This document shows, piece by piece, positions 1 through 64,000 of a DNA stretch of 64,000 nucleotides. The translations under genes and the position numbers were made by a program. Where the stretch lies: NCBI RefSeq assembly GCF_001194135.2, contig NC_068993.1, forward strand, positions 25,070,398 to 25,134,397. Reading direction: 5' to 3'. The notes beneath the pieces are model-generated. The model saw only the letters and a program-made list of their open reading frames with translations. It was not told the origin of the DNA and ran no database searches. Origin of the DNA: Octopus bimaculoides. Lineage: Eukaryota. Numbering within the stretch: position 1 is the stretch's first letter; every line of letters starts with the position of its first letter.

Positions 1-305
1 GTAGGATTTTCAAGCGAGATCGTTGCCGGTGCCCCTGGACTGGCTCTTGTGCGGGTGACACATGAGGTTTTTTGAGCGAGATGAGCATGGCCGTTGCCAG
101 TACTGCCTGACTGGCCTTCGTGCGGGTGACACGTTAAAGCACCCACTACACTCTCTGAGTGGTTGGCGTTAGGAAGGGCATCCAGCTGTAGAAACTCTGC
201 CAAATCAGATTGGAGCCTGGTGTAGCCATCTGGTTTCACCAGTCCTCAGTCAAATCGTCCAACCCATGCTAGCATGGAAAGCGGACGTTAAACGACGACG
301 ACGAC
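1..305 (+). mobile_element. RTE-type LINE 3' end (3' UTR plus GAC/GAT microsatellite tail)
   Basis: Ends in aacccatgctagcatggaaagcggacgttaaacgacgacgac. The same tail terminates the RT-coding RTE copies at 33462-34880 and 50844-53075. Confidence 0.75.
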
Positions 306-319
306 AGCGAGGACTACCA

Positions 320-685
320 ATCTTGTCTTTTACTTGTTTCAGTCATTAGTCAAATGTATCAACCCCAGTACTTATTTTTTAAAACCTAGTAATTATTCTA
401 TTGGTCTCTTTCACCAAACTGCTAAGTTACAAGGATGTAAACACACTGGTACTCGTTGCCAAGCAGTGATGGTGATAGGGGCAAACACAGACACAAAAAC
501 ACACATACAGATATATATATATGGATGTATATGACAGGCTTCTTTCAGTTTCTGTGTACCAAATCCACTAGTAAGGCTTTGGTCAGCCCAAATCTATAAC
601 AGAAGACACTCGCCTAAGGTGCCATGCAGTGGGACTGAACCCCAAACCATGTGATTGGGAAGCAAACTTCTTACCACATAGGTAT
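320..685 (-). mobile_element. tRNA-derived SINE, family A (tRNA-like head, central CA/TA microsatellite, tail ending gactgaaacaagtaaaaga)
   Basis: Minus strand begins with a tRNA-like head (..tgtggtaagaagtttgcttcccaatcacatggtttggggttcagtccc). More than 10 similar copies occur in the window. Confidence 0.8.
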
Positions 686-1299
686 GTTTGTGCGTTTGTT
701 TACAATTTTATCATAACAGAAAAGAAAGTACAAATAATATCGATCTGTTGTGCCTAGTAAATGTTTTAAGGATCGTGAATTGATAAAAGATTACATCCCT
801 AGAGATTGACAAATTTAAATGTTATTTATAACATCCAATAAGTGAAAAAGTTTTGGGCATACCTCAAGCAAAGAAATAAAATAGAAATAAATATTTATCT
901 TCTTTGTTTTTCAGATGTTATGGATAAAGTAGTTTAAAGAAGATTTGGCTGCTATTTGTAGCAGATCGAGTGACCACATAAAGGTTTCACATATGTTGAT
1001 CTCCATGGCAATGGACCACGTAAAGGTTTCACATATGTTGATCTCCATAGCAATGGAGATCAGCATAAACAATAATGTCAACAATGGAGGCTTTTGATAG
1101 GCTAAAATTACCTACTTTTAAATGCATGTAACTACGTCAAAATTATATTTTGAAAATAATCTGGTGTAAACTCAAAAAACTTCAATGGCCGAAAGAAACT
1201 TAACAAGATCCATCTTCTCTAATTTATATCAGTTCCAATTTGGAATTACTACCCTCCTAAGTGGATAGCCTGCATTGCATCTTGTGGAGTGCACAACTT

Positions 1300-1710
1300 T
1301 TATCTTCTATCTTTAACTTGTTTCAGTTGTGGGGCTGCAGACATGCTGGGGCACCACCACGAAGAATTTTTAGTAGAATGAATTGTCCCTAGGATTTATT
1401 ATTATTATTCTTTAAATCCTGGCACTTATTCTATCGATCTCTTTGCCGAACCACTAAGTCACAGGGATGTAAACACCATCACCAGTTGTCAAACAGTGGG
1501 GTTAGGGTGGGGGGAGGAGGACAGACACAAAAACATACACACAAACAAACACACATATATATATAAACGATGAGTTTTTTTCAGTTCCTATCAACCAAAT
1601 CCACTCAAAAGTCTTTGGTTGGCCTGAGGCTATAGAAGACACTTGCTTAAGGGACTGAACCGAGAACAATGTGGTTGGGAAGCAAACTTCTTATCACACA
1701 GTCATGCCCT
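1300..1710 (-). mobile_element. tRNA-derived SINE, family A
   Basis: Same head, microsatellite and tail as 320-685. Confidence 0.8.
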
Positions 1711-2004
1711 GTGCCTGATCATACATTCTTTCGAAGTTGGGGAGGGCCTTAGCTACGGAATGAGAATCATGGTAATGAGCTGATGTAGCTTGGAATACAG
1801 GTTGACTCTGCTAAGTGAGCAGAGATAGGGATGGAGGTTGGAAAAGTATTCTGAATGACTGGGAGTGAAACAGCATCCATAGCACTATGTAGAGGGTTAT
1901 AGCAAAAAGTTCTCTTGAAGTTGCATTGCAAAGGTAAAAGAGGTAAAGAGCTGCTTCGATCATGAATGACTATGGGATAAGAAAGTTACTCTCTGAAGCA
2001 CAAA

Positions 2005-2262
2005 TCTGGGCAAGGTTGTTTATGGAAGATCCGCATACCAATCTCCCCTCTCCACCCCACCTATGTTATCCAAGGGAACAGCAAAGGCCGATACAGCTCG
2101 GCACCAATAATGTTGCAACTCATTTCTGCAGTTGAGTGAACTGGAGCAACGTGAAATAAAGTGTCTTGCTCAAGAACACAACACACAGCCCGGGCTGGGA
2201 ATCAAACTCACTACTTAATGATTGTGAGCTCGATGCTCTAACCACTGAGCCATGCATTTCCA
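2005..2262 (-). mobile_element. tRNA-derived SINE, family C
   Basis: Minus strand: tggctcagtggttagagcatcgagctcacaatc...gagtttgattccc (A and B boxes), then tgtgttcttgagcaagacactttatttcac, a typical SINE body motif. Confidence 0.65.
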
Positions 2263-3752
2263 CATTGTAGCCTTCTTGTTTTAATGTGGTAAGGTGGATG
2301 GATGTGTATAGTGTCCCAAAATGTGATGGGGGTATAAACAGAGTACATTTATAAGAGAAAGAAACAAAGAGGAAAAAAAGAAAGACAGAGATATAATGAG
2401 GAAAGAATAGAAACAGGTGACAATGAGGTGGCTAGATATAATAAATACAGAAACATTTTATAATGAAATATGTTTAAAGTAAGAAAGTTCTGATCTTGCT
2501 TCTGACCAATCATAATCTTTCAAATTTAACTGAGAATATGTTAGTCAGAAGTGTGCATGTTGAACACCTTTCAAAACATTCTCTCCTCTCCCCCATCAAG
2601 TTTATATATGCAGCATGTTTATAAGAAAGAGGTAGAGAAGAAAGGAATAAAAGAGACAGAAAAGTGAATAAAATGGGGGTAGATAATAGACTACATAGAG
2701 AGATTTTAAAACTGAGAGAAAGTCACATACACACTCATGCATACAGATTTCATATATACAAAGGCACACAGTCAATGATAATGAGGATATTAGCTCATTA
2801 ATCAAGTCAAACTTTCTTTTATCTTTCTTTGTATTTTTCTTCCTTTTTCTTCAGTTCTTTTGCTTTCATGTTTGCAGGAAGGTGACTATATGGTGGCTAT
2901 ATACTTAAAGTCCTTGACAACTGATTCATTATTCCAGAGTTGAAATCTAGCTTGTACCATTTAAAAGTGCCATAGCATTTGTTGTTCTACTGTTATCAGT
3001 TGGTTGTGTTGCAGCCACATCCATTTTAAAATGTAAGACACACACACAAATGCACACACACACATACACACACACACAGAGCCAATGAATGAGCTTTTAT
3101 GTAGTTGCTTGGCCTGCAAAACATAGCAACCCAGTTTACTTATCTAGCACCTTTCCTTCTTAAAAATGTAAAGGGACAATGTAGGGATGGTAGTGTCATG
3201 GTCTGCTTTAATCATAGGCATGATCAGTCAGGGCAAACCTGGAGATAAGCAACAACAACTGCCACAGCAGCTGTCTGCGCCACCGCCACCACCACCACCA
3301 CCAAAAGGACTCAAAATATTTAAAACCAAATAAGACTGAGAACAATTCATGATAATCGAATCATTATTTGGATGAATCTTGAGTTTAAAATAAAACTTAT
3401 AAGACATTATAGAATGGCTAATAAAAGATATACAAAGATAGGTCATGTGATTTTGTGAGAGTTCCTTTTTCTGTTATTCACAAAATAACATCAGTTTTTT
3501 TTAGCTGTGAACACAGCACACACAAAATACAACTGAACCAATTTCCTTTTATGGTGTCAAGCCACCAAACTTCAAGAGTTCAAAACTGAACCTGGACTCT
3601 ATTAATCCCCACCCAGGAGGTGGGAAACAGCTTCAGGTACTGCACCTCTTCTGATAACTAAATAATAAAAATATTCCACATACACTAAAAGAAAATAGAA
3701 TGAAGACAAGACATGGAATGGGAATCAGGGATTTGCAATCATCTCACCAAAA

Positions 3753-4200
3753 TCATCATCATCATCATTTAACATCCATTTTCCATGCTTAGCATAGGTT
3801 AGATGGTTTGACAGGAGCTGGCAGAAGCGTTAGCACGCCGGGCGAAATGCTTAGCGGTATTTCGTCTGCCGCTACGTTCTGAGTTCAAATTCCGCCGAGG
3901 TCGACTTTGCCTTTCATCCTTTCGGGGTCGATAAATTAAGTACCACTTACGCACTGCGGTCGACATAATCGACTTAATCCGTTTGTCTGTCCTTGTTTGT
4001 CCCCTCTGTGTGTAGCCCCCTGGGGGCAGTAAAAAGAAATAGGAGCTGGCAAGCTGCACCAGGTTCCAATCGTCTGTTTTGAGATGATTTCTATAGCTGG
4101 ATGCCCTCCCTGATGCCAACTACTTTACAGAGTGTACTGGGTGCTTTTTACATGGCATCAGCACAGACACTCTTTAGGTGGCACCAGCACAGGTACTTAT
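3753..4200 (-). mobile_element. RTE-type LINE 3' fragment interrupted by a SINE
   Basis: (CAT)n tttaacatccattttccatgc tail at the left end. The body resumes after 4051. Confidence 0.7.
3813..4051 (+). mobile_element. tRNA-derived SINE, family B (Meta-like central domain), with 11-bp flanking direct repeat
   Basis: gagctggcagaagcgttagcacgccgggcg head and gagttcaaattcc B box. The segment gtcgactttgcctttcatcctttcggggtcgataaattaagtacca resembles the Meta/Sauria SINE core (from memory). AGGAGCTGGCA occurs at 3813-3823 and 4041-4051. Confidence 0.8.
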
Positions 4201-4217
4201 GTGACACACAAACACAC

Positions 4218-4376
4218 ATGTGACTGTATTGTAAGAAGCTTGCTTCTCAACCACATGGTTCCGAGTTCACGACACCATGGGCAAGTGCCTTCCAAAATAG
4301 CCTTGGACTGACCAAAGCCTTGTGAGTGGATTTGGTAGACAGAAACTTAAAGAAGCCTATCATATGTGTGTGTGTG

Positions 4377-4423
<47 letters not shown>

Positions 4424-4585
4424 ATCTGTTCCCCACCACCACTTGATGACTGGGGCTGGTGTGTTTATGTCCCCATAACTTAGCGGTTCGGCAAAAGAAG
4501 CCTATAGAATAAGTACCAATCTTAAAAGAATAAACATACTAGGATTGATTCATTCAGCTAAAAATTCTTCAAGATAGTGTCCCAT
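4218..4585 (+). mobile_element. tRNA-derived SINE, family A
   Basis: Head gtaagaagcttgcttctcaaccacatggttccgagttca, central (TG)/(TC)n, family-A tail. Confidence 0.75.
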
Positions 4586-4592
4586 TTGCCCA

Positions 4593-4652
4593 TGATAGAG
4601 AGATAGAGAGATAGATAGATAGAGAGATAGATAGATAGAGAGATAGATAGAT
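4593..4652. repeat. (GATA)/(GA) microsatellite
   Basis: Directly visible. Confidence 0.9.
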
Positions 4653-4945
4653 ACTAACATGCATACATAGACATACAGACATTTGTAGAATATCCATCTA
4701 CAAACAGTCATATTCTGTTGTCAATTTTGATTAATTGTTCCTTAAGTTCATTAAAGCTACTGCTACTACAAGCTTTTCATTAATACACAAAAAGGACATT
4801 TAGGTAAAAAAAAAAATTTATTGTAAGTGCCAGCTCTACAACAATAATGGTGAGGATGCTGACAACAACAACAATAATGGTTACAAAAAGAGTGTTTGTC
4901 AATGACAGAATATTCCAATAAAATTTGTGGGTGAAGATAACTTAC

Positions 4946-5101
4946 ATTAACTTTCCAGTCAAAATTATGTAGTTCCCTCTCTGAGATGCTGTCTGTCTTT
5001 GCAAGCAACTGTTCCACAATGTCTTCCCTACGGCAGTCTATCACCTCAAAGATACTTTGCTTGTACTCATCTGGAACTGTGTCACCAACATAACTAAATA
5101 T
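4946..5101 (-). CDS. COMMD8: COMM domain-containing protein 8, coding exon 3 (IFSYVGDTVPDEYKQSIFEVIDCRREDIVEQLLAKTDSISERELHNFDWKVN)
   Basis: 156 nt, phase 0/0. Acceptor ttttctactgcag, donor GTAAGT. Similar to human COMMD8 IFQQLNQL...QETIMKCVKSRKDEIKQAL...SAQLQDFDWQVK, including the COMM-domain W motif and a matching exon boundary (from memory). Confidence 0.9.
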
Positions 5102-6054
5102 CTGCAGTAGAAAATTAAAATAGGATTTAACATAGCATCCACATAAAGGCTCTTTATTTGGGGACCAAACTATTAAAACTTCATGGGTTGGATGAAGAAA
5201 TGTAGCAAGAATGTAGGGCAGATTCAGGAGTAATAATATTAGCATTGATCTTAGTTTGATCATTTATATGAAATGATGCTTAGAGGCAGGGTTCTATAGG
5301 CTCATTCAATTTACATTGTGATGAAAACTTGGACATATAATTGGTACAAACACATTATCTTAACTATTTTACATGTATAATTCAACCAACAATATGGATT
5401 ATATATAAATCTGTAGATGCATTTTAATTCCAGAAGTGCTTCCAAAGTCCAGTGCTAAGTTAACTGCATTCTAATGACATGAAGTGAATGAAAGATAAAT
5501 TTCCTGCTCAATAAGATACTGGCATACTGAAGGTAATAATTGCAGTATGATCTGGTACCTATTCCAGAGGAGTTCACTGAAATGAGGAAAAGTGAAGCAA
5601 CAAAACACTTGCAGTGAATTTGAACCAAGAGTCATTGAGGATATAGTTTAATACCTTAAGTATTCAATCATTTTGCCTTCACATATGAATAGTAAGGGTC
5701 CTAATTTTCAAATAAGTGTATAAAGAGGGTTTTCTCACATAAATATTTAGGAAGTAGGAAGGTATGGTGTTCAGGCATTTTTCAGAAACATCAATTGAAG
5801 GGGGATAGGAAATGAAATTTAATAACGAATTCAGTTGCTAAAGAGTTTAGAGACAAACAACTACTGTAGTTGTCACTACAATTAGATACACTTGCTGCCA
5901 TAAACCACTTTACCAAGAATGGGAGTAACAACTATTTCCATAGGCAGCCAGAGGTAAGCAAACTAATGCAACAGTACCATAAATGCTCAGAGTAGCAGAA
6001 CAAATGACTGTAGTCTTGTTTGAACTTGTGACAATGACTGACTCCCATATTTAT

Positions 6055-6267
6055 CCCTTTAGCATTTAAACCGGCCATATCCAGCCAAATTATTCTACGT
6101 CTTTTATGTTCAAAGATCTGGCCTCTTCCATCTACCCTGTAATGTTATTCTAAAAATAAACAATCGCATCATCAAAATCTTGAAGCAACAAGATAATGCT
6201 TGATTAGTTCAAAACAATATGAATAAATAAGTATCACATTTGACAGAATAATCTGAATGCTAAAGGG
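6055..6267. mobile_element. piggyBac-type MITE
   Basis: ttat|CCCTTTAGCATT...AATGCTAAAGGG|ttaa. Same family as 23929, 55241 and 59065. Confidence 0.75.
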
Positions 6268-6309
6268 TTAAAGAAATAAATATAAAAGAGAATGATTCCA
6301 TTTCCTCAC

Positions 6310-6471
6310 CTGGTCTTTTGTCCAAGACTCTTTACCAGCAGTTAGTACCAACTCTTCACAGCCATCACACACCTGCCAAAACTGTTGTATATTCCACACA
6401 CTACTATAGTCTTTGTAATGCAATATATAACGACTATCTTTATACAGTTGGCTAATGATACCATGAAAAAG
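6310..6471 (-). CDS. COMMD8: COMMD8 coding exon 2 (LFHGIISQLYKDSRYILHYKDYSSVWNIQQFWQVCDGCEELVLTAGKESWTKDQ)
   Basis: 162 nt, phase 0/0. Acceptor atttttcag, donor GTGAGG. Resembles human [34 protein letters not shown]. Absent from the ORF track. Confidence 0.85.
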
Positions 6472-7319
6472 CTGAAAAATAAAAACAATAAATTTAAAGA
6501 AAATAGAAGAGACAATGATGATGATAATTATTAATCTGGACTGCTAGACTAACTACAGTAGAAATTACACATGAAGAGGAATGAAAGAGCTTCTCTTTGT
6601 AGTTGATCAAAGTGAAGCTAAATTCTCTCAAATCCCACTCTACTGTCTTAAAAATTACACACTGTGCAATATAGTCCTATAATTAGAAAATAATGAGATG
6701 GTCATAGCTGGAATGCTTTTGGTTATTAGTCTACTCAATCAGGGTTGACCCAGAGCTAGACAACAGCATGGACAACTCACTTCGGTTTATAGAGAGTTCT
6801 TTATGTTCTGGTTGCCAACACATAAATGTTTTTTCTTACAAGAAATAAAAGGAGGAACCAGAAGTAATACAAAACATATTTGTGGCACTAATGACAGATC
6901 ATTGTTAATAACTACATCCAAGGTTTTGAGACAGTTGTATCTCACAATCATAAAAAAATAAATCTGGTAATTCTACAGCAGCATTCAGGTTCTTCCAGCA
7001 GAATATGAGGCATTTGTTTGCAAGTGAGAGATAACACTCTCAGTCAATTAGAGAGAAAGAAATTTGCTGAAAAAGTGTCTTTTCATGAATGTCAGGAGTA
7101 GATGATTGCACTAGTATGGACATGTATTGTGAATCAATGATAAATACTAGGTGAACAAGAGGCATGCTGGAGATGAAAGATAATAGAAGAGACAATAATG
7201 GAAATAGTGAGTAGGGTAATAATGATAATGAATCTGGAATATCAGACTGACAACAATACAAATTACACGATGGACAATGAAAAAGCCTCTCTCTGAGAGT
7301 AGAAAAAAGTTACATCACA

Positions 7320-7700
7320 CATGGATATGTGGGTATTTTGAAAATGCAACTGGGATTACTTTTCTTGAAACCTTCCACAGTCTTCACATTTCCCGAGCCA
7401 AATCCTGGTATTTTCTTCAGTTCATTGACTGCTACATTCAGCCTGTAGATATAGCCATATTTATGATGATGCATTCTTTTTTGCCCTTTGTCCAGAACAA
7501 TAATACCTGGTCAACTTACACTTCTGGAGGATTTTTGCAAATCTTACAAGAAATTATAAAAATACATGAGTATGTCTGTAACTATTTCGTACACATTCAG
7601 TGTCTTTGTAATCAAAGACCAGTTGCTGCTAGGCTACTGAATCAACAAGCTTGCAGTATTGTTTTTAAGGTGCCAAATACACTTTACTAAAGAAGCAAGT
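7320..7700 (-). pseudogene. Decayed C-terminus of a restriction-like-endonuclease (R4/Dong/HERO-type) non-LTR retrotransposon
   Basis: Frameshifted minus-strand translation PGIIVLDKGQK/ECIIINMAIS...RKYQDLAREM*RLWKVSRKVIPVAF matches the RLE pattern RPDIxxxDKxxKxCxIIDxAxP...KYQDLxxExxRLW...VIPV. Confidence 0.6.
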
Positions 7701-8150
7701 GCAGAAGTATTTTGCATCTGTAGAGCTGTTAAAAGTAAAGTATTTACATATTTGCCATCAAATATCAGTGCAGTGCTTCATTATTTGAAAGTTTATTGGT
7801 AACTGAAATGTTATATTGGTATGTCCTGCATTATGACAACGTATTTCATCATCTGCGTGACTGACCCATATGGTGTACCTCACCGACTGACACTGCTTGC
7901 TGTGTCTGTCCACCATTTATTGGTAGTGAAACAGCCCACTCGGGGGTGTCTGCCACAACACCTACCCCCTTTGAGGTTTTTTTTTCTTCTTTCACACAGC
8001 ATTTTTTTCTTTTTGTTTCATTTCTTTTTCTTCCACATACAGAATTATTTTTCTCTTCAGAATGCTGCAGGTAGTACCAGTCTACATCGTTTACTGGTAG
8101 CGCTATTAACACATAGCAACCTGACTCAAATCCTTCACACAGATTTACGC

Positions 8151-8352
8151 TATTTTTCACTGCGTGTAGTTCAGTTCTGTGTTAGAGTTCCAGTTTTATC
8201 AGACATTTTTTTCTTCAGAATCTTCTTTCAATAGTATTTATATATTTTTCACTGTGTGTAGTTCAGTTCTGTGTTAGAGTTCCAGTTTTATCAGACATTT
8301 TTTTCTTCAGAATCTTCTTTCAATAGTATTTATATATTTTTCACTGTGTGTA
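8151..8352. repeat. 92-bp tandem repeat (about 2.2 copies, runs into an assembly gap)
   Basis: Unit start tatttttcac at 8151, 8243 and 8335. Copies are nearly identical. Confidence 0.9.
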
Positions 8353-9057
8353 NNNNNNNNNNNNNNNNNNNNNNNNNNNNNNNNNNNNNNNNNNNNNNNN
8401 NNNNNNNNNNNNNNNNNNNNNNNNNNNNNNNNNNNNNNNNNNNNNNNNNNNNNNNNNNNNNNNNNNNNNNNNNNNNNNNNNNNNNNNNNNNNNNNNNNNN
8501 NNNNNNNNNNNNNNNNNNNNNNNNNNNNNNNNNNNNNNNNNNNNNNNNNNNNNNNNNNNNNNNNNNNNNNNNNNNNNNNNNNNNNNNNNNNNNNNNNNNN
8601 NNNNNNNNNNNNNNNNNNNNNNNNNNNNNNNNNNNNNNNNNNNNNNNNNNNNNNNNNNNNNNNNNNNNNNNNNNNNNNNNNNNNNNNNNNNNNNNNNNNN
8701 NNNNNNNNNNNNNNNNNNNNNNNNNNNNNNNNNNNNNNNNNNNNNNNNNNNNNNNNNNNNNNNNNNNNNNNNNNNNNNNNNNNNNNNNNNNNNNNNNNNN
8801 NNNNNNNNNNNNNNNNNNNNNNNNNNNNNNNNNNNNNNNNNNNNNNNNNNNNNNNNNNNNNNNNNNNNNNNNNNNNNNNNNNNNNNNNNNNNNNNNNNNN
8901 NNNNNNNNNNNNNNNNNNNNNNNNNNNNNNNNNNNNNNNNNNNNNNNNNNNNNNNNNNNNNNNNNNNNNNNNNNNNNNNNNNNNNNNNNNNNNNNNNNNN
9001 NNNNNNNNNNNNNNNNNNNNNNNNNNNNNNNNNNNNNNNNNNNNNNNNNNNNNNNNN
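8353..9057. other. Assembly gap (other gaps: 14884-15263, 28090-28180, 32245-32860, 33730-33753, 44561-44660, 44814-44823, 46476-46676, about 49652-49792, 50410-50843)
   Basis: N runs, many flanked by (TA)n or tandem repeats. Confidence 0.95.
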
Positions 9058-9400
9058 GCTTTTACTTGTTTCAGTCATTTGACTGCGGCCATGCTGGAGC
9101 ACCGCCTTTAGTCGAGCAAATCGACCCCCAGGACTTATTCTTTGTAAGCCTCGTACTTATTCTATCAGTCTCTTTTGCCAAACTGCTAAGTTACGGGGAC
9201 GTAAACACACCACCGTCGGTTGTCAAGCGATATATACGACGGGCTTCTTTCAGTTCCCGTCTACCAAATCCACTCACAAGGCTTTAGTCGGCCCGAGGTT
9301 ATAGTAGAAGACACTTGCCCAAGGTGCCACGCAGTGGGACTGAACCCGGAACCATGTGGTTGGTAAGCAAGCTACTTACCACACAGACACTCCTGTGCCT
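9058..9400 (-). mobile_element. tRNA-derived SINE, family A (little-diverged copy)
   Basis: Complete tail and head, ending ...accacacagacactcctgtgcc. Confidence 0.85.
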
Positions 9401-9414
9401 ATTGTAAATTTTTG

Positions 9415-10290
9415 TAAACTATTGTAAATTTCTACTAATTGTCAACTTACAAGTGGTGGTTTCACATTGTGATTTTTACAGATGAAACGTTGGCTCTGTT
9501 GGAGTCATTTCCATATTTATCATTATATTTTGTAGTAGGGGTTCTGAATGAGACGGGAAGATGTAAGATGACCACCAAAAAATGGCAATGCAAAAGTTTT
9601 CAGTCACCTCACATAAACCAATCAAGATACAGTGTTTTAAAACAGAAAAATGTCTATAATGAAAATTCATTACATAATGTTCATTTCAAGAAGTTACTGT
9701 ACATTGTTAATATTTCGTGTGGCTTCCTTCTTAGCTTGAATAATCGCATCAATGACCTTAGGAAGAGATGTGTACAAATCCTTCACCATCTTCACAGGTA
9801 TGAGATGAGTTCGTCAGAAGAATCCATGCAATCTTGAAGAGTTGTGGGAGCTTAGCAACTGAGAATGGCATCTCATACCTGTGAAGCTGGTGAAGGATTT
9901 GTACGGATCTTTTCCCAGGCACATTGAAACAATTACTCAAGCTAAGGGAAGCCACATGGAATATTAACATTGAACAGTAACTTCTTGAAATGAACATTAT
10001 GTAATAAATTTCCATTATAGACATTTTTCTGTTTTAAAATACTGTATCTTAATTGGCTTATGTGAGGTGGCTGAAAACTTTTGCATGGCCATTTTTGGTA
10101 GTAATCTCAAATCTTCCCCTGTCATTTAGAACCCCTGCTACAAAATATAATGATTAGGTATGGAAATGACTCCAATAAGGCCAATGTTTCACCTGTGAAA
10201 ACCACAATGTGAAACATCCACTTATACGTTGACAATTAGTAGAAATTTACAATAGTTTAAAGTGGCTGAAGACTTTTGTAAAGTATTGTA
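9415..10290. mobile_element. Tc1-derived fold-back (palindromic) non-autonomous element
   Basis: Inverted arms 9415-9807 and 9869-10259 with a 61-nt spacer. Plus strand encodes the Tc1 transposase C-terminus NLEELWELSN*EWHLIPVKLVKDLYGSFPRHIETITQAKGSHMEY*. Right end resembles a Tc1 TIR (reverse complement tacaatactttacaaaagtctt). Confidence 0.8.
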
Positions 10291-10399
10291 TACATATAAA
10301 ACAACCACAAGTGTATATAAACAAACTTACATCTTATTTTTTTTTTTTTAGAAGCATTGAATGTGTATTGTAGGATACAGACAAGGTGACAATAATTTA

Positions 10400-11192
10400 T
10401 TTACTTAAGTTTTAACATCCCCTTGCACAGCAATACTCCGGTCCCAGCATTTCTACTAGTTTTGAAATCTGGCCTGGAAGTCGTTTTCTGTAAAGGAGTT
10501 GAGGACCTTCTGTGATTTGCTCTTGATCTTGTCAACAATGGAGACTTTTGAGCTGCATTTTCATCTTGGGGAGATGGAAGTCCGTAGATGCTGAATCTGG
10601 CAAATAGGGTAGGTGCAGACGCGATATCATGCTGTTTTTAGTGAGAAGAGCTCAGTGTCAGGGTGCATTGTCGTCGTGAAGAATCCATTTCTTTGCAGAT
10701 GTTGGGATTACCTGCATGGACCCATACGACAGACCAACAACATCAGAAACATTGCTGATTGTCCTCTGATGATCCTCATGCATGAACTGATGAATTTTCT
10801 CTCCATATTTCCAGGGGTGATGCTTGTGGTAGGTCTTCTAGGAATGTTCTTCCACTTTTGAAGCACCCATGCCACGCAAAACATTGTATACGACCCGATG
10901 CATCATCACTGTAAGCTTTCTGAAGCATCCTCAATGTCTTTGTAGCAGATTTCCAAAGTTTCACACAAAATTTCACATTAGCTCTTTGTTCCAACTTCCT
11001 GTCCATGACAAAAAATTGCAAACTACAACATATACATGATCACAAAAACACAAATTTCACAACTTGCAAAGTAAACACAGCAGCAGTATTTGGAACATTG
11101 CCACATGAAGAGCACTGCTAACTCTCACTCTACAAGCAACCATGTGCTGCCATACTACAGATCTAGTCTTGGAAGTTTTTGATATCACCTCG

Positions 11193-11195
<3 letters not shown>
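10400..11195 (-). mobile_element. Internally deleted mariner transposon
   Basis: N-terminal HTH region EQRANVKFCVKLWKSATKTLRMLQKAYSDDA...FKSGRTFLED plus decayed C-terminal region. TIR-like end TA|CGAGGTGATATCAAAAACTT near 11192. Confidence 0.8.
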
Positions 11196-11214
<19 letters not shown>

Positions 11215-11223
<9 letters not shown>

Positions 11224-12517
11224 AAATAGAGATGTGTGTGTATTCGCTTATCACGTGAAAACGGCTTCACCATTTACTTCCATACTTGTGATGCATGAAT
11301 AATTTTACCTCAAATAAATGTTAGGCTCTTCATTTGATTTTTTTTATTAAAAATAAATAATATTGCTTTATATTTAAGATTCACTTCTTTAAAGAGGTTC
11401 CTCAATGTCAACTTCCGGTAGCCATAGTTTTTTTTTCACTTTAACTTCAATCGTTACTGTTCTCACTAAAAGTTTACGTTTTCAATTGCTAACAAGTTCA
11501 CATTTACTGGTGTAAGTAATTTCATAATTTACGAACAGAAGTACGGTTTTGTGTTTTCCTGTTGCTGAGGGTTTTTTTTTCTTCTGGTACCTTCGATACT
11601 GGCTCTTTGGTTCACTGAGTGACAAATTTCGCTTCAACCTGTACAATACTTTATTTTTCGTTAAAATTTCTTATTGACTTTCTGCCTGTCGTATTCAAAA
11701 ACATAATTTCCGTTACCAAGTTATTTTCATTGTTTACTATCTTCTGCACTCGTGTATTTCTGTATACGTATATAACCATGCCTAGAAGGAAAATGTCAAA
11801 TTTGTCTATAAAATCAAGGTCAGCCAAAAGAACGTGTCTGTCCAGAAAAAGAGAGACAGCTGCAGAAAGGGAAGCACGCCAAGAAAAAAACACACTGTGC
11901 ACTACAAAAGCCAGAGCATCTGAAAGTGATGAACAGAGGTATGCCCGACTGACAAGGAATAGGATCTCCACTGCAGAACGAAGAGCAGTTGCAACAGCTC
12001 AGAGAAGCAACTTCTATGAAGCAGCTTTCAATTATGATCCAGCAGTTCATTATGCGGATGACACTAGAGTTTCCATTAATGCAATGACAACTGAGTGCAT
12101 TCATTGTAAAGCACCAAATGCTTCCATACTTGTGATGCATGAATAATTTGACCTCGGATAAATGTTAGGCTCTTCATTTGATTTTTTAAATTAAAAATAA
12201 ATAATATTGCTTTATATTTATGATTCACTTCTTTAAAAAGGTTCCTCAATGTCAAGTTCCGGTATTGACATAACAACGGCAATAAGCTTCACTCTCTACT
12301 TTGACGTTTTTGTACCAAATGCTTACATAATTATGATGCAATGTCAACTTCCCGTATTGACGTAGCAACGGCAAAAAGCTTCATGCTTCCATACTTGTCA
12401 TGCATGAATAATTTGACCTCGGATAAATGTTAGGCTCTTCATATTTATGATTCACTTCTTTAAAAAGGTTCATAAGCAACAATTTCATTCCCGGGCAACG
12501 CCGGGTGGCTCTGCTAG
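11215..12517 (+). mobile_element. Non-autonomous Helitron with Rep N-terminal remnant
   Basis: ORF from ATG 11778, MPRRKMSNL...AAFNYDPAVHY...AMTTECIHCKA, is typical of the Helitron Rep N-terminus. Canonical 3' end: hairpin cccgggcaacgccggg then CTAG (12514-12517) followed by T. The 5' end is blurred by (TA)n. Confidence 0.85.
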
Positions 12518-12545
12518 TATATATATATATATATATATATACATA

Positions 12546-12761
12546 CAGTAATCCCTCACCATGTTGCAGTTCACCTATCATGGTTTATTATTTAAGCTTA
12601 TGTCGATTCTTCTGTGATGTTTTACATTTATAATAAAATATATACAAATCATAAAAGTAAAAAAAAAAAATATACAGTACAGTACTGTTTCTACTTTGCG
12701 GATTTTCACCTATCACAGGGGGTTTGGGAACATAACACCTGCAATAGTCAAGGGATTACTG
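12546..12761. mobile_element. pogo/Tigger-type MITE
   Basis: TA|CAGTAATCCCT...AGGGATTACTG TIRs. A partial copy lies at 23246-23300. Confidence 0.75.
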
Positions 12762-12772
12762 TGTATATATAA

Positions 12773-13325
12773 TCATCGTTTAACATCCACTTCCCATGCT
12801 GGCATGGGTTGGACAGTTTGACTGAGGAGTGGCAAGCCAGAAGGCTGCACTAGGCTCCAATCTGATCTGGCTTGGTTTCTACAGCTGGATGCCCTTCCTA
12901 ATGCCAACCACTCCGAGAGTGTAGTGGGTGCTTTTTATGTGCCACCGGCATGGGAGCCAGTCAGGCAGCATTAGCATCGACCATGCTTGAATGGTGTTTT
13001 TTATGTGCCACTGGTACAATGCCAGTCAAGCAGCACTGGCATCAACAACACTCAAATGAAGCTTTTTATGTGCCACAGTTACGGGAGCCAGTCAAACTGC
13101 ACTGGCATCAACCATGCTCGAATAGTGCTTTTTACATACCACCAGCATGAGAGCCAATCAAGCGGCACTGGCATCAACCACACTTGAATGGTGCTTTTTA
13201 CGTGCCACCAGCATGGGTGCCAGTCAGGTGGCAATGGTATCGGCCACACTTGTGATGCATGAATAATTTGACCTCGGATAAATGGGTGCCAGTCAGGTGG
13301 CAATGGTATCGGCCACACTCAAATG
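12773..13325 (-). mobile_element. RTE-type LINE 3' UTR with internal 60-68-bp tandem subrepeats
   Basis: Family tail plus repeated ggtgctttttatgtgccaccggcatgggagccagtcagg units. Confidence 0.75.
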
Positions 13326-13472
13326 GTGCTCTTTAGTTTCCATCCACCAAATCCACTCACAAGACTGTGAGATGCCCGAGGCTATAGAAGACAATTGCTC
13401 AAGGTGCCACACAGTGGGACTGAACCATGTAGTTGGGAAGCAAACTTCTTACCACATAGCCATGCCTGCACC
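13325..13472 (-). mobile_element. SINE family A head fragment (another at about 13780-13955)
   Basis: tRNA-like head sequence as in the other copies. Confidence 0.7.
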
Positions 13473-14589
13473 TATGCAAGGAATAGCTAATGATCTAGTT
13501 GCAATACATCTGCAAGAGTTTCCTTGGTAATTAATGCACAAATGCTCTTTCTAAGATCTAATTTTCTGGATAAGAGATTACTAGAACATATCTTCATCAT
13601 CATTTTAACATCTACTATGCCATATTTGCATGTGTTGGACAGAATTTGTTGAGCTGGATTTTCTATAATCAGAAGCCTTTCCTGTTACTAATTCCAACCT
13701 GTTTGTTCACAAGATTAGAAACAAAGGACACTGCTTACTTGATGGTGACACTAGTTTACAACTCTCACATGGTGTCAAGGCAAGAAACAGTTAAAACACA
13801 CACACACATATAACAGACTTCTTTCAATTTTCGTCAACTAAATTCATTCACAATGATTTAGTTGGCCCAAGGCTATAGTAAAAGACACATGCAGTGAACC
13901 AAACCCGGAACCATGAGGGTGGGAAACAAATTTCTTACAACACAGCCATGCCTGCACCAAATATTATAATTTACATTGTTTGAATTATTTAAAAATTACC
14001 AAAAATTATTTTTAAATGACCAATATTTCAATTTTTAAAAAATCATTTAAAGATTTAACGATGTAATTACAGCTTAGTGCTCAATCTTGACTTTGTTTCC
14101 TCATGCATAATTTTCAATGAAATTTTGTAGTGATACATTGTTGAAGATGTAAATTACAAATATGTTGATAAAATTAAAATAAAGAAAAATTCATACCCTT
14201 TTAACCACCCAACAGCTTGCTCAAAATTATTGTACAACTGTATCTATGACATTCTCTTAATTGATAATTATTACCATTGATGATAAAAAAAAAGGCAGCT
14301 ATTTTTTAGCAGACAACAGTACAAATTGAATGTAATCAATACAAATCAAAATGATTTATATTTGTAGGCCATATGTGAAATGGGAAACTTTTTTTCCATG
14401 CTTTCCAATTAATGTTGACAATAACATCACTCAGAATAATGTCATAGATTTTTACTTTGATTTTTTTTGTTTATTGTTGCTGTGCAATGATTTTGAGCAA
14501 GTTATTGAATGCTTAACAAAAAAGGTATGGACTTATTCTCTTTTTGAGTTAAAAAAAAGTTAATGCAACAAAATTCCACTAACAATTGT

Positions 14590-14830
14590 AATCATCATCA
14601 TCATCATCATCATCGTTTAACGTCCGCTTTCCATGCTAGCATGGGTTGGACGATTTGACTGAGGACTGGTGAAACTGGATGGCAACACCAGGCTCCAATC
14701 TAAATTTGGCAGAGTTTCTACAGCTGGATGCCCTTCCTAACGCCAACCACTCAGAGAGTGTAGTAGGTGCTTTTACGTGTCACCTGCACAAAGGCCAGTC
14801 AGGTGATACTGGCAACGGCCACACATCTTC
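14590..14830 (-). mobile_element. RTE-type LINE 3' end
   Basis: (CAT)n gtttaacgtccgctttccatgctagcatggg tail. Confidence 0.8.
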
Positions 14831-15419
14831 AAAAATGCATCTCTACAAAATTTCATTAAAAATTTAGGAAATTATGAAGAAACNNNNNNNNNNNNNNNNN
14901 NNNNNNNNNNNNNNNNNNNNNNNNNNNNNNNNNNNNNNNNNNNNNNNNNNNNNNNNNNNNNNNNNNNNNNNNNNNNNNNNNNNNNNNNNNNNNNNNNNNN
15001 NNNNNNNNNNNNNNNNNNNNNNNNNNNNNNNNNNNNNNNNNNNNNNNNNNNNNNNNNNNNNNNNNNNNNNNNNNNNNNNNNNNNNNNNNNNNNNNNNNNN
15101 NNNNNNNNNNNNNNNNNNNNNNNNNNNNNNNNNNNNNNNNNNNNNNNNNNNNNNNNNNNNNNNNNNNNNNNNNNNNNNNNNNNNNNNNNNNNNNNNNNNN
15201 NNNNNNNNNNNNNNNNNNNNNNNNNNNNNNNNNNNNNNNNNNNNNNNNNNNNNNNNNNNNNNNAAGAAAATAGTGGTCATTCAACTGCATGACTTTGCTA
15301 CAAAATCCATTATATTTTCATTTAGTGTTCAGCAGCACCCTCACAGCATATTGTGGCACTAACCTCAAGGACTGCTATTCACAAGAAAAGTTAGCAAAAG
15401 TTCGAAAATTGTACATGAT

Positions 15420-15900
15420 GATGATCATCATCATTTAACGTCCGTTTTCCATGCTGGCATGGGTTGGACAGTTTGACTGGGGACTGGCAAGCCAGGAGGC
15501 TGCACCAGGCTCCAATCTGATCTGGCAATGTTTCTACAGCTGGATGCCCTTCCTAACGCCAACCACTGAGAGTGTAGTGGGTGCTTTTTACATACCACTG
15601 GCATGGGAGCCAGTCAGGTGGCACTGGCAGTGGCCTGTGCTACCAGCACAGGAGACAGTCGGGGCAGGGGGCTGGCTTTGACCTCGTTCAGATGGTGCAT
15701 TTTACATGTCACCAGCATGGGGAGCCAGTCAAATAGCACTGGCAATGACCTATGCGTGAATGATGCTTATTGCATGCTACCAGGCAGCACTGGTATTGGC
15801 CACAACTACAATTTCCATTTTGATTTGACTGAGATCGTGATTTTGATTTTACTTGACTCAAAGGTCTCCTCAAGCATGGCATGTTGCCTGATGATTCAAA
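15420..15900 (-). mobile_element. RTE-type LINE 3' end
   Basis: Same tail and 3' UTR. Confidence 0.75.
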
Positions 15901-16892
15901 GTACTTTTTATATTTATCTCACAAAATATATCTTTCTAAAAAATGCAATCAGAGAAAGGAGAGATCATTTGTTAACCTAATGACGTTCAAGTAGAATGTT
16001 GAATGAAATAAATTTTGTTGATTACTATGCTGAGGAAAAAAAACTATGGCTGTGACATAATTGTTGTTCTTTACCCACAATTATGGCAACACTTGAATGC
16101 TAAGGGTGCTGTTTTATTCTATCTCTGAATGCAGAAGTCAATGTCTCACCAGATGGTGAAACAACTCTGTAGGTGTATCAGCCTCTTCCACTGCAACACA
16201 AGAACTGCCTGAGGCCACCCACCGATGCAGACAAAAAAACTCCCCCACAACAGCACAAGCTTTGTTGAACCATATTTATTTATACACATCTAAAAAGTCA
16301 GTGTTGTGGGGAGACAGTAGGAAGATGGAGGTAAAAGGCACGAGTTTTCTTGCCTTGTGACTAATAAAAAAGTTCAATACACCTGAAGTACCAAGAGATT
16401 GAGAGGTTACTTGAATTTCCAAATTATGTTACGGACAGGTACAGTTAGAAGTTTAGAATCACAGGGATCCCTTGTTTACAGACCAAAGAAAGGGTGCTGT
16501 CATGACAGTTGTGTTTATTTCAATGGTTTAAAACAAAAGGGCCCCTAATATTTCAGAATTATAATAACCAAAAATCTCAGTTAGATCAAACAGAGTAATT
16601 TGCCCACCCTCTTGTCAATCCTCACAGACCAACAGTACCAGTCCAGTTACTAGGGTCAATTATTTTACCTGCATCCTCTCCCCTCATTATTTGTTGGTAT
16701 GTACCAAGGTAAGAAATCAACATCATAACTTCGCTTCACGTAGCATTAAGTTGTAAGCTCATTTTTCTTTCCCTATCATCAACTTTTGTAATATACTAAT
16801 ATCAATAATGCAATGATATTTTAAAAAATGAATCTAATATAATAATGGGCACAGTGTTTTTATATATTTGTGTGTATGTGTATATATATGTG

Positions 16893-16925
<33 letters not shown>

Positions 16926-17094
16926 AGATATATATATATATATATATACCTATATTTGTCCAAAATCACAGAGTATGAGAAAGAGTAGTATAAGTGAAGG
17001 GAGAGGAGAGAAAATAGTAATTCAGTGAAGAAGTAGAGTAAATAGCCATGACTGAGTGATAGAAAGTAATAGTGATGAAAGACTGAAAAGAAAC

Positions 17095-17520
17095 AGGTCT
17101 TCCTTGGCTTCAACTGCCTTGAGTACGTCAGAACAGATTTCAACCTTTCTGTCCTTCAAATCAGATGTCAACGGCTGAGGTACCCATTTTGCACACAATT
17201 TCTGATACCCAAAGTTTTATACCATCCTCTGTAATATTACCATGGTCCAGTTGTACTGAAAGCTTCATTGTGACTCATCTGTCTATGTGAATCAATTCAT
17301 CCACTTGTTGGCAATTAGAGTCAGGGGTCACAGCCAGTGACCTTCCACTGTAGGTTCTGTCTTCATTGTTGGTTTTCCTTGCTTTAAACTTCATCTATCC
17401 ATGCACATTGCCCTTGTTAGTGTAAATAACCTGTAATCTTCTGTGGATGTCAGACAGCCTGCAACCCTCTTTCATCAAGAACTCAAAGATAGCATGCTGC
17501 TTCTGCTTGGAAGCCATTAT
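17095..17520 (-). mobile_element. mariner transposase N-terminal fragment
   Basis: MASKQKQHAIFEFLMKEGCRLSDIHRRLQVIY... and, after a frameshift, CAKWVPQPLTSDLKDRKVEIC (WVP motif). Confidence 0.7.
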
Positions 17521-18059
17521 TTGTCGACAGTGAAGAACAGGAAGAAGAATTACTTTGCCAATTTGAATGATCTATGTTAGTAAATACAAAAATAATGCTA
17601 CTTTTGCATTACTTCTTATATAATCCTTCATTATAAAATTTTTAAGAATCAGTGTTAAGTTATTAAATAAATCCTTAGTAGTATTAAAAGGGGAAAGAGT
17701 ATAAGAAAAAAAGCTTTATAGTATTTCACCCCATGACAAAATGTCATTATTTGGCTATATTACTCCACTATAAAATGTATGTAAAAACAAGTGAATTTAG
17801 TAAGTATGATAATAGTACAAAAATGGATCAATTCATTGAGAAAAAGTCATGCATTATGAGAATAAAATCATAGTGGTCATTCAACATCACAAACTTGAAA
17901 GAAATGGTGCAGAAATGGATCTAGCTGAACAACAAGCATGACATACAGAAGACATCTACGATGACCATCAGTTTAATTAGTCATTTCAAACTAGTGATTA
18001 TAGAGAATAGATGTTATGGTTACGTTTCTAATTTCATACTTTTATCTGATTCTAGGTGA

Positions 18060-18125
18060 TTGGTTAAGAGAAAGATATGCTACTCATATAAAGATATTGG
18101 TCATTTTGCAAGTATATGCAAATCA
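18060..18125 (+). pseudogene. Degenerate CCHC zinc-knuckle remnant (retroelement gag-like)
   Basis: CYSYKDIGHFASIC fits CX2CX4HX4C with the second C replaced by Y. No supporting ORF. Confidence 0.3.
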
Positions 18126-18464
18126 ACCAGTCCCACAACTTCAGTAAAATTTCTGTTCGCATTAATATACACGGCAATTAACATCAATAATCAACGTCGT
18201 AATTGTGTTAACATCCACTTTTCTATGCTTACATGGATAAGATGGAGTTTGTTCAGATAGATTTTCAACAGTTGAATGCATTTCTTGTCACCAACTGTCA
18301 CTTATTTCCAAACAAGGAAATATTTTCCTATAACATGTTTTCATAGAAGACTAGAAACAAATGGTACCTTTTGTAAAACAGCAACAGTGACATAGGTTTA
18401 AATTATCATTTGATGCCCAAACAAGGAGGCATAAACACATATATACATATGCACATAGTATGTT

Positions 18465-19260
18465 TATATCATCATCATCATTATTTAATGTCCATCTTCC
18501 ATGCTGGCATGGGTTGGACAGCTTGACAGGAACTGGCAAAGACCACAGGCAGCACGAGGTACCATACACTGTTTTGACTTGGTTTCTACAGCCCTTCTAA
18601 ATCCAACCACTTTAGAGTGTACTGGGCACTTTGTACATGACACCATCACCAATGCCTTTTACATGGCCATCAGTAGGCTCAGCATTTTGAGATTGGCCTT
18701 CAGTACTTCATCCCATGTCTTCTGGGGTCTCTCTCTTCCACAACTATATATCATCATCATCATTTAATGACTACTTTCCTTGCTGGCATGGGTTGAACAG
18801 TCTGACAGGAGCTGGCCAGCTGCAGAGCTGCCCAGACTCTGGTTTGGAATGGTTTCTATGGCTGGATACCCTTCCTAATGCCAACCACTTAACAGGATAT
18901 GCGGAGTACTTTTATAAGTCACCAGCATGGGTGCAATTACATGCCACCAGCACTAAGTGCATCTTATGTGGCACTGGCATGAGTGCATCTTATGTGGCAC
19001 TGGCATGAGTGCATTTTACATGGTACTGGCACCTGCAAGACAAAGACCTCTCAATCGGTAGAGGGAGTGAAGGCATGGCCATAAAGGACAAGCCTGTATG
19101 TATGGATGGTCATGATTTTGCTTAGCTTGCTATGTCTTTTCCAGGACAGCAAATCGTCACAAGTCCCAATCCCTTGTTATCTCCTCAGTGAGGCTCAACA
19201 TTTAAAAATCCTTTCTCACCATTTCATCCCACATCTTCTTGGATCTACCCTCACCCGTAT
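18465..19260 (-). mobile_element. Two adjacent RTE-type LINE 3' ends
   Basis: (CAT)n tails at about 18470 and 18750. A 26-bp internal tandem duplication lies near 18957-19010. Confidence 0.7.
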
Positions 19261-19705
19261 GTGTGTGTGTGTGTGTGTGTGTGGTAACAATATTCTGTAT
19301 TTTCTAAATTTATACCCTTGTAACAAAGTAAGAAATGATGGTTAATAATGTTTATTATTAGGATTGATTACACAGTTGTGATGTTTAGATTAAAAAAGAT
19401 AATTGCTATAAATATATTACATTCATATATATAATTAAGTTGACCTCTGTTAATTTAAACACATGATGCATGATAATTCTGATTTACAGCTGAGCAAGTA
19501 TTAAAATATGAAGATCACTGATCCATGATGGCCCAGGCTATTAATATGTCTGATCACTTCAAACCACAAAGAGAAAGAGCTTTATGAATGTCAACCATTC
19601 TAATCAGAGCCATTATCTCTATACAATATCATTTTTAACATATGCTTCTTGATTTGTTGTTTTATTATTTACATACATATGTATCTGTATGCATGAGTGT
19701 ATGTG

Positions 19706-19751
<46 letters not shown>

Positions 19752-19819
19752 CATCATCATCATTTAACATCCATCTTCCATGCATGCATGGGTAGGATGG
19801 TTGATAGGAGCTGGATTCC

Positions 19820-22800
19820 ATGCTGTGCATGGTGGTTATGGCTTTGGCCATAAAAAGGAGGAGAGAAGAAGACTACTGGAGTTCTGTGATGCAAATGATC
19901 TCACGATCTGCAACACTAACTTCAGAAAATCAGCAAGCTAGCCACCTAATCACTTATCAGTCTGGTGAAAATATAAGCCAGGTTGATTACCTCTTCATCA
20001 GGCAACAAGATAGGCTGATGCTCACAAATGTGAAGAATGTATACCCCAACGTAGGCTACTAGTTTGTAACTTTAAAATTAAGGCTAGAGAGACTTGGAGA
20101 AATAAACCATGCTGGAAAAGAAGATTATGGAAGCTCAAAAACCCAGCAAACCAACAGAAATCTAGAGACATTCTACTGGAAGCCTATGATGATAGAGAGG
20201 AGGAGGAGGAAGGAACATATAGCTTAGAAAACAACTGGAAGTTCCTGTGGGACAATTTACTGGGTGCCACTGATTAAATCTGTGGCTGGTGCAAAGTCCC
20301 AGCTAGGCTGAGAGTGACATGGTGGTGGAACAAGGAGATGGATAGCACTATAAAAACAAAGAAACAGGTCTGGAAAGATTAGAAAAATGGTGGAAGCAGA
20401 GCATTATATCAGGGAGCCAGAATGGGAAGGTAGGAAACAGATTTACATAGCAAAACAAATAGCAGAAGGTAAGAAGTTTGCCAATAAGGATCAGAGGCAT
20501 GACGTGTTCAGGATTGCAAAGCAGTGAATCAGAGAGAATAGAGATGTGGTAGGAGAGAAATGCATACGAATGGATAATGGTATGTTTGTGCTTAGTGACT
20601 CAGAGAAAAAGGATGTGTGGAGATACCATTATAAAAGGTTATTAAATGTGGAGAATGATTGGAAGGTGAGTCTTTCAAATATCAAACCAATTGAGGGACC
20701 AGCCATCTTAGTGGATAACAGTAAGACAATTAAGGATATGAAGGCAGGAAAAGCCCATGGACCATCGGGTGTCACTGCCGAGATGATTAAAATATCAGGC
20801 AGTGTGGGATACAGCCTAATCACTCGCATAGTTAATCAGGTTATTCAGGAAGGCATCATCCTCAAAGACTGGTGTAGTAGTGTTATAGTTAGCTGTTACA
20901 AGAGTAATGGTGATGCCTTACACAGAAACAACTACAAAGGTATCAAACAGGTAGACCGGGTCATGAAAATTACAGAGCAAGTCATATCTCAACTAATTAG
21001 GAATAGAATTAAACTAGATGAGATGCAGTTTGGTTTTGTTCCTCAGCAAAGTACCACAAATGTCATCTTCCTAGTGAGACAGTTGCAAGAAAACTATCTG
21101 GCCAAAAGTAAACCATTGTACTTAGCCTTCATCAACCTGGAGAAAGCTTTCAACAGGGTTCCCACTCTCTTATCTGGTAGTTTCTAAGGAAGCTAGGCAT
21201 AGAAAAGTGGCTTGTCAGAGTCATACAAGCCATGTACAGTGATGCTGTTAGTAAGGGGAGAGTTGGTCTTGAATACAGTGATGAATTTAGCATACAAGTT
21301 GGGGAACTGCTATATGCTGATGACCTCGTTCTTATTGCAGAATCTGAAGCAGAATTGGAGAAGTTCCAGGTTTGGAATCAAAGGGATCTTAAAGTTAATA
21401 AAGCAAAAACTTAAGTTGTTAGCAAGAAAGCAGATTAGACTTCTTTCCGTCAGGTAAATGGCCCTGCTCAATATGTAGGAAAGGAGTGGGAAGCAATTCC
21501 ATTTGCTGCACCAAGTATAAGCTACTGGTGCATAAGTGATGCAATAGAATCACATGTAGGTTAACAGATAAGATCACTTTTGTGTGTGGCATATGCACAG
21601 GAACAATAAGCACTAAGAGCACGAGGGACTTAGACTTTCTAAAATGCCCAGGAGGCTCTCTTGAGGTAGTAGATAGTTTCTGCTACTTAGGTGACCAAAT
21701 TAGTAACAGTGGTGCATGCTCTGAAATAAGAATAGGATAGAGGAAGTTCAGAGAGCTACTACCTCTGTTGGCAACAAAAGAGCTATCTCAGAATGAACGG
21801 TAGATTGTATGAAGGTTGTGTACAAATGACTATACTACATGGTAATGAGACATGGGCTATGAATGTGGAGGAATGAAGGTAGTATGCTCTGTTAGATTTG
21901 CAACATCAGCATGCATGACCGACAAAGTGCACCTGTGTTGAGAGAGAAGTTAGGCATAAGAGGAATTAAATGTGGTATTCAGGAGAGGAGAATGCGTTGG
22001 TTCGGATGTATGATGCATATGAGTAAGTGCCTGTCACTGAAAGTGGATAGTACCTGTGGAAGAGGGAGACCCAAGAAGACATGGGATGAAGGGGTGAGGA
22101 CTGATCTTAGGATGTTAGGGCTCATGGAGGAAATGACAATGAACTGAGATGTTTGGCAATATGAGGTTCTAGAGAAGACCCGCCCATGTCAACGAAACTG
22201 AGTGCTAGAAGCTTTGTGTCCATCCACATGTAACAACAAACTTTTCACACACCCTACTCCAAGAAACCAAACTACATCCTTTCTAAACTGCATTTTTCTC
22301 TTCTTCACATTTCCTCTTCACAAACTATGATTGCCTCCCACTCTCCTTCTCTGCCCTGCTTTCCCCCACCCATTTCTCTAACCAGGTTTTTGCCAGTCAC
22401 TGCAATCCCCACTCCCTACTGGTACCTTCTTAGCAATACCTGACTCCACATAATATGACCTCTGTACCTATCTCTTCCTTATTCTACCATCACATCTATG
22501 CTCTAATCCATGGATCTCCTCTACAGCAGCACACTTGTTTCTGCCCTTCATTCTTGATCACTCTCTCTCCTTCTTTTATTTTTTACCCCTGACTATGTAT
22601 CTAAGTATTTCCTTTACATCAGCACACCTGTTTCTGTCCTCTTTTTTGTATCTCTCTCTCCCTCTCCTCTTTCTCTTCTCTCTCTCTTGCTGGGTAACCA
22701 TGTACCTCCTCTATAGCAAGGCACCTATTTCTGTCTCTCTATTCTTCTGTCACGCTCTAACCTTTCATCATCTGATACCATATCACCCACTCCAATGCTT

Positions 22801-23010
22801 CCTGTGTTATAACAAAACACACGTTTCTACCTCTCTGTCACACTCTAAACTTTCATCATCTGACATAAGTTCCCCTCCTCAAATGCCCCTCCCCCTCTCA
22901 AGATTCCATGTCTTGCAAGTTACTTGGTGACCCTGCCAGTGCTGGTGCCATGTAAAAAGCATCCAGTCCACACTGTAAAGTGGTTGGCATTTGGAAGGGC
23001 ATCCAGCTGT
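19820..23010 (+). mobile_element. Decayed RTE-clade LINE (APE endonuclease, reverse transcriptase, long 3' UTR)
   Basis: HGGYGFG..RLLEFCDANDLTICNTNF..SHLITYQSG (APE); KAHGPSGVTAEMIK, QFGFVP, FINLEKAFNRVP, ELLYADDLVLIAES (RT); GRGRPKKTW C-terminus. Multiple stops and frameshifts. Confidence 0.9.
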
Positions 23011-23159
23011 AAAAATCGTTCCACAAGTTATTACACCTGTACTTTTACAGGTGTAATAACTTGTCCTGTACTTTTCCATGTTATAATCTTAAGAATATGA
23101 CTTTTCATGCTTGCATTTTTCTATGTAATAACATGAGTAAAATAGTCAAATGAATAACA

Positions 23160-23400
23160 AAGGCATGGCTGTGGGGTTGGGAAATTTGCTTTCCAACCAC
23201 ATGATTTCAGGTTCAGTCACACAGCATGGCACCAAGGGTATGTACAGTAATCCCTTGCCATATCACAGTTCACCTATCACGGTTTATTATTTAAGCTTAC
23301 TGTATTTTCTGCTATAGCCCTAGGCCAACCAAAGCCTTGTGAGTGAATTTGAATGACAAAATTGAAAGAAGCTCATCATATATACATACATATATATGTA
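23160..23400 (+). mobile_element. SINE family A head interrupted by a Tigger-MITE fragment
   Basis: ggcatggctgtgggg...ttcaggttcagtc head, with a tacagtaatccct insertion at 23246. Confidence 0.6.
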
Positions 23401-23928
23401 TATAACAAAACAGCAAGTTAAGAAAACTTCTGGTATTCACCATTATACATGTTTCATTTCCTAATAAGAATCACAGTATGTGAGTATGTATGAATGTATA
23501 TGTTCGTGTGCATGTGTGTGTGTGTGTGTTACTATTTCTTTGTCTTGACATGGCATGATACTTCTAAACGAGCATCACTGCCATGTAAGTGGTGTCCTTT
23601 GTTTCCACTCTTTGATAAAAGTGTCTGGTCATGGGGGAATATTATGTTGCTTGGAAACAGGTGAGAGATAGTGAGAGTAAGGGCATCCAGCCATAGAGAA
23701 TCTGCTACAATGAAATCCAGTTCACCTATGCAAGCATGAAAAATGGAAGCAATGATGGTGATGGCTGCTGACTTGTACAACAAGATTCAAAACCCATCAT
23801 AGGTTTTAGACATGTCTCTAGGTAGGATACATTGACTCAATCCATCTAGCTTGTCTGTAAAACAGGGGTTACAATGATTCATATCCTATCAAGCAAGGAA
23901 TGCTTTTCTCTCCTCTACTTAATATTAA

Positions 23929-24144
23929 CCTTTTATCATTTAGATTACTTTGTCAAATGAGAAGCTTATTCATTCACATTGTTTTGAATTAATCATGCAT
24001 CACTACATAGCTTTGAAACTTTGAGGATGTGATTATTTCTAGAGTGACACTGTAGAATACATGCGAGAGGCAGGATTTGGTCAGTTTGAACATAAATTGG
24101 GTAGGATATTTGGGCTGGATATGGCTGGTTTAAATGCTAAAGGG
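23929..24144. mobile_element. piggyBac-type MITE
   Basis: TTAA|CCTTTT...AAAGGG|TTAA. Confidence 0.8.
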
Positions 24145-25234
24145 TTAAAATGATCTGAATTAAAAGTCAGCTTTATGAATCCTGCAATTTGTCACAGGGA
24201 CTCCACTAAGCAAATAAACATTCACTGCTATTGTAGCAACAGAGATATTTGTAAGAGACAAGTGTTATCAGTTATAAAATTTAAGGAGTCTCAAACTGAA
24301 TGTATTTAGATAACATAATTACCATTATGAGCAGTAAAACAGTTGCTATAGCCACAGGAAATAGGTGTTATGTTAATAGAGAATTGATCCAAGCTGAGAG
24401 ATAAGTTTGCTGTTTGTGTATTTTAATAATACAGATCATACTGGAATCCAATACTCAGTTCATCACAATTGTTTCTTGTAACCAAGCAGTTAGAAAGGGA
24501 GCTGCAACAGTAGAACTGCAGGGAAGAGAAGAGTTGTATTTTTAATGTGTCTAACTGAATTGAGGAAATAGTGTGACAGGAGGCAGTAAAAAAAATGATG
24601 ATGAAATTGTGAGTACAACACTGCTAAAGAAGACAATGGTGATAACAGTGAGTCACTGCTGAGAAATAACACTCCATCTGACAATCTGCACCTGCTGATT
24701 AGTTACGGTTCAGCAACTATGAGACAGAAATGTTGGGAAAAACTATGAGCTTACTACATATACAACCCATAGCAACTAGTGAATGAGTTCTGTTAACCAT
24801 TTCGATAGCAACCTACCTGGGACTGCACCTAGTTCTAAGAATACAAAATTGATCATTTTAAAAAGTTCATCTTGAAATTTTGTGAGGTCACCAAGTCACT
24901 TACAAGTGCCCCTCAACTGAATGCGTGTTGGGGGAGGGGTAGTATTGAGAGAGGTGGCTTTATGCTAGGTGTTGAACTGTTAAGAAGTATGATAGAGGGA
25001 CAGGAACAGGTGTCTTGCTGAAGAGGAGATACAGGCTTCCTCTGCTAGAAAGAGAAAGAAAGAGATGGTGTACCCTCAAGATACATGGAGAGAAGAGGGA
25101 TGAAAAATCAGGTAGATAAGGTCATGAGCATGTGAAAGAAGAATGACAGATGATTAAAGATGGGGATAGAAGTGGATTCAGTGAATGGGGTGGAGTGGGG
25201 TGGCACATGTGTGGAGGTATGGCCAATGGTGAAT

Positions 25235-25300
25235 ATTGTTATACTTGGGGATGGTCATCTTTTGGCAGTTAAGTATTTATTTGATCTTCACTTTAGTTTA

Positions 25301-25331
<31 letters not shown>

Positions 25332-25560
25332 GTTTATTCGTATGTCAAAGTTCTTTTGTAACACATTCTGTGACCTCTTCAGCAAATCTCTGTCCCTTGT
25401 GTCTCCTTCTGTCTGGCTTTTTCATTTTGTCTTTCAGTGGTGTGAAAGAACTTTGACAGGTAAATAGACTAAAAATAATAATAATAAAACTTAAGTGAAG
25501 ATCAAATAAATAGTGTGTATGTTTAATTGGCAAAAAATGACCATCCCCAAGTATAACAAT
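25235..25560. mobile_element. MITE with long inverted arms
   Basis: attgttatacttggggatggtcatc ... tgaccatccccaagtataacaat, arms about 120 bp. GAAT flanks both sides. Confidence 0.7.
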
Positions 25561-25889
25561 GAATGAACAAGTTTTATCAAATCTTCCAAATTCCAGGTTG
25601 TTTTGAAATTTAAATGAAACATTTAAGCAGTGTATTTCATTAGAAAAATACCATCAAAAGAGGAATGGGCTTACCATGAAGCTGAAAGTTCTGCTAGGCA
25701 GAAAGATATTTATGATAAAGAATAGGGGTAGGGCACCACCAACTATTTCCCATCCATAACCACTCCTCGGAAAATCAACAGAAGTGGACCAACAAGTGAG
25801 TCTATACATAGTTGCTCAACTGTTAGAAATAACATTATCACAAATCACACTTGGTTATCTCATAAAAAAATTAGAAAGACAGCACTGGA

Positions 25890-26400
25890 TATACTCATCT
25901 TCACCATCATTTGATGTCTGTTTTCCATGCTGGGATGAGTTGGACAGTTTGATAGAGGCTGGCGAGGCAGAAGACTACATGTGATTTCACTGTCTGTTTT
26001 GGCAAGGTTTTTTATGGCAGGATGCCCTTCTTAACACCAACCACTATACAGAGTGGACTGAGTGCTTTTTATGTGGCACCAGCAATGGCAAGGCCTGTTT
26101 CAGCATGGCTTTTTACAGTTGGATGCTCTTCCAAACACCAACCACTTTACAGTGTGGACTGGATGCACCAGTACTGGTGGAATCACCAAGTAACTTGCAA
26201 AGTAAAGATCCTTGGGGGAAGAGGCATTGAAGGAGGTGGCCATGTGCTAGGTGAAGAGAGGTTAGAGTATGACAAAGGGATAGGAACAAGTGTCTTGCAG
26301 TAGAGGATACATGGTTACCCAGTCAGAGAGAGAGAGAGAGAGAGAGTATTCAAGAACAAGAGAAAGAGCAGGAGAGAAGTGGTGGTGAAGATAGGTGGAC
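25890..26400 (-). mobile_element. RTE-type LINE 3' UTR fragment
   Basis: Homologous to the 3' UTR at 22700-23010 and 57300-57610. Confidence 0.65.
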
Positions 26401-26664
26401 ATGGCTGGAATGCTTATTACTTCTGGTCAACTCAATCAGAACTAACCTGGTGCGAAACAACAATAACCAAACGAAGCATCAGACTCCATATGTGGGTAAT
26501 TAAGGAGATATAAGAAAACTCAGACAGCTTCAGTGGTGTTAGCTGGCAGAAAGGTGGGTGTAACGAAATCTTAAACATAAACAAACACTGTCATGTCTAA
26601 CGTAAATTTTGTTGTAAATTGTTGTCGCCTTTTCAGAAAAATCCCATATTAGCTTATTTATCAT

Positions 26665-27272
26665 CTTTCATCTACTTGTTTCAGTCATTTGACAGTGGCC
26701 ATGCTGGAGCACCACCTTGAAGGGTTTAAGTTTAAAAAAATCAACCACTGGACTTACTTCTTTAAAGCTTAGTACTTATTCTATCAGTCTCTTTTGCCAA
26801 ACTGCTAAGTTACATAAACACCAGTTGTTAAGCAGTGATGGAGAACAAACACAGGTATATTCTATTCTTTTATTTCAGTCATTTGACTGTGCCCAAACTG
26901 GAGCACCACCTTTAGTCGAACAAATCGACCCCTGTACTTATTCTTTGTAAGCCTAGTATTTATTCTATTGGCCTCTTTTGCTGAACCGCTAGGTTATGGT
27001 GATGTAAACATACCAACATTGGTTGTCAAGCATTGGTGGGGGACAAACACAGGCACACAAACATATACATACAAACACACACACACACATATATATATAT
27101 GTACATATATACGATGGGCTTCTTTCAGTTTCTGTCGACCAAATCCACTCACAAGGCTTTGGTTGGCCTGAGGCTATAGTAGAAGAAACTTGCCCAAGGT
27201 GCCATGTAGTAAGACTGAACCTGGAACCATGTGGTTGGGAAGCAAGTTTCTTACCATAGTTATGCCTGCACC
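26665..27272 (-). mobile_element. SINE family A (full copy plus an adjacent extra tail)
   Basis: Tails start at about 26665 and 26865; head ends near 27272. Confidence 0.8.
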
Positions 27273-27806
27273 TATTTAAATATCTTTGCAAATCATTGTT
27301 AAACATCAATTTCTTACAATTAGTTTCAAAATATGACTCACCTTAATGCTGGTACTTAATCTCATCAACATGACCACCACTACCTGAGGCTATAAAAGGA
27401 GTCTCTAGACTAGACTTCACTATAGCAACTGTAAAACTAACAATGCAAACACCTGTCCTTAATCCTAATGACAACCAGACTCACATGAAGGAGACCTTCA
27501 ACAACAATCCTCAATACAGCTTTCACAAACGTGACAATACTGGAAGCAGCTGCTTCTGTGGTAACAGACATTATATCACTTTTCCAAAGTAAATAACAAA
27601 GCCATCAGATATTAAACTGATATATTTTACACTGGTGGTAAAATAAGTTGAATAATTAAAATCATTTCTAATTTAAAGGCAAGGTGACATATTTCGGAAG
27701 AGGGAGGGAAGTTGATTAATTCACCACTACTAGTATTTTACTGGTACTTATTTTATCAACTCAGAGATAGCAAAAGCCAAAGTCAATTTTGACAAGATTT
27801 CATCTC

Positions 27807-27807
<1 letters not shown>

Positions 27808-27838
<31 letters not shown>

Positions 27839-28520
27839 TGTTTAACGTCTGCTTTCCATGCTAGCATGGGTTGGACGATTTGACTGAGGACTGGTGGACC
27901 AGGAGGCGACACCAGGCTTCAATCTGATTTGGCAGAGTTTCTACAGCTGGATGCCCTTCCTAACGCCAACCACTCCAAGAGTGTAGTGGGTGCTTTTACG
28001 TGCCACCGGCACGAGGGCCAGTCAGGTGGGTACTGGCAACGGCCACGCTCGAAATGGTGTATTTTACGTGCCACCTGCACAGGAGCCAGNNNNNNNNNNN
28101 NNNNNNNNNNNNNNNNNNNNNNNNNNNNNNNNNNNNNNNNNNNNNNNNNNNNNNNNNNNNNNNNNNNNNNNNNNNNNNNNGGATGTCTTACTGGCAAAGG
28201 CCATGCTCGAAATGGTGTATTACGTGTCACCTGCACAGGAGCCAGTCCATCAGCACTGGCAACGATCTTGCTCGAATGACTTTTCACGTGCCAGGAAGGC
28301 GACGTTGGTAACGATCACGCTAGTGCTATTTACGTGCTACCGGTACGGAAGCCAGACAGCTGCTCTGGCAACGATCACGCTCAGACGGTGCTCTTAGTGC
28401 TCCACTGGTACAGGTGCCATCATGATTTCGCTTTCGCTCGCCCCAACAGGTCTTCGCAAGCCGAGTTGAGTGTTCCTACAAATTTAGTTCGATTTCGATT
28501 TCACTTGCCTCACCATGACT
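27808..28520 (-). mobile_element. RTE-type LINE 3' end
   Basis: (CAT)n tail and 3' UTR subrepeats spanning a gap. Confidence 0.8.
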
Positions 28521-28654
28521 TTGCAAGCGGAAAATGTAAGGAGAAATAATTAAATGCCACAAAACATTTAGTCCAACCATATCATCTCTGTCCTCAATAA
28601 TAATAATAATTGTTTACAACGTAGTCACAGAACAGAATTGGAGGTGGGGTAAAA

Positions 28655-28880
28655 AGCTCTTTTATCTTTTCTTTCAGCCATTAGACAGCAACTATGATGG
28701 GGCACTGCCTTGAGGAATTTTAGTTGAACTAATCAACCCCAGTACTTATTTTCTTTTTAAGCCTGGTACTTAGTCTATCAGTCATTTTTCCAAAACTTCT
28801 AAGTTATTGGAATGTAAACACACCAACACCAGTTGTCAACCAGTGGTGAGGAACAAACACAGACATATATACATATATAT
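28655..28880 (-). mobile_element. SINE family A tail half, truncated at its TA microsatellite by a MITE
   Basis: Family-A tail followed by the MITE at 28882. Confidence 0.65.
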
Positions 28881-28881
28881 G

Positions 28882-29421
28882 GGATCTTTTTTAAAACGGG
28901 GCCACATTTTTCATTAATGTTTTACGTAGTGTTTTTGGTACCGAAAGACTTTCAAACTTCGTATACTTATCTATTTTGTGTTATAGAACAGAAAAATATT
29001 TTTGTATTCGAATTTATTTCATGTAAAAAATTGTCTTATTTCGATAATTTCAACCAATCACTGACAAGTATTCAGTTGTTTACATTTACTCCTTTGGCTG
29101 ATTAAGCCATAGCTTCGTTTTATTTGCTTTTTTCTTTTTAAATTTGCTGTTTTACCCTAACCCTAACCCTATCACCGATAGAATTGTTTCAGAATCGTTT
29201 GTTTATGTAGTCGGCACTTAATGTATATCGGCTGAATGGACGTCAGTGATTGGTTGAAATTACAGAAATATGACAACTTTAACATGGAATAACTTAGGGA
29301 TTTCTTTTTTTTTTAAGAAGACTAAGAGAAAAAGATGTTTTATATGACACATTCTACCAGTGTTCCAAGTTTCAAAGTGTTCCGTTAATGAAAAATGTGG
29401 CCCCTCTTTTAAAAAAGATCC
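28882..29421. mobile_element. TA-flanked MITE (about 37-bp TIRs, internal second inverted repeat, CCCTAA repeats)
   Basis: GGATCTTTTTTAAAACGGGGCCACATTTTTCATTAA / TTAATGAAAAATGTGGCCCCTCTTTTAAAAAAGATCC. Inner IR aatttcaaccaatcactgac / gtcagtgattggttgaaatt. Confidence 0.8.
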
Positions 29422-29427
29422 TATATA

Positions 29428-32244
29428 TGTTGTGAATCTTGCAGACAGGAAATAGATTTAATCCTAGATTTCCAAATTTAAATTAACACTTCAACAGCAC
29501 TTTTCTCACAGTAAAACTATTGTTTTACTGTGACAGCAGCTTACATTTGCCAGGTGCCTTAGCTAAGCAAAATAATGTCTTCGCCTCTTGACCCTTCGAC
29601 TCTCTTATAAGCCACCAAAAGCTAGAATTAAAATAACAAGTACCACCAACGAAATCTATTGTTCTCAACGATATGTCTATCCTTCTGGGTAGTTATAAAA
29701 ACAAGAACCCCCATGCAAAAGTGATTTAGTGAGTGAGAACAGACTCTGGCTGAACAAAACGCTTGTCGCAAAAGGGCACAAAAGGTCAACTATGATATCT
29801 CACCAATGAAGCAGTTGTTTTATTACAACTTCAGTCATCACTGTTCCTTCATCATTACATAATGGCAATCAACTAACAACAAACTATTACAATTGGTGAT
29901 GACCCTCGACTTCAACGAAGAACCAATCCTTACAAATTGGTGACTCAACCGTTACACTAACTAACTTCTACCATTCCAAATTGGTGATCCCAACGTTGCA
30001 CCATAACAGGCATCGATTACAAATTGGTGACCCCATGTAAAAAGAATTGCTGCCTTCTGAAGCTACATTAGCTGCTATCTTTTCCTCACTACTTCAGCTT
30101 AAAAAAGAACTACAGTCATCATATCAAGTCGTTAGACCAAAGGAAAAATAACGATAACCTTCATCTCCACCAAGATGCATCCTCTTTCAACCTGCTACAA
30201 ACAGCTCTATACTGTGATCCACACTACAATGCACTTTTCAACAATGCAACACTGCTGATGCACAAGGAATTTGCTGACCATAGAAGCCAATAAATGCATC
30301 ATTTCGACAGCTACGTGCCCAGAAATTAACTGGATAAAACTATGGAAGTCCACACATGCAACATTTTCAACAGCCATAGACTTGAAATTTCTTTGCATGC
30401 ACCTATTTTTGCATTTCAAATGCTACTTTTTAGCTTTTCAGGACCAGAACACTTTCTAACCAAGTTTGTCATTTTAGCTTGATTAATTTTGTTGTTTGCA
30501 TTGCACATGCATTGTTCACCTGTTTTTATTACATGGTTTCTGCTAAATGTTCTTCTTTTGAATGTCTGCAATTCCTTTCTTCGCATGCACCTTTCCTAGG
30601 CGGCTGGCCTTGTGCATGCATCTGCACACATTGTTACACACACACACATGCCTTTCTCGTTTGTTTTTCATGCTCCATGACCTTGTAGACACAACTCGTC
30701 TCTGTAAGACCCTAGGTCGGTCATGCATACATAGAGAAAGTTGTTTGTCCCTCACAATGCGCCAGCATGCCACACTTTTCACTCCTGCACGATCAAGGCA
30801 TATAATACCTCGTGCACCGGCTGGTATATTCAGCACTGCCTTAATCTCTGGCATATTCAATACCATACACTGTATTTGTAATCAATGCACTAGCATTACT
30901 GCATCAGCCTTGCAAGCTTTGTTGTACACATGCACACGCACCTCTATTATGCCTCTACTGCCTTGTTTTTTTTCAACACGTCTGTATCAGCTCAACACTT
31001 ATCCTGACTTGATTCATGTTGGATGTTCATATGCTCTGCGCTCATGTTTAGACATAATTTCCCCGTTAGACCCCTGTTTGGTCATGTAATTAACAGAGAA
31101 AATTATCTGTCTTGGGCATCACTCTGGCATGCTTACACTGTCGTCCTTGCTAACCTCAGCTAGTATCCACGACAACAGCACCAGACATAATTTTACTTCT
31201 GAAAAATCTTCAAGGCATTTCATAAACTGCAACCCTGCAGGAGGATCTTCCATATCATGGACTGAGAATACACTCACTCGCTCACCTGAGCTTATTGTAC
31301 TGTGAATTTCGAAACATGCACCTGCACTCATGTATACACCCTCATGCGCACTCACATGCTCATTTTCTTTTCTGCCTAGTCACTGACTGCACACATTTTG
31401 GCACACAAAGCGACACTGCAATTCAAATTTATCCGAATAAAAAACTGTCCCATATACACTTCAATGATCCTCTCTCCTAATATGTGAAAGTTTTCCTCAA
31501 CCATACATTTCTTTCTCTTCCTCAATCATTTTTTTCCTTTTCCCCGGAAGCTCTCTGGTGGGGGAGTTATGTTGTGAATCTTGCAGGCATGAAGTAGATT
31601 CGATCCCAGATAGCCAAATTTAAATTAACACGTCAACAGCACTTTTCTCATGGTAAAACAATAGTTTTTCAGTGACAGCAGTTTACATTTTCCAGATGCC
31701 TTAGCTAAGAAAATAATGTCTTCGCCACTGGACCCTTCTAACCTCTTATAAGCCACCAAAAGTTAGAATTAAGATAACAAGTACCACCAACAAAATCTAT
31801 TGTTCTCAATGACATGTCTATCCTTCTAGATAGTTATAAAAACAAGAAGCCCCAGGCAAAAGTGATTTAGTGAGAACAGAGTTCAGCTGACCAGCTGAAC
31901 TAAATGCCATCACAAAAGGACAATTATGGTAACTCACCAACGAAGCAGTTGTTTCGTCCTACACTTTCTCATTCTCACTTTATTTTCTCTTACATCACTC
32001 TATTTCTATTTGTAATTACTACGACACAATGACGAGAACACAAACACAAACTATACAAGGAAAATCTACGACATCTATCTTTACTTCGCATGCTTTACGA
32101 TTTTATCACCTGCCCGTTGAGGCAAGGTATTTTACAATGTAACGGTACAATAAATACTATTTTTACAACTTCAACCACTGTTCTTTCATCTTTACATAAT
32201 GGCAATTAACTAACAACAAACTATTACAAATGGTGATGACCCTC
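29428..32244 (+). mobile_element. Internally deleted Gypsy-type LTR retroelement (LTR1 29428-29891, LTR2 31570-32228)
   Basis: Two homologous TGT...TTACA repeats. tRNA-Trp-like PBS (TGGTGA..CCC.C.AC) after LTR1; PPT tctctggtgggggagtta directly before LTR2. No intact ORF. Confidence 0.8.
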
Positions 32245-32869
32245 NNNNNNNNNNNNNNNNNNNNNNNNNNNNNNNNNNNNNNNNNNNNNNNNNNNNNNNN
32301 NNNNNNNNNNNNNNNNNNNNNNNNNNNNNNNNNNNNNNNNNNNNNNNNNNNNNNNNNNNNNNNNNNNNNNNNNNNNNNNNNNNNNNNNNNNNNNNNNNNN
32401 NNNNNNNNNNNNNNNNNNNNNNNNNNNNNNNNNNNNNNNNNNNNNNNNNNNNNNNNNNNNNNNNNNNNNNNNNNNNNNNNNNNNNNNNNNNNNNNNNNNN
32501 NNNNNNNNNNNNNNNNNNNNNNNNNNNNNNNNNNNNNNNNNNNNNNNNNNNNNNNNNNNNNNNNNNNNNNNNNNNNNNNNNNNNNNNNNNNNNNNNNNNN
32601 NNNNNNNNNNNNNNNNNNNNNNNNNNNNNNNNNNNNNNNNNNNNNNNNNNNNNNNNNNNNNNNNNNNNNNNNNNNNNNNNNNNNNNNNNNNNNNNNNNNN
32701 NNNNNNNNNNNNNNNNNNNNNNNNNNNNNNNNNNNNNNNNNNNNNNNNNNNNNNNNNNNNNNNNNNNNNNNNNNNNNNNNNNNNNNNNNNNNNNNNNNNN
32801 NNNNNNNNNNNNNNNNNNNNNNNNNNNNNNNNNNNNNNNNNNNNNNNNNNNNNNNNNNNNNAAAACAAG

Positions 32870-35490
32870 TGGTCAAATCTTACATTTTAATGGAACTTAA
32901 TTGTCAATATAGTTTCCTTGATTATCTCTGACATCTTTCTATCTACTTGTAAGCTTTTTAATTTCATTAGTGAAAAACTCTTTCAGATTTGAAGAGAAAA
33001 ATTCTGAAAGGCCAGTTTCAACTTCCACAGTTGTTTTGAGAGTCAATCAATCCAAATCATTCTGTAAACTACAGAAGAAATGGTAATCTGGGGAATAAGG
33101 CGGATGAGCAATTTTCTCTCAGCCAAGTTCTTCGATCTTTTGTGACGTGATCTTTGCAGTGTGGGGTCTTGCACTATTCTGATGAAACACCAGTCCCTTT
33201 TGGTTCACTACAGCAGGCATTTTTTTCTTCAAAGCAGTGTTCAAACACTCAAATTGCTGACAGTAGATTTGAGCACTAATCATTGCATTTGTTTGCAGCA
33301 ACTGAAAGTGGTTGACTCGTTTGCAATCCCACCAAACAGAGATAACCTTCTTTTGCATGGAGTTCTCTTTTTGGTTGTGGTTGGGCCTTTTCCCCTTCAC
33401 CAAGCCAATGTCTACGGCACTTAACATTTTGATAAAAAGCCCATTTTTCCTCACCAGTCACCATCATCATCATCATTTAACATCTGCTTTCCATGCTAGC
33501 ATGGGTTGGACGATTTGACTGAAGACTAGTGAACCAGATGGCTACACCAGGCTCCAATCTGATTTGGCAGAATTTCTACAGCTGGATGCCCTTCCTAACG
33601 CCAACCACTCAGAGTGTAGAGGGTGCTTTTACGTGCCAGTCAGGCGGTATTGGCAACGGCCATGCTCAAAATGGTGTATTTTACGTGCTACTTGCACAGG
33701 AGCCAGTCCAGGGGCACTGGCAACGATCTNNNNNNNNNNNNNNNNNNNNNNNNTTCGCAAGCCGAGTTTTGTGTCCAATGAAGGAGACGATGTTGGCATG
33801 GGTGCCAGTCGTCGAATTTAGTTCGATTTCGATTTCACTTGCCTCAACAGGTCTTCACAAGTGGAGTTTAGTGTCCAATGGAAGGAGAGGTACACATAAG
33901 TGGGCTGGCTACGCCCCTGGCAGAGGCCTTTGGTTTGGGTCTCACTTGGCTTGCCGGGTCTTCTCACGCACAGCGTATTTCCAAAGGTCTCGGTCAGAAG
34001 TCATCGCCTCGGTGAGGCCCAATGTTCGAAGGTCATGCCTAACCACCCCATTCCAGGTCTTCCTGGGCCTACCTCTTCCACAGGTTCCCTCAACCGCTAG
34101 GGTGTAGCACTTTTTCACACAGCTATCCTCATCCATTCTCGCCACATGACCATACCAGCGCAATTGTCTCTCTTGCACATCACAACTGATGCTTCGTAAG
34201 TTCAACTTTTCTCTCAAGGTACTTTCACTCTTTCTAGTAAGCACACTGACATTACACATCCATCGGAGCATACTGGCTTCATTCCTTGCGAGCCTACGCA
34301 TCTCTTCAGCAGTCACGGCCCATGTTTTACTGCCATGAAGTATGTCTGTTTGTACACATACGTCATACAGTCTGCCTTTTACTCTGAGAGAGAGAGACCC
34401 TCTGTCACCAGCAGAGGTAAGAGCTCTCTGAACTTTGCCCAGGCTATTCTTATTCTAGCAGCTACACTTTCAGCGCACCCTCCCCCACTACTAACTTGGT
34501 CACCTAGATATCGGAAGCTATCAACCACTTCTAGTTTTTCTCCCTAGAAAGTGGCAGAAGTTGTTTTCTGCACATTTACAGTGTTTATAGCTCCTGAACA
34601 TCTGCTACAAACAAAAACTAACTTCCTAGTTAACCTTCCTTTGATATTGCTGCACCTCTTATGTGTCCATAGCTTGCACTGGGTGCATCTTATAGAGTTT
34701 CTACCTACGCCTTTTCTACAGATCGAGCAGGGCCATCTACCTGAAGGGGTTTGTGTTTTTCTACCTTCCTACTTATTAGGACTTTGGTTTTAGCTAGGTT
34801 GACTCTAAGGCCGTTCAATTCTAGTCCTTGCTTCCATACCTGAAACTTCTCCTCTAGTTCTGAGAGTGACTCAGCAATCCAGTCTGTCCAAAAAGGGGGA
34901 GATGAGTTAACGAGAATGAAGAGAAGAGATGTTCACTTGGGATTTGCAGTTAGCTACAGACAAATTGCAAGGCACCCATTTTATGAGTTTTGGAACCTTT
35001 CCAAGCTGTTGAAGATGGTAGTGAACAGTTGTATGGCTTGAATGAAGCTTGCTTGCCAATTCTTCAAATGAAACTGCATGATCTTTTTCAAGTTCTGCCA
35101 AAAGAAGCTTGTCATCAAACTCAACTGGATGTTCTGTTCGGGCCTCATCTTCAAGGCTGAAATCTCTTCTGAATTTTACAAATCATATTCTGCAAGTTTT
35201 TTCCTTCAGGTACACTTCTCCATAAGCTGAGTGAATATTTCAAGTCACTTCAGCTGCAGAGTTTCCTTTTTTAAACTCATAAATACTCAAATACTCCTTA
35301 GACACTTCCATGTTTGAATAGCTATAATTAGTGAAATTTCAATTAGATTATCCTGCTAAACGAAATTTAATCAGTTTAAATATGTCCAAATACATATATT
35401 ACTTGATGCCATTAGACATCCTAAAATACTGTTAAAGCATTTACAAATTGTAAATATAGAAGTCCAGATATTACTTATGGGATGACCTGA
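32870..35490 (-). mobile_element. mariner transposon split by an RTE insertion
   Basis: 5' TIR TA|TCAGGTCATCCCATAAGT at 35490. N-half MEVSKE..KWVPCNLS..FLDRL (to 34881); C-half VTGEEKW..SVWWD..HQNSARPH..HPPYSPD (33461 down to about 32900). Confidence 0.85.
33462..34880 (-). mobile_element. 5'-truncated RTE LINE
   Basis: RT C-terminus (MTAEEMRRLARNEASMLRWMCNVSV...GRGRPRKTW), 3' UTR and (GAT)n tail. Confidence 0.9.
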
Positions 35491-35494
35491 TATA

Positions 35495-36725
35495 TCAGTT
35501 TGAGTAAAAAATAAGCAACGTTTTGAGCCAAGAAGAATTTGTAACAAATTTTTGTAGAGTTTTGAATTCTTTAAAAACATTTTTTTGCAATTCTCTGATA
35601 ATATAGACACAAACTTGCCCAAATGCATCAATAAATTAACATTGATATCTTTTTCACTGTTGTTACAAACATCTGAAATGGAACTGTCAAAGTAAGATAT
35701 TTGAGCAATTTTGCTATTCAACTTCAAAAAAGGACGTAAAGCAGCTGAAATTGCTTGCATTATCAACGAAATGTTTGTGAGGAAATGACCAGTGAGTGGT
35801 CAGCTCAAAAATGGTCTAAACAATTTTGCAGTGGAGCCCTGAGCCTTGAAGATTGTGAGTGTAGTGGACGCCCATCTGTCATCATTGATGGTCAATTAAA
35901 GACTGTCATTGAGAAAGATCCACGTAAAGCCACTCGAAAACTGGCAAAAGAACTTCAAGTTTGCTAGAAAACTGCTTGCAACCATTTGCATGTGATCAGA
36001 AAATCAAAAATGCTCGACAAATGGGTACTATATGATTTGAATGAAAATTAGAAAATGCACAGATATGGAATTTGCTCATCACTTCTCCATTTCTTGACTG
36101 TATTGTAACTTACGATGAAAAGTGGATTCTGTACAATAATAAAAAATGTTCTGTGCAGTGGTTGGACCAAAATGAAGCACTGAAAACCTTCCCTAAACCC
36201 GAGCTCTTCAAAACAAAGGTCATGGTGACTGTTTGGTGGTGTACTGGACTCATCCACTATAACTTCTTAAAACCCGGAAAAACCATTACTGCAGAAACAT
36301 ATTGCCATGAAATTACCAAAATGAACGAAAAACTGCTACTCCTTTGTCCCAGACTGGTCAACAGAAGAGGGCCAATCATTCTTCATGACAATGCTCGACC
36401 ACATGTTTCACTACGAAGTTCTTCCCAACCGAGCTTATTCCTCAGACCTTTCTCCTACCAACTACCACTTTTTCAAGCAACTTAATGGTTTCCTGCAAGA
36501 GAAGGAGTTCAAAAATCAAACCGATGCTGAATATGCATTCAAAGAGTTTATCAGCTCTAGAACTCCAGATTTTTATGTTACTGGAATAAACAAACTCGTA
36601 ACTTGTTGGCAAAAAAGTGTTGATTGTAATGGTACTTACTTTGATGAATAAAATTTCCGCATTGTTGAAATATATTGTGATGAATTTCAAGTTTTAAAAC
36701 GTTGCCTACTTTTTACTCAGCCTGA
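35495..36725 (+). mobile_element. Full-length (1231 bp) decayed mariner, Hsmar1/cecropia-like
   Basis: TIRs TCAGTTTGAGTAAAAAATAAGCAACG / CGTTGCCTACTTTTTACTCAGCCTGA with TA on both sides. Transposase motifs VTYDEKW, LHDNARPH, YSSDLSPTNYHFF, with stops and frameshifts. Confidence 0.9.
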
Positions 36726-36729
36726 TATA

Positions 36730-36860
36730 TATGATAGGCTTCTTTCAATTTCTGTCTACAAAATCCACTCACAAGGCTATGGTCAGCGCAAAGCTATAGT
36801 AGAAGATACTTGGCCAAAGTGTCATGCAGTGGAGTGAACCCAAACTTTTTACCACACTGA
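36730..36860 (-). mobile_element. SINE family A head fragment
   Basis: ggcttctttcaatttctgtctacaaaatccactcacaaggc... Confidence 0.65.
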
Positions 36861-38180
36861 ATGTAGGGCTTAACTAGAACTTTATTCTATTGACCCCCAA
36901 AAGATGAAAGCAAAGTTGAACATGGTGGGATTTGAATTTAGAACATAAGGAAATTATGCTTTTAGGACAATCCACTGAGGGTTATGGACCAAGCAATGAC
37001 AAATCTATCATTGGAAGTAAACCCAGGAATGATGGCTCTTTAGAAAATAACAAAATCAATAGCATATGGAAGTCAGAGAATACTATAATGCTAGTGGGAA
37101 CCTTTGAAGGCAAAAGATTAGCTCCAAGTATATTCTAAAGGAAAGGAAATTGACATAGACTTCACTAGGTTTTCGTAAAGCAAGATATTTTTTCATTGAG
37201 AAGGAGCCACAATTTTTGTCAAATTACATTTCTATATGTCCAGAAATAACCACCATGGTCTGAAACATTTTACTTAACTACATCATCCACCTTATCTGAG
37301 ATTGCCGTTGTTATTGAGCTGATCATTCGGTCACATTAGAGCTATCAAAGATTACGCGTCCTTCCTTCCTTTTTTAAGACGGTAGGAGCGTGATTTGAAG
37401 GAAACTGGCTACTACTTCCAGCAAATAAGAGACTACTTAGAGGTTTCCTGCAAGGGTTTTGATTATACGTATTGGATTTAACTTTGGACACCTAGATTTT
37501 GGAGATTGACTTTTATGTAGTGTTGTGTAAATTGGCGAAAGAAAATTGGGCTATGTTTGACTCGCAGAAGGTAACAGCTGAGCTGCGTGCACAAGCCTTC
37601 GAGTCAAAACGAAAGATTGCCCCAAAATATTTACTTAATTTCTTCCTATTTAATTCGGAAAATGCCCACCAGAATATTAAGACATAAAAATTGACATGTT
37701 GAAATATGTTTGTATTACGTGAACACGTCAATGCTTGTGTTTGTCTATACATGAACAGAAATCTACACCACGAGTATATACTGCAGTTGAACACAGGAAA
37801 ACACCAAACTTCACATAGTACTTCGTTATGATACAATACTAAATACACGTGTAAGCAGTACCAAAACACGGTATCTGTCACGAGACACCAAAATAAACAA
37901 GTCACACTAGAACATTCTCTAATTGTACCCAGTTACAAACAACAGAAGTTTTCTCGGCAAAGGTAAAGAATACGTACACCAGGTGGCTAGATTAGGGTTT
38001 TTGTTACGCTGAAAATAGGTGGTGTATATATTCTTTACCTCCGCCGTTTTCTCTGTAAAGAACATGAGAATGTTTCAATACAAGAAGTCTTTATGGCGAG
38101 TTTTGACAAAGTGCATATGACGTGTAAAGAAAGAACAAAGCTAAAAGACGTCATTATAGTATAAAGAAATTATTAGTTAC

Positions 38181-38258
38181 CGTTTTGACTAGAGGTAATT
38201 TAGCCTTTCCAACTAGATTCCATACAGTAGGATCGAGATGTTGCCGTACGTCAGCCAT
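38181..38258 (-). CDS. COMMD8: COMMD8 coding exon 1 (MADVRQHLDPTVWNLVGKAKLPLVKT)
   Basis: Strong start context caaaATGGCT and phase-0 donor ACG|GTAACT, compatible with exon 2. VWNLVGKAKLP resembles human LWRLQKLP. Lies in a CpG-richer, TE-poor patch. Linkage to exon 2 across 31.7 kb is an inference. Confidence 0.7.
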
Positions 38259-38272
38259 TTTGACAACAATGA

Positions 38273-38282
38273 ATCACGTGAC
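38273..38282. promoter_or_regulatory. E-box / CLEAR-like element TCACGTGA, 15 nt upstream of the COMMD8 ATG
   Basis: Minus strand GTCACGTGAT matches the CLEAR consensus GTCACGTGAC at 9 of 10 positions. Function is inferred. Confidence 0.4.
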
Positions 38283-39209
38283 AATAATTAGAGTAACCAG
38301 GGTGTGGGTGTGGCTTTGTTTTCTTCACTCGGTAGGCAAGTTAGACTTGCCATTTCCTGTAACCGCTATTTCTTTTGCAGACATTGTGGAGTTAGAAATA
38401 TCCTATATATATATGATATATATATATATATATATATATGATATATAACCACCACTTCCCACTTTATCTATTTATTTATTTTATCAATGCCGGTATTACT
38501 GTCACAGTCAATTATTATTTGCGAAGGATTGTGCTGTTATTTCTAGCTAGCTGTACGAGCATATAGAGCAGATATTTTCAACCACTGCTAAGTATGATTT
38601 ACTGGTGCCACGAATCGGAAAATTCTAAGATATTTAGAAAACTCTAATGTTTTTAAAACACCACACAGAAGCATGCGTATTTATTTTCGGCAAATTGCAA
38701 TGCATACGCCCATCTGTTTGATTTTATCTTCATTTATATAATAAAAAACAAAACAAAAAAATATGGTTTAAAAGGGCTAATGATGCGATATGACACGTAG
38801 CACCTTATTCAGTGTGTCGTGGAGGAAAAGCTAAAATTGCTGATTCGGAAGTTGGTTCGTAGTTGTTAGTGTATGAGCATGTATACAGGTAATGTAAATG
38901 GTTTCTTTGTCTGGCCATGTGACAGAGTATATGCATGTATTGGGGGCGTTTCTTAGTATATATGTTTGAGCCTGGTTTCTGTTGTTTTTTGCTAGTGTAT
39001 ACACAGAGCATGTGCATATAGAGGCAACGCACTCGTTAAGACAAGAATACTTACTCGTGCACATTTAGACATGTATTAAAGCATAGTTACAAACACCGTA
39101 CACTCAATTATTATATAATATAGACACATATATAGTGTACATATATGCTCATATGGGACGATAAACGACCGGAAAGCCTTTAATTATGTTTATTCCATCA
39201 GGGTTAACC

Positions 39210-39410
39210 AGAGATGGCAGAAACGTTAGCACGCCGGGCAAAATGCTTAGCAGTATTTTGCCTGTCTTTACGTTCTGAGTTCAAATTCCACCGAGCTCGA
39301 CGTTGCCTTTCATCCTTTCGGGGCCGATAAATTAAGTACCAGTTGCATACTGGAGTCGATCTAATCGACTGGCCCCCACCTCAAAAATTTCGGGTCTTGT
39401 AGGCACCGGT
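39210..39410 (+). mobile_element. SINE family B
   Basis: Same head and Meta-like core as 3813-4051. Confidence 0.8.
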
Positions 39411-40276
39411 CCCAATAGTATTTACTGGACACAATAGCACTCATTGGGACTAACAGAAGACTACAACGTACATAGGTCAGAATTGGGTTCCACAGATCTG
39501 TAGAGCCCCTAGGCAACTGCCGAGTGTGCCCATGCCTTAAGACGGCTTTACATGTAGTATTTAGTTGTGGCCACTTACATTCGAAGTTCAAATCTCGCTG
39601 AGATAGAAAAACTGCACGTCAGTCAATAACTGAACAGATTTCTATAATCAATATATCAAAGACTTGAATGAAATTATAGTAGAAGACCACAACTGAGTCT
39701 TCCGAACATTTCTCATTCTTTCGTTCTCTCAATATACACTATAGTTGATTGGCTAAACTATATACCAATGAAATCACTTTACTATAGTTTTTCTTTTTCC
39801 GTCTTTCACACCGTTCCACGTTTGTTATTGTTTTATATATATATATTCTCACTCAATTTACTTTTTTCCTATCCTGCCTTCGCCGTTTCTATCTCTATTT
39901 TCTCACTCATTCATTGCTCTCGTTATTCCACTTTTTGTTCCATTCTGTTCTCTTTCTGCCACTTATATTTATCCTCCCCCCACCTTACTCTCTCACAACT
40001 CTACTGCTTCACATCCCCGCCACTTTAGCTGAGACACGTCATGACATGTAGAACAACAACAACACTTAGCAGCGGTACTTCCTACTACTGTGTGTGAGTA
40101 GATCGATCGTAGCTACGAACGCTGCAATAGTCACTGTTGTGATTTCCGGGACTCTGGGATAAACAAAAGGAAAACTAGCCAAGTATTGAACTATAATCGG
40201 CACGTGTTCCAGTAGTTCGTTGTTGGAAAACAGGGAAGTTCGAATTGTCACGAGAAACTTTATCCTTCGTCCTTCT

Positions 40277-40308
<32 letters not shown>

Positions 40309-41513
40309 CACCAATTATTGAAGTACGGCCGTGCTGGAGCTCCATACTAATTTTTCTGTTCTTCGTTAACGAACGTTTTGATATAAATGCTGAAACGAAA
40401 ATTACAACATAAATGAAAATGAATTTATTTTAGACAATAAGAAATTTGTTTTCATCTTGGTGAACAGTCAATATAAATAACAACAATATCATCGAAAAAA
40501 GTCCATTCAAAACTATTTGAACTCGCTAAGAAGAGGAAACTAAAGCAGAAGTAAGAAGCCAGGAAGTGGAATGTTTTCCCATTTACTTCGCACAACTTTG
40601 TGTTCAATGATGAAAATATGCTGAAGTGTGCAGTTAGAGATTATGAATCTAATGAGCTATGTGACATCTATTCTTTACACGAGCTGACTGCAGAAATGGA
40701 TTGGAAGTGACCACACCGGACAATGTATGCTATCTGTTGATCCGTTCACCGCTGTCGAAATGAAGAACTGTAGAATCGCTAATTTCAATGGAAGGATTTC
40801 CAAATGTTCGGAGTATCAGAGATGACAAGATGGTCAGGTTGGAAATTACCTAAATACTAAAGAGTAAAAAGAATACGCACGCTTTAAGTGCGGAAATCTT
40901 ACACAATCTCGAAAACCTGTTTTCATTGTTACCCACTTAACGCCATCCACTACTTCGTAGGTAATAAGTTTCGTGTTATTGGGGATACTTGCTAAAAACG
41001 TCTGCCAGTAGTCATATGCTTGTCCCAAAGCTTAAACCATGCAACTGTACTTGTATTAATATTATCTTTGGAATCGTAAAAAATCTGTTGCCGAATAGTT
41101 AAATAGTTAATTCCAGCACAAATTGTTGATCTGATCCAATCTTCGATTATAGCAGGTGTTTATATATATATATAGTTTTACACTCCACAATTATTTTTAC
41201 ATACCATTCTCTTATTAATTATCAATAGTTATATCATTGTATATTATATTATAACTATTACTACTATAAATTAAAGAAAACGTTAAGGCAAATCCCATGT
41301 GTATTCCTTCTTTACTTGCGGATTAGCTTGTCAAACTATTTATTACCTGTTAGAAACAACACGTTGACAAATAGCCCTTTAAATACTTCATAATTATTAA
41401 GGGTTTAATGTGATTACTTTTCGAATATGATTATGTTTCACGCATAAGATATATTTAACGTATCAACAATGGTTGAAAATTTATTTAGTTGATTTTATAT
41501 GTAACTGCGCTCG

Positions 41514-41556
<43 letters not shown>

Positions 41557-41571
41557 ACCAATATGTGTTTA

Positions 41572-41960
41572 ATGAACTTTTTCTCGCGTCTTCTTCTAAG
41601 CTCATCTCCTCGGCGCACCAATCGCCGTATTGTCCCCAATCACACTATAAACATACGTCTTTCCGATAAAGACCACCCCAATCATGCTTATAAAACCAAC
41701 AAAATAAAAACTACCAAATATAGCATTTTAACGTTTTTACCTAAAAATCTTTTTGAACAGTTCCACCGTTTGGCTAACATTTTTTTCATATTTGTGGTGA
41801 TTCTAAATTGGATTCCACAGGTACAGGCTTTCGGTAAAGAAATAGCCATGGTACCTGTGATATTTGTTCTTGGAGTAACTGCTGTTAAAGACATATTTGA
41901 AGATTTCCGGAGAGGATTATCAGACAGACAGATCAACCAGAACACGTGTCGAGTTTTGGG
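41572..41960 (+). CDS. ATP10: Class-5 P4-ATPase (ATP10A/B/D-like phospholipid flippase), first large coding exon; start uncertain
   Basis: RIVPNH...YKTNKIKTTKYSILTFLPKNLFEQFHRLANIFFIFVVILNWIPQVQAFGKEIAMVPVIFVLGVTAVKDIFEDFRR...DRQINQNTCRVL. LNWxP and AFxKE are ATP10 hallmarks. Phase-2 donor GG|GTATGT at 41960/41961. Confidence 0.9.
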
Positions 41961-42440
41961 GTATGTAATTAATTTGTCCTTTATTTTATTGTATTTTTTA
42001 AAGTGTTTACAAGTGTCGTTGCATTACTACTGAAAATTTCTTATCTCAGCACTTCTGAAAGATTTTACCACATGCTAAAATAACAAATATTGGGTAAATT
42101 TCTTTTTCTATTGTCGATGCCGTACCTTCAACGACACCTTGTTCACCTGTGATAATTGGTTACCACTAGCTACCAGTGACTGTTTAGCAGTGACAATTAG
42201 CTCGCTGCACAAGTCGGAATTATGTAAATCCAGTGAGAAGTGTGTATGTGGTGGGGCTTTCAGCCAACTTGAAAACTTAGATGAGTACGAGAAATTTGTA
42301 TGAATGCCAAAAGTGAAAATAAATAAATAAGGATTTTAAAATTAAAACAAATGAAGAAAATAATCAATAGCATTGCCTTATCACAGAACTATTTAGTTTC
42401 TTTTGTTCCACATTCTTGGCAATGATACCTATGAATTTTC

Positions 42441-42631
42441 GGTAATTTTTCAGATTAACACCCGCACGATCTTCACTAGGCGGTTAGGGTTTTAGGGTCA
42501 GGGTTAGGGTTTTAGGGTTACGGTTAGTGACGGAATTCCCTAACCCTAAACCCTAACCCTAACCCTGACCCTAAAACCCTAACCCTAACACCCTAGTGAA
42601 GATCGTGCGGGTGTTAATCTGAAAAATTACC
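42441..42631. mobile_element. 191-bp palindromic MITE with telomere-like repeats and 8-bp TSD (Merlin-like termini)
   Basis: TSD GAATTTTC at 42433-42440 and 42632-42639. Ends GGTAA.../...TTACC; outer 40 bp of the arms are perfectly complementary; inner arms are (TTAGGG)-like and (CCCTAA)-like. Confidence 0.85.
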
Positions 42632-43597
42632 GAATTTTCTTCTAAAGTGTGAAAACAATTTTTATGCTATATAATATTAAGAAACTGCAAATGTCACACT
42701 TTAACCGACCGATCTCTTTTGTATACTTCAATATATGCCTTATATAAATGAAGTATTTCATTCTGGGATAGGTATTCCAGACGTGTTATATTTATATAAT
42801 ATTTTACCAGCGAATAGCTGATTCATCATCCTTTTGTTAGGACAGCAGATTATTTAGCTCACGTTAACTTTTCTGCAGGATGCCTTATTTCTCAGCTAAG
42901 TCAAATATGACAAGCGCTCATCTCTGAAAGTTTAACATATCAAGTAGGCTCAAGCATGGCTGTGGTTAAATGTTCGCTTCATAACCTCGTGGTTCTAGGC
43001 TCGATATATCTTCTATTATAGTTTATTGTTGAAATTTGGTAGACGTAAACTGTAGACAACTGTGTGGATATGAGTGTTTTTGCATGTGTAACACACAACA
43101 CACACACACATCACATATATATGGGGAGAGAAAGAGTGAGTGTGTGTGTGTCAGTAATGTTTACACGTGACCTTATATTTCTTAACCTAGCAACTAGACA
43201 ATTAAAGATCAATAAAATAAATGCCTGACTGAAATAAGTTGCGGGATCTCGATGTGATCGATCATTGATTGGAGAAGGATTCGCAGTAGCCTTGAATCAT
43301 TGGATGATAGTTCAATGAATGAAACCAGCAAAAAGCAGAAATGAAACTTGTGATATCATGTACCAAGTATTCTTGATACAAACTCTTATTCTAGAATCTA
43401 TTCTATATACTTTTCTGCTTTGTCAATTTAAAGGACTCTTGAATAAACTCATTTAAAATGTCAAAAACTGTTGTACGGAATATACACTGTACATGTCTAA
43501 ATTTCATTAACCAGAAAATATCTTATGAAACTTTAAGAGCCTTTTTTTCTTTGGAGTCTACCCCGATTCCTTGATTTGTAGCTTCATTATATATAGA

Positions 43598-43810
43598 TAT
43601 CGGTTTCAAATTTTGGCGTAAGGCCAGCAATTTTGAGGGACGAAGTCGATCACAACAGTCCCAGTACTCAACTGATACTTATTTTTATCGACCCCAAAAG
43701 AATGAAAGGTAACACTGACCTTCTTAGAATTTGAACTCATAACGCAAAGACAGATGAAATGGTGCTAAGTATTTTACCCAGCATGCTAACGATTCTGCCA
43801 GTTTGCCACA
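43598..43810 (-). mobile_element. SINE family B (diverged)
   Basis: Reverse complement of the ggcagaatcgttagcatgctggg head and tttcattcttttggggtcgataaaaataagta core. Confidence 0.7.
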
Positions 43811-43832
43811 ATGTTTGTATATGCATGTTTTT

Positions 43833-43874
<42 letters not shown>

Positions 43875-43878
43875 TCCT

Positions 43879-43929
<51 letters not shown>

Positions 43930-45745
43930 CCAGGTAAATATGTACCTCCTCTACAGCAAGACATCTGTTTCTGTCTCACTGTTTCACCATAACCTTTCAT
44001 CATGTGGCATAAGATCACCTCCTCCAATTCCACCTCCCCTTTCAAAGGATATTTGTCCAGCAAATTATTTGGTGACCCTGTCAGTGCAGGTGCCACTTAA
44101 AAAGCATTCAGTCCACACTATAAAATGGTTGGTGTTTGAAAGAGCATCCAGCTGTTAAAACCTTGCCAAAACTGGCCTTGCTTGTCTTTGCACCATGTAA
44201 AGAGCACTCAGTCCACTCTGCTGAGTGGTTGGTGTTAGGAAGGGCACCAGTCAGAAAAACCATGCCAAACCAAACACAGGTGTCTGGTGCAGGTTCCTGC
44301 TTGGCTGGTGCCTGCTTGACCAGCTTCTGCTAGGTTGGCTCCTATTAAACTGTCCAACCCATAGCAACATGAAGAGTGGGTTTTAAACAATGATGATTAC
44401 ATATATATATATATATGATATAATATATATATATATGATATAATATATATATATATATGATATAATATATATATATATATGATATAATATATATATATAT
44501 ATATGATATTATATATATATATATATATGATATGATATATATATATATGATATGATATATNNNNNNNNNNNNNNNNNNNNNNNNNNNNNNNNNNNNNNNN
44601 NNNNNNNNNNNNNNNNNNNNNNNNNNNNNNNNNNNNNNNNNNNNNNNNNNNNNNNNNNNNTGTGCATACTTGACAGTGTAAGTACCTTGAAAGAAAAGTT
44701 GGACCTAAGAGAGACGACTGCGCTGGAATGGTCATGTGGTAAGAATGGATGAGGATAGCTGTCTGAAAAAGTGCCACACCCTAGCGGTTGAGGGAACCTG
44801 TGGAAGAGGTAGANNNNNNNNNNATATATATATATATATATATGAATGATATAATACATGATATGATATATATGTATATATATATATATGATATATATTA
44901 TTATTTATATATATGTGTGTAATATCAGTGTGCATACTTGACAGTGTAAGTACCTTGAAAGAAAAGTTGGACCTAAGAGAGACGACTGCGCTGGAATGGT
45001 CATGTGGTAAGAATGGATGAGGATAGCTGTCTGAAAAAGTGCCACACCCTAGCGGTTGAGGGAACCTGTGGAAGAGGTAGACCCAGGAAAACCTGGGATG
45101 AGGTGGTGAAGCACAACCTTCGAACATTAGGCCTCACCGAGGCAATGACTTGAGACTGAGACCTCTGGAAATATGCAGTGCATGAGAAGACCCGGTAAGC
45201 CAAGTGAGACCATAATCTGAGGCCTCTGCCAGGGGTGTAGCCAGCCCACTTATGCGTACCTTTCCTTCATTGGACATTAAACTCTGTTTGCGAAGATCTG
45301 TTGAGGCAAATGAAATCAATCCAAATTTGGCGACTGGCACCCATGCCAGCGTCGTCTCCTTCAATGGATACTAAACTCGGCATGCGAAGACCTGTCGGAG
45401 CAAGTGAAATCGAAATCATGATTGAACCAAATTCGATGACTGGCACCTGTGCCAGTGGAGCTCTAAGAGCACTGTCTGAGCGTGATCATTGCCAGAGCAG
45501 CTGTCTGGCTTCCATGCCAGTGGTCTGTAAATAGCACTATTTGAGCATGATCGTTACCAGTGTCGCGTTACTGGCACTTGTGCTGGTGGCACGTGAAAAA
45601 ACATTCAACCGTAGTCATAGCCAGTGCCACTGGACTGGCTCCTGTGCAGGTGGCACATAAAAAACACCATTATGAGCGTGGCCGTTGCCAGTACCGCCTG
45701 AGTGGCACGTAAAAGCACCCACTACACTCTCAGAGTGGTTGGCTC
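43930..45745 (+). mobile_element. RTE-type LINE fragments (3' UTR and tail 43930-44400; RT C-terminus and 3' UTR 44661-45745)
   Basis: STLKEKLDLR..GRGRPRKTW homology and family 3' UTR, interrupted by (TA)n and gaps. Confidence 0.75.
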
Positions 45746-46155
45746 CTTGTCTACGTGCATGCAAAGGCACATAGACAGGGAGCAGAAAGGAACGGCCAGC
45801 ATCTACTAGATTCAAAATAGCCAATTGCATTTGTTAGCATCAAAGTCAAAGATTTACTTACAGAGACAGTGAATATATATCACTTCAGGAGATACGACTG
45901 GATTCCATTATACAGGTAAACTGTTGCTTAATTTAAATCATATGTTTATGTGGATCTATGTTGTATCAAAATGTACTCCTTCCTGTTGACTTTATTTATT
46001 CAATTTATATAAATGATATATAAATTCTTACAGATATAGGGTAAAAATTAATAATAAATTAATAATTAGTAATCTTACCAAGTAGTTCGGTGTGTTAAAA
46101 AATCATTATCGGCAAACTTATACAAAAGTTTTATAATTATAAGCATAATTATAAT

Positions 46156-46449
46156 TAGGGTTCAGCAAAAATTGCTTCACTACACACCGAAAATTAGAAA
46201 TAGCAGTCAAAACTACTATTTCACTACCAAAATATGTCTTCCAGACAGCAACACTCGCAACTAAAACACAGGCAAAAGAGAAAAAATAACGAACTTACTT
46301 TGATTAAGCCGGGTAGGTTCGTTATTTTTTTCTTTTTTGCCTGTGAGTGAGTGTTGCTGTCTGGGAGATATATTTTGGCAGTGAAATAGTAGTTTTTACT
46401 GCTATTTCTAATTTTCGGTGTGTGGTGAAGCAATTCTTGCTGAACCCTA
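46156..46449. mobile_element. hAT-type palindromic MITE
   Basis: TAGGGTTCAGC...GCTGAACCCTA, arms about 140 bp. 8-bp flanks ATTATAAT / ATTTTAAT (1 mismatch). Confidence 0.75.
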
Positions 46450-46814
46450 ATTTTAATTATATGTATGATATATATNNNNNNNNNNNNNNNNNNNNNNNNN
46501 NNNNNNNNNNNNNNNNNNNNNNNNNNNNNNNNNNNNNNNNNNNNNNNNNNNNNNNNNNNNNNNNNNNNNNNNNNNNNNNNNNNNNNNNNNNNNNNNNNNN
46601 NNNNNNNNNNNNNNNNNNNNNNNNNNNNNNNNNNNNNNNNNNNNNNNNNNNNNNNNNNNNNNNNNNNNNNNNNNNNTTATATATACATATGTGATATATA
46701 TATATATATATTTATATATACATATGTAATATATATATATATATATTTATATATACATATGTGATATATATATATATTTATATATACATATGTGATATAT
46801 ATATATATATATAT

Positions 46815-48145
46815 ATCATCACCATCATCATTTAACATCCGCTTTCCATGCTAGCATTGGTTAGACAATTTTACTGAGGACTGGCAAGTTAGAAGGCTGC
46901 ACCAGGCTCCAATCTGATTTGGCAGAGTTTCTATAGCTGGATGCCCTTCCTAATGCCAACCACTCCGAGAGTGTAGTGGGTGCTTTTACGTGCCACCGAC
47001 ACGAGGGCCAGTCACACAGTACTGGCAACGGCCACGCTCAAAAGGTGTTTTTTACGTGCCACCTGCACAGGAGCCACTCCAGCGGCACTGGCAATGACCT
47101 CACTCGAATGATTTTCTAACGTGCCACTAGCACGAAACAAGACAGCTGCTCTGGCAATGAACATGCTCGACAGTGCTGTTAGTGCTCCACTGGTGCGGTG
47201 ACCAGTCATCGAGTATGGTTCAATTTCGATTTCACTTGCTCCAACAGGTCTTCGCAAGCAGAGTTTATTGTCCAATGAAGGAAAGGTTGGCATGGACACC
47301 AGTCATCGGATTCGGTTCAATTTCGATTTCAGATTCAAATTTCAAATTCCAAATTCACTTGCCTCAACAGGTCTTCGCAAGCAGGGTTTTTAGTGTCCAA
47401 TGAAGTAAAGATACAGATTAGTGAGCTGGCTACACTTCTGGCAGAGATCACAGATTATGCTCTCACTCGCTTTGCCGGGTCTTCTAATGTACTGCATATT
47501 TCCAAAGGTCCCGGTCACTGGTCAAGGCCTCGGTGAGGCCTTAGGTTCGAAGGTCGTGCTTCACCACCTCATCCCTGGTCTTCCTGGGTCTACCTCTTCC
47601 ACAGGTTTCCTCAACTGCTAGGGTGTGGCACTTTTTCACACAGCTATCCTCATCCATTTTTGCCACATGTCCATACCAGCACAATCATCTCTCTTGCACA
47701 CCACAACTGATGCTTCTTATGTCTAACTTTTCTCTCAAAGCACTTACACTCTGTCGAGTATGCACACTTACATTACACATCCATCGGAGCATACTGGCTT
47801 TGTTTCTTGCAAGCTTACGCATGTCCTCAGCAGTCACGGTCCATGTTTCACTGCCATGTAGCATGGCTGTTCGTACACATGCATCATACAGTCTGCCTTT
47901 TACTCTGAGTGAGAGGCCCTTTGTCACCAGCAGAGGTAAGAGCTCTCTAAACTTTGCCCAGGCTATTCTTATTCTAGCAGCTACACTTTCAGTGCACCCT
48001 CCCCTGCTACAAACTTGGTCACCTAGGTAGCAGAAGCTATCAACTACTTCTAGTTTTTCACCCTAGAGTGTGGTAAAGGTTGTTTTCTGCACATTCTCAG
48101 TGTTTATTGCTCCTGAACATCTGTCACATACAAAAACTATTTTGC
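46815..48145 (-). mobile_element. 5'-truncated RTE LINE
   Basis: MTKGLSLRVKGRLYDACVRTAMLHGSETW... plus 3' UTR and (CAT)n tail. Confidence 0.9.
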
Positions 48146-48494
48146 CTAGCACGCATAAGGCAGTTACCCCCATATTCTCCTATATACACACACTAAGGGC
48201 CTCTGGTACTCAACAATATTCTGCCAGAGTTTGGATCAGTTATTGTCTACTTATCTACCCATAAATAGAATGCTTCTTAGCATGTATATACACATAAGGA
48301 TAGTTATTTACTATTATTTTTATCTGCATATAGACTTCTTAAAAGTCCATTCATTAACTCTTATAACCCTTGTATTGATATTTACACTCCATCTATATAA
48401 GTGTATATGTGTATATACATATATGTATGCATGTATATGGATATGGAGAGATATACATAGTATGCGTGTGTGTGGGTGTACGTATGCATGCGCG

Positions 48495-48720
48495 CCCTAG
48501 CCTCTTGACCAGTTGGTGTCTACCCAACCGTAGCTAAGCCTAGATAGTTTCAAACAATAGCTGTCCATTTAGATGGGAGGAATTAACTGTAGAAATTAAC
48601 CCTCCCCAAATAGCAGCAGAAACTTTTACCCACTGGAAGAAGTAACAGGATATCCTACACCGCAAAGTTAGAAAGTTTGACATATTATTATTATTGTTGT
48701 TGTTGTTGTTGTTATCATCA
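48495..48720 (+). mobile_element. Possible CR1/L2-type LINE 3' end
   Basis: LVSTQP*LSLDSFKQ*LS resembles the CR1/L2 RT C-terminus and is followed by a microsatellite tail. Confidence 0.4.
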
Positions 48721-49030
48721 TAATCATCATTATCACTGTTATTGCTACTAGAATATTAATAACTCGTATGAAATGAACTTCCACATAAACTCATCCAAAA
48801 TATATAGAACTGACACACACACACTCAGCAAAAAAGTTTTTTAAAAAAACATAAACAGCCTTCGAAACACAGTGGATAGCGTTGGTACCAGAGACCATGT
48901 ACATAAGAGAATGCCTGTGTATACATATTTGTATATGTATACGTATGTGTGAGCGGATAGATGGATATAGACACACATGTGTACTCACATATATATATGA
49001 TCTTGAATCATTGAACATCTGAGTATAGTT

Positions 49031-49560
49031 ATGCACACGGACTTATATATTGGAGTGTCTATAACTATTTGTATGACCTCATGTACTGTTTGTAGGCTTT
49101 TTATGTGCCTTATATTTTTATATTTTTATATTTTTTATATGTTATATTTTCATTTTTCATTTATTTATTTTTTTATTTTATTCTTGCTGTACCCTTATTT
49201 TATTTTTATTGTTGTTTTTATTTTTATTTCTATTTCATTTTTGTTTTTGTCTCTTACTGTATATCTGTATGGAATTTTTTGTGAATCTCTGAAGAGGCCT
49301 AGCGAATCGTGCATGTACCCCCATTTCAGCATTTCATCCACTAATTACTCCGGCAGGAGCTATTCGGATAGAATGGGGCATGCCAATGCTAGGCCGAAAC
49401 AGCTGTAAGATTAAGTTTATGTTTATTCTCAAATTCCTTATGTACTTTTATTTGTAAACCCGGTTGTCAATATAACATGGTTTGTCATAAACACTTGTAC
49501 TTTGTGGTTTTTTGTCACTTTAGTTACAAATTAAGTTAATGAATTCAACGGGATACACTG
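49031..49560 (+). mobile_element. Penelope-like element remnant (pLTR region)
   Basis: HTDLYIGVS (possible YIG half of GIY-YIG), an AT-rich tract and a hammerhead motif, which is the layout typical of PLE terminal repeats. Confidence 0.5.
49284..49412 (+). ncRNA. Type I hammerhead ribozyme with extended loop II
   Basis: Stem I AATCT(49284-88)/AGATT(49408-12); core CTGAAGA(49289-95); stem II GGCCTAGC(49296-303)/GCTAGGCC(49388-95); GAAA(49396-99); palindromic helix III ACAGCTGT; cleavage triplet GTA (after 49407). Confidence 0.8.
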
Positions 49561-49792
49561 TCTGCAAGTCGTTGGGTACAGAATATTATCCTCCAATTTC
49601 TAATCGATACATAAATTTAAGGTAACCACCCCCCCTTTTACCCACTCCCACNNNNNNNNNNNNNNNNNNNNNNNNNNNNNNNNNNNNNNNNNNNNNNNNN
49701 NNNNNNNNNNNNNNNNNNNNNNNNNNNNNNNNNNNNNNNNNNNNNNNNNNNNNNNNNNNNNNNNNNNNNNNNNNNNNNNNNNNNNNNNNNNN

Positions 49793-49856
<64 letters not shown>

Positions 49857-50843
49857 GAACCCAAATTTAAATACAGAACCCATGCCAGCATGGAAGGCAG
49901 GCGTTAAATGGTGATGATATGTTATATATACATGTATGTATGAATGTGCAAAGAAACATGCATGTATAATGTATGTATGTCTGTATGTATATATCGTAGA
50001 TATATATATTTATGCGTGTATGTATATATATATATATATATAAAAATAAAAACAAAACACAAAGGATTCCACGGTACACGTGTTTCAAGCTTTATAGTTG
50101 TTGCATCATTATTGGTATATAATTGATAGTATAAAGCTATCTTCAGCCGCAAATATATTCTTTCCCATGAATTATATCACAAAGAAATTAAAAGAGGGAG
50201 AAACATGAGAGATAAAAGGTGAGAGTCCACTTGGTATTGTCCAATGTAATATACCTTGTAATATCTTTAAGTTGATATATTTACATAAAAGTTCATCGGT
50301 ACTCCGAAATCTGTCCATATTGTGCCACAATTCACCCCGGCCACAATCTGGCATACACAGGTGCTTATAATTATCAAGTATTACCTCTAACATTTACTTA
50401 TATATATATNNNNNNNNNNNNNNNNNNNNNNNNNNNNNNNNNNNNNNNNNNNNNNNNNNNNNNNNNNNNNNNNNNNNNNNNNNNNNNNNNNNNNNNNNNN
50501 NNNNNNNNNNNNNNNNNNNNNNNNNNNNNNNNNNNNNNNNNNNNNNNNNNNNNNNNNNNNNNNNNNNNNNNNNNNNNNNNNNNNNNNNNNNNNNNNNNNN
50601 NNNNNNNNNNNNNNNNNNNNNNNNNNNNNNNNNNNNNNNNNNNNNNNNNNNNNNNNNNNNNNNNNNNNNNNNNNNNNNNNNNNNNNNNNNNNNNNNNNNN
50701 NNNNNNNNNNNNNNNNNNNNNNNNNNNNNNNNNNNNNNNNNNNNNNNNNNNNNNNNNNNNNNNNNNNNNNNNNNNNNNNNNNNNNNNNNNNNNNNNNNNN
50801 NNNNNNNNNNNNNNNNNNNNNNNNNNNNNNNNNNNNNNNNNNN

Positions 50844-53075
50844 GTTATAGGAGAGAAATTTGTCTGTATCGATGATGGTGCACTTGCAAAAAAAGAGGCT
50901 TGGAAATGACATTATGAAAGACTGCTGAATGTTGAGAATGAGTAGGAAAAGAAGAGTCTGCCAACTGTTGAACCAATTGAGTGACCGGCTACCCGAATTG
51001 ACAGTTCCATGGTAGATAAAGCAATTAAGGATATGAAGACAGGAAAAATCCCCTGGCCCATCAGGAATCACTGTTGAGATGCTTAAAATATCTGGCAGTG
51101 TGGATTATGGTCTAGTCACCCATATTGTAAATCAGGTGGTTCACAAAGGAGTCATACCCAATGACTGGTGTAGCAGCACCATAGTCAAAAAGTAAAATCG
51201 ATGCCTTAGACGGAAATAATTACAGAGATATCAAATTGCTGGATCAGGTGGTGAAAGTTGTGGAGAGAGTTATAGCCCAACTAATTAGGGAGAAAGTTAG
51301 CTTAGATGCGATGCAGTTTGATTTTGTTCCAGGGAGAAGCACCGCTAATGCTATATTTCTTGGAAGGCAGCTGCAGGAGAAATACATAGCCAAAAATAAC
51401 CTCTGTACTTGACCTTTGTTGACTTGGAAAAAACCTTTGACAGGTCTTCTGATCTCTTATTTGGTGGTCAATGTGGAAACTATGGATAGATGAGTAGTTG
51501 GTGCGAGCTGTACAAGCTATGTACAGGGATGCTACCAGTAAGGTGAGGGTTGGTAATGAGTACTGCAAAGAATTCAGGGTACAGATAGGGGTTCACCAAG
51601 GATCAGTTCTCAGCCACCTCTTGTTCATTATAGTCCTCCAAGCAATAGCAGAGAAATTCAAAACAGGCTGCCCCTGGGAGCTCCTCTATGCTAATGACCT
51701 TACTCTTATAGCTGAATCACTATCTAAACTAGAGAAGTTCCAAGCACAAGAATCAAAGGGCTTTAGAGTTAGCCTAGCAAAAACCAAAGTCTTACTAAGT
51801 AGGAAGGCAGACAAATCACAAATCCCTTCAGTTAGATGGCCCTGCTCAATCTGTAGAAAAGGTGTTGGTAGAAACTCCATATGATGCACCTAATGTAAGC
51901 TTTGGACAACATAAAAGGTGCAGCAATATCAGAGGAAGGTTAACAGGGAAACTAGCTTTTGTATGTGGAAGATGCACAGGTACAATAAACACTGAACATG
52001 TACAGAAAATAGACTCCATCAGCTGCCAGTGGGGTAAGCTAGAGGTGGTAGATAGCTCTCGTTATCTCGGTGACCAAGTTAGTAGTGGAGTTGGTTGCTC
52101 CAAAAGTGTTGCTGCGAGAACAAGATTAGGCCGGGCAAAGTTCAGAGAGCTTCTACCACTGCTGGCAAGAAAGAGCCTCTCTCTCAGAGTGAAAGACAGA
52201 TTGTTTGATGCTTGTGTACCAACAGCTATGTTGCATGGCAGTGAAACATGGACTATGACAGCTAAAGACATGCATTGGCTTGAAAGAAATGAAGCCAGTA
52301 TGCTTTGCTGGATGTGCAATGTCAGTGTGCATGTTCAACAGTGTAAGCATCTTGAGAGAAAAGTTAGGCATAAGAAACATGAGATGTGGTGTGCAAGAGA
52401 GATAACTGTGCTGGTATGGTCATGTGATACATATGGATGAGGACAGCTGTGTAAAGAAGTGCTGATCTCTAACTGTGAAGGGAAACTGTGGTAGAGGTAG
52501 GCTCAGGAACATGTGGGATGAGGTGGTGAAGCATGATCCTTGAACTTTGAGTCTCACTAAGGCAATGACTAGTGATTGAGACTTTTGGTGATGTGCTGTG
52601 CTTGAGAGGACCCATCAAACCAAGTGAAATCATAGTCATGGTAACTGGTACCCATGCTGGCGGCACATAAAGAACACCTTTTGAGCGTTGGGCCTCACAG
52701 AGGCAAAGTGGCTGAGTTCCTTTCAATTGTTGGGCCTCTTGGAGGCAGTGACCGAGACCGTTGGTATTATGTTGTGCTTGAGAAGAAGATGCATCAAGCC
52801 AAGCAAAATTGCAGTCATGGCTGATACTGGTGTCATGCAAATTACATCTTTGCCAGTAGAATGTAAAAGCACCCTGGTGTCATGCAAATAGCACCCCTGC
52901 TAGGGGCATGTAAAAGCACTCATTACACTCTCAGAGTGGTTGGCATTAGGAAGGGCATCCAGCCATAGAAAACCATGCAAAATCAGACTGGAATCTGGTG
53001 CAACCTTCCAGCATGCCAACCCAGTCAAACCGTCCAACCCATGCCAGCATGGACAATGGACGTTAAATGATGAAG
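50844..53075 (+). mobile_element. Decayed RTE LINE (RT, 3' UTR, tail)
   Basis: PGPSGITVEMLK, GVHQGSVLSHLLFIIVL, ELLYANDL, HGSETW motifs; tail ggacgttaaatgatgaagatga. Confidence 0.9.
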
Positions 53076-55240
53076 ATGAACGTGCAATAGACAGTGGAAA
53101 ACAACTGATTAGAAAGCTAATTAATTTGCAGTAATTATTTGAATACTGCAGTGTTTTGGAGGAAAATGCTTTCAAAGTATATTGTAAAAGATTAGGAGTA
53201 AAATATTCTTTTGTGGTTATATGTTTGTTTCTCTGAACCATTTTCTGAACTGCTAAGTTGTAATAATTTCAGGTGTATCAGTTTTCTCAGACTGGTTTGT
53301 CAGCATCTTTGTTAAGTGGTTAGTGTTATGAAGGTCATGCAGCCATAGAAATCATTATGTCAAAAAGGGAATGAATAAGCAAGATGTGGTCCTCCATTTC
53401 CTGTAGAAGGCAATGACTTGCAATAACAATTGACTCAGAGCTTTTACTCAAACAGTCACTCCAAATATGACTTGACTCAGCATGGCAAGTAGACATAAAA
53501 GCATAGTAATGAAGAAGGCTCTTCTACTCTGAGAGCTTTTTTTTTTTACTTCCTTCTGAGATGTTTATTTGTATGCATAGATTTATACTTCTGCTTTTGA
53601 TTATTCTTTCTGCTATTTGTCTTGGTCTTTTTGTGAATATAGACAAACATGCTCCAGTGTATGGTAGCCATGACTATATTTCATGTAAAAAAAAAAAAAT
53701 GAGGGTGAACCACCAACTAACATATTTCATGTCACAGCTTAGTTATTATGGATGAATGTTTCTTTCTGTTAAATGCCTTTTATTTTGTTAAATTTCTTTT
53801 AGATTGCTATTGTTATTTGTACAGCTAACATAAAACCTAACATTTTGATTTTGGTCTCCTAGTTATCTTATTGCTTACTTTCTTGCTGTTGAGTTTTGCA
53901 GGATATCGATCATAGGCAGTGTTTTCTCTCTACTTTACCTTTACTAGATTTTTTTTCCGCTTTGGTTTATCTTTTTTATGACATTTTCTGTTGTTATGTT
54001 TTTATCTAAACCATTTTATCCTATGCAATTAGCTTCTAGTGTATACTTCATTGTATATAAAGGTTGTTTTTCATGGTGTCTTTTCAGTTTATCCTTCCCT
54101 GTTTCTGAATATTTTTCTAGAAATTGTTTAATTGTAACATGCTCTATATTTTGAATGAACTTTTCCCTTCTTGTGCACACAATGTTATACTATATCAACT
54201 CCAGTTTGGGATACAAACAAGTAAATTATTAGCTTTCCTTTCTCAGCTGTTACAATTAATTTTTCTTCCTATATATTATATTGAATCTATAATTTATAAA
54301 TGGGATGACCATTGTACTTGTGCTGATTATTTGTTTTTTAAAATTAAACTGAAATTTTTAGTGTTTTATTCTGACTTTGCAGTTGTACTTTTTATAATTT
54401 TTTCCTTCATTTATGTGTGCTATATCTCATTAATTTTATCTACTCTTCTATATGGGTAATTCTGATCTAATTCTATGACTTTACTGTCTAGATCTAAGAA
54501 TAGTTTTGGTATAGTTGTCAAAATTCCTGTTACTTTTGAATTCAGCAGGTTCTAAATCCCTAGTTTGACCCTTAGGATTGATGGAGCAGACTTATGATCC
54601 AGTTGTGATCATCATATATTTTACTCAGACAGTGCTTATCCTTTCAGGTTGAGAGGGTGTGGTCTGTGAGAGATTTGGCTGCTATTTCTAGCAAATTTCA
54701 CTGCCAAAATTGGAGCACTTTTGTCAGATTACCCTAGTTATAGTAGCCATTGGCAGTTTGATTGCATAGATTTGTTAATGGAATCAGAGTTAGACAGAAA
54801 ATGAGAATAAAGAAAATTCTTACAGAGATATAGCTGGTTTTTATTCTTTCCTTATCATGCAGTGTTAACTGTTCCATTTTGACATGATGTGCTTATAATA
54901 TTGGGGCTGCTTAGTTTGTGTATAGTTTTGTTTATCCACAAGTATGGTGTGTTGTAGGAGGCTTTTATCCTCAATCCACACCATATCTAGATTTTTGTTT
55001 CTTTTTTTTTCTTTTTCATTTTGCTCCCTTAAAAATCTTGCTTTGTTTACAAATAGCTGTTCTATAGATTCATAAAAACATCTCCGAAACCATTTCTGTT
55101 TCTATAGTCAGATATTAATTTCCAGATAATCTACCAACTTTGTAGGAGATTATAAATGACAGGGTTTTGTATTATTGGTAAAAAGGTTATTAGGCTATCG
55201 GTTTCAAGTTCTTGGTGTTTTTATTTTGAGGAGAATAATA

Positions 55241-55466
55241 TCAACTCTTTAGCATTTAAACGGGTCATATCTGGCCCAAATATTTTATGTTTATCATTTA
55301 AACTGGTTAGATCTAACTTCTCACACCAACCCTACAATGTCATTCTAAAAGTAAACAATCACTTCATTAAAATATTGAAGCTACAAGATAGCGCATGATA
55401 AATTCAAAACAGTGTGAATAATTAAGTATTACATTTGATAGACTAATCTGAATGCTAAAATGTTGA
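55241..55466. mobile_element. piggyBac-type MITE (degenerate ends)
   Basis: Homologous to 6055-6267. Confidence 0.65.
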
Positions 55467-55842
55467 TATTGTTTCATGTACACAGGTTAAATGTTTAACT
55501 GAAATTGATGACTTTATCAATTTCGAAAGGTTATAATTCTTGAGGTTATGATTGGTTGGTAAATTACCTTCTAGTTTTATTATGCCATGTTTGTGGTTAC
55601 TTTATTTCTCTGCCGTTCTTTTTTAATTCATTATGCATCCCTATTATGAAGTACTTTCTTTTATTCTTTTTCCCAATGTGTTTGTATTTATGGTGTCGTT
55701 AGTGTACACTGCAGTGTAATGTATTTTTATTAATGAATCTTTTAATGTGTCTTTTGTTACTAATTCTATGAGGGGTAATTTTATCCTTGGTTCTTTTATG
55801 GTTGGTAAAATGAGTACCAGTCAAGAACTGAGGTCAGCTTAA

Positions 55843-56060
55843 CCCTTTTGTTACCATATTTCTGTTGAAAATACACTACCTTGTTTCAATTAATTTAGAA
55901 AATAATGAAGAATTTAGCGAAATAACTTTGTCATTATTAATTTGGTGTTTGTAACATTAACATGAAATTTTGATAGATGGTCTTAATTTAGATCTTTTTA
56001 AAACATGAATTTTCTATCATGCAACTGGGAGCAGTCTCAGGCAGGTTGGTGTAAAAAGGG
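55843..56060. mobile_element. piggyBac-type MITE, second family
   Basis: TTAA|CCCTTTTGTTACC...GTAAAAAGGG|TTAA. Confidence 0.75.
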
Positions 56061-56249
56061 TTAATAGACTATGTCCTGCAAAATGTGTGGCCCTGTGCCT
56101 GTTCTGAAGTCATTATAAGTACTCATACAGAGCCTATTGTTTTACAAATGGGATTAATAATATTCTGCTTCATTGGAATATAGTTTTTTTTTTTAAATGA
56201 CAATAAAATGCATTTTTTTTTTTTTTTTACTTTTGAAAGCTTAGTTAAT

Positions 56250-57610
56250 AGAATAAGCACAGGCTGAGAAAACTTCAGAGAGCTACTACCTTTGTTGCTA
56301 ACAAAGGTCTCTCCCTCAGAGTGAAAGGCTGATTGTATGATGCCTGTGTATGGACAGCTATGCTGGATGGTTATGAAACTTGGGCTCTGACTGCAGAGGA
56401 CATGGGAAGGCTTGAAAGAAATGAAGTCAGCATGGGTGTGCAATGTCAGTGTACATATACAACAAAGTGTTAATGTTTTAAGTAAAACATTGGATATAAA
56501 AGACATCAGATGTAATGTTCATGAGAAAAGACTGCACTCGCATGCTCATGTGATGCATATGAATGAGGACAGTTGCATAAAGAATTGTCAATCTCTAATT
56601 GTGGAGGGAATCTGTGGAAGAGGTAGACCCAAGAAGATGTGGGATGAAGTGGTGAGATCTTCAGATGTTGTGTCTCACAGAGGAGATGACAAGAGACTGA
56701 GACTTCTGGTGATTTGCAGCGCTTGAGAAGTCATGTCAAGCTAAGTAAAATCGTGGCCATCCATACATACAGATATGTCCTTTACAGCCATCTCCACCTC
56801 CTCACACACACACACATGCACACATAATCTACCCTCTGTCAAAACTCACCTGCAACCCTATCTTCACAACCACCCCCATTCCACTACTCATGATCACCAA
56901 CTACTGCAGGCTCCTCCACTCTTACATATCTACCATACCCCACATCCAGCCACTCCAATTTCTCTGACCATCACTTGCTACTGTCACCTCTTTCCCATCT
57001 CAACATTTCTTCTCACACTGTCATGAAATATCCCCCTCTATCCCTTCTGTACCACTTATACTCCACCCATCCCCCACTATTCCCTGTGTGTAGGTCCTGA
57101 TGCATCTCCAACATCATCTCTTTCTCTTTCCACCTCTCTCTCTGACTGCCTTTCTATCTTTTTCTCTCTCCCCCCTCTCTCTCTGACTGCCTTTCTATCT
57201 TTTTCTCTCTCCCCCCTCTCTCTCTGACTGCCTTTCTATCTTTTTCTCTGTTTCTTCTTCCTCTGGTAGCCAAGTATTTGCTCTTCAGTAAGATACCTAT
57301 CTCTATCCTTCTATTATACTCTAACCTCTCACCTGGTACAAAGTCACTACCCTCAGTTCCCCTCCATCTCCAAATTGAGATGTCTTCATCGTGCAAGTGA
57401 CTTGGTGACCCCACTGGTGTTGGTGCCATGTAAAAAAGTACCCAGTACACTCTGTTAAGGGGTTGGCATTAGAAAGGGCATCCAGCCATTAAAACTATGC
57501 CAAAGCAGACATTGGAGCCTGATGCAGCTCTTTGGCTTGCCAGCTCCTATCAAACTATCCAATCCATATCAGCATGGAAGATGGATATTACATGATGATA
57601 ATGATGAGGA
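56250..57610 (+). mobile_element. 5'-truncated RTE LINE
   Basis: RT C-terminus (GICGRGRPKKMWDEVV), pyrimidine-rich 3' UTR with an approximately 41-bp triplication, and family tail. Confidence 0.8.
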
Positions 57611-58062
57611 TGGTTTACATATATGCAAAAGGAATAAAAGTGGGCCCTACCCATATTGATACATAACACCTACCTTAACATAATACTGATCACATGTATT
57701 GTATATTGGGCATTTAAACTTGGCAGAGTTTGTTACTTTCCAAGTATCGTAGCTGATTTCTTCTAGTGAGAGAGAGAGAGAGAGAGAGAGGAGACAGGAG
57801 TAAAGGAGATGTATCAGATAGTATCTATCGACCCAAAAGGGATGCAGAGTAAGAGCGCATGTGCACGTGCACACACACACATACACACACATGCATATAT
57901 AGAAAGTGAGATTTATATATCTGTGTTAAGAAATAGAATAGTCAGTGAAATATGACATCAAATATTTTATAGAAACATTTGTGTGCTTGGGGTGTACCTG
58001 TGTCAGCATTTGTGACAGCCTAACAGACACTGTAATCATTATTATAATAGACTAACAAGGTA

Positions 58063-58270
58063 GTGAGCTGACAGAACTTTTAGCACACTGGGCAAAATGG
58101 TTTGTAGCATTTAATCCATCTTTACGTTGTGAGTTCAAATTGTTGCTCAGGTTGACTTTGCCTTTAATCTTTTAGGATTGATAAAATAAGTATCAATCAT
58201 GCACTGGGGTCAATCTAATCGACTATCCCCTTCCCCCAAATTTCAGGCCTTGTGCCTATAGCAGAAAGGA
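58063..58270 (+). mobile_element. SINE family B (diverged)
   Basis: gtgagctgacagaactttagcacactgggc head and Meta-like core. Confidence 0.7.
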
Positions 58271-58643
58271 TTGTTATAGTAGATTGACACCATTACTGAT
58301 GCTTGTATTTTGTCTTGTTGGAACTATTGTTATTATTATTATTCGGTGAGACCTATTAAGCTGTTAGTTTAGTTGTAGCATTTAGAACAGCTGATACAAA
58401 ATGTTAATCTGATTGATTGCTGATGACATTGTAACACAATTTATTGCCTGTATCTCCTTAATACAATGTTTTCCTTTATTGTGTAGAACACATGTATGTT
58501 TAATGAATCAGATTTTTTTCTAAACCCTGCCAGCTCTATTGTGGACTTGTATATTGATGTAGATATCAAACAACAATTATTTGTGCATCCATGAGTGTGG
58601 GTGTGTATGAGAAAGATGGAGAGAGTGTCAGTAAGAAGAGAGC

Positions 58644-58685
<42 letters not shown>

Positions 58686-59064
58686 GCATACTTATGCACA
58701 CACACACATACTTATGCACACGCACACATATACGTACATACATACATACATACACACGAACACAACATTCAAGTGGTACTTGTTTGGCAAGTGACTTGAT
58801 CTGAGAACTTATGTTGAAAGTGAAACAATGATATAGAAGTGTTATTTCACTCATATATGAAGACACAAAAGACATGTTTATTTGCTATTTGTTAATAGTA
58901 AAGTCTGATAAGAAACGTTAAAAGTTTCCATTGCACTGTTGTGACCTGGTCTCTGAAACAATTTAGATGTCATGTTTCTATATGAGTGACCAGATCAGAA
59001 AAGTACAATGAAGTTTTATCGATCCTTTCAAACAGACTGCACTACAACTTGCAGTGTCATTTAA

Positions 59065-59284
59065 TCCTTTGGCATTCAGATTCTTCTGTAAACTGTAATG
59101 TTTATTTATTCACATTGTTTTCAATTAATTATGCATTATCTCATAGCTTTGAGATTTTGATGATGTGATTGCTTATTTTTATTATGCCATCGTAGGGTAA
59201 GTGTGAGAGGTCAGATCTGGCTAGTTTGAACATAAAACAGATCAAATATTCAGGCTGGATATGGCTTGTTTAAATGCTAAAGGG
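59065..59284. mobile_element. piggyBac-type MITE
   Basis: TTAA|TCCTTTGGCATT...AATGCTAAAGGG|TTAA. Confidence 0.8.
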
Positions 59285-59905
59285 TTAAGTATTGAATGGA
59301 ATGAATCTATAACATATGATGAGATAAATGTTGCTTTTTATCCTTTTGAGGTTGATGAGAATATATCAGTGCTGGGTGGTAGATGAGTGGAATTGAAAGA
59401 GTGATGGTTGAGATTACCTTTTGGTTTCTGTGCATTGCAGGTTCAAATTCAACTTGCTTTCATGTAAAAAAAAAATAAATAAATAAATAAAAACATTGAG
59501 GAATGGCAAAAGTGGTTGTTGTCTGAGGAAGTCTTCAAGCAAGTGTCTAAATATTTTTGGTTTTCACTCTCAACACCAGTATTCCAGCTTGCACAAAAGA
59601 ATGCTCCATGGTCTTTTGATTTTTGTGCAATTGACTGAAAATAAAGGAATGAATGAGAGGCACACACAGAGATGTATAGTTAAAAATTTAAGTTTGCGAC
59701 CACATGGTTTCAGGTTCAGTCCTACCATGTGGAATCTTGAGCAGGTGCATTCTACATTAACCAGGTGCCTTGTAAGTGAAGTTTAAGGGATGAAGACTGT
59801 ACGACTGTACTACTGTATAATGTATGTGTGTGTATATAGATATATGTTGTATATTATTTACATTACTTACATTCGACGGATATTTGTCCTCATCTTGTTT
59901 GTTGT

Positions 59906-59952
59906 TAACACAACATTTCAGCTGATATACCCTCCAGCTTTCTTCAAGTGTC
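59906..59952 (-). ncRNA. Decayed minimal hammerhead motif
   Basis: GACAC-TTGAAGA-A-AGCTG..CAGCT-GAAA-TGTT-GTGTT. C3 is replaced by U and helix III appears CpG-decayed, so it is probably inactive. Confidence 0.5.
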
Positions 59953-60039
59953 TTGGGGAAATTTTGAACCTGGGTTCTCATTCCTAAGGTATTTTTTGAT
60001 GTTATTATTATTGTTGTTATTATTATTATTATTATTATT

Positions 60040-60096
60040 GGAATCGAACTCGGAATCTTGGGGTTAGTAGCCCACGCTCTTAACCACTATGCCATA
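60040..60096 (-). promoter_or_regulatory. tRNA-like type-2 Pol III promoter (A and B boxes); not a tRNA gene
   Basis: A box TGGCATAGTGG (60094-60084), B box GAGTTCGATTCC (60051-60040), CTACTAA loop. No acceptor stem. Confidence 0.6.
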
Positions 60097-60689
60097 TGCT
60101 CATGGGCAATTATGGAGTGAATTTTAGGGCTTATAAATCTAATATTTTTCTATCCTTCCTTAATATCAGTTTCCATATGCTGCTCATATCTGCACTCGGT
60201 CTGCTTAGGAGGTCGTTGTGTCCTAACATATGTGCTGCTTCTTTTAATTTTCTTATTTTCCAGTGGTGTTCCTTGTCTACTATTCATCAGTAATAGCCAA
60301 TATATACATGGAATACTTTGAGAATTTGGCTTTAGGATCAACACCACTAAAACCAACACTATAGCTATGATATGTTGATGACATCTTTATACTCTGGCCC
60401 CTCTAGGAAGATGTCCAAGTGCTGTTAGATCATGTGAACTCAATACAGCCATCCATACAGTTCACAATGGAAAAAGAAAAAGACAATCAGCTGGCATTCC
60501 TGGACGTATTGATAACATGCACCAAGTATGGATTCAGGACATCCTTATACTGCAAGCCAACCTTCACTGGACGATACCTCAACTTCAATTCCCACCATCC
60601 ATACAGTGTAAAGGGAGGGATTGCTCAGTGCCTAAAACATTGTGCAGAGAATATAAGTAGCAATTGTAATACACACCACAAAGAAATGT

Positions 60690-63600
60690 AAGTAAATTCA
60701 AATATGATTCTGAAGAAGGAGTAACCTTCGAGGTTTACTTTCAAAGATTTAAACAAATTTTTGAAAAAGAACGTCAGGATTGGATGGACGAAATGAAAAC
60801 GCATCTAGTTTTTTAAAAACTAGTGACAGCAGAGCATGAGAAGTATAGTAACTTCATATTGCCAAAAAAGCGTCCAATATAAATTTCACCAACACACTTG
60901 GCATTCTGTGCAAAATGTTTAGTGAAAAGAGCTCACTGATTAATACTAGATGGGGATGTTTAAACATAGAAAAGAGCGAAGATGAAGACATAACTACTTA
61001 CAGAGGCAGAGTCAACAAAGAATGTGAGAGATTTAGGCTGGATATGCTTACTCCAGATTCTTTCAAGTGTTTGGTTTTTGAACAAGGATTGACAGATGGA
61101 AGGGATGCAGAAATCCAAACAAAAATTCTAGCAAAACTGGAAATGAACCAGTTGGAAGAGTGTGACATGATATTGAAATTAAGGCATGACGTGGAAGAAA
61201 TTCAACGGAAAGAGTGTTTCCACATAAGACCAGTGCAAAAAAGTCGCAAGACAAATAAAGTGTTACAGGAAAAACCGAAAAAATATCCGGATGTAGACCC
61301 ATGTACAGCATGTAGTGGGATGCACCTATTTTCAGGCCCAAATGGAACATGCTGTTTGTGTCAGTAGACCAGGTCAGTAAAGAGCTAGAAAAGTTAGAAC
61401 ACCCGAATATAATTGAAAAGATTGACCATGCAGAATGGGCAGTACTGGCGGTCTACGTAAAAAATAATAATAATAAGCTAAGAGTGTGCGCAGACTTCTC
61501 AAACAGGTTAAATAACTGTTTGCTTGCACACAGTTACCCACTACCAAACCCAGAAGTATTTGCTAAACTAAACGGAGGAAAATTTTTTCAAAGTTGGACC
61601 TCTCAAAAGCATAGCTTCGAATTCAGTTAGAGGAAGATTGAACACATCTACTAACAATCAAGATTCACCATGGATTGTACAAGTTCAAACGACTGCCATT
61701 TGGAGTAAAAGTGGCACCCATCATATTCCAACAAATAATGGAGTGATGTTAAGTGACTGCGACTTTGCCATCACATACATCGATGACATTTTGATAAAAA
61801 GTGAGATTTGGGTGTAACACATGAAGAAAGTATTCGAAGAACTAAGTGAATATGGACTAAAACTGACTGAAGAAAAATGTGAATTTTTGATGGAACAATT
61901 AAAATATCTAGGTCAGGTAATCGACGAAAGTGGATGCAGACCAGACCCATCAAGGGCGACAGCAATACAAAATATGCCACCCCTGACAGACGTGACAATG
62001 CTATAAGCATTCCTAGGCTTGATAAATTATTACCAAATGTACATCCCAAATATACATAAGGTAAGGGCACAACTTAATGAATTATTTTTAAAAAAAATAC
62101 CAAATGGGTTTTGACAGAAATGCCAGAAAGCATTTGAGTTCAAAGTTGTGTTAACTTCAGACTTGTATCTTACACATTTCAACCCAAAGTTAGAAATAAT
62201 ACTAGCTACAGATGCTAGTGAGTATGGAATAGGAGCCGTACTCCTACACAAGGACAACAATGGCAAGAGAAATGCCGTAGCTCACACATCAAGGATATTA
62301 TTGCCGACAGAAAAGAGCTATAGTCAGATTGAAAAAGAGGCATTGGTTATTATATTTGGCATAAAAAAAGTTCCACAGGTTCATTCATGGCAGAGGTTTT
62401 TGGTTGCAAACTGATCATAGACTTCTAATAATGATATATGGATACAAGAAAGGAATCCCAACACATACGGCAAACAGACTGCAGTGGTGGGGTACCATTC
62501 TATTAAACTACAATTATAGAATGGAATATCTGCCTTCAAAAAAGTTGGGGCATGCTAATGGTCTGTTTAGGTTAATTCTGAGAAATAATGAACCACTGGA
62601 TGACACTGCAATAGCAACGCTAAGAGTGGAAGCAGAAACAAAAGAAGTGATGTGGAACATTGTATGTGAACTACCAGTAACTTTGGAAGAAATAAAAAGA
62701 AATGCAACAAATGACAAATTTATTAATGAGACAAAAAGAAAACTGTGGTCGACAAAAGTAAATAAAGAAAGGTCTGATGCAAATAACTGCCAAGATGTGA
62801 GCGTGTACTGTATATGTAATGGCGTATTAATGTATGCTTAGAGGGTGGTCATACCACAGACATTACAGAAGAGAATGCTAAAAGAGTTCCATGTGGGACA
62901 TCTAGGTATCTCTAGAATGAAAGTGCTGATGTGAAGTTTTGTATACTGGCCAAGCATGGACAAGGAAGTTGAAAACCTGGTAAAAGGCTGCAGAGGATGT
63001 GTGCTGGCAGTGCAACTACCGACTACGAAATGTGAACCTTGGCCAGAAGTGAAAATATCACGGTCCCAATTGCATATCAATTCTGCAGGCCCGATAAATG
63101 GATATTATTACTTAATAGTAGTGGACAGCCACATAAAATGGCCTGAGATCGCGAGGTGTAAACGACCAACCTCGTATATGGTAATAAACTTCTTACATGA
63201 GCTGTTCACAAGATTTGGTGTACCAGACATAATTATCTCTAATAATGGAACACAGTTTGTATCCTGAGTTTAAAAGATTCTGTGAAATGTTTGTTAGAAC
63301 TTAAAACTATATCACCTTAGATCGAATGGAAGGGCCGAACGGATCATGGACATTTTAAAGAAAGCTAATAAGGAAGCCATGGACAAGGTCATGATTCAAC
63401 AATTCTTAAGGGTATACAGGATAACTCCGAACCCAAATGCACCAGAAGGTAATTCACCAACAGAATTAATGTTTGCCAGGAAGGTGAAGTCGGTTACCAG
63501 TGAAGAAAAAATATGTGCTAGTAAAGACATGTCAAAATTCTTTAGAATTGATGATAAGGTATATGTAAGAATGTACGAAAATGGCAACCAATACTGGTAA

Positions 63601-64000
63601 GAAGGAGAAATTGTAACATAATTAGGAAGAATGATGTATGGTGTAAGAAGCAGAAATGGAATGAATAGGAGACAAAGAAATCAGCTTATGGAAAGAGTCA
63701 TAGAAAAGGAACCAACAAGAGTAGAAATACAGATGGATTGGCTATATGACATTTTTAGGTCCCAACACCATGACAAGGAGTCAAAACCACATGTACAAGG
63801 AAAAGAAAGAACATTGGATTCTTGAAAGTAGACCTTAAGAAGCAAAGATATTGTGTAAATAAAAAGAAAAAAAGGTGAAGGTGGGGTGAATAAAAGAAAT
63901 TGATTGTTAAATAAAATAATTAAAAGGGGAGATGTATTGTGAAACTGTATACCTCTCCTGGTAAAAAGTGGTAGGAGTCAGCTATTATAAATAGATCAGT
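60690..64000 (+). mobile_element. Decayed Ty3/Gypsy LTR retrotransposon (gag, RT, RNase H, integrase; protease region deleted; 3' LTR starts 63933)
   Basis: gag YDSEEGVTFEVYF; RT LRVCADFS, YPLP, RLPFGVKVAP, YIDD; RNase H LATDASEYGIGAVL, YSQIEKEAL, TDHR; integrase LIVVDSHIKWPE, FGVPDIIISNNGTQF. PPT aaaaggggaga|TG. Confidence 0.9.

What the first reader, a model, noticed from the sequence alone, without database searches (positions are those of the whole stretch)
38181..41960. COMMD8 and ATP10 are head-to-head here as in human: candidate ancient bilaterian gene pair with a compact shared promoter
Seen: the COMMD8 ATG (38258, minus) and the ATP10-like ATG (about 41572, plus) diverge only 3.3 kb apart, whereas the adjacent introns are at least 22-32 kb and full of TEs. 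Known (from memory): human COMMD8 and ATP10D are head-to-head neighbours on 4p12, and coleoid genomes have lost much ancestral microsynteny. Inference: the linkage and orientation may date from the protostome-deuterostome ancestor, possibly held by shared regulation of two membrane-trafficking genes (Commander/CCC subunit and lipid flippase). Two COMMD8 exons are missing from the ORF track, so the pair is easy to miss.
Basis: partly seen in the sequence, partly recalled or inferred. Interest (0 to 1): 0.75.

Follow-up and report, generated by a model that had tools for sequence, protein, structure and literature searches.

The report
Ancient COMMD8–ATP10 head-to-head gene pair
In this octopus sequence the trafficking gene COMMD8 and an ATP10-type lipid flippase start back-to-back 3.3 kb apart, an arrangement also found in other molluscs and matched by gene adjacency in vertebrates, which makes it one more ordinary example of a well-known class of anciently linked gene pairs.

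Summary
COMMD8 exon 1 (38258-38181, minus) and exon 1 of a class-5 (ATP10) P4-ATPase (41572-41960, plus) diverge 3,313 bp apart. They are flanked by a 31.7 kb intron and an intron of at least 22 kb, both carrying transposon remnants. Both gene identities hold.

The same head-to-head pair occurs in Octopus vulgaris (3.4 kb), Argonauta hians (4.4 kb), Lottia gigantea (1.4 kb) and two unidentified invertebrate contigs (about 0.6 kb and under 4.1 kb). Published gene lists place COMMD8 next to ATP10D in cattle, chicken and a teleost. I could not verify the vertebrate orientation. No annelid, amphioxus or echinoderm could be examined. Sponge-like and insect-like contigs lack the pair.

In octopods the intergenic stretch is the only part of the window that is not CpG-depleted (observed/expected 0.97 against 0.33). 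It has almost no transposons. It holds two conserved non-coding elements: a TCACGTGA E-box 15-24 nt upstream of the COMMD8 ATG, also present in Lottia, and a 117 bp central block. These point to two separate promoter elements inside one protected domain, not a proven single shared promoter.

Verdict: a real, probably bilaterian-age divergent gene pair, a new member of a known kind, of modest interest.

The parts
38181..38258 (-). COMMD8 coding exon 1 (26 codons, ATG at 38258)
   Evidence: Sequence and ORF. tblastn with O. vulgaris and Argonauta COMMD8. Included in the Pfam COMMD8_HN match.
6472..38180 (-). COMMD8 intron 1 (31.7 kb, rich in transposon remnants, with assembly gaps)
   Evidence: GT..AG boundaries. 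Mariner transposase fragments at 33119-33454 and 36072-36485 and a reverse transcriptase fragment at 20546-21187. Collinear with the 31 kb intron of O. vulgaris.
6310..6471 (-). COMMD8 exon 2 (54 codons)
   Evidence: Sequence. tblastn 93% identity to O. vulgaris. COMMD8 HMM E = 2.5e-13.
4946..5101 (-). COMMD8 exon 3 (52 codons, ends at the start of the COMM domain); exons 4-5 are outside the window
   Evidence: Sequence. tblastn. COMMD8 HMM E = 2.8e-12.
38273..38282 (-). E-box / CLEAR-like motif GTCACGTGAT, 15-24 nt upstream of the COMMD8 ATG; candidate proximal promoter element of COMMD8
   Evidence: Conserved at the same position in O. vulgaris and Argonauta (GTCACGTGAC) and 4-13 nt upstream of the ATG in Lottia. 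TCACGTGA occurs only twice in the window and once in the 21 kb Lottia locus.
38259..41571 (.). Intergenic region between the two start codons (3,313 bp)
   Evidence: It contains only one SINE-like repeat (39211-39400) and two (TA)n runs (38404-38447, 41516-41553). No Rfam family reached its gathering score (one sub-threshold hit on the AT repeat) and no tRNA was found.
37600..41900 (.). Domain that is not CpG-depleted (observed/expected 0.97, against 0.33 for the rest of the window); inferred germline-unmethylated promoter domain spanning both first exons
   Evidence: The same contrast is seen in O. vulgaris (0.97 against 0.20-0.45) and Argonauta (1.0 against 0.51).
40011..40127 (.). Octopod-conserved non-coding block with AGACACGTCATGACATG (CRE-like), CACTTCCT (ETS-like) and GTAGATCGATCGTAGCTAC (ATCGAT palindromes); candidate core promoter or enhancer, most likely for the ATPase or for both genes
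   Evidence: It is the only non-repeat, non-exon blastn match between the window and Argonauta in the intergenic region (73-76% identity). The 17-mer and the 19-mer are identical between the window and Argonauta. It lies in the 250 bp bin (40000-40249) with the highest identity to O. vulgaris among the intergenic bins, 0.952.
41572..41960 (+). ATP10-type (class 5) P4-ATPase coding exon 1 (N-terminal domain and the first membrane helices)
   Evidence: Pfam PhoLip_ATPase_N. 71% identity to the oyster 'ATPase VD-like' protein, 67% to amphioxus ATP10A, 58% to shark ATP10D and 47% to human ATP8B1.
41961..64000 (+). ATPase intron 1 (partial, at least 22 kb, with transposon remnants)
   Evidence: No further exon found by tblastn with the full-length oyster orthologue. 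Reverse transcriptase fragment at 51498-51884 and integrase fragment at 62956-63267.

Best explanation
This is a conserved divergent (5'-5') gene pair. COMMD8 encodes a Commander-complex subunit. Its neighbour is the single invertebrate pro-orthologue of vertebrate ATP10A/B/D, a lipid flippase.

[quoted passage not shown] In compact genomes the two start codons are about 0.6-1.4 kb apart, which is the geometry of a bidirectional promoter. In octopods, whose introns have swollen to tens of kilobases, the spacer grew only to 3.3-4.4 kb. It remains an unmethylated, almost transposon-free promoter domain.

Shown: the gene identities, the arrangement in the mollusc genomes examined (octopods and Lottia) and two unidentified contigs, the CpG contrast, the lack of transposons, and two conserved non-coding elements.

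Inferred: the pair is kept together because the promoters and proximal regulatory elements of both genes are packed into this short spacer, so any breakpoint would damage at least one gene. The two elements are an E-box at the COMMD8 start and a central CRE/ETS/ATCGAT block about 1.5 kb upstream of the ATPase start codon. Whether the genes are truly co-regulated is not shown.
For: Gene identities: COMMD8_HN domain in the window, Lottia, L007 and L013; class V names on the named best full-length hits; 117-133 bits to vertebrate ATP10D/ATP10A against 84 bits to ATP8B1, 77 to ATP8A1 and 58 to ATP11C.

Arrangement: Lottia 1,402 bp; Argonauta about 4.4 kb, two copies; O. vulgaris 3,399 bp with the whole spacer collinear; L007/L008; L013 about 600 bp.

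Vertebrate adjacency: GABRB1-COMMD8-ATP10D-CORIN in cattle, with both genes also listed in one interval in chicken and a teleost.

Promoter domain: CpG observed/expected 0.97 against 0.33, repeated in two other octopods. The stretch 37571-42431 is the longest uninterrupted block collinear with O. vulgaris; the spacer is 100% alignable against 37-62% for the introns. It holds only one 190 bp SINE.

Conserved elements.

Framework: most conserved ancestral microsyntenic pairs are 5'-5' with short spacers (PMC3514665).
Against: - The head-to-head orientation in vertebrates could not be verified. No ATP10D coding exon lies within 10 kb of COMMD8 in Rhea or Polyodon, so the pair is not compact there.
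- Only two phyla are confirmed. L007 and L013 are unidentified and may also be molluscs.
- No COMMD8 was detected within 10 kb upstream of the ATP10-like exon in a cephalopod-like contig (L002), a spider (L003), two sponge-like contigs (L011, L012) or any of 80 metagenome loci, including insect-like ones.
- Identity to O. vulgaris in the spacer (0.897) equals that in the introns (0.897-0.913), so there is no general sequence constraint.
- A CpG-rich spacer is expected between any two methylated gene bodies and does not by itself show sharing.
- The transcription start sites are unknown.
Confidence: 0.7

Rival explanations
1. Neutral persistence. The pair is ancestral but is kept only because a spacer of about 1 kb offers a very small target for rearrangement breakpoints. 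There is no shared or interleaved regulation, and each gene has its own independent promoter.
For: Identity to O. vulgaris in the spacer is no higher than in the introns. The two conserved elements lie 1.7 kb apart, one next to each gene's side. The pair is missing in many lineages, as expected for an unconstrained linkage that decays. In vertebrates the coding starts are more than 10 kb apart.
Against: Coleoid genomes are reported to have broken much ancestral local gene order (PMC9023564), yet the pair survives in octopods. The spacer stayed almost free of transposons while the flanking introns grew to 22-32 kb. Conserved ancestral pairs as a class are enriched for 5'-5' orientation and co-expression (PMC3514665).
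Confidence: 0.22
2. Convergent adjacency. Molluscs and vertebrates acquired the COMMD8-ATP10 neighbourhood independently, so the pair is not of bilaterian age.
For: Only two phyla are confirmed. No intermediate lineage was examined, and sponge-like and insect-like contigs lack the pair.
Against: Randomised gene orders in 12 species gave on average 0.015 pairs meeting the four-lineage criterion, against hundreds observed (PMC3514665). Within molluscs the same two genes are in the same orientation across the gastropod-cephalopod split. The E-box next to the COMMD8 start is shared by Lottia and octopods, and a related GTCACGTG lies 34 nt upstream of the ATG in Rhea.
Confidence: 0.06
3. Wrong orthology. 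The flippase belongs to another P4-ATPase class, or the COMM gene is another COMMD paralogue, so the comparison with human 4p12 is empty.
For: Only the first exon of the ATPase (130 residues) is in the window, and no full-length tree was built.
Against: Of the ten full-length best hits whose names were looked up, every named one is class V, including amphioxus ATP10A and shark ATP10D. Bit scores to ATP10 are 33-49 bits above the best non-ATP10 structure. The COMMD8-specific Pfam domain scores above its threshold, and the only significant solved-structure match is COMMD8.
Confidence: 0.02

Closest known systems
Conserved ancestral microsyntenic pairs (CAMPs) of Irimia et al. 2012 (PMC3514665), e.g. 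HSPE1-HSPD1
   Same: Two unrelated genes kept adjacent across distant animal phyla, in 5'-5' orientation, with a short spacer in compact genomes. The proposed cause is shared or interleaved cis-regulation.
   Different: Their criterion asks for linkage in at least four lineages, counting each non-vertebrate species as one. Here only two phyla are confirmed. I could not read their supplementary list, so the pair may or may not already be in it. Co-expression was not tested here.
Classical bidirectional promoters (divergent transcription start sites less than 1 kb apart; Adachi and Lieber 2002, as cited in PMC3514665)
   Same: Divergent orientation. ETS-like and CRE-like motifs in the conserved central block. 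A spacer that is not CpG-depleted. About 0.6 kb between the start codons in L013 and 1.4 kb in Lottia.
   Different: In the window the start codons are 3.3 kb apart and the transcription start sites are unknown. The two conserved elements are 1.7 kb apart, so a single shared core promoter is unlikely in octopus.
Vertebrate GABRB1-COMMD8-ATP10D-CORIN block (human 4p12)
   Same: COMMD8 sits directly next to an ATP10 family member (gene lists in PMC7764440, PMC10976558, PMC8102513).
   Different: Vertebrates have three ATP10 paralogues and only ATP10D keeps COMMD8 beside it. The octopus gene is a pro-orthologue of all three. The spacing in vertebrates is more than 10 kb between coding starts. The orientation is known to me only from memory.
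Metazoan microsyntenic blocks retained in cephalopods (Schmidbaur et al. 2022, PMC9023564)
   Same: Ancient linkage that survived the coleoid genome reorganisation.
   Different: As I read the text retrieved, those analyses used clusters of at least three genes, so a two-gene pair may fall outside them. Neither gene name occurs in the six supplementary files held.

Membership tests
COMMD8 (Commander complex subunit) | COMMD8-specific helical N-terminal domain (Pfam PF22838) | tested here: met
   53.4 bits against a cut-off of 27 for window exons 1-3. The only significant solved-structure match is human COMMD8.
COMMD8 (Commander complex subunit) | C-terminal COMM domain (PF07258) | not testable with these tools
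   Exons 4-5 lie outside the window; only the first residues of the domain (NFDWKVN) are present. The 91%-identical O. vulgaris orthologue P0121 carries PF07258.
Class 5 P4-ATPase (ATP10A/B/D) | P4-ATPase N-terminal domain (PF16209) | tested here: met
   89.5 bits against a cut-off of 29.
Class 5 P4-ATPase (ATP10A/B/D) | Closer to ATP10 members than to any other P4-ATPase class | tested here: met
   Among the ten full-length best hits whose names were looked up, the named ones are VD, VA or VB, including amphioxus ATP10A and shark ATP10D. Scores are 133 and 117 bits to fish ATP10A and shark ATP10D, against 84 to ATP8B1, 77 to ATP8A1, 58 to ATP11C and 44 to ATP9A. In a neighbour-joining tree it groups with vertebrate ATP10 and away from ATP8B1, the single outgroup. 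All of this is based on exon 1 only.
Class 5 P4-ATPase (ATP10A/B/D) | Full P-type core (phosphorylation, nucleotide-binding and C-terminal domains) | not testable with these tools
   Only exon 1 is in the window. The annotated O. vulgaris and Argonauta neighbours (1229 and 1228 aa) carry PF16209, PF13246, PF00702 and PF16212.
Conserved ancestral microsyntenic pair (Irimia et al. 2012) | Linkage in at least four lineages spanning distant animal groups | tested here: inconclusive
   Linked in vertebrates (literature), Lottia, octopods, L007 and L013. Only Chordata and Mollusca are identified. Absent or not detected in sponge-like, insect-like, spider and other loci.
Conserved ancestral microsyntenic pair (Irimia et al. 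2012) | Conserved 5'-5' orientation | tested here: inconclusive
   Met in all six invertebrate genomes or contigs that have the pair. Not verifiable for vertebrates with these tools.
Bidirectional promoter | Divergent transcription start sites less than about 1 kb apart, driven by one promoter region | not testable with these tools
   No transcript-start data are available. ATG-to-ATG spacing is 3.3 kb in the window, 1.4 kb in Lottia and about 0.6 kb in L013.

The most novel reading that the evidence does not exclude
The COMMD8-ATP10 divergent pair is a co-regulated unit of bilaterian age. Its anchor is the TCACGTGA (CLEAR-type) E-box beside the COMMD8 start. This would tie a Commander subunit and a lipid flippase to one MiT/TFE- or USF-type endolysosomal transcription programme for more than 500 million years.
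Probability: 0.12. Interest if true: 0.5.

Novelty: new member of a known kind. Interest (0 to 1): 0.3.

Why it matters
If the linkage is truly ancestral and held by regulation, it adds one concrete pair to the several hundred ancient 5'-5' gene pairs. It is small enough for experiments, because the spacer has only two conserved non-coding elements. It would also hint at coordinated control of endosomal cargo recycling (Commander) and membrane lipid asymmetry (ATP10). In addition, it shows that an ancestral promoter-sharing geometry can survive the coleoid genome reshuffle and a 20-30-fold intron expansion. It does not open a new kind of biology.

Tried and rejected
1. Vertebrate orientation. 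Look-ups of COMMD8 in Apus (no record), Polyodon and Rhea gave no ATP10D coding exon within the 10 kb flanks. A motif scan for the GABRB C-terminus also found nothing. The question stays unresolved.

2. COMMD8 exon 1 upstream of the ATP10-like exon in L002 (cephalopod-like) and L003 (Stegodyphus). HMM search, Smith-Waterman alignment and E-box anchoring gave nothing above noise. This is inconclusive, because exon 1 is only 21-26 codons long and intron 1 may exceed 10 kb.

3. Metagenome scan with an ATP10 N-terminal alignment. It returned 80 loci, many of them intron-less P4-ATPases only about 40-45% identical to ATP10. No COMMD8 exon was found in any locus.

4. Known RNA genes in the spacer. 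There were none. The single mir-297 hit is an (AT)n run far below threshold.

5. Supplementary tables. Those of Irimia 2012 are not held. Those of Schmidbaur 2022 do not mention either gene. A literature search for the pair or for a bidirectional promoter found only gene lists.

6. General sequence constraint on the spacer. Rejected: identity to O. vulgaris equals that of the introns.

7. A splice donor after the central block (GTGAGT at 40093) as evidence of a 5'UTR exon. It is not conserved in Argonauta, so this is left open.
Full report
**What is in the window.** The sequence is eukaryotic. It is 36-38% G+C, has assembly gaps and holds many transposon remnants. It is collinear over its whole length with an Octopus vulgaris chromosome segment at about 90% nucleotide identity. 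It therefore comes from a close relative of O. vulgaris.

On the minus strand, an ATG at 38258 opens a 78 nt exon that ends at a GT donor at 38180-38179. The next two exons are 6471..6310 and 5101..4946, both with canonical splice sites. The three exons joined hit the COMMD8-specific Pfam domain PF22838 at 53.4 bits against a cut-off of 27. Among solved structures the only significant match is human COMMD8. They are 91% identical to the annotated O. vulgaris COMMD8 and 67% identical to that of Argonauta hians. Exons 4-5 lie beyond the start of the window, since intron 3 is 18 kb in O. vulgaris.

On the plus strand, an exon from the ATG at 41572 to 41960 encodes the N-terminal domain of a P4-ATPase (PF16209, 89.5 bits). 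An in-frame ATG also lies at 41563. A full-length oyster orthologue finds no further exon up to 64000.

**Is the flippase an ATP10?** Only exon 1 is available, but the signal is consistent.
- An exhaustive HMMER search of 1.84 billion representative proteins returned full-length best hits. The source names of the ten I looked up are, where given:
  - ATPase VD-like or VB-like (Saccostrea)
  - VD (Wyeomyia, Trichinella, Patella)
  - VA-like (Artemia)
  - ATP10A (Branchiostoma)
  - ATP10D (Chiloscyllium)
- Bit scores are 133 to a fish ATP10A and 117 to shark ATP10D. Scores to other classes are lower: 84 for ATP8B1, 77 for ATP8A1, 58 for ATP11C and 44 for ATP9A.
- Identity is 71% to oyster, 67% to amphioxus ATP10, 58% to shark ATP10D and 47% to ATP8B1.
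- Invertebrates appear to have a single gene of this class, so the octopus gene is a pro-orthologue of ATP10A, B and D, not of ATP10D in particular. This last point is an inference.

**Is the pair conserved?** The table lists the genomes and contigs where both genes were found head-to-head.

| Genome or contig | Arrangement | Spacing between start codons |
|---|---|---|
| Lottia gigantea | COMMD8 on minus (5385-8598), ATPase first exon on plus from 10001 | 1,402 bp |
| Argonauta hians (two near-identical copies) | head-to-head | about 4.4 kb |
| O. vulgaris | head-to-head, whole spacer collinear with the window | 3,399 bp |
| L007/L008 (unidentified; ATPase closest to oyster) | COMMD8 exons 2-4 upstream on the opposite strand | under 4.1 kb |
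| L013 (unidentified) | all of exons 1-4 found | about 600 bp |

The COMMD8 identity of the Lottia, L007 and L013 genes was confirmed with Pfam.

For vertebrates, published gene lists give GABRB1, COMMD8, ATP10D, CORIN in that order in cattle. Both genes are also listed in the same interval in chicken and in a salmon study that uses zebrafish gene names.

I could not verify the orientation in vertebrates. Neither Rhea nor Polyodon has an ATP10D coding exon within 10 kb of COMMD8.

The pair was not found in the following:
- two compact-genome contigs whose ATPase is closest to a sponge (Dysidea) cluster;
- a cephalopod-like contig and a spider, both inconclusive because exon 1 is tiny;
- any of 80 metagenome loci, including insect-like ones.

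Retention is therefore patchy, as is usual for ancient pairs.

**What the spacer looks like.** Four features set 37.6-41.9 kb apart from the rest of the window.
- **CpG content.** CpG observed/expected is 0.97 there against 0.33 elsewhere, and it is the only such stretch in 64 kb. The same contrast holds in O. vulgaris (0.97 against 0.20-0.45) and Argonauta (1.0 against 0.51), but not in Lottia. By inference this marks a germline-unmethylated domain between two methylated gene bodies.
- **Transposons.** The spacer contains one 190 bp SINE-like repeat and two (TA)n runs, while the flanking introns are full of transposon remnants. The stretch 37571-42431 is the longest uninterrupted block collinear with O. 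vulgaris. The spacer is 100% alignable, against 37-62% for the introns.
- **A central conserved block.** Against Argonauta, where neutral sequence no longer aligns, only three blocks survive: the two first exons and a 117 bp block at 40011-40127. The block contains a 17-mer, AGACACGTCATGACATG (CRE-like), and a 19-mer, GTAGATCGATCGTAGCTAC (ATCGAT palindromes), both identical between the window and Argonauta. It also contains CACTTCCT (ETS-like).
- **An E-box at the COMMD8 start.** The motif GTCACGTGAT lies 15-24 nt upstream of the COMMD8 ATG. It is in the same place in O. vulgaris and Argonauta (GTCACGTGAC, the CLEAR consensus) and 4-13 nt upstream of the ATG in Lottia. TCACGTGA occurs only twice in the window and once in the 21 kb Lottia locus. 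Rhea has GGTCACGTGCC 34 nt upstream of the ATG. L007 and L013 lack the motif at this position.

On the other side, overall identity to O. vulgaris in the spacer (0.897) equals that in the introns, so there is no general sequence constraint. No Rfam family reached its gathering score and no tRNA lies in the spacer.

**How it most likely works.** The ancestral state was probably a short divergent promoter region of about 1 kb or less, as still seen in L013 and Lottia. In octopods the spacer expanded only modestly and stayed unmethylated and free of transposons. COMMD8 appears to have its own proximal promoter, with the E-box next to its start codon. The central block, about 1.5 kb upstream of the ATPase start, is a candidate core promoter or enhancer for the ATPase or for both genes.

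Any rearrangement breakpoint in such a packed spacer would damage one of the two genes, which would explain the retention. This is the coregulation/bidirectional-promoter model of Irimia et al. (PMC3514665). Co-regulation itself is not shown. Neutral persistence of a very small breakpoint target remains a serious rival.

**Comparison with what is known, and novelty.** This is a typical member of the known class of conserved 5'-5' gene pairs. I found no paper that discusses this particular pair. The cephalopod microsynteny study does not list it in the supplements held, and its cluster analysis, as I read the retrieved text, needs at least three genes. The supplementary list of Irimia et al. 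is not available to me, so prior listing cannot be excluded. The finding is sound but ordinary. The conserved E-box and the central block are the most useful new details, because they make the regulatory hypothesis testable.

Noticed in passing
window 38273-38282; L006 9978; L005 9978; L001 8603; L010 about 9967: A TCACGTGA E-box (CLEAR/USF-type) lies immediately upstream of the COMMD8 start codon in three octopods and in Lottia, with a related GTCACGTG 34 nt upstream in Rhea. In the sponge-like L012 the same octamer sits 30 nt upstream of the ATP10-like ATG instead.
   Followed up: partly
L012 666-6201 and 6894-9878: In this sponge-like contig a Tec/BTK-family kinase (BTK, SH3, SH2 and kinase domains) lies within 10 kb upstream of the ATP10-like gene. 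In cattle, TEC and TXK are listed close to ATP10D, so this may be a remnant of older linkage. The gene that is head-to-head with the ATPase here is a 994 aa FAD-monooxygenase/ADH fusion, not COMMD8.
   Followed up: no
L004 and L005 (Argonauta hians BAAFZT010000020.1, 45.4 Mb and 35.3 Mb): The whole COMMD8-ATPase pair is present twice, 10 Mb apart on one scaffold, with identical COMMD8 proteins and nearly identical spacers. This is either a recent segmental duplication or an assembly artefact. Only one of the two copies has the ATPase annotated.
   Followed up: no
L001 10001-11211 and 12215-20860; L001 about 6376-7250: The Lottia ATP10 orthologue is split into two gene models (228 aa and 842 aa) in the public annotation. 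COMMD8 intron 3 in Lottia holds a tandem array with a period of about 150 bp.
   Followed up: no
window 39211-39400, 3815-3974, 43661-43800, 58065-58253: A SINE-like repeat family of about 190 bp has four copies in the window. One copy is the only interspersed repeat inside the spacer.
   Followed up: partly
window 41563-41571: An in-frame ATG lies three codons upstream of the homologous start (MCLMNFF against MNFF). It follows a 38 bp (AT)n run directly, so start-codon choice is ambiguous.
   Followed up: no
L002 (ENA ERZ21867824 ctg113882l): This contig's ATP10 exon 1 is the closest relative of the window's exon in the protein database (75% identity, same FFSRLLL N-terminus). It shows no COMMD8 exon and no E-box within 10 kb upstream. 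The pair may be wider apart or broken in that unidentified, possibly cephalopod, lineage.
   Followed up: partly
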